This document shows, in pieces, positions 1 to 64,000 of a DNA stretch of 64,000 bases; position 1 is the first letter of the stretch; the number at the start of each line of letters is the position of its first letter. Position numbers and translations under genes: made by a program. Where the stretch lies: positions 118,544,001 through 118,608,000 of the forward strand of contig OZ024743.1 of the NCBI GenBank assembly GCA_964016885.1, in the 5' to 3' direction. This DNA comes from Eledone cirrhosa (lineage: Eukaryota). The notes beneath the pieces were generated by a model. The model was not told the origin of the DNA. It made no database searches and saw only the letters and a program-made list of their open reading frames with translations.

Positions 1-14
1 ATATATATATACAT

Positions 15-71
<57 letters not shown>

Positions 72-253
72 CACATACATACACATACACATATGCATAC
101 AGGTACACATACATATATGCACGCATCAGTTTAGCCGACGTTTATTATAACGCGTGCTTTGTTCGTTTGTTTGTCAACAAATCGAACAGCCTGAATTTAT
201 GCCATACAGTGTTAAGGCAACCACGTCACCTTTTTGTTCAACACTGACACAGG

Positions 254-299
254 AACGATGTACTAGTTTCAAGCTTGTTAGCTATCATCAGCACCGTTT
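254..299 (-). ncRNA. Minimal type I hammerhead ribozyme (family R1, inverted copy)
   Basis: Minus strand reads aacggtg-CTGATGA-t-agct-aaca-agct-t-GAAA-ctag-TA-catcgtt. Confidence 0.8.
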
Positions 300-445
300 A
301 CCCATCTGCCACATTTTTTTCAACTTATCGTTCTCGGTATGCCTGACCGATTTAACTCACTCAATATGCAAATTAGGCTGCTCAGCCGTTAATTTTCATA
401 AGGAAAGTATATACTTTCGAACGTTCAACTATCTGGCAGATGGGT

Positions 446-491
446 AAACGGTGCTGATGATAGCTAACAAGCTTGAAACTAGTACATCGTT
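446..491 (+). ncRNA. Minimal type I hammerhead ribozyme (family R1)
   Basis: Stem I is aacggtg/catcgtt (7 bp with one GU). Core CTGATGA at 454-460, short stem II, GAAA, palindromic stem III ACTAGT and a GUA cleavage triplet. Confidence 0.82.
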
Positions 492-673
492 CCTGTGTCA
501 GTGTTGAACAAAAAGGTGACGTGGTTGCCTTAACACTGTATGGCATAAATTCAGGCTGTTCGATTTGTTGACAAACAAACGAACAAAGCACGCGTTATAA
601 TAAACGTCGGCTAAACTGATGCGTGCATATATGTATGTGTACCTGTATGCATATGTGTATGTGTATGTATGTG

Positions 674-742
<69 letters not shown>

Positions 743-859
743 GCATGCTACTGTACGTCTGTATGCATATATGTATGTACGTATACATACATACTTACAT
801 TTAAGTAAGTGCCATACTAAGAGTGAGAAATGAAATTTCGTTTTCATTTTTTTCAACTT

Positions 860-3247
<2,388 letters not shown>

Positions 3248-3453
3248 AGTATTAGTTATACTATTTATGGTTATGTAAATACAAAAACCTTATGCAGTTA
3301 TAAGTATTTCTTATATACACACCCTAAATAGTGGTAGGCAGTAATGTATTACTACCTTATTACCAGTAAGTTAAGTAGCTCAATGTAAAAACATCAGATG
3401 ATTTACAGAGCAGTTATATGAAATATAAGAATCAAAGAACTGTTCAAAACATT

Positions 3454-3506
3454 ATTGTGCTTACAGCTGTTTCCTCCAAACCGAGGTTTGGATTCTTCGG
3501 AGCAAT
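3454..3506 (-). ncRNA. Hammerhead-like motif with a CCGAAGA core in the PLE-A pseudo-LTR (sense strand)
   Basis: attgct-CCGAAGA-a-tccaaac-ctcg-gtttgga-g-GAAA-cagctg-TA-agcacaat, with palindromic stem III ACAGCTGT. Confidence 0.7.
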
Positions 3507-4952
3507 TTATTAATGCATGGACAGTTATATGACCTCCTTTTCAGCCAAGAGACATACGGATACATATGCAAACATTGTGGGTCAACATTCATTACAGAAT
3601 TTAGAGTGGCAGTACACATTTCGAGATCACATTCATATTAAGAGGTACAATCAAAAATCAAAAATACAGGTTAAAATACAACATGAAGATAAGCGGTTAT
3701 ATAGTGCAAATGTTATATGTGTGGCAAGCATGTGCGTCTTGTTTATATAGTGTGGCAGAGAGATATGTGTGGTAGAGGCACTTAGGTAGGTAAACAAGAG
3801 TGTTAGGTTGGTAGATCTGGTGGCAAATTCTTTATATGATTGATATGGTCTGTGTGTGGAGAAATGTTATAAGCATTAAAAATAGTGCAAGCATTAAAAA
3901 TGTTAAAAGTATTGGAGATGCACAGCGAAGGGATGACAAGTATTTCATGTACTTCGACATTTTCATGGTGAGGGGAGTGTATTATTCGATTATATGCCCC
4001 TCACATAATCCACGACAATTCGATATTGAGCGTTTGACAATCCAGTTAGAGAATCGTAGTCTGATGTTCTTTAGTTCAATATAGGAGGCTGTTACGTTTC
4101 GAGAAACGACATTGAATACCACCCGGAAGTGTGTGTGTGGCTAAGGGGAGTTAATGCATGAGGGGAGGTAACTCCGGGGTTTCTATTCCTAGCTATTAAA
4201 ATGTGTCACAATATAGACCCTAATTTCTATGGTGATGCGCATCTTCCAAAAAATGTTTAAAGCATAAAGTGTATTAACTATAGAGTAGTTTAATTAAGTT
4301 ATGCTGAAGGTGTTCATATTATATGGTGGATTAACCCCCATCGTAAGGTGCCACAAATGAATATTATAGATGATGAGCGAGGATTTTAAATTAATGATCT
4401 CTGTGGTTGTAGTCTACTCATAGGACCAGGCGTGGTGATTGCAGAATTGCTTCAGGACCCAATGATCCCTGGTATGTTCTGGGTCATCGCTTGCTACATT
4501 GGATGTCGAAAGATAATCCTCACTAGGCCGGCCAGAGGTCAATCCGCAGTCCTCACGACCCCTCTCTGACCGTCAGATCATCCATATATGTACAACCCGC
4601 ACGCCAGTTGCAATACATTCATTCTCTGCGCTCAGCATCCTGGTCCTACTGCTCAACAGCGTTACTAGATTACATCGTTTTTCATCTGTCTAAGGAGGGC
4701 GTTTCCTCCGCACAACACTATCAAACCAATCAATTCATGCTTAAATTACCTATAGAGCGGTGTAGTGCAGTTCAAGTGGGTGGATGTTGTCACACCTGAC
4801 GTAGAGGTATAAATGGGTATTCTCCCTGCGAAGGGTTCCAGAGGGATGTCGTTGTTTGTGTTATATTAGATCAGTTAGTGTTGGGTATGTGGTATAAGGT
4901 GTGCCTCTGGTGTTTGATGCTAGATGTGGTGTTTGGTTCCAGTCCGACATTG

Positions 4953-6350
4953 CTATATATTGGGCTTAAAGTTTTGGAAGGAATGTCTGAAGCGGTGCTG
5001 GCAAGTTGCAAACACCTCAGATTTTTTATTAAGTAGGTTACGGTTGGAGAAGATAATATTGTGTGTCTCTAGTATACAGAGGTTACAAAATTGATTAGGT
5101 GGTTTGTGCGAGGTCGCGCTGCCTATCACTTCCCATTTGAGTGTGTATGGTTTATTTTTAGTTTTTAGATAGTGTATGTAGCTAGAAAGTGAGGTGGAGT
5201 TGGCTAGGCTGTACTTTTTGAACGAGTGGATGTGCGAATTATATCTGATTTTGAAGCAGTTAGAAGTGGAGCCTACATAGCTTTCTGAAGAGTTGCTAGT
5301 CGTGACGGTGCATGAGTATATGATATCCTTGGTTAGGCATTTTTTATCTAAAGGGCAGGTTCTATTAGCTCTACAGTTACAATTATCCTGTGTGTTAGTC
5401 TGCTGGTTATAATGCAGTGCGGAAGTCCGTGTGGTAGCTATAGGATTTTGGACGTTCGGGTTGTCAACCCTGGTGTTATTACTTATACTAGTGTTATTTC
5501 TATTGTTACTGCCGTTACTATGGTTGCTTGTTACAGAGGTATTTAGAGGTTTTGCATCTTGTTGTGATTTTGTTTGTTGGAAGTAAGAATTAATTTTACT
5601 TTTATTGCTGTTAGCTATGTGGTATGCTAAGTTAGGCGTCGTAGAGTATGAGCTTTTAATGGTGTTTTTGTTTAAGAGGTTGTGGTACTTGTGTCCTAGA
5701 GGGAAGTTTTTATCTAGTAGTGAGAAGAAAGCCCTAGGTATGTTGGTGGAGACATTTAGGTTGAAAGGAGGGTTGAAAAATGTATTATTTCTTCTTCTAT
5801 TTTTGCTTTTAGTGTTTGGTGTGTTGCTTCTTCCTAAGGCACCACAGTAGTTTCCATGGTAATGGTTACTTCCGGTGGCACCCTCCACTTTGGTGTACTT
5901 GTGGTTGCTATTCCTATTATTAGGTTTCCTCATGGACATGTTGTGCGATATGATGTTGTAGCTATGTGTTTTCTTAGGTAGGAACTCAATTTCTATATTA
6001 TGGCCGGATCTAGCTAATGCTTGATTGTAATATTGTGAGTTTTTGCTAAATATGTTTGCGTCATAGGACAGACTAGAGATTCTATTGGACACCCCCTTAG
6101 AGATAGAGTTTAATATTGATCTAGGGTGATTGGACTTGGTATCTACATAAATAAGTTTCTCGTTAGGCTTATGGAAGGGTGTATATATTTTTGAGTCTAG
6201 GTATAGTGTGGCTTCTAGGAAGTTAACATTTTTAGTGTTTTTGTCCATGGTGATACTAAGGTTAAAGTTTTTGAATATCTTATGCAATTGTTTTCTAGTT
6301 CTTTCTATATTAAATTTTTTATATTCTATAAGTAGAAGTGCATCATCCAC
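4953..6350 (-). pseudogene. 5'-truncated PLE ORF: RT from the catalytic DD onward, thumb, Cys linker and GIY-YIG endonuclease
   Basis: DDALLL, VNFLEATL, SNHP..I, FFNPPFNLNVSTNI, CNCR...CPL..C, IIYSC...YVGST..FKIRY..H, C..C..E, LLNKKSE. The start is created by the inversion junction. Confidence 0.88.
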
Positions 6351-6612
6351 ACATATCTCTCTGCCACACTATATAAACAAGACGCACATGCCTGCCACAC
6401 ATATAACATTTGCACTATATAACCGCTTATCTTCATGTTGTATTTTAACCTGTATTTTTGATTTTTGATTGTACCTCTTAATATGAATGTAATCTCGAAA
6501 TGTGTACTGCCACTCTAAATTCTGTAATGAATGTTGACCCACAATGTTTGCATATGTATCGGTATGTCTCTTGGCTGAAAAGGAGGTCATATAACTGTCC
6601 ATGCATTAATAA

Positions 6613-6665
6613 ATTGCTCCGAAGAATCCAAACCTCGGTTTGGAGGAAACAGCTGTAAGCACAAT
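6613..6665 (+). ncRNA. Same hammerhead-like motif in the inverted PLE-A pseudo-LTR
   Basis: Exact reverse-complement copy of 3454-3506. Confidence 0.7.
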
Positions 6666-6745
6666 AATGTTTTGAACAGTTCTTTGATTCTTATATTTCA
6701 TATATATATACATATATATATATTTATATACATATATATATTTAC

Positions 6746-6865
<120 letters not shown>

Positions 6866-8666
6866 GGGTGTGTATGATTGTGTATAGAAGATCATATTAA
6901 TAAAAGGAATTCCAACTTTGTCTGATTAACTCGTTTTATTTACAATCCTTTAAAATTATAATGATATTATAATGAAATAATCTTTCCATAACTATGCTAG
7001 TTATATGATTAGAAAAAAATGTGGTACAATGTAGACAGGCTACGGAGAACATTTCATTGGTGATGTTATATTGAATTTGCAGCGTTGTTAATGCTTAACT
7101 TTTAAAAGGATAGAAACTGTTGTACAATTACAGTTTGACTGGGGATAACGTTTGAGTATCTTTCTGCTACTACAAATGTTGTCGTTGAACAAACAAAATC
7201 TGTAAATGGCTTAACTCGAAAAGAATTCTTACAGCCCCAGGCCAAAATTATGTAGTAATGAATCTGTAAAGGGCTACACGTTACATACAACCCCGATGGT
7301 ACGTGCACCGTCTCTATCTTCTGGAATCAATGTGGATCGTAAGTTTGCAGAGAATTTCATCGGAAGTCCTGGAACAATACCCCTATAATATAAAAAAATC
7401 AATCTAAATTCGCCTTTGCGAAATATAATGCACAGCAGCCTAGTACTAGGGGATCTACAAGTCTAATCTGTTGTTTGAGGCGATTTTGCAGTATTAGAAT
7501 TTTGCATATCAAGAAATCTTAAATATTTACATTAATTCTTATACTAATATTCTCGTCTACGGCGGATTCTAGAAAAATATTAAGTATTGAGTAAACACCA
7601 ATATGTCTACAATTAAGAAAGATGTGCCTCCAAACAAAGATATTTCAAAATTATTTACAGAAATGTAAATGTCATGTTCAATTTCACCTATTTTTATTTA
7701 AAAAGCGCTGTTAATTCCAACCTAATCAAACCCGAGTCCAGCTACAATCATTTGCAATTGAACAGCAATAATTATTCATAAACTATATATGCAAAGCTAA
7801 ATATATATTATACCAAGTAGAGACTTGTATGTCATATACTGGTCTCGGCAAAATTCCTTCGAATTTATAAACGACCAACATACGAATAGGTTCTGTAATG
7901 AAGGTAAAATCACGTTTAATCGCTCTGCACTGGAGCTGTGTTTCTGATCAGGCTGCAAATAGCGATATGTAAATGTTGACACCAAGAAATATATGGATAA
8001 AATGACGTTTACTCGGTTTATTTGTTTTAGGTTTAACATTGTCTAAGATCTATAACTAAGATCTATAACTCCGTTATAACTTAGCGTGATACCTAATATA
8101 ACCCTTTACTCATATTCATATCTATCGAAACCCAGTTCCTTCCACATCATAATTACTGCTTCAAGTTATAATAGGACGCGTTTGCCTTGAACAAGTTATA
8201 CATTAACCATTACCTAAAGTCAATGCCTATAATAACAGCACAATCGTTAATCTTATATAAATGTATCCTCCCATTTGCATCGTATATCTTACAGTAAACC
8301 CTCTTTTACTACATTCTCACTCATATACATAGAGCACAACTTTATATTAAACTCGTCTAAGGTTAATATAGACTTATATCTACCTTTCGCAAGAACATAG
8401 ATGACAAACCTAATCATACAATTATAATCTAGCTTTTAGATACATAAACATTTATATCCTTCTTATTGAAAATAAATGGATTATCCTATAAGCATTACTA
8501 CTGGAACCTATCAATATATTAATAGGCTACCCGCTGTGATATTGTCAATATGCGTGTCTCTATGTCTGTTTCTGCCTATGTTAGTGCGTGAGATTCTCAT
8601 ATGAACAGGCAGACATGTCTGTGAGTGGTAATGCTTAAGTATTGACCAAATGTGTGCCAATGACGC

Positions 8667-8772
8667 TGTATGTATGTATGTATGTATGTATGTATGTATG
8701 TATGTATGTATGTATGTAGGTATGTAGGTAGGTAGGTAGGTAGGTAGGTAGGTAGGTAGGTAGGTAGGTAGG
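8667..8772. repeat. (TATG)n-(TAGG)n compound microsatellite
   Basis: Directly visible. Confidence 0.95.
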
Positions 8773-9465
8773 TATATATGTGTGTGTGTGGATGTATGTG
8801 AACCCGGGCACATATACGTACCAATGCACATGTTTCCATAGTCACTTAACACTTTTGATATCAAATCGCCTGAAACCATGCTTGGTTCTACAGTACCACT
8901 TTAAAATATTTCTAATGATCTAAAACCTTCTATTATAATTTTTTGTAAGGAACTTTATTAAGTTATATTCCAAGCTAAATCTTAATGATGAGATTGTCGA
9001 TTATGTTACCAAGCCTTTCCAAATATTTCAGTATTTGTAAAATTATTTGATAAAATGAATAGCGTCTTCCATGGAAAATATGGTAACGAATAGATTAAAT
9101 CAAAATATGCATATATACATACTCAGGAGTAGATATTCAGAACCTTACAAAAGCAAAAAACACAGACATTCATACATACATATATACATACATACATACA
9201 ATCAAAAAGTGGACAAAGATCGCAGCTCTCTAATAGATAGAGTACAAATGACCGCGATATCTGGCACCTTCAAAATTTGCAAAACATTCTTGCGATTCAA
9301 GGGATGACACTTTCTTTTCTTTTATAACCTTGCCACCAGGAAGGTGGCCGGTCAAAAATGTACTCGAAATTAAGAGAAAGAGAATATAAATACATACATA
9401 CATACATACATACATACATACATACATACATACATACATACATACATACATACATACATACATAC

Positions 9466-10652
9466 ATGGTGGCTGCCAACTCGTTTTCGAGTACGGCCAC
9501 TACTTTATATCCATGTAGGAGAACCGCTACCGATGCGCTGAACGAGATAGCGACTTGAAAACTCTGGTACAAACACTACACTTGTGACAATTATTGACAC
9601 ATAGTGCTGGGCCCATGGCACCATGTGACGACAAGTGCAGAGAGATCTCCAGATATAAAGCAATGCCTGTGCCGTGAAGCTTTTATAGTGAGCAAAGGCA
9701 CTGCACAAAGCCAGTCCCACTCTCTTAACCAAGATGATATTTACCAAAAAGAAGTACAAGTCAACATCATTGGATACCATCAGGGTTGCAGGTGTTATAT
9801 CAGAGTTTTCCTTCTCCTAGAATTCTGCCTTGACAAAGGCTAAGGGGTCATCTTTCCCGGTGATTTTGGATGGCCATTGACTCTTAAGAGCTCCTTTTCC
9901 CTTTGACAGATTTTGTTTTTAGTCCTGCAGGATGTCCAAAGTCACCCTCCTCACCAAGAAACCTTGGTGGGGTTGCCAGTTTAGTCGCCAACGACCCGAC
10001 CATGAGACAGGTTGTACTGGGATACATACATACATACATACATACATGGTGGCTGCCAACTCGTTTTCGAGTACGGCCACTACTTTATATCCATTTAGAA
10101 GAACCCCTACCGATGCGCTGAACGAGTGTGACTTTTTAGTCCAGCCAGCGACTTGAAAACTCTGGTACAAACACTACACTTGTGACAATTATTGACACAT
10201 AGTGCTGGGCCCATGGTACCATGTGACGACAAGTGCAGAGAGATCTCCAGATATAAAGCAATGCCTGTGCCGTGAAGCTTTTATAGTGAGCAAAGGCACT
10301 GCACAAAGCCAGTCCCACTCTCTTAACCAAGATGATATTTACCAAAAAGAAGAACAAGTCAACATCAATGGATACCATCAGGGTTGCAGGTGTTATATCA
10401 GAGTTTTCCTCTCCTAGAATTCTGCCTTGTCAAAGGTTAAGGGGTCATCTCTCCCGGTGATTTTGGATGGCCATTGACTCTTAAGAGCTCCTTCTTCTTT
10501 GACAGGTTTTGTTTTTAGTCCTGCAGGATGTCCAAAGTCACCCTCCTCACCAAGAAACCTTGGTGGGGTTGCCAGTTTAGTCGCCAACGATCCGACCAAG
10601 AAACAGGTTGTACTGGGATACATGTTACCAGTAGCACCAACTGTGACCTGAC
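9466..10652 (-). mobile_element. Two tandem copies of an about 580-bp non-coding retroposon-like unit in (TACA)n, possibly derived from an RTE 5' UTR
   Basis: 9466-10024 and 10046-10652 are highly similar, and each ends in (TATG)n on the minus strand. No protein motif was recognised. The RTE link is recalled resemblance only. Confidence 0.6.
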
Positions 10653-11285
10653 ATATACATACATACATACATACATACATACATACATACATACATACAT
10701 ACATACATACATACATACATACATACATACATACGACCACACAAAGAGAGAGACAGACATCAAAAACTAAAAAATCAAATGCACACACAAGCGTAAAATT
10801 GAACGCACATATACGTAAACTAAAACGTATATCATTACAAATATTGACAGGGACATATATACACTCATACACACGTACATGAATATAGAAAAACAAATAT
10901 ACGAACTCACAAACACAGAACTGAACCAAACCCAAACACACACAAACGAAAGCACACGAACACACACACACTAACACACTAACACCCCCACCCACACACA
11001 CATACATATACACACATGCACACACACACTAACACACTAACACACTAACACCCACACACACACACATACACATACACATGCACACACACTAACACACACA
11101 CACACACATACACACACACACGCTAACACACTAACACACACACATACACATACACATACACACACACACGAACATCTCTAGATAAGGACAGATGTTTCGG
11201 TTATGCACTAATTACTAATTTAATGATACATATTTGATTTAGGAAATGTCATCTAATTTATGTTTACACAAAGTGAAATTCGTCG

Positions 11286-11318
<33 letters not shown>

Positions 11319-11452
11319 GGGGTGATGATGGAGCTGGCCATATTCGTGATAGTGACAATAATGATAATGACGATGACCAAACAACTATGATGATAATTAT
11401 AATGGTTTGTATTCCCTATACGCAATAGTCGATATATATATTACACACATGC

Positions 11453-11518
<66 letters not shown>

Positions 11519-11719
11519 ATATTTGGGGAGGGTCATATTTGCGTAATATTGCCAGAATTAATAACAGAACACACTCACTGTTTGGTTGGTTTTCGCTTCT
11601 CGCTGTCTTTTATATATATATATCTGCGATCTAACTTACTCGGTCCTCAATGTTGCCATTGACTGACCGGCGGTCAAAAATAATACAGATACAATATAGA
11701 CAAACACTTATATATATAG

Positions 11720-11766
11720 TTTACATAAATCTTTCGTTGCACATCTGCAACATCGTCAGTGGTGTT
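11720..11766 (-). ncRNA. Minimal hammerhead motif in the PLE-B pseudo-LTR (identical copies at 15850-15896 and 19980-20026)
   Basis: acacca-CTGACGA-t-gttgca-gatg-tgcaac-GAAA-gatt-TA-tgt. Stem II is a perfect 6 bp and stem I is weak. Confidence 0.68.
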
Positions 11767-12036
11767 ATATTCATTGTTCCTCCTGTTGTGTTGTATGTCT
11801 ACGCCATTTTTTTTGTTCAGTCTGTCTATATATTTATTTATTTATTTGCTTGTTTGTTTATCTTATTTTATTTTGTCTTCTTTGCGCATGCGTTTGCGTG
11901 TGTGTATAGTGTTATGTGTGATGTGTGATGTGTGACTAGTGTGTATAGTGTTGTCTGCTGGGTGACTAGTGTGTGTTTATGTGCTTGTGTATGTATTTAT
12001 TTATCTTATTTTATTTAATTTAATTTACTTATTTAT

Positions 12037-15000
12037 TTATACTTCTCTTAGGTCAGTGTTGTTTGTTTGGGTGTTGTTGTTGTTCCACTCATTCTTTCTG
12101 TTTAGCTTTGGTCTTCTAATTTCTATTTCACTGGCCTCTCTGATTTGCCTATCTGCTGGGTCATTCCTATGTTTAGATATTATTCTAATTTCTATGTTGT
12201 CTATGTTACCGTCATGATGTTGTCTAGCATGTTCGTATAGTACTGGCCCGTTTTTTCGTCCTTTTAGTTCCCCCCAGTGTTGGTCTATCCTTTCACCTAT
12301 GCTACGAGCTGTCTCACCTATGTATGTTGTTGTCGTGTTTCTGCAAGTACCCTCTGTACATCTTATGCTATAGACTACGTTTCTAGTTTTACAGTTTATC
12401 CGGGGGTTCACCTTACATATGATACATTTCCTATTGGTACAGTGGGTTTTCTTAAAAGGGTAGGTTTTGCTGATCAGGGATTTTATGGTGGTTCCTGGCT
12501 TTTCTACCACCTTTATTTTTAAGTGGGTCTTTCTCAGGGCCTTTCTACACTGGTTAGCTAATTTCCCTCCAGGGGTGGCGTCCACAAACATGACACTCTG
12601 ATATCTCTGGTTGTCGTACCATGATGTGGCCTTCCCTATCTTATGTCTAGCCCTATCTAAGCTATTCCATGATTTGCTCCTGTATAGTGGGCAAATTCCT
12701 TTCATGTCCAGTTCTATGAGGGTCTTATACTTTTCCATGGCTCCTTCGTATACTCTGACTCTGTCTCTTTGGTTGTAGCCAGAGAACTGCATGCGGTTGA
12801 TGAAGTGTTGGATGTGTCCTTCCATTTCTGTTGGGTCGCACATGCTGGACACATTCTTCATCACTCGTACCAAATCTGCGATCAGAATATTAAACTTAGC
12901 ACTACTGGACATTGCTGAGTTTTTGAGTATCAGGTATTTGGAGGCCATGGGTTTAGCATAGTGTGAGTGGAGAATTTGGGCTCTCTCGTCTATAGTGTTA
13001 ATCCAGAGTTCTGTGTCTAATACAGGTAGTCTATTGTTAGGGTGTTTGGAAGGGAAGTCTATAGTTACAGTTATACTCTGGTGTATGGAATTAGCTATCT
13101 GCTGGATGCTTTCCATCGTGCTACGTTCTAAATCAAACTTGTTAGTGCTCTCTAGTGGGGGTGTTCTTATAACTATATTGATATCGTCTACATAACGAGA
13201 GTACATGATGAGGTCTATGGAGCTTTCATTAAGGAGATCTTTAAGTCTCCTTTCCCACCATACCATGAAAAGGTTGGCAACATCGCCAGCTATGCTGACG
13301 CCGATGGCTGCTCCCTCATTTTGGGTGTAGATTTTCTCATTGAACTTAAATATGTGGCCCTTTAGGGTAGTTTTGATACTAGCCCCTATTGCATGTGCGA
13401 CCATTTTTCTTACCTGATCAGTGTTTTGGGGGGTCCGTATAGCTTTGGTCCACCCAATCCACCTTCCTATGGGAGTCTTTTTAGCCATTGAGGTTATGGT
13501 GGGGGGTCTACCTCTTATAGGTCTACTAGGGCAGAAACATCTAAGGTCATGGCTGTCTAGGTAGTCAGTGTCGTAGGTAAGTCTAAGTAGGAGGCCCAGT
13601 TCGTCTGTGTCGACGTCGCAGAACTCCACCTCACTCTCAATGATCATCTCCACACATCTTTTCACAGCAAAATCAATGTTAATGGATGGGTACAGTGACA
13701 CCACATCCATGCTGCCTATTATGCAGTTGGATAGGCTCCTGTTTTTGTTGCACTCACTGATTCTGCTGAGGAGGTCCTCTGTACTTTCACATACATCTGG
13801 GGACATCTTGATTATGGGGCGTATAACCATTGAGAGGAAGTAGGAGATCCTGTAGTTGCTAGCTATATTAGCTCCGCATACAGGTCTTGTTGGTGGTCCT
13901 ATTGTCGGGTCGTCGACTGTCTTGTGGTCTTTGCGGAGCCCATACAAGGGTGGTATGCCATTGTTAGACGCCTGGAAGTTGTTGGCAGTGCGTCTGCTTG
14001 GCTTTAGGATGTCAGTCCACATCATCATGTGAGCGTTGAGGATTTTTTCTCTCCCATCGTGTGTTAGTTGTGCAACTTCGCTCGTGTTGGTGATGTGGGG
14101 TTGCATTGCCTCGATGTAGTTCGGCATGCTATCTATTGACATCCTACCAGACTTATCTGTGGGTAGACACACTACCTCACCATCCCTTGTGCGCTGCTTG
14201 AGGCTAACCAAGCCTTCTACAGGTTTTATCCCAAGTTGTTGGGCCTCTGGTCTGCTCTGTCTCATAGTGTACCTGTCTACTACTTGTCTAATCTTATTTC
14301 TAGCTATGGTGAACTGTGCCTCCGTCTCGTCATCTATTTGTTGTGGTATGCAAACTCTTTTATTAAAGGGTAACCTCGTAGGATAGATATTACCCATCTT
14401 ATATGTTTTGTCAGCTGGGTTGAAAAATAGTTTCTCTAAGGGGTTGTCGTTATTTCTATCGTCATAGTTGTGTGTGTTGCTATTATTGTTATCATGGTGG
14501 TTGTTGTTGTTTCTATCCTTAGCATTAATATTATTATTGTTATGATTGCTAGATGTATTGTTGTTTACTTCACCGTTATTGTTGTTGTTACTGCTATTTC
14601 TACCATTGTGGTTGTTACTATTATTATGTTTCTTGTTTTTGTTGATGTTGCTACATGTACTATTTCCATTATTACCACTGTGGTTATTGTTGTTGTTGTT
14701 GTTCGTATTGTTACCGTTATTACTACTGTGGTCACTGTTGCTGTGTCTGTGGTTAACGTTTCTATTATTATTATTATTGTGGTTGTTGTTGTTCTGTCTA
14801 TCGCTAGTATTATTACCATTATCACTATTTCTCACTTTCCTGCCATTGTTATGGTTATGGCTGTTATTTCTATACCCAGAGTTATTGTTTATATTACTAC
14901 TACCGTTATTATTGTTGTTGTTGTTTACCTTTGCATTCCAACGTATTTTTGTGAAACACTTTTCCAGCTCCGTTTTGCATTCCATAGGATTAATCTTTTT

Positions 15001-15666
15001 GTAGATGGCAAATTTTGGTGGTAACTTTAGGATTTGTTGTTCTTGTTCACTGATTAAAGTGTTCCCATAGATATTTACTGTGTGGTCATTGGTAAATTCT
15101 TCCGGTAGTTTTACATCACTCATACGGATGTTGTCGATGTTATCTGGGTATTTTTGAGAATATTCGATTTTCCTTTCTTGTAGTTTTTTCTTATTCATCC
15201 ATTCTAATTTCTTCTTGAAATGCCTACAGCATTCGTTTTGAGCATATTTCGTTTCGCGTCGGATGACGCTCATGAAGTCATCTCTCTCGTTTGCTGTGAT
15301 GAGATTTCGGATTTCCTTACCGTTGATGCGTTTTTGTCTGTAGAGTGCGTTGACTTTTGTGTATGTTGTTCTTTTCATATTAACTGTTATTGTGTGTTTT
15401 AGCCGTTCAGCTTGTGTTTTGTTCAATAATAAATTATTTACTTGTTTTGATATGTTTGTTGTGTATGTTTTGGAGGAAACACAGTGTTTTAAGAAGCGGA
15501 TTTGTTCTGTTGTTATTGTAGTTTTTATATAACAGAAAACAGTGTCTTTCAATAACCTTTCAGCTTGGCACAAGCTAATGCCATAGCGGCGATGAATTAG
15601 TTTTGCGAGGTTTTTTATATGAAATCGTGTGTCGAAACAGATATTGTTATATTTGGGGAGGGTCAT
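12037..15666 (-). CDS. PLE polyprotein, 1209 aa: Asn-rich insert, reverse transcriptase and GIY-YIG endonuclease
   Basis: PTDKSG, LYGLRKDHK, RPVC, SMDVVSLYPSI, GAAIG, RYVDD, LPVLD, C..C/C..C linker, VVYSI...YIGETAR..ER..H, R...E...I, PKLN. Confidence 0.95.
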   Translation of the reverse strand: MTLPKYNNICFDTRFHIKNLAKLIHRRYGISLCQAERLLKDTVFCYIKTTITTEQIRFLKHCVSSKTYTTNISKQVNNLLLNKTQAERLKHTITVNMKRTTYTKVNALYRQKRINGKEIRNLITANERDDFMSVIRRETKYAQNECCRHFKKKLEWMNKKKLQERKIEYSQKYPDNIDNIRMSDVKLPEEFTNDHTVNIYGNTLISEQEQQILKLPPKFAIYKKINPMECKTELEKCFTKIRWNAKVNNNNNNNGSSNINNNSGYRNNSHNHNNGRKVRNSDNGNNTSDRQNNNNHNNNNNRNVNHRHSNSDHSSNNGNNTNNNNNNNHSGNNGNSTCSNINKNKKHNNSNNHNGRNSSNNNNNGEVNNNTSSNHNNNNINAKDRNNNNHHDNNNSNTHNYDDRNNDNPLEKLFFNPADKTYKMGNIYPTRLPFNKRVCIPQQIDDETEAQFTIARNKIRQVVDRYTMRQSRPEAQQLGIKPVEGLVSLKQRTRDGEVVCLPTDKSGRMSIDSMPNYIEAMQPHITNTSEVAQLTHDGREKILNAHMMMWTDILKPSRRTANNFQASNNGIPPLYGLRKDHKTVDDPTIGPPTRPVCGANIASNYRISYFLSMVIRPIIKMSPDVCESTEDLLSRISECNKNRSLSNCIIGSMDVVSLYPSINIDFAVKRCVEMIIESEVEFCDVDTDELGLLLRLTYDTDYLDSHDLRCFCPSRPIRGRPPTITSMAKKTPIGRWIGWTKAIRTPQNTDQVRKMVAHAIGASIKTTLKGHIFKFNEKIYTQNEGAAIGVSIAGDVANLFMVWWERRLKDLLNESSIDLIMYSRYVDDINIVIRTPPLESTNKFDLERSTMESIQQIANSIHQSITVTIDFPSKHPNNRLPVLDTELWINTIDERAQILHSHYAKPMASKYLILKNSAMSSSAKFNILIADLVRVMKNVSSMCDPTEMEGHIQHFINRMQFSGYNQRDRVRVYEGAMEKYKTLIELDMKGICPLYRSKSWNSLDRARHKIGKATSWYDNQRYQSVMFVDATPGGKLANQCRKALRKTHLKIKVVEKPGTTIKSLISKTYPFKKTHCTNRKCIICKVNPRINCKTRNVVYSIRCTEGTCRNTTTTYIGETARSIGERIDQHWGELKGRKNGPVLYEHARQHHDGNIDNIEIRIISKHRNDPADRQIREASEIEIRRPKLNRKNEWNNNNTQTNNTDLREV

Positions 15667-16166
15667 ATTTGCGTAATATTGCCAGAATTAATAACAGAAC
15701 ACACTCACTGTTTGGTTGGTTTTCGCTTCTCGCTGTCTTTTATATATATATATCTGCGATCTAACTTACTCGGTCCTCAATGTTGCCATTGACTGACCGG
15801 CGGTCAAAAATAATACAGATACAATATAGACAAACACTTATATATATAGTTTACATAAATCTTTCGTTGCACATCTGCAACATCGTCAGTGGTGTTATAT
15901 TCATTGTTCCTCCTGTTGTGTTGTATGTCTACGCCATTTTTTTTGTTCAGTCTGTCTATATATTTATTTATTTATTTGCTTGTTTGTTTATCTTATTTTA
16001 TTTTGTCTTCTTTGCGCATGCGTTTGCGTGTGTGTATAGTGTTATGTGTGATGTGTGATGTGTGACTAGTGTGTATAGTGTTGTCTGCTGGGTGACTAGT
16101 GTGTGTTTATGTGCTTGTGTATGTATTTATTTATCTTATTTTATTTAATTTAATTTACTTATTTAT

Positions 16167-19100
16167 TTATACTTCTCTTAGGTCAGTGTTGTTTGTTTGG
16201 GTGTTGTTGTTGTTCCACTCATTCTTTCTGTTTAGCTTTGGTCTTCTAATTTCTATTTCACTGGCCTCTCTGATTTGCCTATCTGCTGGGTCATTCCTAT
16301 GTTTAGATATTATTCTAATTTCTATGTTGTCTATGTTACCGTCATGATGTTGTCTAGCATGTTCGTATAGTACTGACCCGTTTTTTCGTCCTTTTAGTTC
16401 CCCCCAGTGTTGGTCTATCCTTTCACCTATGCTACGAGCTGTCTCACCTATGTATGTTGTTGTCGTGTTTCTGCAAGTACCCTCTGTACATCTTATGCTA
16501 TAGACTACGTTTCTAGTTTTACAGTTTATCCGGGGGTTCACCTTACATATGATACATTTCCTATTGGTACAGTGGGTTTTCTTAAAAGGGTAGGTTTTGC
16601 TGATCAGGGATTTTATGGTGGTTCCTGGCTTTTCTACCACCTTTATTTTTAAGTGGGTCTTTCTCAGGGCCTTTCTACACTGGTTAGCTAATTTCCCTCC
16701 AGGGGTGGCGTCCACAAACATGACACTCTGATATCTCTGGTTGTCGTACCATGATGTGGCCTTCCCTATCTTATGTCTAGCCCTATCTAAGCTATTCCAT
16801 GATTTGCTCCTGTATAGTGGGCAAATTCCTTTCATGTCCAGTTCTATGAGGGTCTTATACTTTTCCATGGCTCCTTCGTATACTCTGACTCTGTCTCTTT
16901 GGTTGTAGCCAGAGAACTGCATGCGGTTGATGAAGTGTTGGATGTGTCCTTCCATTTCTGTTGGGTCGCACATGCTGGACACATTCTTCATCACTCGTAC
17001 CAAATCTGCGATCAGAATATTAAACTTAGCACTACTGGACATTGCTGAGTTTTTGAGTATCAGGTATTTGGAGGCCATGGGTTTAGCATAGTGTGAGTGG
17101 AGAATTTGGGCTCTCTCGTCTATAGTGTTAATCCAGAGTTCTGTGTCTAATACAGGTAGTCTATTGTTAGGGTGTTTGGAAGGGAAGTCTATAGTTACAG
17201 TTATACTCTGGTGTATGGAATTAGCTATCTGCTGGATGCTTTCCATCGTGCTACGTTCTAAATCAAACTTGTTAGTGCTCTCTAGTGGGGGTGTTCTTAT
17301 AACTATATTGATATCGTCTACATAACGAGAGTACATGATGAGGTCTATGGAGCTTTCATTAAGGAGATCTTTAAGTCTCCTTTCCCACCATACCATGAAA
17401 AGGTTGGCAACATCGCCAGCTATGCTGACGCCGATGGCTGCTCCCTCATTTTGGGTGTAGATTTTCTCATTGAACTTAAATATGTGGCCCTTTAGGGTAG
17501 TTTTGATACTAGCCCCTATTGCATGTGCGACCATTTTTCTTACCTGATCAGTGTTTTGGGGGGTCCGTATAGCTTTGGTCCACCCAATCCACCTTCCTAT
17601 GGGAGTCTTTTTAGCCATTGAGGTTATGGTGGGGGGTCTACCTCTTATAGGTCTACTAGGGCAGAAACATCTAAGGTCATGGCTGTCTAGGTAGTCAGTG
17701 TCGTAGGTAAGTCTAAGTAGGAGGCCCAGTTCGTCTGTGTCGACGTCGCAGAACTCCACCTCACTCTCAATGATCATCTCCACACATCTTTTCACAGCAA
17801 AATCAATGTTAATGGATGGGTACAGTGACACCACATCCATGCTGCCTATTATGCAGTTGGATAGGCTCCTGTTTTTGTTGCACTCACTGATTCTGCTGAG
17901 GAGGTCCTCTGTACTTTCACATACATCTGGGGACATCTTGATTATGGGGCGTATAACCATTGAGAGGAAGTAGGAGATCCTGTAGTTGCTAGCTATATTA
18001 GCTCCGCATACAGGTCTTGTTGGTGGTCCTATTGTCGGGTCGTCGACTGTCTTGTGGTCTTTGCGGAGCCCATACAAGGGTGGTATGCCATTGTTAGACG
18101 CCTGGAAGTTGTTGGCAGTGCGTCTGCTTGGCTTTAGGATGTCAGTCCACATCATCATGTGAGCGTTGAGGATTTTTTCTCTCCCATCGTGTGTTAGTTG
18201 TGCAACTTCGCTCGTGTTGGTGATGTGGGGTTGCATTGCCTCGATGTAGTTCGGCATGCTATCTATTGACATCCTACCAGACTTATCTGTGGGTAGACAC
18301 ACTACCTCACCATCCCTTGTGCGCTGCTTGAGGCTAACCAAGCCTTCTACAGGTTTTATCCCAAGTTGTTGGGCCTCTGGTCTGCTCTGTCTCATAGTGT
18401 ACCTGTCTACTACTTGTCTAATCTTATTTCTAGCTATGGTGAACTGTGCCTCCGTCTCGTCATCTATTTGTTGTGGTATGCAAACTCTTTTATTAAAGGG
18501 TAACCTCGTAGGATAGATATTACCCATCTTATATGTTTTGTCAGCTGGGTTGAAAAATAGTTTCTCTAAGGGGTTGTCGTTATTTCTATCGTCATAGTTG
18601 TGTGTGTTGCTATTATTGTTATCATGGTGGTTGTTGTTGTTTCTATCCTTAGCATTAATATTATTATTGTTATGATTGCTAGATGTATTGTTGTTTACTT
18701 CACCGTTATTGTTGTTGTTACTGCTATTTCTACCATTGTGGTTGTTACTATTATTATGTTTCTTGTTTTTGTTGATGTTGCTACATGTACTATTTCCATT
18801 ATTACCACTGTGGTTATTGTTGTTGTTGTTGTTCGTATTGTTACCGTTATTACTACTGTGGTCACTGTTGCTGTGTCTGTGGTTAACGTTTCTATTATTA
18901 TTATTATTGTGGTTGTTGTTGTTCTGTCTATCGCTAGTATTATTACCATTATCACTATTTCTCACTTTCCTGCCATTGTTATGGTTATGGCTGTTATTTC
19001 TATACCCAGAGTTATTGTTTATATTACTACTACCGTTATTATTGTTGTTGTTGTTTACCTTTGCATTCCAACGTATTTTTGTGAAACACTTTTCCAGCTC

Positions 19101-19796
19101 CGTTTTGCATTCCATAGGATTAATCTTTTTGTAGATGGCAAATTTTGGTGGTAACTTTAGGATTTGTTGTTCTTGTTCACTGATTAAAGTGTTCCCATAG
19201 ATATTTACTGTGTGGTCATTGGTAAATTCTTCCGGTAGTTTTACATCACTCATACGGATGTTGTCGATGTTATCTGGGTATTTTTGAGAATATTCGATTT
19301 TCCTTTCTTGTAGTTTTTTCTTATTCATCCATTCTAATTTCTTCTTGAAATGCCTACAGCATTCGTTTTGAGCATATTTCGTTTCGCGTCGGATGACGCT
19401 CATGAAGTCATCTCTCTCGTTTGCTGTGATGAGATTTCGGATTTCCTTACCGTTGATGCGTTTTTGTCTGTAGAGTGCGTTGACTTTTGTGTATGTTGTT
19501 CTTTTCATATTAACTGTTATTGTGTGTTTTAGCCGTTCAGCTTGTGTTTTGTTCAATAATAAATTATTTACTTGTTTTGATATGTTTGTTGTGTATGTTT
19601 TGGAGGAAACACAGTGTTTTAAGAAGCGGATTTGTTCTGTTGTTATTGTAGTTTTTATATAACAGAAAACAGTGTCTTTCAATAACCTTTCAGCTTGGCA
19701 CAAGCTAATGCCATAGCGGCGATGAATTAGTTTTGCGAGGTTTTTTATATGAAATCGTGTGTCGAAACAGATATTGTTATATTTGGGGAGGGTCAT
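16167..19796 (-). CDS. PLE polyprotein, 1209 aa, second intact copy
   Basis: Identical to 12037-15666 except KNGSVL versus KNGPVL. Confidence 0.95.
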   Translation of the reverse strand: MTLPKYNNICFDTRFHIKNLAKLIHRRYGISLCQAERLLKDTVFCYIKTTITTEQIRFLKHCVSSKTYTTNISKQVNNLLLNKTQAERLKHTITVNMKRTTYTKVNALYRQKRINGKEIRNLITANERDDFMSVIRRETKYAQNECCRHFKKKLEWMNKKKLQERKIEYSQKYPDNIDNIRMSDVKLPEEFTNDHTVNIYGNTLISEQEQQILKLPPKFAIYKKINPMECKTELEKCFTKIRWNAKVNNNNNNNGSSNINNNSGYRNNSHNHNNGRKVRNSDNGNNTSDRQNNNNHNNNNNRNVNHRHSNSDHSSNNGNNTNNNNNNNHSGNNGNSTCSNINKNKKHNNSNNHNGRNSSNNNNNGEVNNNTSSNHNNNNINAKDRNNNNHHDNNNSNTHNYDDRNNDNPLEKLFFNPADKTYKMGNIYPTRLPFNKRVCIPQQIDDETEAQFTIARNKIRQVVDRYTMRQSRPEAQQLGIKPVEGLVSLKQRTRDGEVVCLPTDKSGRMSIDSMPNYIEAMQPHITNTSEVAQLTHDGREKILNAHMMMWTDILKPSRRTANNFQASNNGIPPLYGLRKDHKTVDDPTIGPPTRPVCGANIASNYRISYFLSMVIRPIIKMSPDVCESTEDLLSRISECNKNRSLSNCIIGSMDVVSLYPSINIDFAVKRCVEMIIESEVEFCDVDTDELGLLLRLTYDTDYLDSHDLRCFCPSRPIRGRPPTITSMAKKTPIGRWIGWTKAIRTPQNTDQVRKMVAHAIGASIKTTLKGHIFKFNEKIYTQNEGAAIGVSIAGDVANLFMVWWERRLKDLLNESSIDLIMYSRYVDDINIVIRTPPLESTNKFDLERSTMESIQQIANSIHQSITVTIDFPSKHPNNRLPVLDTELWINTIDERAQILHSHYAKPMASKYLILKNSAMSSSAKFNILIADLVRVMKNVSSMCDPTEMEGHIQHFINRMQFSGYNQRDRVRVYEGAMEKYKTLIELDMKGICPLYRSKSWNSLDRARHKIGKATSWYDNQRYQSVMFVDATPGGKLANQCRKALRKTHLKIKVVEKPGTTIKSLISKTYPFKKTHCTNRKCIICKVNPRINCKTRNVVYSIRCTEGTCRNTTTTYIGETARSIGERIDQHWGELKGRKNGSVLYEHARQHHDGNIDNIEIRIISKHRNDPADRQIREASEIEIRRPKLNRKNEWNNNNTQTNNTDLREV

Positions 19797-20305
19797 ATTT
19801 GCGTAATATTGCCAGAATTAATAACAGAACACACTCACTGTTTGGTTGGTTTTCGCTTCTCGCTGTCTTTTATATATATATATCTGCGATCTAACTTACT
19901 CGGTCCTCAATGTTGCCATTGACTGACCGGCGGTCAAAAATAATACAGATACAATATAGACAAACACTTATATATATAGTTTACATAAATCTTTCGTTGC
20001 ACATCTGCAACATCGTCAGTGGTGTTATATTCATTGTTCCTCCTGTTGTGTTGTATGTCTACGCCATTTTTTTTGTTTTTTTTGTTCAGTCTGTCTATAT
20101 ATTTATTTATTTATTTGCTTGTTTGTTTATCTTATTTTATTTTGTCTTCTTTGCGCATGCGTTTGCGTGTGTGTATAGTGTTATGTGTGATGTGTGATGT
20201 GTGACTAGTGTGTATAGTGTTGTCTGCTGGGTGACTAGTGTGTGTTTATGTGCTTGTGTATGTATTTATTTATCTTATTTTATTTAATTTAATTTACTTA
20301 TTTAT

Positions 20306-21260
20306 TTATACTTCTCTTAGGTCAGTGTTGTTTGTTTGGGTGTTGTTGTTGTTCCACTCATTCTTTCTGTTTAGCTTTGGTCTTCTAATTTCTATTTCAC
20401 TGGCCTCTCTGATTTGCCTATCTGCTGGGTCATTCCTATGTTTAGATATTATTCTAATTTCTATGTTGTCTATGTTACCGTCATGATGTTGTCTAGCATG
20501 TTCGTATAGTACTGACCCGTTTTTTCGTCCTTTTAGTTCCCCCCAGTGTTGGTCTATCCTTTCACCTATGCTACGAGCTGTCTCACCTATGTATGTTGTT
20601 GTCGTGTTTCTGCAAGTACCCTCTGTACATCTTATGCTATAGACTACGTTTCTAGTTTTACAGTTTATCCGGGGGTTCACCTTACATATGATACATTTCC
20701 TATTGGTACAGTGGGTTTTCTTAAAAGGGTAGGTTTTGCTGATCAGGGATTTTATGGTGGTTCCTGGCTTTTCTACCACCTTTATTTTTAAGTGGGTCTT
20801 TCTCAGGGCCTTTCTACACTGGTTAGCTAATTTCCCTCCAGGGGTGGCGTCCACAAACATGACACTCTGATATCTCTGGTTGTCGTACCATGATGTGGCC
20901 TTCCCTATCTTATGTCTAGCCCTATCTAAGCTATTCCATGATTTGCTCCTGTATAGTGGGCAAATTCCTTTCATGTCCAGTTCTATGAGGGTCTTATACT
21001 TTTCCATGGCTCCTTCGTATACTCTGACTCTGTCTCTTTGGTTGTAGCCAGAGAACTGCATGCGGTTGATGAAGTGTTGGATGTGTCCTTCCATTTCTGT
21101 TGGGTCGCACATGCTGGACACATTCTTCATCACTCGTACCAAATCTGCGATCAGAATATTAAACTTAGCACTACTGGACATTGCTGAGTTTTTGAGTATC
21201 AGGTATTTGGAGGCCATGGGTTTAGCATAGTGTGAGTGGAGAATTTGGGCTCTCTCGTCT

Positions 21261-21264
<4 letters not shown>
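20306..21264 (-). pseudogene. 5'-truncated third copy of the PLE-B ORF (thumb and GIY-YIG)
   Basis: Matches the C-terminal about 320 aa and is truncated at (TA)n at 21265. Confidence 0.93.
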
Positions 21265-21300
<36 letters not shown>

Positions 21301-21509
21301 TAATATGCAAAACGTGAAACCGAAGAAACCAAGCAGACGCTGCAGCACGATTTAAAAATATATTAGTTTAACGCTTGATATAGTGTGAAAAGAGTCTTAA
21401 CGTTTCGGACACTTGTCCTGCAGCAAAAGATGAATTAGAAAGATAGAGAGTGAGAATGGGAAGGAACGGACAAAATTGTTTTAAGAGGAAGAGGAAGCGG
21501 CCATTATTG

Positions 21510-21695
21510 TCAACATCGACCTTGTTATGGTATGGTGGGAGAGATGAATTAAGTCACACATAGAAGAGACTCTGATTACGTAGATGCCACCAATATAGTT
21601 GTTAAAACATTCATATTAGAGAATTAGAAATAAGCATCATAGAAAGTATCCAGCAAATAGCTATCCCCATTCCACCAGAGTATTAAACTTACAGA
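21510..21695 (+). pseudogene. Old diverged PLE-B-family RT fragment
   Basis: Encodes LVMVWWER, YVDATNIVV and ESIQQIA, matching LFMVWWER, YVDDINIVI and ESIQQIA of the 1209-aa ORF. Confidence 0.8.
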
Positions 21696-21758
21696 TAGCC
21701 TATGTTTGATGTATTCAACAAAATACATCAAACATAGACTATCTGTGCTAGGTATATA

Positions 21759-21950
21759 TCTGTATATCTAAATCAGAGAATGTCTGTCTGTCTCTCTGTT
21801 TGTTTGTCTGTCGGATCACTAAAACTCGAGAACCACCGAACCGATTGTTTTCAACCTTTACACATGTAATACTTATGGTCCTGTGAGTGTTTTGAGCAAA
21901 ACAGATTTCAAATTTGCAATGCGCTATGGACCGCATTATGCGATTTAGCG
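21759..21950 (+). mobile_element. Non-autonomous Helitron-like 5' end
   Basis: TCTGTATATCTAAA start, a (TGTC)n tract, then CTAAAACTCGAGAA..CCGATT..TTCAA. Homologous to the element starting at 27418. Confidence 0.55.
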
Positions 21951-22195
21951 ATCTCTCTCTATAATTCTTAGTATTTCTCTTTTTAGATAAGTACATAGAT
22001 ATAACGTTGCGCCCTTATAATATCTCTCTGTATGCCTGGCGGTCTGCATTACGACAGTATGACGTGGCTGTGTGTGTGTGTAACGTTTTTTGAAATATTT
22101 ACTTCTGCGTTCACAGATTGATTTTTTTATTTTAGTTTCAGAAGATCCCGTTAAGGGTGAAAGCAGCGATTATTTGCTTAAACTTTAATCTGTTA

Positions 22196-22255
<60 letters not shown>

Positions 22256-22433
22256 TATATTCGTGTACAGATATTTTTGCATACACAATAACAAAATATA
22301 AACAAAAGTATTTATTTCGTGATAAAGTATTGATTTTCTTCGCACGGAAAAAGACCCTGGTAATCTACAACGAATTTTTTTATAAGAACAAAATGTAGAC
22401 ACCATCCCGAGGCCGAGGTACTTCTCAGTACTG

Positions 22434-22472
<39 letters not shown>

Positions 22473-22475
<3 letters not shown>

Positions 22476-23791
22476 GAATGGAGGATCAAAAAAGTTCGCG
22501 GAGTTTTTCAGAAAATATTCTATTTTTCAAAAAATATGATTTACCATCAATTTATTTTTCTACATAGTTTGATATCCAGGTCAATACACTTGACAAGGCG
22601 ATGCTTCCAGCTTCGTAAGCCGTCTCTAAAGAAAGTTGAAGGCCTTGTTCGAAGCCATGTGTTGGCAGTGCTTTTAGCTTCTTCAACACCACTAACACGG
22701 GTTCCTTTTAGCATTTCTTTGAGTTTTGGAAAGAGGAAAAAGTCTGATGGGGCTAAATCTGGACTATAAGGCGGGTGAGGAAGCACTTCCCATCGAAATT
22801 CTCGAGGAACTTCTTTTGCAACCCACGCAGAATGCGCTGGTGCATTGTCATGGTGAAACAAGATCCCACCATGAAGTTTCCCTTTTCGTTTCTTGACTAA
22901 AGCCTCTTTCAGCTTCCTTAAAACATTTGCATAGTAAGCTCCTGTCACAGTTCTTTGACCTTCAAGATAATCTATTAGTATCACCCCATCTGAATCCCAG
23001 AAAATGGTGGCCATCACTTTTTGATCCGACTTTTGAGATTTGAACTTGATTGGCCCCGATGATCCACGTGGAAGCCACTGTTTTGACTGCTGTTTGGATT
23101 CAGCATCATACTGGTAGATCCAGGTTTCATCTCCGGTGATGATTCTGGTCAGGAAATGCTCTTCATCAACTTCAATTTTGTTTAATATCGTCAAAGACAG
23201 ATCACTTCGAAGAATCAGCTGATTAGGGCGTAACGCTTTTGGGACGGATCGCGCTGAAAGCTTGCTTAGTCCCAAATTATCGTGTAGAATTGAATTTGCC
23301 GAACCATATGAAATGTCTAGGGACTTAGCTAACTGATTAACTGTTATTCTTCGATCTTCTTCAATTAAAGTCTGAGCAGCCTCAACGTTTTGGTCATTTT
23401 TTTTATGTTCCTAGTCTTCCTTGTGATGGTCGTCTTCAAGGTCGTCTCTCCCTTGTTTGAATCGCTGAATCCACTTGTAGAGAGCAGTTTTCTTTGGAGC
23501 AGTAGTACTGTAAACTTTAACTAAAACCTCCATAATCTGTGTCCCTTTCCATTTCAGTTTCACCAGAAACTTGATATTCGATCTTATCTCAAAATAACTA
23601 TTTTCCATTGTTCCAAAACGAGGTTTTTTAAAGAGTGTCAGTACTGTACAATAGTCCACGCATAACTGACTGCAAGTGACTAATAGCAAGGTAAACACCC
23701 AGTGACAATGTTCTGACATGTTTAATATTGTTTTAATCTATTTTTTTCTTACTACGATAAAATTCCGCGAACTTTTTGATCCCCCATCGTA
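22473..23791 (-). mobile_element. Mariner (DD34D) transposon, full-length but decayed
   Basis: Imperfect TIRs of about 30 bp (acga.tgg.ggatcaaaaagttcgcgga.tttt) flanked by TA runs. Length is about 1.3 kb. Confidence 0.93.
22547..23608 (-). pseudogene. Frameshifted mariner transposase
   Basis: TGDETW, HHDNAPAH, YSPDLAPSDF and a degenerate WVP (RSVPKAL). The N-terminal HTH part is in a separate frame (23411-23608). Confidence 0.92.
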
Positions 23792-23958
23792 TATATATAG
23801 GAGGAGGTTATAGTTCACTTGAAGCATTGTGTAATGAGGTATAAACGTTTGTATATGTATAATAAAGCCAAAACAATGCCGGTATGGACATAGAATAAAG
23901 AATGCAAATGCAAAAGATATTGTTGACAATTAGTCTTTTACTTTAGATTTATTTAAAT

Positions 23959-23997
23959 GTCCTTAATTTTCGAGATAATATCTCTTCTTCGGAGGGA
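23959..23997 (-). ncRNA. Minimal hammerhead-like motif with a CCGAAGA core in the PLE-C pseudo-LTR (decayed copy at 27112-27150)
   Basis: cct-CCGAAGA-a-gagat-att-atctc-GAAA-at-TA-agg, with palindromic stem III AATT. Confidence 0.6.
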
Positions 23998-24414
23998 AGT
24001 AAAGCGGTTAAACCAGTGTTCTAAATAGCTTACCAAGTCATGTTGACAGGAAATGGTATAGAGTATCTGTTCTATCTCTAATGTCAAAGAGTTAAGGTTA
24101 GGTGGATAAATAGTAGTCTCCCTTTAAAAGTTATTATTTTGTACATGCCTGTTTAAGTGTGTGGGAGAATGCATGAAGGTGTAAGTATGTGAGTGTGTGT
24201 GTGTGAGTGTGAGAAGATATGCCTATACGTAAATGTGGGGGATAGATGTTATCTCGTGTTAGAACTGGTCTTTGTGTGTGTATGTGTGTGTGTGAGAGAG
24301 AATAAGTGGTGGTGTAAGCGTGTGTGTGTGTGTGCGTGTGTGCGTGCGTGTGTGTGTGCGTGTGTGTGCGTATGTGTGTGTGGGGTGTGTGTAAATATGG
24401 GGCTAGAAGCTCTA

Positions 24415-26979
24415 TCAAGTTATAAATTGGGTGTTGAGTTCTAGTCTATTATTGATTGGTGGTAGTGTTTTGTCTATAATTAGTGCTTCCTTAATTCTAA
24501 GATTGCCGAGGTTTCTTTCCTTAGTTTCTATCCTAACTGTTATGGTTTTGTCGGTGCTTTTGCATTTAACTAGGTGTTTCTTAAATAAGGAAGCGTTAGT
24601 ATGGAGGTGTTCTTTTATTCTTATGTGGAGTGGTCTGGTGGTGCTACCTACGTAGAAGTTGCTGCATTTGTCACACTCTAGACTGTATACGCCGTAAGCC
24701 TGGTGGCATAGGTCTGTGTCGTTGATGGAGCAGTTGGCTAGCCTGCAGCAGTTGTCATGTCTGGTGGAGTGTCTTTTGGTTAGCTGTCCGCGTAGAGAAG
24801 GGCCTGAGTGGGCCAGTTGGATATCTAGTCCCTCTCGTCTGATAGCTCTGCGGATGGCTGTTGTTGTTTCGTCACTGAAGTGTGGGAGCTTCAGGAAGCA
24901 AGTATTAGTGCCTCGGGTGTGGTGTCCTCTGTTCTTTCTAGCACGGTTTGTGGTGGATGTCTTGTATCCGTTAAGTTTGAGTACTTCCAGGAAATGTGTG
25001 GTGTGCGTGTCTCGGTCTCTAGCGTCGGTGCATTTGTTCCGGATACGTGTAGTTCGTTCCTTATGTATCCGAACATAGCGCCGGCTGGGAGGGCCGATCT
25101 GAAATGTACGAACAGCTCCCTGCTGGCGGCTTTTTTTATAGAAGCAAGTATGGATGTTGCCTTCCTCTGTTACCCTGAGTTGGAAGTCCAGTAGGGAAAG
25201 GGATCCGCGGTCATCGGGGTGTTCCATGCTGAACTTTATACTGGCGTCCATGCTGGAGAATGTTGTGTATATTTTATCTGCCTCCTCACGGGATGATGTA
25301 AGGATGAGTATTTCATCTACATATCGTGTGAAGAAGGTATGGGAATGGCAGGTGTTGAGGGCTCGGCATTCTAGCTGGTTCATATAGGTGATGGCCAGCA
25401 GATCCGATAGGCTGGATCCCATGGGTAATCCTGTTGTCTGTCTGTATGTGTGGTGGTGGAAGGTGAAGTATGTGTTGTCTACTGTGAAGGACAAAAGCTG
25501 GTGTATGTCCGTCGGGTGGAGGCCGTAGCAGTGGATGTCCTCTGCGACCACGCAGTCCGTCAATAAATCGACAGCTGGATGAGCGGGGACTGTAGTGTAG
25601 AGGGAGACAATCTCGAGGCTAAAGGCGTATCTATTTAGTTTAAGTTGTTCTGTCTGGAGTTGGTGTAGTCTCCGTATAACTTCGTCGGAGCTACTGACAT
25701 GCCCGGGAAAGGTGGAGAGTAGAGGCTTGAGGACCTGCGAGAAGAGCCAGGAAATTTTGTATAGGGGTCCTTCTATGCTGGAGACGATGGGTCTTATTTG
25801 CGTCTTAGTACTATTCTTGTGGGTCTTGATGAGGTGGTAGAAAGTGGGCAGTCTGCTATTTCTAGTGGTGTAGTTGAGCTTAACTTTATTTGGCAGTTGT
25901 CTTCTCCTACAGATATCGAACCAGATGGAGTTGGTCTGTTTTTCGATCTGGGCTGCAGTCATGTTTGGGATCTCTGTATATAATTCATTGTCGCTTAGAT
26001 GTTCAAAGGCTAGGTTGTTGTATGTGGCTTGAGATATGACGCAAAACTCTTTACCTTTGTCGGATGGTAAGTATATAAGTTCCCTATTCCGTAGGTTCTT
26101 CAGGGCGAGTTGTTGTGTCCTGGTGAGGTTTGGGGATATCTTCTTCTGTTTCCGTAAGATGTTAAATGCGGAATGTTTTAGCCCCAAGAGTTTTTCTTCA
26201 AGCTCGCGGTTGGCAGGCGGTGGACAGAGTGAGTGGGCGATCCAGTTGGTATATCGGGAATCTGGGTTTATTATGATTCCGTGGTGTTGTTGCCGAGATC
26301 GATATCCATTTTAGTTGGTAGGCAGCCCGACAGAAATTCGTTTCTATGTCGAGCCATAATTTGTCGTCCAGTCTCTGTTTTAATATGAACTTGGGACCCA
26401 GGCTGAGGAGGTCTAATTCCTCTCGGGAGAGGGATCCTGTCAAGTCTGTGACGAGGTGTTTTGCGTCAGGTGTGTTGTTGGTCGGGGCACCGCTAGGCTC
26501 GGTGTTGGTACCGTCTTGTTCACCTCTGTTGGTGCTTAGAGTTGGGCTGTTGTAAAGACGGTTAGCCGTGCTGAGTTTGAGAAATTTTTGGCGTTAGGCG
26601 TATTTTCTCGTAGTCTCAGAGATGGTAGTATGACCTGTCTATAGCGGCGGAGATAACTCTGGACAGAGGTTCTGGGGTTTCAGCGAGTTGTGGTACAAGG
26701 CTAGAAATAGTCCGTATGTGTTGTTGTAGCGTGCGGTGTAGGTGTTGTATGAGTTTTCTTAGGCAGAATGTTTGTATGTAACTAAGTGATCGTTTGAGGC
26801 CTGGTGATTTGAAGCATGTTTGTAGGTGCAAATTTTTGATAGTTTTGGGGATGATGTTGTTATTCAGACATCGTTTTAGGAAGTTTATTTGGCAGCTAGC
26901 TGGAAGAGTTTCTTTACAGTTGTGAACTGGGCCTGGCTCAGGCGTAAGGAAAGGAGGGGGTTATAGTTCACTTGAAGCA
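24415..26979 (-). pseudogene. PLE-C RT/GIY-YIG ORF with frameshifts, stops and YVDE at the catalytic site
   Basis: LLSLGPKF, PSDKG, LIKTHK, IRPIVS, SLYT, GLPMGS, RYVDE, VYSL.C..C..FYVGSTTR...R..EH, IKEALII. Confidence 0.9.
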
Positions 26980-27389
26980 TTGTGTAATGAGGTATAAACG
27001 TTTGTATATGTATAATAAAGCCAAAACAATGCATGTATGGACATAGAATAAAGAATGCAAATGCAAAAGATATTGTTGACAATTAGTATTTTACCTTAGA
27101 TTTATTTAATTGTCCTTAATTTTTGAGATAATATATCTTCTTCGGAGGGAAGTAAAGCTGTTAAACCAGTGTTCTAAATAGTTTGTTAAGAACTCTGGTT
27201 AAACCAATGTTCTAAATAGCTTGCCAGAACACTGGTTTAACCGCTTTACTTCCCTATACTTAAACAAACGTTTATATATATATATATATATATATAATTA
27301 TATATATAATTATATATTCATGTACAGATATTTTTGCATACACAATAAGGATAAATATATATCAAATATATAACAACCCTAGAGAAAAT

Positions 27390-27438
27390 CCCGAGCAATG
27401 TCGGGCCATACTGCTAGTCTATATATATAAAACTGAGG

Positions 27439-27501
<63 letters not shown>

Positions 27502-27960
27502 TGTGTGTGTTTGAATCCCTAAAACTCGAGAAGTAGTACCCAACTGATTTTTTTCAAACTTTACATGTGTATTACTTATGTTGCAGGGAGTGTTATCAAC
27601 CTTTTGATCCATTAGGTGAAAAACTGCGTTTGTTTTCCACCTTTTTATGGGTTTTATGAGGCGTTACGTCAGACCGATTTCCTTGAAATTGTAACTATGT
27701 ATTAGTCAGTCACTTCTTCATACCGTGAGCATAGAACATCCAACTTTCTCGGGCCCGCATTAGGTGAAAAACTTCCTATTTTCAGATTTTTTACGGCTTT
27801 TTTGAGGCGTTACGTCTAGCCGATTTTCACGAAATTTCAAGGCATATTATGCACATAAAAAAATTTATTTTCTTGATCCCCTACAGTCCGCATTAGGTGA
27901 AAACCTGCATTTTTCCTGCTTTATCGAGGAAAATCTTGAAGATTATCCAGCCATCAGAGT
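27390..27960 (+). mobile_element. Helitron-like 3' terminus (hairpin + CTAG) directly followed by a non-autonomous Helitron 5' end; right boundary uncertain
   Basis: cccgagcaatgtcggg..CTAG|TCTATATATATAAAA, then (GT)n and three internal CATTAGGTGAAAA repeats. Confidence 0.7.
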
Positions 27961-29188
27961 ATTCGGTTTATTTTCTTTACATATTGTCCAGGCATGCAGT
28001 TTTTTCACGATTACGTCTGTTGGCAGCCCTCGTTCCAAAATACCTGAACCCTTTGCACACACGCGCAGACAGACACGTCTGTATACACACACGCTTATAT
28101 ACACCCGTATATAAACACATAGACAAACCCTGTCCTATGTGGGCGTACGTACGCGCCCACACACACACACCCACTGACAGATACTCACACCATATATATA
28201 TGTGTCTGTCTGCGCTTGTGTGCGCGTTTGCGTGCATGTGAGACCGGATGTATGGCGCGGTTTAGGCAGGCGCTAATAGGCTTGTGGCGGTCGGTATCTA
28301 GAAGTGGGTGTGCCTGGGTTTGTGGAAGAGAGGGAGAGTGTGTGCGCCTATATATGTGCATGGCGGTATGTGCGTCTACGTATGTATGCGTACATTTGTG
28401 CATGCACGCATGTGTCTGTGCCTGCCCGTGTGTGTGTATATGTGTTTGTGTGTATGTGTGAGTACATACTCTAGAGTGTGAACAGACGTGTGAGATACCG
28501 AACCCAGCATGACTCCATTGAAGTGTATCGGACAGAGAATGGCTGATGACCCGTGTAGCAGTAAATAGTGACCAGAACTTAAGATGACGTGGAATAGCAA
28601 CAGCCAATGGCATAACAAGAGTGGAAGATGTTTTTTGAAGGTGTTCTTTTGACGACAACACCCCAGGGAGAAGATTTTCTCCGAACGAACTACCCGTGTC
28701 CGAGGAACTTGCAGCCGTAGAATCAGCCAGATCCATACAGTGATCATGTTGGAGCTACCTGCCGGCGAAACAATTGTAACACGCAATAAACTGAGTCCAG
28801 ATGCATCACTGATTTTTCGTTTTTTATACTATCCACACTCTACTCTGTATGAATATTGCGTGCTAATTTTGGCATACCGCCTATAGAAGCACCATAGCTA
28901 CCATTATACACAAGTATATATATATATATCTCAAAGGTATATATTGAGTTAGAAACTCAAAATAGTCTCTTACAATAAAATAGCTCTAGAAAAGAGATTT
29001 TTCCGAGCCGTATATTATAACTGAATATAAAAGAAAAGCAAACACAGATATATACATGAGTTCAAATCGTTAGGGACCAGATTCGCTAAGGTGAAAAGAA
29101 TACTAACTATAGACAATAGGGTTTGCCAGACTCAATTTAAGAATAAATCAAGAAAGTAAATACAAACCGGAATTGTGGTAATTACCAA

Positions 29189-29268
29189 TCACCTGGACAG
29201 CTTTGATAATGCTGTTTCGCAAAATGAATTGTGAAGAGGAATACCAATTCTTGCTCATCAGCGGGTGA
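29189..29268 (-). ncRNA. Full-length type I hammerhead ribozyme
   Basis: tcacccg-CTGATGA-gcaaga...ttttgc-GAAA-cagc-attatcaaa-gctg-TC-caggtga. All three stems are present and the triplet is GUC. Confidence 0.88.
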
Positions 29269-29595
29269 AGAATTATTAGTATCCTGGTCACTTCTAAGTA
29301 TATTAAAAAAAACTGAATAGTGTGCGTATATATAATAACGCACATGGTATCTGAACTTAGCGTGTCTCACAAACTCACAACACTAAAAATAGCAGCCCGG
29401 TTTACTCGACATTTGAATTAGCTCAACAAATTAACGGAGCCGAATATATTGAGTATATCAAAGGTAAATATCGAGTAAACCGTGCTGCTACTTTTAGTGG
29501 TGTGAGTTTGTTCAAATACCATGTGTGTTATTATATATACGCACACTATTCAGTTTTTTAATATACTTAAAAGTGACCAGGATACTAATAATTCT

Positions 29596-29675
29596 TCACC
29601 CGCTGATGAGCAAGAATTGGTATTCCTCTTCACAATTAATTTTGCGAAGCAGCATTAACAAAGCTGTCCGGGTGA
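29596..29675 (+). ncRNA. Type I hammerhead, second copy (core GAAA mutated to GAAG)
   Basis: Perfect 7-bp stem I tcacccg/cgggtga, CTGATGA, GAAG, cagc/gctg and GUC. Confidence 0.8.
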
Positions 29676-29742
29676 TTGGGATATATTTATATATATATTT
29701 ATATTTATATATATATACATACATATACATACATATATATAC

Positions 29743-29966
<224 letters not shown>

Positions 29967-30004
29967 TTATATATATATATACATTTATATATATATATAT
30001 ATAT

Positions 30005-31345
30005 AATGGAAAATTTGAACAGGAACAAAACAGAGAGGCAGTACAACGAATGTTTATTAATTTCACGCTCTGGAGAGTGGGGTGGTGGTGGGGAACGACG
30101 TTTCGGGCATAAGCCCTTCTTCAGGTGAAAAGTGTGTGGGAAGAGAGTTCAAAGGGTGTGTAGGCAAGTGGTGGAGAGACATATAGCGAAAAGGGGGTGG
30201 GAGGAAACGGTGCGAATGAAATTAAAAATAAAAGCATGATCAAAATAAAATAAAATTAAAATGGGGTAAAACAGGTGGTGGAAGGGTGTGGGGTGTGTAG
30301 GGGTGGTGGCGGGTGGAGTGGGGACAGGGAGACGGGGTGTCGGAGCGGGGAGGGCTGAAGGTGGTGTGTGTGTAGGTGTACGTGTGTGTGTGTGTATGTG
30401 AAAGCAAGGGTTGGGGGAAGAACGGGGTTGCATGTTCAGGAAGAGGTGTGTGTGGGGTGGGGTGTAGGTCGGAGTGTGTGTGCGTGTGTGGATAGAGGGG
30501 TGTGGGGGAGAGGAATCCGGAGGCTGAAGGTGTAAATATGTGGTGGAAAGCAAGTGTGTGTAGGGATTAAGCGTGTTGTGGGTGTAGGTGGCGTGTGGGA
30601 AAAAAAACATTTTTTGGGGTGTGTGTGTGGGGGAGTTATAAAGGTGATTCCGTAAGAAGATGGGGTTGAAAGGTTGGTAAACTCCTAGGATGGTAGTTGA
30701 TTCTGCGGTCAAGCTCCACATACGAGTAATCCATGGAGAGATGGTCGGAAGAGGTGAGATGTGGGGTGCGCGCGCAACAGGAAGTGGTCAAGGCGGTAGG
30801 AGTGCTGTGTGTATGTGTGTGCGGGGAGGTGGTCAGAGGGCATAGCAGCAGTCGGGTGGAATGATAAAGGGGCGAGCATGGGTTGGTGTGAAAGTTGGAG
30901 TGAGGAGGGTGTGTGTGTGTATTAGTAGATTAGAGAGTGTGGTGTACTGGTGTGTGTGTAGTTTAATGAAGGGGGTGTTAGTGGCTGTTAGTATACGGGA
31001 GGTGGAGAAAGGGTTGAATGCAGGTGTGAGTGGGGGTTAGTGGTGGTGGGGTGTGTAGAGTTGGTGGTGTACGAGGGTGTGTGGGTACGTGTGCGTGGGG
31101 TTGGGGGGTGTTAGTGATGTTAGTTACAGTGTGGTGGGATGGATGTGTGGGGGTGAGGGTTAGTGGTGGTAGTAGGGTGTGTGTTTAGTGTGAGCGCGTG
31201 TATATATGTGCCGGTGGGTGTGTGCGTGTGATAAAGAGGGGGTGGAGAAGAAAGGAGGGATGTTAGTATGTTAGTTGGGGAAGGGTGGTCGGATGAGGGG
31301 TGGAGTGGAAGTGTTAGTATTGTTAGTTGTGGGGTGGGCGGTATA
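30005..31345 (-). mobile_element. PLE-type 3' end (family R4) with a minimal hammerhead and a long G/T-rich low-complexity body
   Basis: Bounded by (TA)n. Its first about 170 bp are homologous to 62665-62830. Confidence 0.6.
30092..30130 (-). ncRNA. Minimal hammerhead motif (family R4)
   Basis: cac-CTGAAGA-a-gggc-ttat-gccc-GAAA-cg-TC-gt, with palindromic stem III ACGT and a weak stem I. Confidence 0.68.
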
Positions 31346-31489
31346 TATTTATATATATATATATATATATACACGCACGCATATATATGTGTTTTCCATT
31401 ATATACATATATTTTAATTATTTAAAAATTAGTTTTAAGTGAACATGATTCTTAAATAAATATTTTGAAGTGAACATGACCCAACAGGT

Positions 31490-31830
31490 CACGGATGGTC
31501 TAGTTGCTAATAAAATACAAATCCTCCATTCGCATTCTGCTAAATCCATGGCCTCCAAGTACCTGATCCATCGGAACTCAGGTGTTTCGCATTACGTAAA
31601 AGTCAACATATTGATTCCGGACTTAGTAAGAGTAATGAAGAATGTGACCCACATGTGCGATCTTAAATAATTAGCGAGACACGCACAACACTTCATCCAC
31701 CGCATGCAGTTCTCTGGTAACAAACAAAGACTGCTAAACAAACCGTGCTAAATGGATGAATATCATAGAAATAGATACGGATGGGACTTGCCATATATCT
31801 AGGAACGAATTTTTGAATATGATAGAGAGA
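31490..31830 (+). pseudogene. Old diverged PLE-B-family fragment, continuing 21510-21695
   Basis: QILHSHSAKSMASKYLI..VNILIPDLVRVMKNV..QHFIHRMQFSG matches the 1209-aa ORF. Confidence 0.88.
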
Positions 31831-32263
31831 CAGTCAAGTAGAAAACAAATATGAAGCATATATACAATCTGACACAAAACACGTTTGATTTTATGCAGCG
31901 GTTAAAATAAAATATGGAATTTCAAACTCCCAAATATAAAATTTTCTCTGAAACATTTGAATAAAAATGTAAAACTTATCATTAGATATGAATTGATATA
32001 TTTAACAAAATTGTTTTATTCAGATCAGGCTAGCACTACAAATTAGAGATCACCATCCTTATTCCTCTGATGGACAAACATATCTTGCAGTAAACAACAC
32101 ACCAACAATTTAGCTGAAATCCATATCACTACTGCACGAACAGAAGAACAAAAAATCTTGTAGCCACCTTAAACGTGAGTTGGCATGATATAGAATTGGA
32201 GGCAGTAAACTAAATAGCAGACAATTATCTGAAGGCCTCACAGATCAAAGGCATTGGACCAAC

Positions 32264-33547
32264 ATAAGCTTGCATCATCCAACACTTACTTCAATGTGAT
32301 TCAGTTCTTAACACATGCGGGTAGTCAGCCACATGTGTGTATCTTCACTCCCGCCTGTGCAGTCACTTTTTGCACAACACCTGAATTGTGGTGTTTCCAT
32401 CCTCCATCCAAATCTATATTACCAGAGCAACACACGTTTCTTGATGAAAGCCCAACTTATCTAACCGGTTAGATCCGGCCTACTCCACTAGTTCTTGCTC
32501 CTTATCCGTAAGGGTTGCAACGTTCATTGATGAAGTCACTGCAGCGTCAAGTGTTTAGACTGAATCATACAGCCTAATGAGCGGCCTCAATGCCCATGTT
32601 CACACTGATCACCTCACATGGAAATGAGTGATTGGAAGTAAAGGGGATTTCGATTTAAATGCGAAGTTTGAGGTCTTATTGGACTTCTGCTCTAGTAATC
32701 GGGTGTCTAGGACGAATTCCTTGTTCAAGCTCAAAGTATACATGGTATAAGAGAAATTAGGACCAGAGATCAGAATTCATTTTGATATTGTCTCTGATAT
32801 CTTCGATAGTGTGCTGGATGTTCGTGTTTAGAGAGAAGCGGCACTTTCAGTTGGTCACCATCTAGTTATCTATAACCTCAAAATACATAGAATCAAAATA
32901 AACCCACATAACTGGCAGATCCAACTCGATCCAGCTCGACCTTAAAGTGGGATGCACTGCCAGATAAATATTTCGGGACCTGGTATGCGGGGATTATTAC
33001 ATCCAAATTTTTAGAACCCACGAAAAAAACTGAGGATATTGAAACTGAGTGCAGACTTTTCAGCCTGGCAGATTTTGCTTCAGCTGTTAAATGCTGCTGG
33101 CCAAAGCGGTTCGGTATGGCATCGAGAGAAAGGAGGATTCCCTAATTGAATCATGAGATCAAAGATGCCATTTAAACAAAGAAGGAGGCTTACAAATCGT
33201 GGCTTGGAAATAAGTGTTTCTACTTCTACTGGCGGTACAATCAGGCGATGAAAGCCGAAGAGAAAACACTGCAGGAGTGCAAGGTTATCATGGGAGAATG
33301 TATGACTGAACTTGAGTTTGTGGAGAAAGAATGTTGGGCTTTCATCAAGAAACGTCCGTTGCTCTCGTAAAGTATCTTTGGATGGAGGATGGAAACACCA
33401 CTATTCAGGTTTGGTACCAAAAGTGACTGCACAGGCGGGAGTGGAGATACACACATGTGGCTGGATGCCGGCATGTTTTATGGACTGAATCACATTGTGA
33501 TGTAGGATTTACCTCTTTTAGTAAATGTTGGATGATGCAAGCTTATG
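32264..33547 (+). mobile_element. RTE-clade LINE relic (APE endonuclease region) with an inverted duplicated segment
   Basis: Decayed G.LNAHV, LLDFC..N, TNS.F, YTWY, DVRV.R.A.LS..HHLV and KKEAYKSWL. Inverted repeat at about 32264-32455 / 33333-33547. Confidence 0.75.
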
Positions 33548-34044
33548 CTCCAAAAAAACAACCGGAATACAGATTGTAGAACTAATAAGGAAATAAAACA
33601 GATGGGCAGGAATAGTTACCTAGATTTGCAAAACAATATTCTGAGAATGGGGAAATAGAGGGTGTGAGGGAGAGAGGAGGAAGTAGAGGGGAGAGAGGTA
33701 AGGAGAGAAATGCGATATATTGCTAGGACAAAAGACGGTGTATATGTATAATTAGAGAAGGGATGGCATGAGGAAAGATAAATGAATGGTTAGTTGGTTG
33801 CAAAATATCCCATGTAAATAAAACAAAAGTTATTTTCAATTATATTTTTCTTTGTTTTGTCCTGGTTTTTAATATACAAAGGATAAATGGACCGACTGAC
33901 AAACAGCTAAACAGGCTTACAGACAATTAAATAGACACATTGAATTGACTGATAGGCAGATTGTTAGATGTATGTAAGGATAGATATAAAGATAACAGAT
34001 AATGTTGTTGGATGCTTGGGTATATATATTGATAATAGATAGAA

Positions 34045-34109
<65 letters not shown>

Positions 34110-34660
34110 AGAAAGAAAGAGAGAGGGGGGGGGGATAGATGAGATAGGAGGAGTGTAGTAGTGGAAGGAGGAGGAGGAGGAGTATGGAGCAAAAGAGTAA
34201 ATACACCAGCTGTTAACACTTCAAGCTGTCGGCACAAGTTGAGTCGGCCGACTATCTGGGACTGTTGCACTGTTAGAGTGTGTTATAACTTAAAACGTTA
34301 AATACTGAATAGTGGGCACTAACGTTGCCGTGTTGATGGTGGTGTTCATAGTGGTCGTGATGGAGCTTGTAATAATGATAAAAACGGTAGTAACGGGTAA
34401 CTGAGATGAGGAGTGCCTGTAAAAATTATTGAATAGACTTTTTTTTTTTTTTTTGCGAGAATGACTACTACAATACAAGTCGTTAGTTTCGTTAGTATGA
34501 AGATAATCAGGACGATGACAACGATAACGAGAATACCGACAAATGACGACAAAGACGATGACGATAGTGATGATAATGATAAGGGTGATAAAGTTAATAA
34601 TCATATTATTCAATCTCTAAATCGACTAAATCTTTGACTAAACTAAAGTTATATACCTTT

Positions 34661-34851
34661 AATAATTGTTTCTACTTTAGGCACAAGGCCAGCAATCAAC
34701 CAGTACATTACTGGTACTTTATTTTATCGACCCCGTAAGGATGAAAGACAAAGTTAATCTTGGCGGGATTTGAACTCAGACTGTAAAAGGACGTAACTAT
34801 GCTGGAAAGCATGGCGCCCAACCCTCTACCGATCCTGCCAATTCACCGCCC
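34661..34851 (-). mobile_element. tRNA-derived SINE with a Deu/Nin-type domain and a 16-bp TSD
   Basis: A box (TGGCAG.ATCGG), B box (GAGTTCAAATCC), the CTTTCATCCTTACGGGGTCGATAAAATAAAGTACCAG core and an (ATT)n tail. TSD atatacctttaataat. Confidence 0.9.
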
Positions 34852-34884
34852 TGCTATATACCTTTAATAATATTATAGCGTAAG

Positions 34885-35615
34885 GGCGCCGAACAAAATT
34901 GGTTTGCGGTATTCGTTCCGATTTCATATACCGCCAAGGTCAATTTTACCTTTCATCCTTACGGTGTCGATAACATAAAGTACCAGAAACGCACTGATGT
35001 CGATTTAGTTGATTTTACCTTTCCTTTAAATTGTTGCCATTGTGCCGAAAGTAGGAACAATTATCAGTCATCATTAGTCTTATTTTCACTGTATGCTGTG
35101 TCTTATTTTCCCACAGAGCATAAGCTCTGTGTGACTTGGGTGAGTACAGTGTTTCTTCTGGTGCGAGGGATTGGCATATCGGTAGAGCGTCGGACAACGT
35201 TGTATAGCAGAGGGTTACGCCCCTTTGCCATATAACATGTTGTATGGCAGAGGGTTACGGCCCTTTGCGATCTAAGTTCAAAACTCGCCGAGGTTAGCTT
35301 TGCCTTTAACCATTACGGAGTGATAAATTAAAGTACCCGTAACACACTGGGATGATTTAATCGACTACCCCCTTCCTCCTAATTATTGGCGTTGTGCCTA
35401 AATCAGAAACCATTATTATTGCGGTGGATTGGCAGTATCGGTAGAGCGTCGAACACAATGCTTTGCAGCATAGAGTTACGACCCTTTGCGGTTTGAGTTC
35501 AAATCCCACGGAGGTTAACTTAGCCTTTCATCCTTATGGGTCAACAAAATAAAGTACCAGTAATACACTGGTAATAGCTGGCCTTGTGCCAAAAGTATAA
35601 ACAATTATTATTATT
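34885..35615 (+). mobile_element. Cluster of three SINE copies (about 34885-35065, 35165-35415, 35421-35615)
   Basis: Same A box, B box, core and tail. Confidence 0.85.
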
Positions 35616-36299
35616 ATTGGTATCTCAAGTTGTTTGACATGTATAGTTTTGCGCCGTAAGTTTTGTTGATTTTCACTTGTTTACTCAAGGTTCATTGTTA
35701 ATTTGTTTACAATCTGTTAATTGGGTGCCATGTATTGTCCATAGAAATGGCGACCTCATGACATTAGGGCTTTTCGGACAAGTATTTGAAATGTACTTCC
35801 TTCATTTTTACGCTGACGAGCGTTTCTCTTTTTAAAGAAGGTGATACGCTCCTCCTTTTCCAGCCACTTGTCACGTGGCAGCGACTGGTACACGAGTCTT
35901 AAAATTGAGCATAGCGTCACCACCTCCACCTTTACAACTACCGTTATCACCAATACCAAAACAGACACTACCATTATCAGTATCGCCAGCACTACAAACA
36001 ACATCTACAACAGCAGCTGCAGCAGCAACAATAAGATTAATGCTCACAAAACGGCAACGACAAATTTTATATATGAAAATGAATATCCCGCGGTTACGGA
36101 ATCCAACACCGCCTCCACCTCGATCATGTCCAAGGCTTAAAAAAAAAAAAAAAAAAAAAACACATAATAAAAAAACAGCAACAATATTAATACTCCACCA
36201 CTACCACACCACAACCACTACCACTACCACTACCACCACCACCACCACTACCACCACCACCACCACCGCCACCACCAAAAATAAACGCAGAACTGCCAA

Positions 36300-39050
36300 C
36301 CACGTATACCGTATGACCAGTCCCAACACAACAGAGAAGAATCTCTCAAAATCTGCTGTTTTCTTCGGAGGGGCAACCAAAAGCACGGAAACACTAACTG
36401 TCAACGGAAATGAAAATGGGTGGCTAAGTCGATGCTAAAGAGGAGTGGGTCGCGGATTCAACCTCACAATTCTATCGATTTTGCTTGAAAACGCGTGAGG
36501 TTGTAAGGTAACATACAGTACATTTGGAGTAAATTCACCCCGTATGGAGCGTGGCACGGAGGCCCAGATCCAAACGGTTTAGGGTTGCATATAGAAACGC
36601 AAAACTGATTTTGTCCGTAGCAGAGGATTTGAGAATGTGAACGGACTTTACAAGGCCCCAGAGGAAGCCACACAACATCCCCTTACACCACTGAGGAATG
36701 AAAGATAAGAGCGCACCATGTGCCGCACACAATGGCTCTTCCCTGGCTAATGACAGGTGTCCTCATGGACGTTCATAGTAGAATAATTTCTAGACGTAAA
36801 GAAAATCAAACTGGAAAACTGTTCAGGATCGTGGATGGAACTACTCATCCAGACAAATAAAAAAAAATTAAGACCATCCCCGAGATAATATACTATGCGG
36901 ACGGCGCTCACCTCCCCGTGAATGTAAAGGGTAGAAGACGAAAGTGTCACAAGTGTGACGCAAAAAACACACCTGAAAGTTTTCTGCCCTCAGCAAAACA
37001 AGAATCAAACGAAACCCCCCTCTCCTGCCTACAATAAAATCCCACACTGGTAGTTAATCAATCATCTGTGGCCACAATACAAACAAAACACTCACTAACG
37101 TCAATAACATCAGCAACTATAGCAGGAGCTCCTAAACCATCTGCGACGCCAGATCCAATAACAACTCATGCAACAGCACCACAAGTGGAAGATATTCCCC
37201 TTCCCGACCTGGCACATTTGGACATGGAGTGTAATCATGGGGAGAGGTGGCAAACTAAAAATAAAATGGAAGAAAAAAGAACTAGAAAAATCACCTACAT
37301 AAGAAGAAAACACCCGAAAACGCATCACATTAGCACACAACAAAAAAACCAACATCAACCTCCTTACTACTACTCAATCCACCATCATCACTAATACCAC
37401 CACCACGAGCAACACCATCAGCCCCACCACCACAACCACCATCAACACCATAACAAGCACCAACGAGCAACAACAAACGCAGGCCCAACCAAAAAACACC
37501 AAACTCCACACATTACACAGTAATAACCAGAATTTAATGTCCCACATAAAACACAACACTACCATTGTAGAAACTGAATACATTGTAGAAACTGAATACA
37601 AAGGATACACTAATCACATTCATACATATAAATCATATAAATCATATATATCACATAAGGAACATACACTAAATAAAAAAGAAATATTCGCAAATTTCAA
37701 TGGAGACTTTCGGGCCAAATTATCTAAACGGATATACTCCGCCATCCTCGGGGAGAAGCCCTCAACTGGCCAGTGCGAGGAATCATCATTCCTCCCTCCA
37801 CACGAACAAGGTAAGTAAGCCTTTCTTAATTTACCTACTCGTTACCTAACATGGCCTTACTTAAAATCGGCAGAATAAATGCACATGGCCCTGGGTGATC
37901 TTGAAAGCAGAATCACTGGATTAATGACCTCAAATTACTGTACATAGATTCGGTAGATATCCACGAGACTAATATTTCCGAAACATGAGTCGTCGCAACC
38001 ATTTTCGACAGCTAAGATATGTACGCATGTCCAAGTCATCCGGGATATGGAGTCGGAGTCGCTGTGTTGTTTCGGAAAGAAATGGATCTCACGAGACAGA
38101 CCATCTTCTTGGACCCAGAAGGTACGTTGGTGCTGCTTAGACGTGACCAGCAGCGAAGCGTATGCTTTCAGGCTAGTGGCGGACTATGTCCTGACAGGGA
38201 TAGAACGGCTTAATTTCTTCCGGTGCTTGGAGACCTTCTATGGAGGGAATGTGTACATCGCGTTTGTCACCTACCACTTGACCGTCGCGCCTTCTCCTTC
38301 TCCACGTCTGACTGCGCTGGCGTATTTGCTCTTTCGCTTTTTGTGGAAGGTACGCATTCCAATGATCAGTTGGTCCATTGGCTGTCAATACACGCTGATT
38401 GGAGGCCTATGGTTGCTATGGCTGATGATGTGCAAAAATATTCTAGGGCTCCAAAATCTCCAACTTTTCCTTGATGGAGAACAGGAGTGGTCGCGGTGAA
38501 CAGGTGTGCTAGACATGTGTTTACAAAGCTCATGTCCTTGACATAGCTGCAATCCTGTTTCAATCGTAGACCGAGAGGGAGCGCTTCAAAATTTGAATGT
38601 TTAAGTGCTCACAGAACTCAGCTGATCGGACATTACAACCGGTGGAAACTCCACTTTGGCGTTTTATAAAGGTTAGGTGGCTTTACAAGCGACGACATTG
38701 TAGTAGAGGATCAAGTAGCCACTCTTTTTCGAGCCAAAGAACATGGATAATATCCAGAAATCCCTCGCATGGCAGTGCTACCGGGGAGAGCGGCATGGCC
38801 AATTCGAGATAAACACTACGTAAATGGAAGTACCGTCATCCGGACCTGTCTGAGATGAGTGCAGGGCTACGAAACCGCCCTGCAAGCTCGCGTCCAGTGT
38901 CGTATTGCTGACTTGTGGGTGTATGTCGGACACACGCTGTCACGTGTTGGACGGATCCGGATATCAGCTGACTCCACCGAGAAGATTACACCGCTAACTT
39001 CTTTTAGCCGCTATCATCTCTTTGGGGGAATTTATTTCGTTTGATTTTTA
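36300..39050 (+). mobile_element. Tx1/L1-like LINE relic: ORF1 with a zinc knuckle, ORF2 APE endonuclease and C-terminal CCHC, RT apparently deleted
   Basis: KCHKCDAK-THLKVFCP at about 36943 (one frameshift). MALLKIGRINAHG at 37851, then IHET, GVGVAVLFRK, DPEG and FRLVA.Y. C.R...ET..QA..QC....LW at about 38845-38920. Confidence 0.72.
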
Positions 39051-41270
39051 AATGACTACAATATTGTTTTGTTACAACATCTTTTACCCGAAAAACCCAC
39101 TGTATCCTCTAGTGTGGTCTTTATTGTTTGCTTAATATCAGCCCATAATAACGAAACCATTGCTGGCCTTGTGCCAAAAGTAGAAACAATTATTATTGTT
39201 ATTTTCTTCCTGGTCAAGAGAAGTCCGCGGCTGGCATTTGAAATATTATCCAGCTACTCAATTGTTTGTCAGCCGAAAAAATGCTTGTGGTGGTACGCGA
39301 ACGTTTGCATTCTACAGCGTTCTTGTATTGGGATAGAGCCACAAATCTGTTCAGCACGTAATTATTTTGTACAACTAATATTGGGTGTAAGGTGTATACG
39401 TTTCTTAGCTGAGTCGATGCAGAGGATTATTCAATCTCCTTCGTTTGCTAGGGAATATGAAGCAGACTTCCTTTGTTTGGTGCCTCTGGTAAACGAATTT
39501 ATATGGTGTACAATATTGATTGACAGGGCTGTTCACTTCCCTAGTAGCTGAGTTAGAAATTTGGGAAAGAAATCTATCATGGGTAAATAAAAGCTTCGGA
39601 TGAAATTGATTTATTCTTGAACTGTATAATAAAATTACTATTTCAAACAAATTTTCACCCATAGTATGACGAGAAAAGATTAGAAACTGATTATATTTCT
39701 TAAAACTATTTTAAAACATTAAAGACAGACTGTTAAGAATTTTTAAAGGAGAAAAAATGCCAACGAAATTTATTATTTATTTATTTATCTTTTCATAATT
39801 TTAAGTTTCTTGAATTTTGTCAAAGCTTTGCATGAACAGGAACAAATTTATGTTACATTAGTCTAGACCACACAAGTCTGCTCCGAACTAATTAGAAAAG
39901 TTGTAGAGTGAAGAGATCTCAAGATTGTTGCTAAAAAATGAATACTAACAACCTGCAGGTGTGGACATCTTTACATTTAAGATCAGAGAAAATACCAGAG
40001 ATACTGGATGTATGTTTTTTGTTTGTTATTTTCTCTTTGCTGTTTACATTAATGTAAAGACGAGGAGTCATTTTTTTGTGTAATGATCTCTTAATATTTC
40101 TACATTTATGATCATGTACACACATAGTGATGAGGGGCGACGTATCATATTTTGTTAAATGAAAACTTCAAGAAAAAATAAGACAGTTATATTACATTCT
40201 AGTATCACCACAAATATTTACAACCGCTATTACTGTTGCCTCTACAGCGAACAATCTTGGTAACAAATGGCTGAATGGGTTCAAATTTCAGTTATACGTA
40301 TTTTAAAGTTTTACCTAAATTATTTAATTTCTTTGGATTTCTTATTTTTCAGTTAACTTGCCGAGGACGAAGGATCTCTTTAAGTAATCAGTGAGGGCTT
40401 TCTCCACGTGGTCGCCCAATTAGCTATAAATAGCAATCAAGTAATCTTCGAACCATACCTTTACAACTAAAAAGGTTTTCATTGGGTGATATAATATTAT
40501 ATAACTAATGCAGGGGCTATGTTTAAACATTAAGACAGAATAACCAGGGTTGGTTGCATTGAGCGGGGCTGTACAAGAACAAGTACATCTACAACTATTA
40601 CAAAAACTATGTCATTTCTGTGTTGCAGTATTTTCATCCACTCCTACACGCCACAGTTGAATCTCAGTTTTTGCTATTGGCAAGGTAATCAACTTTTCTC
40701 GTCCATTCATAGTTAGTCTGTGTGAATGCTGCAATATAACGCCTCACCTAAATAGAAGGAACTGCAACGTGGTCACAAGTTGCTAGAAATAACTTACCAA
40801 TTGCACCGTAGCCTCATAAGAATAAGAAAGTTTGGATAATATTTGTGTATAATACAGAATGTTACTGGTTACTAACAGCCTTCGGGCGGTTTTCTGCTAG
40901 CATGTAGGGTGCATATTCATATTATACGCAAATATACATGCATGTAAATATGATACATCAAATAAAATCGTAATTGACAATTTGCACAGAAATTGAAGAG
41001 AGACTGTGTTACACTGTCTTCTGTAATTAGTAAAGTAATCCATGATACATTTAAAAAAGACGATATTATATAATATCTAGATTACGGTGAAATGTAATGA
41101 AAATGAAAAAGGAGAAAATTAGCGAAAGAAATATAAACGTTATGATATAACGATGTAAATTTATGAACGTGTATATAAGCGATATGATATAGCGTCCGTT
41201 ATATCAGAACCGGAAGTATTGGCATTTGAAAATCTTAAAAGAAGTGAATCTTAAAATAAGCAATCATTAT

Positions 41271-41455
41271 TGGCAGTATCGATAGAGGGTCGGACGCCAT
41301 GCTTTGCAGCAAAGAGTTACGGCCCTTTATGGTCTGAGTTCAAATCCCGCCGAGGTTAACTTTGCCTTTCATCCTTACGGGGTGGATAAAATAAAGTACC
41401 AGTAATGTACTGGGTAATCGCTGGCCTTGTGCCAAATGTAGAAACAATTATTTAT
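41271..41455 (+). mobile_element. SINE copy
   Basis: A box, B box, core and tail. Confidence 0.9.
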
Positions 41456-42603
41456 AAGAATATTTATGTTTAATCAACAGCTACTAAATTTAGTACATAA
41501 ATTATGAAAAATTCATTCATTATTCATTCAAAGTAATCCTACTTATTTTACAAACGGGATAAAACAATATAATCAGGACACAGTCCCACACACCTCCCTT
41601 TATTATATTATGATAAGGCGGTTGATGATAAATAGGTTTACACAATGATGGCACAACTCCGATCTAAAATAATCATAAATCCTTCTCAAATACAAAAAGA
41701 AACCGGTGTCGTAATACTGTAGCAAAATCGTTTTGTGTAATTTCCTACATAGTCAGAGATATTTTCAATATATTGCTCGGAAATGGATGTTACCTAGTAG
41801 AGCCCAATACTTGTTTGTTTCATACAATCACTAGATTGAGATGAGACACAAAACGGAAACCAGTACCGTTTGAACACAAATCCGAAGGTAACAAAACTAA
41901 ATAACGTAATGCATATACTCTTGCAATTAGCTACCTACACAAACAACTCCTCTATAATTATAATTTAATATATATTTATTTTATTTGTCTTGGTAAAACG
42001 CTAAAAAATTTCAAGGTACGTGGTATTATCATCAGTGAAATCGTTCTTAGTGAATTACTGGCATTGATTTTATCGAGCACAAAACAAATAGCAACCTTAC
42101 TGCTCGATAGTAGTGAAAACAATCTTGACGACCTCACTTTCAACTTAGAAAAGTCAGCCTAGCTTTATGCACAGGAATTTGGTAGGGCTGCTAATTAGAA
42201 CGATGAGTTATTCCTCGATGTTATTTCAAATTATTAATTAGTAGATTAATTCAATGAAAGTTAAATATTTCGAACAAGGATAGATTAGAAACAATTTGTA
42301 TAGATTCATTAATTTTACTACTATTGATATATAACACATTTTAGTATAACAAATCAGAACACGTAAAAGCTGTTGCATACATGCATAAATTTATAGATTT
42401 TGATAACGGTGATTCTTTTTCTAAAACTCAAAATTCTTGTTCGGTTTTCCTGTGAGTACACAGGTGAAAACTCAGAGTATCAAATCTCATCACTTTGTCA
42501 TAATAAAGAACGTTTAAATTCTATTCCGGTTTTGAGTATTCAATCACACGTCCTTCACTATCACATGGATATATTGGTATACATATATATACACACATAT
42601 TTA

Positions 42604-42850
<247 letters not shown>

Positions 42851-42863
42851 TATATATATATAT

Positions 42864-43126
42864 AACAAAGAGGGTATGGTAAGATACCAGGTGGACCATA
42901 ACGCACAAGAGTACTCAATACCTAGGGTAGTAGAGTGGTTAATAGGAAAAATGTCAGGACCCTAACGGCTGAGCCCCGGCCGTTTCGATAGCTAGATCCT
43001 GACTCTTTTCATATATATGTATATATATAGATATATATATAGATATCTATATATATACATATATATGAAAAGAGTCAGGACCCTAACAGGCTGAGCTCCG
43101 GCCGTTTCGACGGCTAGATCTGAACG
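42864..43126 (-). mobile_element. Short (TA)n-embedded element (family R5) with two hammerhead 3'-half-like motifs
   Basis: Homologous, in inverted orientation, to 46340-46471. GAAA-cggc-loop-gccg-TT-agggt. Confidence 0.6.
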
Positions 43127-43132
43127 TATATG

Positions 43133-43235
<103 letters not shown>

Positions 43236-44089
43236 GTGTGTGTGTTCATAAATATAGGAAAATGTAAACGTGATGTTTTCAGATAAAACTCGAACCCGAT
43301 ATCATATGGATATAGCAGTTATTATATATTTGCTGTCATATAATTCTTACTGCTATCACAAAATTCTAATGTCCATCTTTATCATGCCACGAAAGCAATT
43401 TATATCAGCACTAGCGCAACTGATGCACATCTCTGTTTAAATTGTTGTTTTTGTTGATTTTTCGCTATTTCGTTTCATTTCACGTAATCAAAGGGTGCCA
43501 TTTTCTGTTGACGCTATACATGAAACAGAATTTGAATACTGAATAATTTAATGTCGATACCCCAGTAGAATGCTTTTATCAAACTCGATACTCATTTCCT
43601 ATATTGACACTTTTTCGACAAAATGGTCAAATGAGATTGGCGTATCGTTCCTCTGCTAGTTTTCATCACTATACATATAACCTGATTACACAGATATCCC
43701 GCGTCAACATGATTAGATAAAAACTGGAGCCCTATGAGGTAGACATAGATAATTTATACGAATTATATTATAACTTATGATCTCCTCTGTGTTTTACGAG
43801 TAAATGTATTGCATTTCCATAAATAACTTACAGTATATACATATCATGATTCTGGTGATGAAACATTCCATGATTAATTGGCTAGCTGTGATTTAAAGAA
43901 TACTTAATCATGATCTACTTTGATAAACAGTTGGGCATACGAAATAATATTCGACTGGATGTTTTAGAGGAAAAATGATATTTAGAGATCTGGCTATCAA
44001 TACATGGACAGAGAATAAGCACTCCCACGATCTCTTTGCAGTCCACATTTATCTAATCTTTTCTCACCCCGCTCTCTCTAACCCTCTCT

Positions 44090-44278
<189 letters not shown>

Positions 44279-44949
44279 ATGTATATATATATATATATGT
44301 ATTTATATATATATATGTGTGTGTGTGTGTATTTATGTATATATACATATACATTCCTGTATAAATGCATGTCTGCGTATGTATATATAGGAGTGTATAT
44401 GTATATAATCATATCTGGACGCAAATGTTCAAATGCAGACAAAAATAATAATGGTAGATATGATGGATGGAATTTTCATTTCTAGGAGGAAAGAGAAACC
44501 TCAAAAGATTTGGTCTATGGAATCGATATGCATAAACGTTGTAGGGGCCAACTAAAAAACGAAAACACCTAGAGTGCTCCATCTTACAGAATGTAGCAGC
44601 TACCAAATTAGCAATTATGTTTACTCGAATATTCCTCTACTACAAAACGTGCTTGTAGCTGTTACGATAAGAGACCATTGGGTGCATTACTATCATTAAA
44701 GCAAACGTGTGTTACTGGAGCATATTGTGATCATATAGGTAGGTTTTCTCCTGTTGAATACTCAAAAAAATACTCCTTATAGAAATGATATTATAATTAA
44801 TAGGCGTATTGACATTGCCTACGACTTTGGAAAGCACAACACCAACAATATTTGCTGAAGATCTGTATTGTTAAATTCGGCTCAAGTTCACAATGTCCAT
44901 ACAAAATGGTTCTCGTTTGAGCATATACGTCATTTTATATAGGTATTTT

Positions 44950-45133
44950 GTGAATTGGCAGTGTCGGTAGAGGGTTGGAGGTCATGCTTTCTAGCATAGT
45001 TACGTCTCTTTACGGTGTGAGTTCAAATCCTGCCGAGGTTAACTTTGCCTTTCATCCTTACGGCGTCGATAAAATAAAGTACTATTAATGTACAGGGTGA
45101 TTGCTGGCCTTGTGCCAAAATTAGAAACAATTA
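44950..45133 (+). mobile_element. SINE copy
   Basis: A box, B box, core and tail. Confidence 0.9.
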
Positions 45134-46148
45134 TATATAGGTATTTCATCTATGTTTCACAAATATAAATGGCGATTTGTAATAGTTACTCATCGTAGAT
45201 ATAAGAACGAGAAAACGTATCTTCTAATGAACAGTTAATAAGCTTTACAATATAAAAACATCCCCTCTATGATTTTCTGTAAGGGAAGAATACCCAAATG
45301 TATTTACATTTGTTGAAATTTTATGATGAGTCTAATAATTTTGAACTACAGTTACTCATATAAATTTCAAATATAATTTCTGAGATACGTAATGTTGTGT
45401 ATAAATATCGTTTTTTTTTTTGTCTTTAGTTTAAAGCATCGTCAACAATTGCACTATATATAAATTAAACTGGAAATTTCAGTAAATCTATGATTTATGC
45501 TTGATATAAATGGGGATTTGCAACATGAACGCTTCGTAGTTATCACTAAGCTGTGTTGTATGTTCGTAGGGGGATAGTTGGCATGCGAGGTCGAGTAGTA
45601 TATATGTATGTGTATGTATACATGCAAATAAATTCTAAGGAACACTCAGTGTTTACTATTAAATCAATTGCTAACCTGCACTCATAATTCCCCTTAAACC
45701 AACCTATATTCCGTAGAACAATTACAGAGTGGCATCAAACAAAGCTATTATTATCTGCAACGACGACAACCCCATTTCGTAATAGGCCTTACTCTATCCT
45801 TTCCTTATATCTGTGAATAATAAACTCCCTAAAACGAATAAGATAAAGAAAAAGTAAACCCTATAATCCATTTAACCTATCATGAAGATAATCATATCTT
45901 ATCATATCATATATATTTGTTTTTCTTCCTCTCTCTCTCTATATATATATATTTTTGTTATTATCATTATTTTCACTATTTGTACACATATGCAACTTAA
46001 CAATATTCTGCATTTCCGCAATTGACAACGTATTTAATGCTGAAACCGGTATTGTAATTAAATTAAAGTTTTGAAATTTCACTAAAAAAATATCTTCAAC
46101 ATTTTCTACTGAAAAAATGTTTTTCCTTTCTACTATATGTTTATATGC

Positions 46149-46192
<44 letters not shown>

Positions 46193-46236
46193 AAATAGTA
46201 GAAAGGGAAAACATTTTTTCAGTACAAAATGTTGAA

Positions 46237-46275
<39 letters not shown>

Positions 46276-46278
<3 letters not shown>

Positions 46279-46469
46279 AAAATGTTTAACCCCGACGGCA
46301 GAACTCAAGCCATTTTGACGGCTATTTCTGGACTCCAGAAATAGCCGTCGAAACGGCTTGAACTCTGCCGTCAGGGTTAAACATTTTTCCTATTACCCAC
46401 TCTACTACCCTAAGTATTGAGTACCCTGGTGCGTTATGCTCCATCTGGTTCCTTACCACACCTCCTTCG

Positions 46470-46471
<2 letters not shown>
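46276..46471 (+). mobile_element. Family R5 element beginning with a 116-bp near-perfect palindrome
   Basis: 46276-46391 is self-complementary. It is flanked by (TA)n. Confidence 0.7.
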
Positions 46472-46519
<48 letters not shown>

Positions 46520-46539
46520 ATATATATATATATGGGAAC

Positions 46540-47400
46540 CAGAACCAGAATCATAACACAAACTCACACCATTCAAGTTGACTACGTACACGACGGTCTC
46601 CTAAAAGTAACTACGTCTATCTTGGTGTGTTCACAAAATTGCTGGGCAAGATTTGGTATCACTACAATCAACCAAGGGGAAACCGCAACCTCATGAAAAA
46701 AGGCCAAATACGAAACCCTAGTTATATTTTGGAGAATGAACTGAATTATGTACATAAACTGAAATTCCATGCATCCGGTGAAAAGTTTGCACAACGAAAT
46801 AATCCCGGGCAGAAATTGGAATGACAATATTGAGAACCATTTACACTGTATATATTTGAGTATAAATGAAGATATCCTATATTCAATTAAATTTGTGTGG
46901 CTTCAGCGTGAGATATAGTTCGATATTTCTGATCTCACAGAAGAAGTCGAAACATTTATGAAGAAGGTGTAATTATGTATTTCATACAGTATGTAGAAAA
47001 GTGACCAGTCATCGTTTAAAGAAAAAAACTGTGATACAGGATTGCAATTTGATGGAGAGTATGCAGATGCCCGAGGAAGAGAGGGCTCCATCAATTAATC
47101 TGTTCCCTGTGATAACGTATGTCAGTATAGAGTATATGCTGGCAAGAAGCATATCAAAATTCCTGGCAAAGATTACATTCATAAACACATTTGAAAAGCC
47201 TACTGTCACCCGATTCACAGACTGCCTTGAACACGTCCAGATGATTTGGAGCACCATTCAGCATGCTCAGGAAAAAGAAAGGACCTTTCGTTTGCCTGGC
47301 GTGACTTGCCAAATGCGTATGGATAAGTTCTCTATTAGCTGATACACTTATTATTATATGTTTTTGCATTACGAGGAGTGTGAATGACCTTCTAATGTGA
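46540..47400 (+). pseudogene. RLE-type (HERO-like) non-LTR RT relic
   Basis: F.DCLEHVQMIWSTIQHA, followed by a frameshifted W.DLPNAYG at about 47297-47325. Confidence 0.6.
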
Positions 47401-48059
47401 AACATTGAATTAATGGCAGGCCCTGAACATAGGTATCCATATATAACTTTTCTAAACGAGATTTTGATATCAATGAATTTTCTAACACAGCAATAAAGAA
47501 AAATTAGCAGTCGTCTGGAATTACATTCAAGCCTTATTTCACTTTTTTTCAGTATTAAAATATAATGGGGGCCTCGTTTCCTCTAAATGTTTTGAAAGCT
47601 ATAAGCACATTTGGACATCAATACAAGTGAATGTACAGTATTTTCCATTGCAATATGTGTATATATAGCAGCTCAAGAATTATAATACTTATGTGAATCT
47701 GTGTCTGTTTGTGTTTATGCGTGCGCATGTACATTTTGTTTGCAGTGTTTCGGTTCCCTTGATGTACCACATAGGAGTCTTCCTTGCACATCCCTTTATT
47801 GGCCCTTAAATACAATTCCTTCTTTACACAAAATAATCTATTTCTTGATCTTTCCCAGGTATCTTTTCAATATTTTTTCTTCCTTTCTTTTCCTTTTCTT
47901 TCCTCCTTTCTTGATTTGTTTTTTCTTCTTTCCTTTCTTTCCTTCATTTTTTTTCCTTTCCTTAGAATCTCTTTCTTTCTCTAGATAACAATCAACAACA
48001 CTTGGATTCTAAATAAGAAGCTAATTACATAAGTGTACACTGGAATATTTCTACATGTG

Positions 48060-48094
<35 letters not shown>

Positions 48095-48664
48095 CATGTG
48101 TTATATATATAAGAACTGGTGTGTTTTAAAAGAGCACATCTCAAATAAAAAATACCTAGTTCGATCTAATACCATTTTGTATTCGGAACGAGTCTTATAA
48201 AATAACATTGCGTCAAAAATTACATTACCATACTGGATTAGAATCCCATGTCTGATAAAACAGTGAAGTGACTCGGGCAGGTGCATTTTATAGTTTGAGG
48301 ACAACCGTAGCCATGCCTCTGAAACTGAGTAAACACAAATTGTATGGAGGCTTATCTACCTATAATTCAAAAGGCAATCATTGTTGCACACGTTGTCACA
48401 CTGGTACAGGATACAAGGTTGTTTTTCTATAACTTAGTGCATAGCAAGTTCAGTTGATCGAGCAACGAGAATAAACATTTTCGAGACCGATAGACATCCA
48501 ATTGCATTGTTTGCACTAGATAACAATATACAATCGTATGAATAATAACATTGCATACAATACATGTGTAATATTATGATTGCGTGTACTATGTAAAAAC
48601 AAACAAACAACATATGTATGTGTTAGCATATTTGTGTATATTTATCTCTCATTTTCTTTCCACA

Positions 48665-48780
<116 letters not shown>

Positions 48781-49378
48781 GACATACTTACACACACAAA
48801 TATTTTGATACAATTATGCATTTTATCTCAATATCTCTTATCTCCTCCCAATCTGTTGCTCTTTCCCATCGAATTTCTAGCCACCAACTTTCTCGTCCTA
48901 AACAACTCGCCTCTCTCTCTAACCTTCCCTTTTCCTCTTTTTCTCAACACGCTTTGCAATATATTTTCCGACATATATGATGTTATATAAGTACTTCCTC
49001 TTAATGGGGATCAAGAAATGATCATACATAAAAGCAGTTACTCTATAGATTGGAAGAGTATAGGCAACTTTATTTTATATAGAAATGGATTCTACAAGAC
49101 GAGAACAGTTTCATTTAAAGTGTTGTAAATGTCATTTCTATGAAAAAAAAGATATACATGCAAGCATACATACAGACACTCAGACATACATACATGCATA
49201 CATATATACATATATTGGAAAATTGTCTTTTCAATGAGGGAGTCTTTGGCTGCATACAAATCGGGGAAACTATGCAGTCGGGAGTTTTAATAAAAATTAG
49301 GTATATATTTTTCTATTTGTTAGAATAACGCTTAGAGTTGTTATATATATATATATATATATATATACATACATATAA

Positions 49379-49419
<41 letters not shown>

Positions 49420-49642
49420 CGTTGCAACCGGTTGCAACGTGTTTTGAAATATCTACTTCTGCGTTCACAGATTAACTTTTTTAGTTTTAGAAGATCCCGT
49501 TAAGGGTGAAAGCAGCGATTCTTTGCTTAAACTTTAATCTGTTATTTTAATAAATATTTGCTCTACGATTCTTATATATTTGATATATATTTATCCTTAT
49601 CAAGCCCTCTTTGGATTTTAGTCTTCAAATTTATTATTATTA

Positions 49643-49695
<53 letters not shown>

Positions 49696-49877
49696 TAGCT
49701 GCCTGATGAAATCATGGCACTACTTGCGCGGAATCACGTCGTCATTGAAATATGTAATACAGCCTTATCAATAAATGACTTTAACATACTTCGCACCTTT
49801 CTTAATCTTAATATATTCGGTCATTCCTATGTGGAAAAAGAAGGTCGAGAGCTTGAACCAAATTGCATCAATATTTA

Positions 49878-50673
<796 letters not shown>

Positions 50674-50728
50674 CATACATATATATATATATATATATAA
50701 AGAACATTCAACAAAAGAATATTGCATT

Positions 50729-50920
50729 ATAATGGTTTCTGTTAAGGCACAAGGCCACAAATTATCCCAGTGCATTACTGGTACTTTATTTTATCGACCC
50801 CGTAAGGATGAAAGGCAAAGTTAACCTCGGCCGGATTTGAACTCAGAATGGCAAGGGCCGTAACTCTATGCGTCAAAGCATGGCGTCTGACCCTCTACCG
50901 ATACTGTCAATCCACCGCCC
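50729..50920 (-). mobile_element. SINE copy with TSD attgcattataat
   Basis: Full head and tail. The TSD is on both sides. Confidence 0.9.
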
Positions 50921-51225
50921 TTATTGCATTATAATAATGTTATATTTATCGCTTAATGGAGTTGAAATCAGGCTTAATATTTCGGATGCTAGTCCTTTAT
51001 TAGAAAAACAGGGATAGGGTGTATGTTTCGGGAGAGAGAAGGAAAATGAAGAAGGACCATAGTAAAAAATAGTAAATAGAATGATATTAACAGTTTGATT
51101 TATTTATACAATACCAATGATTTCTTAGACCTAAACAGGCCGACGTCATTCAGATGTATATTAATGTTTACAGGTCTTTTTAAGAGTTGTGCAATTTCAT
51201 GAAAAAGATGAAATATTATGTGAAA

Positions 51226-51816
51226 TAATTGTTTCTACTTTTGGCACAAGGCCAGCAATTACCAAGTGCATTACTGGTACTTTATTTATACCCCGTGAGG
51301 ATGAAAGGCAAAGTTAACCTCGGCAGAATTTGAACTCAGAATGGCAAGGGACGTAACTCTATGCGTCAAAGCATGGCGTCCGACCCTCTACCAATACTGC
51401 CAATCCCCAGCCCATATTATGTGAAATAATTGTTTCTACTTTAGGAACAAGGCCAGCAATTACCCAGTACATTACTGGTACTTTATTTTATCGACCCCGT
51501 AAGGATGAAAGGCAAAGTTAATCTCGGCGGGATTTGAACTGAGACTGTAAAGGGACGTAACTCTGCTAGAAAACATGGCGTCCAACCCTCTACCGATACT
51601 GCCAATCCACCGCCCTACTATGTGAAATAATTGTTTCTACTTTAGGCACAAGGCCAGCAAATACCCAGTGCATTACTGGTACTTTATTTTATCGACCCCG
51701 TAAGGATGAAAGGCAAAGTCAACCTCGGCGGGATTTGAACTCAGATCGTAAAGGGACGTAATTATGATGGAAAGCATGGCGTCCGACCCTCTACTGATAC
51801 TGCCAATCCACCGCCC
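51226..51816 (-). mobile_element. Three head-to-tail SINEs separated by the repeated target TATGTGAAATAAT
   Basis: Copies at about 51226-51413, 51427-51615 and 51627-51816. Confidence 0.92.
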
Positions 51817-52202
51817 TACTATGTGAAATAATACTTTCAAATCAATAAAACTGTTTTCGGTCTCAAATGATACTGCGTTTTAATTAACGCGCATAAATTA
51901 ACGATATCATATTAACAACATTTAATCAATTGAACGATTAAGATTTTTATCCATACTGTGTATGTGTGTGTATCTGTAGCACCTTAGTCACTGGTTATTA
52001 TTATTATTTTACTTGGTAGATTAGGGGGAAACTGCAGCGCCCATGGCTTTTAAAGTATCTATAAACGTTAATAAATTCATACTTGAAAGCTAACTTTTTA
52101 ACCTGGGCAAAACCGGGTGTTCTACTTGCACACACACGCATACACACACAAACACACACACAGCCAACCCCCTCGCTATCTCCCTGTCTCTCTTTCCTTC
52201 CA

Positions 52203-52274
<72 letters not shown>

Positions 52275-52284
52275 CATATACTAT

Positions 52285-52324
<40 letters not shown>

Positions 52325-52937
52325 TTATTTATTTATTCATATATATATATATGGCGGGGAAGCGAGAAAGAAAGAGAAGAAACAAGATAAGATTACTATC
52401 TATGAATCGCATTTCTTCACTACTACTGGTATGAAAACACGATGCTAAGATTTGGTTGCTTTAAATAGAGGAAACCACGACAGCAATATTATCCCGTTTC
52501 TCCCAACACTAAAGTGTTGGTAGAAAAGGGAGTAATATTACTGATTCTTGTGAAAACACTAGTGTGCTATAAATCGGGTTCCAGTTCTCGTTCAAATTTC
52601 TTGACCTCAACAATAGGCTCATATTAGCATCTCTTTAAGGCTACTTGATTCTTATTTTCTCTTCTTTTGTGGATATTTTCTTTATGGGTAAAAATATTTT
52701 CGTTTTCATTTTCTTTGCGATCATTCTTCAGGCATTTTTATTTCATCTTCTCGTTCTTCATTCTATTTGTTACGTTTTAGTGTGTGTTTTTTGTGTATGG
52801 GGAAGACATTTCTTTCTTTTTTACGTTTTCTTTATATTATTTTGATTATTTGTGTTTTCCTTTTCCTTCAGTTTTGTTTCAATTTCTTGCTGAGTGTCTT
52901 CCCGAGACCTAGGTAAGAGAAACTCACTGGATTATTA

Positions 52938-53120
52938 TTGGCAGTATCGGTAGAGGGTCGGAGGCCATGCTTTCTAGCATAGTTACGTCCCTTTACAGTC
53001 TAAGTTCAAATCCCGCCGAGGTTAACTTTGCCTTTCATCCTTACGGTGTCGATAAAATAAAGTACCTTAATGTACTGGGTTATTGCTGGCCTTGTGCCTA
53101 AAGTAGAAACAATTATTATT
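52938..53120 (+). mobile_element. SINE copy
   Basis: A box, B box, core and tail, inserted in (ATT)n. Confidence 0.9.
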
Positions 53121-55152
53121 ATTTTTGTTTTAGGAGTAGAATTAGTAGTAGTAATAGAAATGGTGGTGGCGGTGGTGTTTGTGATAGTAGTAGTAGTAGT
53201 AGCTAGCAGCAGCAGCAGCAGCAGCAGCGATAGCAGCAAGTACAGCAGTACCATAATTCTCAAGTTTATCATTTCATATCCATGGAATCATCTACTACAA
53301 GGAAAAAAACCGTTGCTGACTCCTATTTAATGTCTACTAAATCAACAAAAATACAAAAAAGAGAAACACAATACTAACATTAGCATTATCATCCCACTCA
53401 CCACCAGTGAAACAGCAGCAGCAACAACTAGAATAAAAAATAATTACAATAAAAAGTTCGTATACAAACCAGCAGAAATAACAAATGAAACGCTAAGTAA
53501 ACATCAGCAGTTACTAAAAAAATAGAGAAAGCAACAGTTTGCAATAACCAAAAGAACGTGAAACCCGTAAAAGTAAATACTTTAACCTCTGATCAGTGTT
53601 TAACCCCCTACAAAACTTGTGTGACCCACATTGAAGTATAGTGGTTAGCTAGGGTAGAATTCCCGCTACTATACAACCAAACATTCTAGGGCTCAGCCAA
53701 AGGTTTGATAGATTCTGTTTTTACTAACGTACTGCAGCCATTAGCCCACTTACGTGATCATCCTTTATTCTATTTATGATATCAAAATGGTCTTTGTAAA
53801 GCTGCGAATTGGCATAGTCAATGGAGATGTGGATAGAATATTTTGAGGTATTTGTTCCGACTCTCCGCGCTCTAAGCAAAAATCACACCCAGTTTAACTT
53901 TATATAAATTATGACTCAAGAATTGACATTGGTTTATTCTTTATCTTTCACTCTGTCTTTCTCTGTTTCTCTCCCACTCTCTCATTCCCCTTCCTCTTGA
54001 TCGCTTACTTTTCTTCAGATAGTTAAACAGAAGGGCCAATGTACATGTACGTATTTATCGAAAGAGAGATAGTGTGAGTGTGCCTATGAGAGAGAGAGAG
54101 AGAGAGAGAGAAAGAGGGGGGGGGGGGGGGGCAGAGACACCTAGCTTATAATACGTGTAGCTTTTTGGTTAATAAAAGACATGATTAAATTCAGTTAACT
54201 CATATAGATTAAACTGTCCATCTCCATCTACCTGGAATTGCTATCGTGAGGCTTCATCAATGCATGCAACAGAATACTTGGGAATTAAACAGTTAATAAA
54301 AGATACGTTGGAGTGAAATGATATTTCTTGATGGGGAAAGGTAATTGTAATGCATGCATAATTATTCACTTGTTAGTTTTCTTATATTTCTCTTTATTCA
54401 AACATCTATCCAAGTTAATCATCAATATGTATATATTTAACGAAACGAGAGATGATACAAATTTATTCGTGTCTTGCAGGCGCAACTCTGAAAGTTAAAA
54501 TGAAAACTTGCAATGGCGGTTGTCTAGACATAATTTTCTTTTAGTGCTACACATAATTTGAATAGGAACAATGTTTGTGTGCGTATTCCATTTTCCTGGC
54601 TCTTTCAAATTTGTGAAGAAATGGGGCCGTCAGACATCGGTAACCAGCTTCCAACATAAATAAATTTCATAGATGAAGATGTGAACAGCGGAATATAGAG
54701 GGTCGACAACGATGTAGTCTGATAGACGTAAATGCCAGGAATCTGCAGATTACCAGCCACAGCTATAGGCATTAATTGAATTTAATATGTTCTTTTCTTT
54801 GTATTAAACGTAATGTAGTAGCTAAAGTTTAACAATAGTGACTGCAAAATGCTTCTCTCTAACTAACAAATACGTACACGAATGAATCAACCAACCAACC
54901 GAAAGTCACCATTCTCAGTACGTAATCAACTAGCTTATTTGAAATTTTTTCACGGGGAGAACTGATTAACGAAGCCTAATGACACGGCTTATTCAAAAAC
55001 TGACAAGGTGCAAGGGAAATACATTAAGATGACCAACGTTGCATTTATACTGTAGAAGAAAAATATGCCTTTACATTAGGCCAGAGCAATAAACGAAATT
55101 CTGTGAATATATGAATTTTAAGTATATATATATATATATATACATACATATA

Positions 55153-55217
<65 letters not shown>

Positions 55218-55414
55218 GTGTGTGAATGTGTGGGTGGGTGTAAGGGGTGTAAGTGTGTGGGTGAGTGCGTATGTGTGTACGTGCGTGTGTGTGCCCGCAC
55301 CGAAATACATGTGTTAAAAGAAACTGAATGATATATATGTACACACACACACACACAGACACACACAGACACACACACACACATACACACACACACATAC
55401 ACACACGCACGCAC

Positions 55415-55516
<102 letters not shown>

Positions 55517-55846
55517 TTATTTATATAAAGAGAAGCAGAGAAAGTACAAAACATTGGAGAGAGGCTATAGCTGTTTATTTCCCACCGAATTCTTGAGGTG
55601 TTCCAGGCATAAGTTCCATTCTCACTGTTGTATCCCCACCATAAAGATAGGCCGTTTTCGTTAATCAAGCAATAGTTTCAATAATGGCGTTCTTTGAGAA
55701 AGTTTCCTAGATGTTCTGCCGAAGACAGAAAAGTATTTTACCATCTGTGAATATCTGAAAGAGCCGCCAGTTGGACGGCACATCTTTTACTTATTATTCT
55801 TCAGAGTTTCTAGATTTCATGTAGTTTTCTTTGGAGTTATATATTT

Positions 55847-55970
<124 letters not shown>

Positions 55971-56275
55971 TTCTGTATGAGTGTGTGTATATGTGCGTAT
56001 GTGTGTGAGTGTGTGTGTGTGTGTGCCTATGTGTCTGTGTTCGTGTGCGTGTATGCATATATATATATATACACACAGACACAACACAGACACAACACAC
56101 ATATGAGTGTGTGTTCGCATGTATGTAGGTATTGCAATTAAACATTCCTCTTGCAATTTCTTCTACAAACCACACATTAGACAACTATGTTTCAGCATGT
56201 CTGCCTGTTTCACTTTTTCTGTCGCTCCCCGTAACTATGTATGTAGTATGTATGTATGTATATATGTATGCATGC

Positions 56276-56309
<34 letters not shown>

Positions 56310-57084
56310 CATGCACATACACTAACTCACCAAAACACAGAGACAGCGACAATCAGGCACACACACGTGTGCGTATGTTTGTATGTGTGTGAGTGCATGG
56401 GTGTGTCTGTACGTGTGTGTTTGTGTGTGTTAGTTGTATTTACGTGTGCCTATATATATATATATATATATGAATGAATAATTTCGTGCGTATGTACATA
56501 GATACATACATGCATATTTACGTACATAGAGACAGACATACCTATTCACTTACCTACCTACCTACCTACATACCTTCATACATACATACACACATTCATA
56601 CATTTATACATTTATACATGCATACATACATACGTACAAACATAATCACACATACATATACATAAACACCCGTACGCTAAACAAAAATTGAAACATCTCA
56701 GTTATATTTTCGGCTTCTCAAAAGTAATTTTGAATAATTTAGGATGAACTCCTGTTGTGTTGAGATCTAACTTGTTAGCTCAGAAGCTTCTGTCTAACAC
56801 ATGAAACAGCAACAAACAAAACTAAGATAAATCGGAATAGAAACTAAAAGAGAATAAAAGTAGAGGAACGGGGAGGGCTGAGAAAAGACGAAGGTGGAGA
56901 AATAGAAGAAAAAGTATGATAATAACAAAAGCAATGACTGCACCAGCTCTATGAAGTATAACAAATATTGAAGAAGAAAATACAAAATAAAAGGAAAAAT
57001 ACCCTATCACTTCTATCATAAACAGAAGCCCATGAAGAGTTCAATATTTCGACCACAGTAATTAACTAGTAGTTATATTAACGA

Positions 57085-57783
57085 CTCCAGAGAATGAAAG
57101 GCAAAGTTAACATAGACAGGATTTGAACTTACAGCAAAATTTGTCAGATCCTCAAACGTTTCTACTAATACCCACATTAATAATTGTTTCTACTTTTGGC
57201 ACAAGGCCCGCAATTATCCCAATGTACTTTATTTTATCGACCCCGAAAGGAGGAAAGGCAAAGTTAACCTCGGCGGGTTTGAACTCAGATCGTAAAAGAG
57301 CGTAACTCTATGCTGCAAAGCATGGCGTCCGACCCTCTACCGAAACTGCCAATTCACCGCCCATTCTTGCATTCATAATGATTTTTGATATATGCACGAG
57401 GCCAACACATTTAGGGGAAGGGAAAGTCAATCGAAGCTACCCGGTGCGTTAATGGTACTATATTTTATCGACCCCGCAAGGATGAAATGCAAAGCTAACT
57501 TCGGCAAGATTTGAATTCAGAGCGTAAAAAGACAACTATATTGTGCACAACATGGTGTCCGACTCTCTAACCAATACTGCCAATCCGCCCACTCTATTCT
57601 CGTATTAATAATTGTTTCTACTTTTGGCACAAGGTCAGCAATTACCCAGTACATTACTGGTACTTTATTTTATCGGCCCCGTAAGGATGAAAGGCAAAGT
57701 TAACATCGACGGGATTTGAACTCAGACCGTAAAGGAACGTAACTATGCTAGAAAGCATGGCGTCCAACCCTCTACCCATACTG
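57085..57783 (-). mobile_element. Cluster of four SINE copies of different ages
   Basis: About 57085-57170, 57178-57362, 57375-57590 and 57607-57783. Confidence 0.85.
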
Positions 57784-58993
57784 AATGATTTCTGATTTAG
57801 GCATTGAGACAATAATTTGTATTTGATTATGTTGTCCCCAGTAGTTGACTGTTTCTTTTTTGTTTTTCTGTTGTTTTTTTTTTTGTATTTATATTAGTCT
57901 GTATTAATAGCATTTATAAACGTAGCTACGTACTGAGATCCATTTTGCCTAGCGTGGCACAAAACTGCTTCCATTGTCTTTTTCAATACTAAAGTCGATT
58001 ATATCGACGCTGGTTCTGGTCAAAGAAAATGATAATATTAGAAAACTATTAATATTTTGTTTACATAGCATAATTTGTCCATGTATTGACTTCTCAGATA
58101 TCAATTTACCTCACACTAAAATGCGAAAAAAAAAAAAAAATAACGAGAATATGGTTTGAATTCAGTCTTCAAATTGGAATACGTAAACACATGCGAACTA
58201 ACACAAATCAGTCGTTCATTTATTATATTTCATTCATTCGCAGTAGTGTTAGAGCAACGGTAAAAATGATGCAACGTATTGGTTTCACGGCCAACGTCAT
58301 CTTTGTTATTTATTATCGGTGAATCGATAAAATAACGTACCAGTCACGGCAATATTCTGCAATGTGATCCTAACGCACAAAGTTACATTGCCCGAGGAGG
58401 ATGATGGACTGAGGTTAGGGGGGGGGGCGGGTAATGAATGGCTTTCTTCACTCATCCTACGTGTTTTGTTTCTTTTGCGTGCAACTTTTATATATATATA
58501 TATATATGTATGTATTGTGAAGAAAATCATATATCCCCTCCACTCAAGCCGCACACCCATCCGGGCAAGCAACTTTGTGTATTAATTACCATGGTATTAC
58601 AGAATATTAAGCGGTAAACGCTCAACGCCATGGACATCATCAGGTATTACGGATATGGTATCAAATTGAGTATCAATATTTAGAAAGATGGAGCCGGTTT
58701 CACATATTCATCTTCAGTTCATTATATAACACCTTTTATGTATATTTCAAAGGCATCAAATGGCCATTATGTAAACGTTATCCAATGCGATGTCATCAGA
58801 TAGGTGATTAAATGTAATATATATATATATATATATCAAGTAAGAATATTTTCTAAACAGCGAGTTGGTTTGAAATTATTAGAAATCTAGGCTATCGCCG
58901 TATTTTGACTAAAGAAATTAAAGAAATTATTTAGCCTGATAAGAACCTGATAAGAACCCTCGAAGAAATGGAAAAAGATGAGTATTGACGTAC

Positions 58994-59034
<41 letters not shown>

Positions 59035-59035
59035 G

Positions 59036-59092
<57 letters not shown>

Positions 59093-59505
59093 CATGTGTG
59101 TATCTGTGTGTGTATTGTGTGTGTCTGTGTGTGTGTGTATTGGTTTTTGATATGCCTGCCATTTATATACTTCACTTTTGTATTCATTTTGCAGGATTTT
59201 TGATGTGGAATCATGTATTAAAACCGGTAATGTTACATTTTGGGAGAGATCTGCAGCAACAAAACACAACCAAATCTATTATTATTCAATTAACAAATCT
59301 ATTTCTCAATTGGTTGCATAAGCTGATAGTTATTTAATGGTAAACGCTCTTTAGTCACACATTCACAATAAACATTTTGACTCTCCGTGTCTCCTCTTCG
59401 CTTTGATTTTCTTCTAGTTATGAAATTTTGCATTCCTTGGTGTATATAGTATGTGCTTATATTCACAGCTGCGTGTGTATACACCCATGTACGCGTGTTT
59501 GTGTT

Positions 59506-59536
<31 letters not shown>

Positions 59537-60156
59537 CTTAATATATTTCTTTTCACGAGAGCCTGAAATTCAAAGTTCGCCCCGGCGGTGTTTGAATTCA
59601 AAGGGTAAAAATATGGAACAAATACCACAAAGCCTTTGTCCGACCCTCTAACGATTCTGCTAATACACCAAATATCATATAGACATATATAAGTAGTGTG
59701 AAGAGTGTTTAATGTAAGAGAAAACATGAGTAAGTCGGAGGAGTATAGAACATTTTCTTCCTGTGAAGATGGGAAATTGAAAGATATTCTAACTTAGAGA
59801 GTGATATTTTGGTCAACGAGAAAAGCAGAACTCCAGTGTGGTAAAACAGCTATAGATATAATATACCGACAAAACTGTTTGATATGGGTCTTGATATGCA
59901 TCATTAACTCACACAGATCTTTCAAGCTGGAGGAGTCGGAAGAAGCGACCAATGATCTTATAGCAATCCCTATCTTAAACATGCGGCCAATATGTTTTAG
60001 TATTCTTTTCAGATTTCTTTCACTCTTTTTCTCATTTTCTCTACATCTCTATACTTCTTTCATTTTTAACCTTTCTCTTCATTCCTTTTTTCTTCCGCTC
60101 TTTCTCTTACTATAGCGTCTCCCTCATCCATTCGATCTTTTTTACTTTCTCCCTCC

Positions 60157-60202
<46 letters not shown>

Positions 60203-60456
60203 ATATATGAAGGAATTTGTTTGATTTGGGTGTCTGGTGTGTGCGCGTTGAGTGTGTATGTGTTCGTAGCCTTTGTTTTCTATGGTATTTAGTTGTTCGG
60301 TGCTATAAGCTATTTTATAGCATTTGTATTCTCATAGCACCTATCTATCTTTTAATGTAATATATCTGCCAACATATATATATGTGTGTGTATTTGACTC
60401 TGTGTGTGCATGATTTATATGCATGCACGCACACGCACGCACGCACACGCACGCAC

Positions 60457-60604
<148 letters not shown>

Positions 60605-61094
60605 CTGTGTGTATGTGTGTTTCCAAGGTTGTCATGTCGAGATGTGTTAGTGGGTAAAAGTATCCGCTAACTGAAAAGTGCTTTTCATGGAATGCGTCTC
60701 ACGCATCTTCATACAACGAAGTCTAAATAATAGAATTTAAGTGAGCCTGCTATTTATGTCCGGTGTGCTGTTTTCCCGCTGGGATTTAATGGCCACGGAG
60801 AGTCCTGAAATCTTAAATTTTGTGCTTGTGATGTCTTGAAATTGTCACCCTAGCAAGGCATTTCCTCCAAGCGAGGGAGGACCCTAATTTCAAACTGAAA
60901 AGAGATACCCACCCAAATGAAGAAAAAGGAATAAACCCTGCGGACATTTGGCATGAGAACTAACTATTTTGAAAGACAGAGCCTGGAACTTAGCATCTAT
61001 AAATTGTCTTGGATAAATTTGCTTGACATAGATCTGTTCTATGTAAATTACGTTTAGAATACGTTTTGAATACAACAATAAATAATATGTACAC

Positions 61095-61620
61095 AACGGC
61101 TGATTAGCCTCATTTGCTTAGCAGCGGATAGAATACACAATCTTGATATGGGGCAAAACACTCTGAAACAATTTTCGATTGTTTTCTCCCAGATACCACT
61201 GGAATAAAAGAATGACGTTGTCATCTAACATGGGGTGTTTTACGAGGCTGTTTACTTGTAAACAAACCGAATATTAATAATATAATATATTATATATTAT
61301 TTTTCACCCACGAATAAATTTAGGTACCAACCATTTTAAGAGCTAAAACAAATTTTGTTTTTTTTAATTTTCGGCAAAGCCGGCCGTAAAATCACTCGAT
61401 ATGCAAATGAGATTAATCAGCCGATGTATACATTTAATAATTCTATGTATCTTCAGCAGTTCCAGTGGCTAACAGCGAGCAGTACACTCAATCTTGATAA
61501 TAAGTAAAAAAACTCCGAGCAATTGTCGATTTTTTATCTCTCAGCTACCGCTGGAACAAAAGGTTGACGTTGCCATTTAACACGTAGTGTTTATGAGGCT
61601 GTTTACTTGGGAGACAACTT
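61095..61620 (+). mobile_element. Older retrozyme-like family R2, related to R1: about 1.5 tandem units of 351 bp with a short inverted 5' piece
   Basis: Repeats at about 61122-61268 and 61473-61618. Shares blocks with R1. Decayed hammerheads at 61139-61180 and 61490-61531. Confidence 0.68.
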
Positions 61621-61682
61621 TGAAAATTAATTAGAAATAGCTGGTCGTATTACTACGTAGTGGCTTCGTAGTTCGTTAGCAG

Positions 61683-62131
61683 TTTTTTTTTTTGTTTTTT
61701 TTGTTTTTTTTTTTGTATTTACGATATTTGATTTATTAAAGGTGTTATATCAGATGGAAGAATGGTATTTAACTAATGTATTGGTACGCGATGGAGCCCA
61801 CCCACAGCCCCGGCGGACAGAATGGAGAAGGCGTTTCCCAGAAGGACGGCAAGGGAGACGCGCTGGAAAAGCCACTCCAACTCGCGGGGCTCACACCTGC
61901 GGCTGGCCAGCTCAGCGCCTATAGTGGTGAGTAAGGAGGTAGCCCTGGGGCCGAAGACACCAGAAGTCTCCACTGCCAGGGGTACAACCGCAAACCTGTC
62001 GGAGAGCAACATGTATTTGAGGAGTTTGGCCCCCCTCATCCCGACGTGCAGCAGAACCTGGGTCAGTCGCAGACTGCACCAGGTTGCGGCTGCAGAAAGT
62101 GTCGGTGCAAGTGGCATCCCAGAAACCAAAT
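61683..62131 (-). pseudogene. 3' end of a CRE-like non-LTR retrotransposon (RLE domain) with an A-rich tail
   Basis: K..KY..L..RF.VVPLAVETSGVFGP.A...EPRE..WLFQRVSLAV..GNA.SIL. A T-rich tract at 61683-61715 on +. Confidence 0.78.
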
Positions 62132-62134
62132 ATT

Positions 62135-62327
62135 AATAATAATTGTTTCTACTTTTGGTACAAGGCCAGCAATTACCAAGTACATTACTGGTACTTTATT
62201 TTATCGACCCCGTAAGGATGAAAGGCAAATTTAACCTCGGCGGGATTTGAATTCAGTCCGTAAAGGGACGTAACTCTATACTGGAAAGCATGCCGTCCGA
62301 CTCTCTTCCGATACTGCCAACCCACCG
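62135..62327 (-). mobile_element. SINE copy
   Basis: A box, B box, core and tail. Confidence 0.9.
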
Positions 62328-62373
62328 TTTGATAATAATATGATATGATTGTAATATTATTATTCACTCAGGA

Positions 62374-62423
<50 letters not shown>

Positions 62424-62732
62424 ATATATATATATATATAGGGAGTGTAACTTGGAGTTACTGCAGGTTCACCCGGGTGAGCACTCGATGTTTAGGTTCA
62501 CTTCTGTGTTGAGGTGTAGAGCTATACAGTGTGTAATATATTGAAAGGATAACAAGGACGATTGGTTACTCCTTCATTACATTTATTGGTAAATGTAATG
62601 AAGGAGTAACCAATTGTCCTTGTTATCCTTTCAATATATATATATATATAGTTTAATAAATGAATAGAGAACAAAAAACAGAGAGGCAGTCCAAATGATA
62701 TTTTTTTAGTTTCACGCTTGAGAGTGAGGGGT

Positions 62733-62772
62733 GGAGGACGACGTTTCTGGCATAGGCCCTTCATCAGGAGAA
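62733..62772 (-). ncRNA. Minimal hammerhead motif (family R4)
   Basis: ctc-CTGATGA-a-gggc-ctat-gcca-GAAA-cg-TC-gt. Confidence 0.62.
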
Positions 62773-62980
62773 CAGAACAGAGGGTAGGAAGAGAGTTCCG
62801 AGGGTGTGTGGGGGAGTGGTGGAAAGACATTTTAAAAAAAAGGGGGGGGGGAGAAGGGATGAAAAACAATTTTTTTAGAGAGTAAAGGAAATTATTTAAA
62901 AGTACAAATAAAAATAAAAATAAATATATATTCTTTGCTTAAATTTTAATCTGTTATTTCAATATATATATATATATATA

Positions 62981-63034
62981 TGTAAGTATGTATGTATACG
63001 TACATACATATATGTATACAGACGTACAGTAGCA

Positions 63035-63110
<76 letters not shown>

Positions 63111-63826
63111 CAGGTACACATACATATATGTACGTATCAGTTTAGCGGACGCTTATGTTAACGCTCGCTTTGTTCATTTGTAAACAAACTGAACAGCCTG
63201 AATTTATGCCGTACGGTGTTAAGGCAACCACGTCACCTTTTTGTTCAACACTGATACAGAAACGATGTACTAGTTTCAAGCTTGTTAGCTATCATCAGCA
63301 CCGTATACCCTTCTGCCAGATGGTTGAACGTTCGAAAGTATATACTTTCCTTATGAAAATTAACGGCTGAGCAGCCTAATTTGCATATCGAGTGAGTTCA
63401 GTCGGCCAGGCGTACCGAAAACGATAAGTTGTAATAAAATGAAAACGAAATTTCATTTCTCACTCTTAGTACGGCACTTACTTAAATGTAAGTATGTATG
63501 TATACGTACATACATATATGTATCAAGACGTACAGTATTGAACAAAAAGGTGACGTGGTTGCCTTAACACCGTACGGCATAAATTCAGGCTGTTCAGTTT
63601 GTTTACAAACGAACAAAGCGAGCGTTAACATAAGCGTCCGCTAAACTGATACGTACATATATGTATGTGTACCTGTATGTATATATATATAAATATATAT
63701 ATATATATGCATGCTACTGTACGTCTGTATACATATATGTATGTACGTATACATACATACTTACATTTAAGTAAGTGCCGTACTAAGAGTGAGAAATGAA
63801 ATTTCGTTTTCATTTTATTACAACTT
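62981..63826. mobile_element. Second family R1 insertion: about 1.1 units (506 bp) on minus plus an inverted partial copy (63538-63826)
   Basis: Homologous to 1-859. TGTAAGTATGTATG recurs at 62981 and 63487. It ends in CAACTT + (AT)n. Confidence 0.82.
63262..63304 (-). ncRNA. Minimal type I hammerhead ribozyme (family R1)
   Basis: acggtg-CTGATGA-tagctaacaagctt-GAAA-ctag-TA-catcgt, identical to 448-490. Confidence 0.8.
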
Positions 63827-64000
63827 ATATATATATATATATGTAGGAGGTGAGTTTTATTGTAGTACAATAAAGCAATGCAGATATCGGATAAGAAGCA
63901 CTCTACAGTTTGTGGGACTGGAGTATGCATAATATAAGATCAAAAGATGGTTAAAGGAGTTCCATATATTTTATTATGCGCATTTCAAAAACAAACATCA

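Follow-up and report, generated by a model that had tools for sequence, protein, structure and literature searches.

In the genome of Eledone cirrhosa we identified a family of small, hammerhead-bearing repeats which, judged by sequence, is a non-LTR retrozyme with the full insertion signature of Penelope-type elements (PLEs), a kind already known. The retrozyme is ORF-less and likely a non-autonomous PLE, copied in trans by a PLE RT/endonuclease via a predicted self-cleaved, probably circular RNA. Seen directly are a closed unit with a conserved hammerhead core, the arrangement of units in arrays, arms that meet head-to-head, insertion into (TA)n, and two fixed 3′ ends, of which each arm uses one. 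The focal insertion was found in a 64,000-nt stretch, here called the window (118,544,001–118,608,000 in a 3.0-Gb assembly), and positions below count from the start of the window. Features of the family in the window are as follows.

1–311, minus strand: 5′ head of the long arm; the arm contains 11 full units and one part, with 12 hammerheads, and ends at S1 in (TA)n
254–298, minus strand: hammerhead of the first, truncated long-arm unit, identical to 447–491
312–858, plus strand: inverted short arm, consisting of a 533-bp unit and 14 further nt, ending at S2
366–373, plus strand: possible promoter octamer ATGCAAAT, inferred
447–491, plus strand: type I hammerhead motif, stem III palindromic, cleavage predicted after 484
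626–742, plus strand: internal TA/TG-rich microsatellite of the unit, a predicted long RNA hairpin
800–858, plus strand: 59-nt "tail" between the fixed 3′ ends S1 (799) and S2 (858), with predicted hairpins
859–1060, no strand: (TA)n target tract at the S2 end, adjoining the short arm
61,315–61,620, plus strand: decayed copy from family D, a distant relative, whose hammerhead-like motif has different stems and sits at the same place in the unit
62,977–63,825, no strand: second, older two-armed insertion of the family, hammerhead core intact; its minus arm ends at S1 and its plus arm at S2

The long and short arms of the focal insertion meet head-to-head and blunt at 311/312, and the long-arm array ends ~5,930 bases to the left of the window (~5.9 kb beyond its edge). 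Because the window edge cuts the insertion, a first-pass annotation had misread its anatomy. The inverted partial copy which it recognized is real, as the reverse complement of 434–744 equals 1–311 (275 nt exact), and the match arises because 1–311 heads a minus-strand array of the same units rather than being a lone copy. Of the (TA)n flanks that it reported, the tract from 859 is indeed a flank, whereas the (TA)n at 1–65 is the internal microsatellite of the unit. The 15-nt terminal redundancy that had suggested a circularly permuted monomer turned out to be a 17-nt repeat (312–328 = 845–861), a chance product of the 5′ truncation of the short arm; across the family, 5′ truncation points differ from locus to locus. 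The interruption pattern of the microsatellite provides a fingerprint of each insertion, and S1 and S2 are likely to be two reverse-transcription start sites.

The ~530-bp element is ORF-less, as initially described, and abundant in the genome. An exact 31-nt hammerhead core has 10,718 matches in the genome, a degenerate core has 25,356 and the tail motif has 14,360 exact matches, with 0 matches for the reversed control in each case. From a family of many thousands, ~130 loci were read. The first set comprised the ten best-scoring matches and is biased to young arrays; the second, 53 stretches around the first 100 listed core matches on contig C1; and the third, 38 stretches around those of the first 100 listed tail matches that did not lie at an exact core match, a set therefore enriched for older or truncated copies. 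Another 30 loci represent an older subfamily whose unit is ~420 bp long. The unit is closed and measures 420–550 bp. Of 90 unit starts in the 53 core-picked loci, 78 directly follow a tail and the other 12 are inversion or truncation junctions; in the 38 tail-picked loci, tails continue only into TA or a further unit. Across three natural consecutive units, the longest ATG frame encodes 112 aa and runs antisense across the microsatellite. Part of the family is young, with top copies 100% identical. The predicted monomer RNA is strongly self-paired (z −10.9, or −5.7 without the microsatellite). The sequence ATGCAAAT, which we take to be an octamer, is exact in 116/125 copies of the family and in 16/24 copies of family D; it may be a promoter element and is only a lead. 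The promoter of newt satellite 2 contains an octamer.

Each unit of the family carries a hammerhead motif, and the focal one can be described base by base. Stem I pairs 447–453 with 485–491 (7 bp including one G·U), CUGAUGA lies at 454–460, a U·U pair (461/474) precedes a 4-bp stem II (462–465/470–473), and GAAA at 475–478 is followed by the palindromic ACUAGU at 478–483; cleavage is predicted after A484. The 7-bp stem I, CUGAUGA, GAAA and palindromic stem III, which had been listed in support of a complete minimal type I hammerhead, all stand together with the type I assignment, and it is the term "minimal" that does not. Canonical metazoan type I motifs have a 6-bp helix I, a 4-bp helix II and a short palindromic helix III, and the minimal hammerhead of PLEs (min-HHR) has a helix II of 7–8 bp and a helix I of 4–5 bp (PMC4209133). 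With a helix II of 4 bp and a helix I of 6–7 bp, the focal motif is of the canonical metazoan type I and not a min-HHR. A covariance search, proposed as a check, recovered it weakly: the Rfam scan gave no match at gathering score, and the best weak match in 312–640 was to Hammerhead_HH9 at 440–502 (18.5 bits vs a cut-off of 52, E 0.047). Folding of 434–500 alone was not significant (z −0.95).

The hammerhead motif is not a chance occurrence, and its core is conserved beyond the flanks, the opposite of the outcome that would have spoken against the retrozyme proposal. All core letters are kept in 35 of the 38 tail-picked copies, in which mismatch to the window copy is 1.3% in the core, 9.3% in the flanks and 36% at free positions. 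In a set of 267 copies that is partly core-picked and holds overlapping locus records, variants shared by at least 4 locus records occur at 0/12 core columns vs 44/156 other columns (p 0.037); counting the stems together with the core leaves no significant difference (p 0.13). The 40 commonest variants listed for these copies include no indel at the 484/485 junction. A double change in stem I, from G·U to U·G, occurs in the older subfamily and is found in 32 locus records. Independent public contigs, of unrecorded kind, vary within the motif only at 447, 451, 458 and 468, none of which is a core letter. In family D all three stems are replaced yet paired, and stem III is another palindrome. 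Its U3·A8, present in 18 of 23 parsed copies (24 aligned), is a described core covariation (PMC4209133). The fourth core letter of family D is mixed C/T, which makes its ribozyme activity doubtful.

Other repeats were seen in passing. At least 10 other hammerhead families occur in TA-rich DNA at loci L031–L087, and a 310-bp tandem hammerhead array that starts at 6,447 in L051 is another likely retrozyme. The window holds more hammerhead-like motifs at 30,132 and 62,775 (minus strand), a mariner-type transposase fragment at 22,547–23,410 (minus strand), and ~10 dispersed copies of a ~190-bp repeat between 34,660 and 62,330, including a three-copy tandem at 51,217–51,832. From its appearance we take the ~190-bp repeat to be SINE-like.

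The layout of insertions was tabulated for 91 sampled loci (53 core-picked and 38 tail-picked), which resolve into 105 clusters. Tandem and inverted arrangements, both of which had been anticipated, are both present: 50 of the 105 clusters are two-armed with 3′ ends outward, 52 are one-armed, 1 is complex and 2 are edge-cut. Counting hammerheads over both arms in 103 clusters, 22 have none, 43 have one and 38 have at least two, leaving 65/103 with at most one. All 34 two-armed clusters in which both ends could be typed pair one S1 end with one S2 end (binomial p 6e-11 against one half); 16 more are untyped. Typed ends run into TA in 118 of 131 cases, which would mask any target-site duplication; in non-LTR retrozymes such duplications, when present, exceed 4 bp. 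No LTR pair was seen in the sampled layouts. The truncation points of the two arms are not linked (31 junctions, p 0.10), and neither arm tends to be the longer (S1 arm longer in 17/34).

Much of this anatomy is familiar from PLEs. Their insertions have inverted, 5′-truncated arms and a 30–40-bp tail often at one end only (PMC8557442, PMC3846280), the tail lies between two reverse-transcription start sites, and both target strands are cut and extended, without an apparent difference between strands in the start site used (PMC11167929). A bias to (TA)n targets is described for Hydra and Naiad, with a linker hypothesis for Neptune. The retrozyme family and EN+ PLEs of the Hydra and Neptune clades (PMC8557442, PMC3846280, PMC11167929) have in common partial tandems, a head-to-head inverted 5′-truncated arm, a one-ended tail, a pair of fixed 3′ ends, insertion into (TA)n and a hammerhead near the end. 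The retrozyme differs from them in having no ORF, in a tail of 59 nt vs the usual 30–40, and in placing its hammerhead ~315 nt before S1. It also differs from the anole PLE assayed in vitro, for which no strand difference was apparent (PMC11167929), in that each site always ends one arm. As the anatomy is already known for PLEs, what the family adds is the strict S1+S2 pairing at this sample size.

We propose the following route for copying of the retrozyme. Arrays would be transcribed, perhaps from an internal promoter containing the octamer; neighbouring hammerheads would pair their ACUAGU palindromes, act as a dimer and cut after 484, yielding a monomer of ~520–540 nt; and a host ligase would, by a narrow preference on our part, close the monomer. 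A PLE protein, most likely of the Hydra clade and otherwise Neptune-like, would bind the tail, nick both (TA)n strands, and prime one at S1 and the other at S2. Two cDNAs, each of variable extent, would then be joined head-to-head, and unequal exchange would later alter array length. As a tentative extension, which we hold with rather less than even confidence, each two-armed insertion could be the product of one asymmetric PLE complex acting on one retrozyme RNA, with the (TA)n strands obligatorily primed at S1 and S2.

For the template itself we lean slightly to a circular RNA. Within most of the 26 loci shown, units and inverted arm have a common microsatellite fingerprint (judged by eye, without a statistic), and the fingerprint differs between loci; L070, L093 and C1 are mixed. 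Such array-wide, locus-specific patterns suggest frequent bottlenecks through a single monomer, and the 484/485 junction free of indels among the commonest variants points the same way. The most substantial alternative, which we consider somewhat unlikely, keeps the same PLE passenger and makes a linear multimeric transcript the template: no circle would form, arrays would grow by unequal exchange and the hammerhead would only trim transcripts. It draws on variants common to units that do not adjoin. The focal array has a higher-order structure: the same two substitutions appear in units 6 and 10, and its spacers repeatedly come in pairs, a long one before a short one (post hoc permutation p 0.005). 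In the C96 array four units have four substitutions in common. Such shared variants argue against pure rolling-circle copying of a monomer. One insertion, recognized by its common flanks and junction, has ~25 units on C96 (~30,500–43,900) and ~6 on C3 (~134,036,200–134,039,600), a haplotype difference or an assembly collapse; unit number is therefore no read-out of the polymerase. Taken together, the shared variants and the difference in unit number indicate that arrays were remodelled after insertion, copied from multimers, or mis-assembled in length. A linear template also fits the majority of insertions, which are short, the uncleaved RNA that was the dominant substrate in vitro (PMC11167929), and the local amplification proposed in bioRxiv 10.64898/2026.07.22.740005. 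Also counting against the proposed route are the 65 of 103 clusters with at most one hammerhead and results from those two sources, in which, respectively, ribozyme mutants left PLE insertion in vitro unimpaired and only 1 of 9 Xenopus dimers tested was cleaved.

With either template the enzyme would come from elsewhere, since the retrozyme lacks the RT plus GIY-YIG ORF that an autonomous PLE requires. The proposal that it is a non-autonomous element mobilized by PLE machinery is supported by its (TA)n targets, its tail, its tandem arrays and its inverted arms. The same genome harbours intact autonomous PLEs whose two ends lie in (TA)n, and the window contains the following PLE sequences.

4,953–6,368, minus strand: 5′-truncated Hydra-type PLE ORF with a CxCx5C linker, undetected by Pfam
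11,511–21,265, minus strand: young PLE, a partial tandem of ~2.3 copies of a 4.13-kb unit, between (TA)n tracts
24,415–26,310, minus strand: third PLE, with RVT_1 and GIY-YIG domains
63,842–64,000, minus strand, and L088: paired pseudo-LTRs of the Hydra-type element PLE-H, which has a hammerhead of its own and a ~95-nt tail; the window copy adjoins the second retrozyme insertion

The frame of PLE-H is 821 aa long. The element has many intact copies, its near-identical matches number at least 150, and its layout is two-armed and two-ended, like that of retrozyme insertions. One of 28 homologues is named, from Argonauta hians (37% identity). Its RW, DKT and CxCx5C motifs place it in the Hydra clade as defined in PMC8557442, where a (TA)n-targeting Hydra family is listed for Octopus bimaculoides. 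The PLE at 11,511–21,265 encodes a 1,216-aa frame that includes an asparagine-rich region, has two ends in TA, was missed by Pfam, and is Neptune-like by its Cx2-5CxxC linker; its 3′ end also occurs inverted at 1,061–1,121, just right of the focal insertion. Our best guess for the helper, from the TA bias and two direct fusions, is a member of the Hydra clade, otherwise a Neptune-like element. The fusions are at L061 and L064, where the retrozyme is joined directly to pieces of the PLE-H ORF.

Several candidates were set aside. PLE-H, although fused at L061 and L064, was rejected as parent as its own pseudo-LTR and hammerhead are unrelated to the retrozyme unit; two further Hydra-type families have no homology to the unit; and the PLE ORF found near L166 is part of a different hammerhead family. 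At 8 of 16 head-to-head junctions examined, the retrozyme joins a foreign element without TA between. These one-armed insertions (L052, L055, L056, L072, L075, L077, L078 and L099), in which the partner is a truncated 3′ piece, reflect either mixed-template insertion or later insertion with deletion. We did not count them in favour of a helper, because in three of them the partner is a (GAT)n-tailed element, probably LINE-derived, and later insertion plus deletion fits equally. Separately, a short motif with the core GTTGAGC or GTCGAGC was observed just upstream of the ORF in several Hydra-type families (L132, L227, L245–L248, L255 and L259), often in a small predicted hairpin; in two of the families it lies immediately beyond the end of the tail. 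It is possibly a protein-binding or promoter element.

Could the copies simply be solo or heavily 5′-truncated pseudo-LTRs, derived from an autonomous PLE that was not sampled at full length? We regard this as improbable. Every insertion mark is PLE-like, L061 and L064 are fused to Hydra-type ORF pieces, and the loci read are a small part of the family. In opposition to it, 78 of 90 unit starts come after the tail and none comes after a 3′ UTR or ORF, so that direct attachment of most copies to an RT/GIY-YIG ORF, the outcome named beforehand as pointing to a plain solo pseudo-LTR, was not what we found; tails lead only into TA or the next unit; and the fused PLE has a pseudo-LTR and hammerhead of its own. 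Among 64 loci of three Hydra-type families, a profile of the retrozyme family detected no autonomous PLE with a homologous pseudo-LTR; it matched only family copies, and none of the three PLE termini in the window. A DNA-level satellite or MITE/Helitron-type repeat, with the hammerhead a leftover, is very improbable: tandem arrays, an internal microsatellite and array remodelling after insertion would suit it, whereas copies that are fixed at the 3′ end and variably truncated at the 5′ end, set in head-to-head arms and provided with a tail, bear the marks of retro-copying, and the core is kept across subfamilies while the flanks drift. That the inversion and array at the focal locus are an assembly artefact of fold-back reads in TA-rich DNA is hardly credible, despite the near-perfect identity of the arms, the TA tracts and the differing unit number of another insertion in two assembled versions, given that the two arms stop at two distinct fixed sites, which holds for all 34 typed insertions elsewhere, diverged ones included, and that public contigs cover the family deeply.

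Non-LTR retrozymes have been described in coral, mussel and axolotl, and related retrozymes make circular RNAs (PMC7229834). Like the present family, they are short, low-GC, ORF-less tandem units in thousands of copies, with a type I hammerhead per unit, a weak palindromic helix III, a predicted self-paired RNA and PLEs in the same genome; the axolotl HHR_Amex2 shares the U·U at the base of helix II (PMC7229834). The retrozyme here has a GC content of 33.8%, within the trait of less than 45–50%, and tandem units with at least 2 complete motifs. Its unit is longer (420–550 bp vs ~170–400), and it differs from the coral, mussel and axolotl retrozymes, as the main text of PMC7229834 presents them, in its internal microsatellite and (TA)n targeting; inverted arms are common here, and the terms "inverted", "microsatellite" and "target site" are absent from that main text. 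Cleavage and circles were demonstrated for those retrozymes, whereas the present family is known from its sequence. Newt satellite 2 is likewise a tandem hammerhead repeat, which cleaves as a dimer (PMC7229834); PMC2220036 cites a promoter of snRNA type within it, whereas the promoter proposed here is a motif only.

Animal retrozymes have been argued to be non-autonomous PLEs in a study of 31 vertebrates, 3 insects and a coral (bioRxiv 10.64898/2026.07.22.740005). Its range of unit sizes, 51–972 bp, covers the present unit, and two consecutive units with complete motifs, the rule applied there, are found here. The PLE link in that study consists of co-occurrence and pseudo-LTR similarity; here it consists of insertion anatomy, a homologous pseudo-LTR not having been found in the sampled loci. 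A literature search that was thin on subscription papers and supplements found no description of a cephalopod retrozyme, and the word "ribozyme" is absent from the main text of a repeat annotation of Octopus vulgaris (PMC13282606).

The link between PLEs and retrozymes has so far been based on co-occurrence and sequence similarity, and the origin of the tandem and inverted insertions of PLEs and of their tail has been named as an open question (PMC8557442). The present family is small in unit, partly young and represented by many thousands of insertions, with a strict rule of one end of each kind. It offers a natural data set, and its 530-nt unit would be a ready substrate if the in vitro assay of PLEs described in PMC11167929 were applied to it. 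If two-armed insertions do arise from one asymmetric complex on one RNA, this would explain the inverted arm, the one-ended tail and the fingerprint common to both arms, and would constitute direct genomic evidence of retrozyme copying by PLE enzymes.

Follow-up and report, generated by a model that had tools for sequence, protein, structure and literature searches.

A probably recent tandem Penelope-like element insertion in a (TA)n microsatellite of Eledone cirrhosa, with a conserved fingers insert in its reverse transcriptase

The analysed window, a stretch of 64,000 nucleotides of Eledone cirrhosa contig OZ024743.1, contains a Penelope-like element (PLE) arranged as a tandem of 2.36 units in (TA)n, which likely arose in one recent event and whose reverse transcriptase (RT) possesses a fingers insert of 70 amino acids that likely grips the primer-template duplex. 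To this reading as a whole we assign a probability of roughly 0.68. The tandem layout, the ribozyme motif and the (TA)n target all belong to the textbook picture of PLEs, and the locus itself is ordinary.

Structure and age of the array

The following features define the insertion:
11511..21265, minus strand: whole insertion, 2.36 head-to-tail PLE units with a period of 4130; 5' truncated at 21265, 3' end (11511) at ORF +26
11453..11510, no strand: target microsatellite, (TA)n, next to the 3' end of the element, from the sequence
21267..21306, no strand: target microsatellite, (TA)n, next to the 5' end of the element, from the sequence
20067..20084, minus strand: 9-bp tandem duplication seen in unit 3 alone, from base-by-base comparison

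Self-BLAST of the window aligned 11511-17126 with 15641-21265 at 99.82% identity (5625 columns, 1 mismatch, 1 gap), and the unit count is (9755-9)/4130 = 2.36. The first-pass annotation had described about 2.4 near-identical units at 11511..21264, which agrees with this result except for the end, as the array runs to 21265. Its statement that the units differ by one substitution and a 9-bp indel near 20070 was likewise borne out base by base: units 1 and 2 differ solely in a G at 12246 and an A at 16376, and in unit 3 position 20515 is A and T8G is duplicated (20067-20084). The stretch that is covered three times therefore occurs in three versions (G without duplication, A without duplication, A with duplication), and three overlapping copies in three versions would not be expected from one collapsed diploid locus. 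Outside the (TA)n tracts, both flanks of the array are unique sequence in the self-BLAST. The AT repeats at 11453..11510 run into the last bases of the element, and because of this overlap a target-site duplication is unreadable.

Tandem or partial tandem, pseudo-LTR (pLTR), 5' truncation and tail, which belong to the PLE layout, are all present. Together with a single ORF encoding RT and GIY-YIG domains and the relationship of this RT to telomerase, the tandem layout with pLTR upholds the earlier assignment to the PLEs. With the octopus rate given in PMC13282606, one substitution in 9746 bp translates into an age of about 0.03 Myr (upper 95% about 0.16 Myr). A recent origin, as had been proposed, is also indicated by how little the units differ and by another insertion of this family (1061-1142), which is 100% identical to the unit. 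It is likely that the array is a recent insertion made in one event; later homogenisation or duplication of the units would look like youth. The element, described earlier as probably active, may still be active today. Recently active Penelope families, 30 in number, were already reported in Octopus vulgaris (PMC13282606).

Encoded protein

The coding features are as follows:
12037..15666, minus strand: unit 1 ORF, stop-free, 1209 aa, RT and C-terminal GIY-YIG, carrying S1141P (base 12246)
16167..19796, minus strand: unit 2 ORF, stop-free, 1209 aa, with the family-typical Ser1141
20306..21265, minus strand: third ORF (ORF call), 5'-truncated, 319 aa, comprising thumb, linker and endonuclease
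17313..18293, minus strand: unit 2 RT core with PTDKSG (18293), KDHK (~18068), motif A (17837), motif B (17453) and RYVDD (17327)
16224..16571, minus strand: unit 2 linker zinc finger (CX4CxxC) and GIY-YIG endonuclease, CCHH residues included
12094-12441, minus strand: the same zinc finger and endonuclease with CCHH in unit 1
18552..19061, minus strand: unit 2 in-frame segment rich in Asn (81 of 170 aa), lying between RW motif and RT
14422-14931, minus strand: unit 1 Asn-rich in-frame segment

The RT motifs DKSG, A, B and YVDD and the GIY-YIG, CX4CxxC and CCHH residues are all present, so that both domains are intact in their motifs, as previously noted. The endonuclease occupies aa 1076-1191 of 1209 and is hence C-terminal, and its residues R, H, E and N are conserved (VYSIRC..YIGET..R..H..E..N). 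Of the two ORFs described as intact, both are indeed free of stops, but the unit 1 endonuclease bears S1141P at a conserved site, where 56 of 68 relatives have Ser and Pro is not among the top five residues.

Pfam assigned no family to the full ORF, and its GIY-YIG family was not matched by the query protein; with the trimmed protein, RVT_1 was found alone and below threshold (21.8 vs 29.6 bits). Against the PDB, the sequence search found RTs with weak scores (best E 5e-7) and histones by chance, and nothing more. The profile of the family matched that of conventional PLEs with E 6.5e-55. For the whole predicted RT model, the best structural match was TERT (Z 14.9, rmsd 4.8, 297 aligned), and TERTs made up the top 14 VIA rows.

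The Asn-rich segment resembles those of Penelope ORFs of Adineta vaga (PMC3846280) in being in-frame, (AAY)n-rich and compatible with an open ORF. The segments of A. vaga measure about 460-550 aa with 25-30% Asn and follow the RT core, whereas that of Eledone has 170 aa with 48% Asn and is N-terminal to the RT.

A conserved insert between RT motifs A and B

17553..17765, minus strand: unit 2 insert, conserved, about 71 aa long (ORF aa 678-748), separating RT motifs A and B
13423..13635, minus strand: equivalent A-to-B insert, unit 1

The most unusual feature of the element, the 70-aa fingers insert, was overlooked in the earlier reading of the sequence. Motifs A and B are 128 aa apart in the Eledone element. 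The spacing is 126-138 in 95 of 99 relatives from the first search (the other 4 were not measurable). Of 150 profile matches, 72 were not measurable and the other 78 have 117-159; the spacing is 55-60 in 100 of the 102 measurable conventional PLE proteins (124 matches). In the profile-profile alignment, the gap relative to conventional PLEs falls between the same two motifs. Mean column conservation of the insert is 0.48 in comparison to 0.42-0.56 in other domains; 12 of its 71 columns, including two Arg, are at least 80% conserved, and loop residues are near-invariant (R295 93%, P302 99%, R315 96%; model numbering). From these alignments, a conserved fingers insert of about 70 aa is a family-wide trait.

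In the predicted structure the insert is mostly helix and loop (pLDDT 89-97) and lies between two bracing helices at the position of the telomerase IFD. Foldseek returned no match for the insert fragment at E <= 0.001, the best Z of the fragment in the structural comparison was 5.2 among 48,161 chains, and the Atlas returned short unnamed clusters only. For the fragment from motif A through the insert to motif B, a predicted structure that gave weak matches, only 81-89 residues could be aligned to TERTs at 3.4-3.6 A, and alignments of 108-120 residues gave 11.5-13.8 A. Structural support for a TRAP-like fold was thus not obtained for the modelled insert, although a weak match of a predicted fragment is compatible with homology.

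Canonical PLEs with C-terminal endonuclease are described as lacking an IFD (Craig et al. 2021; PMC8557442), and the IFD has been taken as a link of PLEs with N-terminal endonuclease to telomerase (PMC8557442). According to PMC10055720, IFD-TRAP touches primer and template in telomerase. The Eledone insert likely grips the primer-template duplex, a reading based on its position and its conserved basic residues only. It might, more tentatively, be an independently arisen analogue of the telomerase IFD-TRAP, which would steady a short primer without homology to the RNA and support long cDNA. Conventional PLEs without the insert form tandems too, which counts against such a role.

A role as a conserved structural or protein-contact module, for example in dimerisation, without any part in holding primer and template, seems rather unlikely to us, although the insert has a conserved hydrophobic helical core (ELGLYL-like), a Poseidon protein is predicted to dimerise, and the loss of the IFD in some Naiads indicates that it can be dispensable. 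An extended loop with almost invariant Arg, Gly and Pro would be more typical of nucleic-acid contact. That the insert is a true IFD homologue inherited from a PLE-TERT ancestor, which would make the family a link between TERT and PLEs with C-terminal endonuclease, is quite improbable. Its position between the bracing helices is the same and its size similar, and human TERT has an A-to-B distance of about 115 (counted by eye in Fig. S1 of PMC8557442), but the insert is predicted to be mostly helix and loop where TRAP is largely beta sheet, and it fails to superpose on TERT; the trees presented below contained no TERT, Naiad or Chlamys.

Phylogenetic placement and comparison with known PLEs

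The insert-bearing family formed one long-branch clade (support 100/100; stem 1.46 substitutions per site). Its grouping with Nematis-like rows was supported by 48/90 in an unrooted tree, in which the Nematis labels derive from motifs and one named nematode protein (P0193), and a sister relation to Hydra was not rejected (p-AU 0.40). Mean RT identity was 21% to Nematis, the highest of the groups tested, and 16% to Hydra. The main tree comprised 30 of 40 chosen rows, as 10 were dropped after failure of the motif search (6 of the family, 2 Poseidon-like, 2 Hydra), and an earlier tree 39 of 55 aligned rows; both were unrooted and were built without verified Neptune, Naiad, Chlamys, Athena, Coprina or TERT sequences. 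On these trees the family may lie near Nematis or Hydra, and it is likely a large, undescribed PLE lineage. Membership in Naiad, Hydra, Poseidon or Neptune was ruled out on defining motifs.

With Nematis (PMC8557442 Figs S1, S2, S7) the element shares a single ORF with RT followed by C-terminal GIY-YIG endonuclease, a pLTR hammerhead, a CX2-5CxxC linker, a short spacer to the CCHH Cys, a VEKPG-like linker end and a long HK-RP loop. It differs in the A-to-B distance (128 vs about 60 in C. remanei Nematis, counted from Fig. S1) and in having DKSG, RKDHK, RPVCG and GGAIG where Nematis has DKGGE, KTHK, RPII and GLAMG. Shared with the Hydra clade are the motifs DK[S/T] (DKS here), KDHK and YPS, insertion into (TA)n and a 3' hammerhead; Hydra elements, however, lack CCHH and an IFD, possess CxCX5C and a divergent RT4 and are smaller than 3 kb, whereas the Eledone element has CCHH, CX4CxxC, a standard QxxG RT4, the 70-aa insert and a 4.1-kb unit.

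Naiad and Chlamys likewise carry an insertion between RT3(A) and RT4(B), and Naiads also use (TA)n targets; both differ by an N-terminal endonuclease, a CxC motif and the lack of hammerheads in most cases. The Eledone insert is longer than theirs (about 20 aa in Naiad and 20-40 aa in Chlamys according to the paper's text; longest A-to-B about 119 by our own count in Fig. S1). In Neptune, which has no IFD, a long spacer of about 25 aa separates CxxC from the CCHH Cys (Figs S2/S7), in contrast to 7 aa in Eledone, and the Penelope/Poseidon clade lacks the linker zinc finger that is present here as CX4CxxC. The telomerase IFD (IFDa-TRAP-IFDc) agrees in position and is similar in length, and TERTs are the best structural matches of the whole RT; unlike telomerase, the Eledone protein has an insert whose predicted fold did not superpose on TERT and no TEN domain, and it belongs to a mobile element with an endonuclease.

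Hammerhead-like motifs and leader

11720..11766, minus strand: minimal type I hammerhead-like motif 1, core start 11759
15850..15896, minus strand: hammerhead-like motif 2, core 15889
19980..20026, minus strand: hammerhead-like motif 3, core start 20019
15735..15830, minus strand: long predicted hairpin between hammerhead and ORF start (pseudo-LTR / 5' leader), in each unit

The three cores are spaced by exactly 4130, and each motif precedes the ATG by about 190-220 nt. Motif 2 shows an unpaired U after A9, a 6-bp stem II and a palindromic stem III, and its putative cut is predicted after 15856 or, alternatively, after about 15847. A strict core with a stem II of at least 6 bp occurred in 2 of 1000 shuffles of the unit and in none of 1000 shuffles of the 500-nt inter-ORF region. 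Core and stem II of the pLTR motif hence exceed chance expectation, and it resembles the D. virilis variant described in PMC4209133. Rfam gave no match in the whole window at the gathering threshold and no hammerhead in 11000-16600 at E <= 10; the four windows holding the motif were not more stably folded than shuffles (z -1.14 to +0.23), contiguous pairing in stem I is limited to 2 pairs, and the self-duplex of stem III amounts to 0.0 kcal/mol. The claim of a hammerhead ribozyme every 4130 bp thus holds for the motif and its period, while these results speak against a working ribozyme. The hairpin reached z -2.66, with 2 of 200 shuffles equally stable (one of five windows folded). A candidate 62-nt intron without pyrimidine tract was also noticed in the leader (donor ~15769).

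Of 12 pattern matches in a scan of genome contigs, one was a relative, L001, with a degenerate similar motif about 230 nt past the stop and two core changes. The hammerhead is probably a weak dimer-type motif that would be needless for insertion. In the sole PLE tested in vitro it was dispensable (PMC11167929).

3' ends and template of the insertion

1061..1142, no strand: tiny further insertion of this family, likewise in (TA)n, both pieces 100% identical to the unit

The 3' end of the array, at ORF +26, lies inside the next ORF start and 215 nt beyond the putative UUA cut. A linear monomer cut by the ribozyme is therefore ruled out as the template, and the proposal that a unit-length RNA released by the hammerhead was copied found no support. 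The insertion at 1061-1142 consists of two pieces joined head-to-head, one of 61 nt that ends at ORF +20 and an inverted one of 23 nt that ends at ORF +84. Such ends fit the footprint of the internal-start 'tail' mechanism described in PMC11167929, in which two start sites lie inside the ORF and both strands are extended. The element studied there, Poseidon_Ac (PAc) of Anolis, also forms tandem loci in AT-rich targets with 3' ends inside the ORF start and with two start sites and extension of both strands; it differs in starting about 111-118 nt into the ORF (+20/+26 and +84 here) and in a hammerhead that overlaps the start codon.

The GIY-YIG domain would nick (TA)n, and the RT would start internally, a few codons into the ORF, on RNA continuing into the next unit, copy about 9.7 kb and then stop. 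A single event from a template longer than one unit, as suggested earlier, is most likely. For the template, uncut read-through RNA from a tandem donor is somewhat better than an even bet, a circle is a clearly weaker candidate, and exact template jumps appear improbable. Read-through and circular templates both fit what one locus shows.

The circular model in full, raised in the first-pass annotation and proposed in PMC4209133, involves hammerhead cleavage and ligation to a 4130-nt RNA circle that is copied for 2.36 rounds. It would account for the seamless units and the exactly periodic motifs, it also allows the start at ORF +26, and stem III is self-complementary as in dimer-type hammerheads. 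We nevertheless consider it unlikely in view of the 2-bp stem I, the null self-duplex energy and the missing Rfam match, the poor cleavage by minimal PLE hammerheads, the altered core in L001, and the anole element, whose ribozyme mutants insert normally and whose RNA ends are absent at the cut. Still less probable is a partial tandem of 1.36 units, the usual PLE form (PMC8557442), that gained a unit later by unequal crossover: the partial tandem supplies 1.5 kb of perfect homology, but crossover is not required, as RT error or later mutation explains the differences equally well, and identity and youth of the element are unaffected by it. An additional unit produced by the assembly is the least probable of these explanations. 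The near-identical units, the microsatellite flanks and the difficulty of PLE tandems for short-read assemblies would favour it, and homopolymer sequencing errors might account for the 9-bp event; against it, three versions exceed the two alleles of one unit, and the flanks are unique past (TA)n.

The other hammerheads of the window share no sequence with the unit (blastn word 7), and the suggestion that this family mobilises the (TA)n-embedded retrozymes in trans was rejected as unsupported on this ground. PMC3846280 likewise found no cross-mobilisation between PLE types.

Implications

Whether the IFD was inherited or repeatedly gained, and what it does, was left as a question in PMC8557442. 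A large family with C-terminal endonuclease, whose insert is longer, conserved and predicted to fold differently, is of direct relevance to this question. The locus and its 82-bp sibling extend the internal-start mechanism, shown so far in one Poseidon element, to a distant lineage. As a speculative extension, which we regard as doubtful, the family might be the ninth of the major PLE clades, abundant among marine animals but overlooked by annotation at the Pfam level. Its RT would have evolved, independently, a second clamp resembling the fingers where telomerase has its IFD, for one-pass copying of multi-unit RNA, and the octopus tandem would be a live, ready-to-express member. If this were true, the octopus tandem could be used to test the role of the IFD outside telomerase; an uninterrupted young copy and the existing PLE in vitro assay would allow a simple insert-deletion experiment.

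Array structure and age

Self-comparison of the window revealed a single array (11511-21265, period 4130) of 2.36 head-to-tail units of a Penelope-like element (PLE) on the minus strand, with (TA)n adjoining both ends. This confirmed the tandem described in the first-pass annotation and also the differences listed there: units 1 and 2 differ in a single base (12246 vs 16376), and a 9-bp duplication is located at 20067-20084 in the partial unit 3. The array encodes two 1209-aa ORFs without stops and a third, 5'-truncated ORF. The ORFs had been called intact, which holds for the two open frames but less so for the unit 1 endonuclease, where the sole substitution is S1141P; Ser occupies this position in 56 of 68 relatives. 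This makes unit 2 the preferable candidate for a functional copy. The region covered by all three units exists in three distinct versions; this speaks against a plain duplication by the assembler, although sequencing error may play a part. The locus architecture is of an already known kind. Just beyond the array, two neighbouring copies of ~590 bp (9442-10623) are 93.9% identical.

At the rate of 0.0036 per site per Myr quoted in PMC13282606, one substitution in 9746 bp corresponds to an array age of ~0.03 Myr (upper 95% ~0.16 Myr), provided that no homogenisation occurred. In O. vulgaris, 30 Penelope families with recent activity are listed by the same source, and a young octopus PLE is therefore nothing new. 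A second, tiny insertion of the same family (1061-1142) is identical to the unit across 61 + 23 nt, which is too short for tight dating. It consists of two 5'-truncated pieces with a head-to-head junction, whose ends lie at ORF +20 and +84, each adjoined by (TA)n. Next to the 5' junction of its main piece, the leader hairpin carries a perfect hexamer of splice-donor type, with an AG 62 nt downstream (15708-15769). Because this putative intron lacks a pyrimidine tract, its existence is doubtful.

Hammerhead motif and insertion mechanism

The hammerhead noted every 4130 bp is present as a motif, with a CUGANGA-stem II-GAAA core at 11759, 15889 and 20019. Among 1000 shuffles of the unit this core recurred twice, among 1000 of the inter-ORF region never; the motif is real. 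The unpaired base after A9, the stem II of 6 bp, the palindromic stem III and the stem I of 2 bp are traits shared with the D. virilis variant, and low in vitro activity is reported for such motifs (PMC4209133). The motif was not detected by Rfam, its folding stability was not above that of shuffles, and the computed stem III self-duplex amounts to 0.0 kcal/mol. Catalysis by the motif is doubtful, and two cut sites, UUA and CUA, come into question.

The 3' end of the array lies at ORF +26, 215 nt beyond the UUA site; therefore, the template continued into the next unit. This rules out a cut linear monomer, and the unit-length RNA that hammerhead cleavage had been proposed to release was, in linear form, not the template of the array. 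Uncut read-through RNA is the preferred template (about 55%). A circle is a possible but less likely source, and copying by exact jumps is improbable. In the anole PLE PAc, both strands are nicked and extended, two internal start sites lie within the ORF, and the template is unprocessed RNA, the ribozyme being dispensable (PMC11167929). The ends of the array and of the tiny insertion are consistent with this internal-start mode. A nick within (TA)n would thus be followed by an internal start of the RT on the RNA and by copying of ~9.7 kb. In its insertion, the element works like other PLEs.

The following other elements were found in the window.

Other elements in the window
3415-6704: Hydra-clade PLE, 5'-truncated, adjoining (TA)n
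4953-6368, minus strand: open frame of this Hydra-clade PLE, 471 aa
22547-23737: transposase of mariner type (Pfam Transposase_1, E 1e-21), its frame interrupted by a stop near 23410
23799-27184: Nematis-like PLE that lacks the fingers insert
29185-29679: imperfect palindrome, 500 bp, 84%, adjoining (TA)n
30005-31320: CA-rich stretch with a minimal hammerhead (30124, minus strand) and (TA)n at its end
31491-31830, plus strand: old remnant of a related insert-bearing family member (63% aa identity over 76 residues, thumb region)
34653-62327: dispersed SINE-like repeat, ~190-200 bp, many copies of 82-94% identity

The Hydra-clade PLE has an inverted copy (369 bp, 98.4%), an Asn-rich linker stretch and, near 3497, a hammerhead-like motif with changed core. 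The Nematis-like PLE abuts or interrupts the mariner element; it possesses a pLTR pair (23799-24031 / 26952-27184, 95.7%), a frameshifted ORF with altered catalytic residues and a variant hammerhead core at 23992. The palindrome contains two oppositely oriented type I hammerheads, at 29261 on the minus and at 29603 on the plus strand, that possess a proper stem III and a GUC site, and probably represents head-to-head ends of another PLE family. The CA-rich stretch probably forms the 3' terminus of yet another PLE. The dispersed repeat, which includes a 201-bp x 3.1 tandem (51217-51832), yielded no hammerhead core.

Trans-mobilisation by the array family, as suggested in the first-pass annotation, is unsupported because the other hammerheads (inverted pair 29261/29603, 30124 and 23992) have no sequence in common with the unit. 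Common pLTR sequence, by which the retrozymes described in preprint 10.64898/2026.07.22.740005 are tied to PLEs, is missing here.

Protein and placement among PLEs

The array protein shows the RT motifs (DKSG, A, B, YVDD), a linker of CX4CxxC type and a GIY-YIG domain bearing the CCHH residues. AlphaFold modelled aa 421-1209 with high confidence (pLDDT 90.8, pTM 0.88), and telomerases are the top structural matches of this model (Z 14.9, rmsd 4.8, 297 aligned). A 170-aa segment with 48% Asn precedes the RT; Asn-rich inserts also occur in Penelope ORFs of Adineta vaga, but at different positions (PMC3846280). Among named proteins, the nearest relative belongs to Octopus vulgaris (68%), and the PLEs neighbouring the array likewise match octopod proteins, which points to an octopus as the probable host. 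The protein misses the Pfam RVT_1 cut-off, which may explain why the family was overlooked. At E up to 1e-30, the family profile matched 3092 clusters, of which the best 150 were examined; matches beyond these may include other PLEs. The first ~150 aa of an O. vulgaris protein (P0097, "dynein regulatory complex subunit 6-like isoform") are family RT (74% identity), due to either exonisation or a gene-model artefact. Another family member (38-2289) lies on a 2.7-kb contig (L001) in a bacterial genome record, probably as eukaryotic carry-over; a degenerate hammerhead-like motif occurs there at 2541.

In trees computed with the insert removed and without Neptune, Naiad, Chlamys, Athena, Coprina and TERT, a long branch separates the family from the other rows (SH-aLRT 100 in one tree; 100/100, stem 1.46 in another). 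Mean RT identity is 21% to Nematis-like, 20% to Poseidon-like and 16% to Hydra proteins, and 26% between Nematis-like and Poseidon-like, clade labels being taken from motifs in the figures of PMC8557442 and a few named matches. Support for joining the family to the Nematis-like rows is weak (48/90), and topology testing rejects neither a sister relation to Hydra (p-AU 0.40) nor a monophyletic Nematis-like group that excludes the family (p-AU 0.41). On the features tested, the element is a new PLE variant not assignable to described clades. Literature listings, abstract openings and the papers cited here, a search set outside Repbase, Dfam and the 2006-2007 Arkhipova papers, yielded no C-terminal-EN PLE described as having such an insert; the family may thus already have been reported under a different name. 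The motifs GGAIG, GGPIG and ALYPS had no match in the supplement text of PMC8557442, taken at up to 400 characters for long cells.

The insert between motifs A and B

The distance between motifs A and B, which the first-pass annotation did not mention, is 128 aa in the array protein. Of 99 relatives from the first search, 95 have 126-138, and of the best 150 of 3092 profile-matched clusters, 78 have 117-159; the remaining 4 and 72 miss one motif by the pattern used. Among 124 conventional PLE matches, 100 of 102 measurable proteins show 55-60, including the Nematis-like element 3 kb from the array. By-eye distances in Fig. S1 of PMC8557442 are ~60 (Nematis), ~81 (one Naiad), ~119 (longest Chlamys) and ~115 (human TERT), and PLEs of the canonical C-terminal-EN type are described there as lacking an IFD.

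The insert is as conserved (0.48) as the remaining protein (0.42-0.56), contains nearly invariant Glu, Arg, Gly, Pro and Trp and is predicted to be ordered (pLDDT 89-97). When a separate model of the A-insert-B region (pLDDT 88.8) is set against TERTs, only 81-89 residues, roughly the non-insert part, align at ~3.5 A, and longer alignments (108-120 residues) reach 11.5-13.8 A. Telomerase TRAP consists for the most part of beta sheet and makes contact with both primer and template (PMC10055720), whereas the insert is predicted to be mainly helix and loop. Together with the poor TERT alignment, this favours an independent gain of the modelled insert at the telomerase IFD site, where it might act as an analogous clamp.

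Follow-up and report, generated by a model that had tools for sequence, protein, structure and literature searches.

A high-copy non-coding unit with a predicted type I hammerhead: a probable retrozyme-like element moved by a PLE

What kind of element leaves two opposed copies of itself in an (AT)n tract, with a hammerhead ribozyme in only one of them, and what part might that ribozyme play in its spread? The question is raised by positions 62981-63826 of the window (the whole 64,000-nt stretch of DNA that was analysed), which exact-match mapping and alignments resolve into two arms of a ~506-nt non-coding unit, joined head-to-head at 63537/63538 (locus 2); a second insertion of the same unit occupies the other end of the window (locus 1). 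The element behaves like a retrozyme moved by a Penelope-like retrotransposon (PLE), and we consider it quite probable that this high-copy, non-coding unit of ~500 bases with a predicted type I hammerhead is a retrozyme-like PLE parasite, its (AT)n insertions having probably been copied from circular RNA or from multimers left uncleaved.

The longer arm of locus 2 (62981..63537, minus strand; 557 nt) comprises one 506-nt period plus a 51-nt terminal repeat; it holds the sole ribozyme of the locus, passes through both this hammerhead and the unit junction, and its 3′ end (...TTACAT, at 62981) runs into (AT)n. That the unit reads continuously through a CAACTT junction, as had been described earlier, is borne out at 63431-63426 on the minus strand, where CAACTT|ATCG closes the unit head-to-tail at the position that serves other arms as 3′ terminus; the junction (63426..63431) is predicted to lie unpaired between two hairpins, with the next cut site 158 nt downstream. 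A (TA)n tract within the unit (63038..63106, minus strand), different in length in each arm, has near-palindromic arms on either side. The short arm (63538..63826, plus strand; 289 nt) is without a hammerhead, begins ~20 nt downstream of the predicted cut site and ends with CAACTT in (AT)n; a CAGT microhomology is found at the head-to-head joint. It reaches 60 nt past the stop point of the long arm, and this one-sided extension (63767..63826, plus strand), which the insertion has at its right end and not at its left, resembles the Penelope ‘tail’ (PMC8557442, PMC3846280). The (AT)n target sequence lies at 62963..62980 on the left side and at 63827..63842 on the right, a target duplication not being discernible.

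The same plan is found at locus 1 with different breakpoints. Here the long arm (312..859, plus strand) is made up of one 533-nt period and a 15-17-nt terminal repeat, with its hammerhead at 448-490 and its end at CAACTT+(AT)n, while the inverted arm (1..311, minus strand) starts 51 nt upstream of the cut site, has its hammerhead at 297-255 and has its 3′ end cut by the window edge. Within each locus the arms are nearly identical (216/216 over the compared part of locus 1; 143/144 over 63538-63681 of locus 2), as would be expected if each locus arose in a single event; the two loci differ from one another by 30 events in 441 columns (6.8%). The loci do not belong to a larger segmental duplication, a possibility that the preliminary description had set against its own reading: the flanks share 0 HSPs (860-6000 against 57000-62980 or 63827-64000).

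At both loci a copy ending in CAACTT+(AT)n had been reported together with an inverted partial copy. Both arm types are indeed present (with CAACTT ends at 859 and 63826), but at locus 2 it is the inverted arm that is long, exceeding one unit, and the CAACTT-ended arm that is partial. Similarly, CAACTT+(AT)n does recur as a terminus at both loci, but the 3′ end is not the same for every arm, as the long arm of locus 2 stops at its earlier site; and what had been taken for a different permutation point is rather a variable 5′ end, the 3′ end being the fixed one. None of the arms starts at the cut site: three begin 51, 173 and 270 nt before it and one ~20 nt past it. (AT)n is reached by all three visible arm ends (3/3), both types of end coming after an ACTTA-like motif, with AT common to unit and target. 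Four different arm starts and terminal repeats of 15-17 and 51 nt make this a pseudo-LTR-like partial tandem with variable 5′ truncation; the one-sided extension is seen at one locus, the left end of locus 1 being outside the window.

The lengths of the arms bear on the template. A cleaved linear monomer would end the long arm of locus 2 at 287 nt and the arm is 557 nt long, which points to an uncleaved multimer, a circle or a jump between monomers. The earlier proposal of a circular or multimeric template thus survives to the extent that both long arms are longer than a cleaved monomer and cross an intact cut site and junction. End-to-end jumps of the RT on cleaved linear monomers, rebuilding the cut site, would yield equally seamless arms, and the inversions could come from self-priming of antisense RNA instead of two-strand priming; both have been proposed for PLEs, self-priming as an alternative route to head-to-head arms (PMC3846280). 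We regard this alternative as unlikely. None of the window's arms begins at the cut site, where read depth shows no step, dropping by just ~10% over the bins that span it; a PLE studied in vitro was able to extend both strands, its template being mostly unprocessed RNA (PMC11167929); and neither window junction has a spacer-free palindrome, the two arms starting at different unit positions. The alternative concerns how the copies were made, and the class of element would be the same under it.

By motif scan and by inspection of its pairing, compared with PMC4209133 and PMC7229834, the sequence at 63262..63304 (minus strand) can form a type I hammerhead, with a stem I of 6 bp (ACGGTG/CATCGT), a stem II of 4 bp (AGCT/AGCT) with U.U at its base, a 2-bp palindromic stem III (ACTAGT) and a complete core (CTGATGA...GAAA); the cut is predicted after GUA, between 63268 and 63267. 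A predicted long stem (63244..63329, minus strand) extends stem I and places the hammerhead at its tip. At both loci helix I is of ~6 bp, helix II of 4 bp, helix III short and palindromic, and the core is full; helices of such sizes are canonical for metazoan motifs, which are thought to act as dimers (PMC4209133). The element's hammerhead is a predicted self-cutting RNA. It is without the usual G10.1-C11.1 pair, and the catalytic fold differs from the minimum-energy fold (z 0.21 and -1.40). Rfam gave no match in the window at gathering score, and at E up to 10 its 66 matches in 60900-64000 included no hammerhead family and were mostly miRNA models on AT hairpins; hammerhead pattern scans found 0 loci in viral contigs, metagenome contigs and prokaryote genomes.

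The preliminary description had seen many substitutions outside the 43-nt ribozyme and none within it, and had taken this invariance for selection on the ribozyme. Between the two window loci there is indeed no difference (448-490 against 63304-63262), but this is not beyond chance: the probability that this particular 43-nt window would be invariant was 0.04, and that of some run of at least 44 nt was 0.79 in 20,000 random placements of the differences. The ribozyme falls in a 44-nt invariant run, and longer ones lie elsewhere (66 nt at 364-429 of locus 1 and 48 nt at 766-813; a listed 46-nt run was excluded as it crosses a join made over the microsatellite). Nor is it invariant in the family, since 4 of the 40 variants listed (of 77 variant rows, all variant tests resting on these 40) lie inside it, each at 31-47% of reads. 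Their density (4/43) matches that outside (34/331; Fisher P = 1.0), so that on these reads the hammerhead is no better conserved in sequence than its flanks, an outcome that had itself been named as telling against the earlier reading; with longer invariant runs elsewhere and read variants inside, we rejected ribozyme invariance as a sign of selection. Of the four variants, one falls on N7 (a variable core position), one on loop II and two on the partners of a single stem I wobble (G.U to U.G); avoidance of 11 core positions by the four has, alone, P = 0.29. The wobble partners have matching frequencies in both read classes (51/49% and 5/6%), and it is from these frequencies, not from single molecules, that we infer that they are linked.

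Selection of another kind is suggested by the fold of the whole unit. Over 374 unique bases, the RNA of the ribozyme strand folds at z = -4.56 against 60 shuffles and the antisense RNA at z = -1.77; as a circle the unit RNA is 70% paired. Among the 40 listed variants, 25 are at unpaired positions, 8 leave their pair intact, 3 have a compensating change and 4 disrupt a pair, where 14.4 breaks are expected (0/20,000 draws). When the fold was left unedited and variants were shifted in a way that retains their clustering, 6/40 break a pair against 15.3 expected (0/1,865 shifts); outside the ribozyme the number is 4-5 of 35 (5 with the unedited fold) against 13.0 (0/1,865 shifts). On the antisense fold the deficit of breaks is not significant (P 0.15-0.25); its paired positions are somewhat avoided by variants (P 0.02-0.05), as hairpins are partly common to both strands. 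A consensus fold of the two sequences, with 1 compensatory pair in 100, carries little weight. As the variants spare pairs of the predicted sense fold, selection appears to act on the fold of the entire RNA, beyond the ribozyme; the earlier claim of selection thus holds as structure-preserving variation over the whole unit, and not as better conservation of the ribozyme sequence.

How large is the family in which this variation is seen? We compared the unit region 63113-63533 with 4 of 24 listed public sequencing runs (X1, X22, X4 and X5), ten listed runs with shares of 0.09-0.14 being left out of all counts. The family proved large, with 5,275 matching contigs in run X1, 80,522 of 12.47 M reads in run X22, and 52 and 30 contigs in the runs of organisms B and C. 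These are counts of contigs or reads, and summed contig depth was not taken as copy number. In organism C, five contigs end in (AT)n at the position of CAACTT and have another sequence at their termini, indicating that it is the position of the 3′ end that is fixed and not the hexamer. The family is unnamed in the literature covered; a prior entry in Repbase or Dfam, which lay outside that coverage, is possible, and the supplements of PMC7229834 and PMC4209133, which tabulate many animal hammerheads, may include this one.

The reads also contain joints, 15 of 117 of which are shown. All belong to a single reduced-representation library and none of the 15 lies in a contig run, which leaves library artefacts possible among them. 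A strand change occurs in 11 of the 15 shown. Five of these were dropped for having an end at most 5 nt from an AATT site, where reads of this library end; the remaining six all lie at different places, and for two of them the side lengths show a head-to-head arrangement. Read ends at 63201, 63361, 63378, 63381, 63449 and 63452 were rejected as biological ends, as they coincide with AATT, the site of the library enzyme.

A more distant view of the unit comes from a diverged copy at 61319-61617 (nhmmer E 8.9e-9). It belongs to a decayed head-to-tail dimer (61119..61640, plus strand) with a period of ~351, to which an inverted piece (61070..61120, minus strand) is joined head-to-head. The earlier proposal of PLE-type inversion is supported, with head-to-head inverted, 5′-truncated arms at both window loci and at this third, related one, and with read joints at varied places. 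Hammerhead-like motifs are found in the relative at 61137-61182 and 61488-61533, the position homologous to the unit's ribozyme, but their stems differ (stem I ACAATC/GATTGT, palindrome ACAATTGT), and one copy has a GUC site. The core is apparently U3-A8, a variant described in PMC4209133, each copy being broken at different core positions, and one period of the relative folds at z -3.0. The ribozyme region is among the parts less conserved between the two (19/43 with unit 2). Best conserved is a block at 63363..63398 (minus strand; 29/36 kept), which contains a predicted hairpin and the octamer-like ATGCAAAT (63386-63379). The promoter of newt satellite 2 uses an octamer. That satellite is likewise a hammerhead-bearing tandem unit, with an internal promoter of snRNA type as cited in PMC2220036; the octamer-like motif kept upstream of the ribozyme here makes the block around ATGCAAAT a candidate promoter, as a lead only.

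With the relative and the reads in hand, we can weigh the view that the loci are products of segmental duplication or of a DNA-level satellite, in which hammerhead and fold would be neutral passengers. The ribozyme sequence is no more conserved than the rest, as this view would have it, and 8/9 tested Xenopus retrozyme dimers did not cleave (bioRxiv 10.64898/2026.07.22.740005). Unrelated flanks, different arm layouts, thousands of contigs with varied inversion points, the strand bias in the preservation of the fold and a hammerhead re-written at the same position in the relative all speak against it, and we judge it very improbable and largely refuted.

Could the unit be part of a larger coding element? 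Its longest ATG frames are of 48 aa (sense, across the microsatellite) and 71 aa (antisense), and neither an RT or endonuclease frame nor a tRNA gene was found in it; we therefore rejected the unit as an autonomous PLE, which would have an RT plus GIY-YIG endonuclease frame. It might still represent no more than the pseudo-LTR that belongs to an autonomous PLE, with the loci as 5′-truncated stumps and not an independent parasite. PLE insertions are mostly truncated, and paired opposite-strand hammerheads 100-700 bp apart have been described as truncated PLEs (PMC4209133); moreover, 3,649 X22 reads are clipped just upstream of the junction. However, the majority letters of these clipped reads resemble a variant of the unit's own end (agreement 0.59), both long arms close on themselves, unit end joined to unit start without coding sequence, the distant relative is likewise a closed dimer, and the helix sizes of the hammerhead are canonical and not minimal. 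We find this reading improbable, and prefer that of a parasite in its own right.

Non-coding tandem units that bear a hammerhead are known as non-LTR retrozymes (PMC7229834), and a 2026 preprint (Li, Clavereau & Pollet, bioRxiv 10.64898/2026.07.22.740005) argues that retrozymes are non-autonomous PLE derivatives. Our unit resembles the animal non-LTR retrozymes (Cervera & de la Pena 2020, PMC7229834; Li 2026) in being a non-coding head-to-tail unit of low GC, in its canonical type I hammerhead with a weak palindromic helix III, in its strongly self-paired RNA and in its coexistence with PLEs; U.U at the base of helix II is also found in axolotl HHR_Amex2 (PMC7229834). It differs from retrozymes, as these sources describe them, in that the loci hold 1.0-1.1 units per arm and not arrays, so that Li's scheme would class them as monomer derivatives; in that the 506-533 nt unit contains its own (AT)n tract; and in bearing marks of PLE insertion (head-to-head arms, a tail-like extension and a fixed 3′ end). 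The two hammerheads in tandem that define an active retrozyme are found intact at neither window locus, each hammerhead-bearing arm having one.

Partial tandems, inverted arms, tails and a (TA)n bias are standard in PLEs (PMC8557442, PMC8969392). GIY-YIG PLEs (Craig 2021, PMC8557442; Arkhipova 2013, PMC3846280; Cervera 2014, PMC4209133; Frangieh 2024, PMC11167929) are described with a C-terminal endonuclease, pseudo-LTRs, an inverted 5′-truncated arm, an optional tail and a (TA)n bias; the unit is like them in its partial tandem with a 5′-truncated upstream copy, its head-to-head inverted arm, its extension at one end, its AT-rich target, a hammerhead in the repeat and a 3′ end away from the cut site. 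The tail-like extension is of 60 nt here (at one locus), compared with 30-40 nt published for PLEs, and, unlike GIY-YIG PLEs, the unit itself is non-coding and is matched by no autonomous element in the window. A further parallel is Chlamydomonas MRC1, a non-coding, non-autonomous PLE that forms pseudo-LTRs and head-to-tail insertions (PMC8557442); MRC1-type elements differ from our unit in belonging to the mostly hammerhead-less Chlamys group and in having 3′ ends common with a known partner (PMC8557442).

We propose, then, that a PLE protein moves a retrozyme-like RNA. The unit would be transcribed in the hammerhead sense, and a PLE protein would nick both strands of an (AT)n tract. Each nicked end may then prime reverse transcription within the RNA, mainly at ..CAACUU|AU in the loop between the two hairpins and sometimes 60 nt earlier, and the two cDNAs could halt at variable points and join head-to-head, at locus 2 via the CAGT microhomology. 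A PLE protein is known to nick and extend both strands of AT-rich DNA, without need for ribozyme cleavage, and to begin synthesis within the RNA, at two neighbouring sites by which the tail is defined (PMC11167929); such behaviour would account for the fixed end and the one-sided extension of 60 nt and, as we infer, for the two outward arms. The hammerhead would act at another step, not forming the insertion end: paired as a dimer via its palindromic stem III, it may cut tandem transcripts and allow circles to form. Selection would be on the ability of a copy to be copied again, across the whole fold. The idea of a circular template was already put forward in PMC4209133.

How animal retrozymes move is a question for which the 2020 paper names PLEs as candidate (PMC7229834), while the 2026 preprint argues the PLE link from co-occurrence and pseudo-LTR homology and leaves the mechanism unresolved (bioRxiv 10.64898/2026.07.22.740005). 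Each single feature reported here has been published, and the locus is a useful added example and not a new principle; a high-copy family that combines a canonical hammerhead with PLE insertion marks is, nevertheless, a good test bed for retrozyme mobilisation. A bolder version, which we entertain as a tentative possibility, is that of a self-promoting circular RNA parasite: an internal octamer-type promoter would drive its transcription, the hammerhead would make ~500-nt circles, and a Penelope-like enzyme would read the circle from a fixed loop, priming from both (AT)n strands. If true, this would for the first time prove on genomic evidence that Penelope enzymes use retrozyme circles as substrates and that head-to-head inversion reflects two priming events, and thousands of copies would record the copying of circles directly; the unit itself also carries an internal (AT)n tract.

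Candidate helper PLEs are present in the window, namely a tandem element with a 1,216-aa RT-endonuclease and an element with a 631-aa frame of RT plus GIY-YIG, and none of the window's PLEs has termini that resemble the unit. The 631-aa PLE (24415-27184, minus strand) has direct terminal repeats at 23799-24031 and 26952-27184, and its hammerhead-like core reads CCGAAGA, not CTGA. A PLE at 11511-21265 (minus strand), with no Pfam hit, is similar to it (E 5e-17); a short 3′-terminal piece of this PLE (1061-1140; 61 nt at 100%) lies beside the (AT)n that flanks locus 1. A broken PLE-like frame (471 aa; 3415-3783 and 4953-6704) has a 369-nt head-to-head inverted arm of 98% identity. Another PLE-type family is represented by two 3′ ends that run into (AT)n, one at 62634-62980, adjoining the left flank of locus 2, and one at 29989-30201 (both minus strand); this family carries a minimal hammerhead, at 62767-62740 and 30124-30097 respectively. 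A near-perfect palindrome of 104 nt beside (AT)n (62536-62639) is possibly the stump inversion of a further PLE-type element.

Other repeats in the window include a frame for a mariner-type transposase at 22547-23410 (minus strand; Pfam Transposase_1, E 1e-21) and more inverted repeats around microsatellites at 29185-29679, 46274-46393 and 42997-43080. An abundant dispersed repeat of ~190 nt, in short tandem runs in places, was observed at 34660-34850, 41269-41453, 44954-45134, 50729-51838, 52937-53121, 57179-57783 and 62134-62327.
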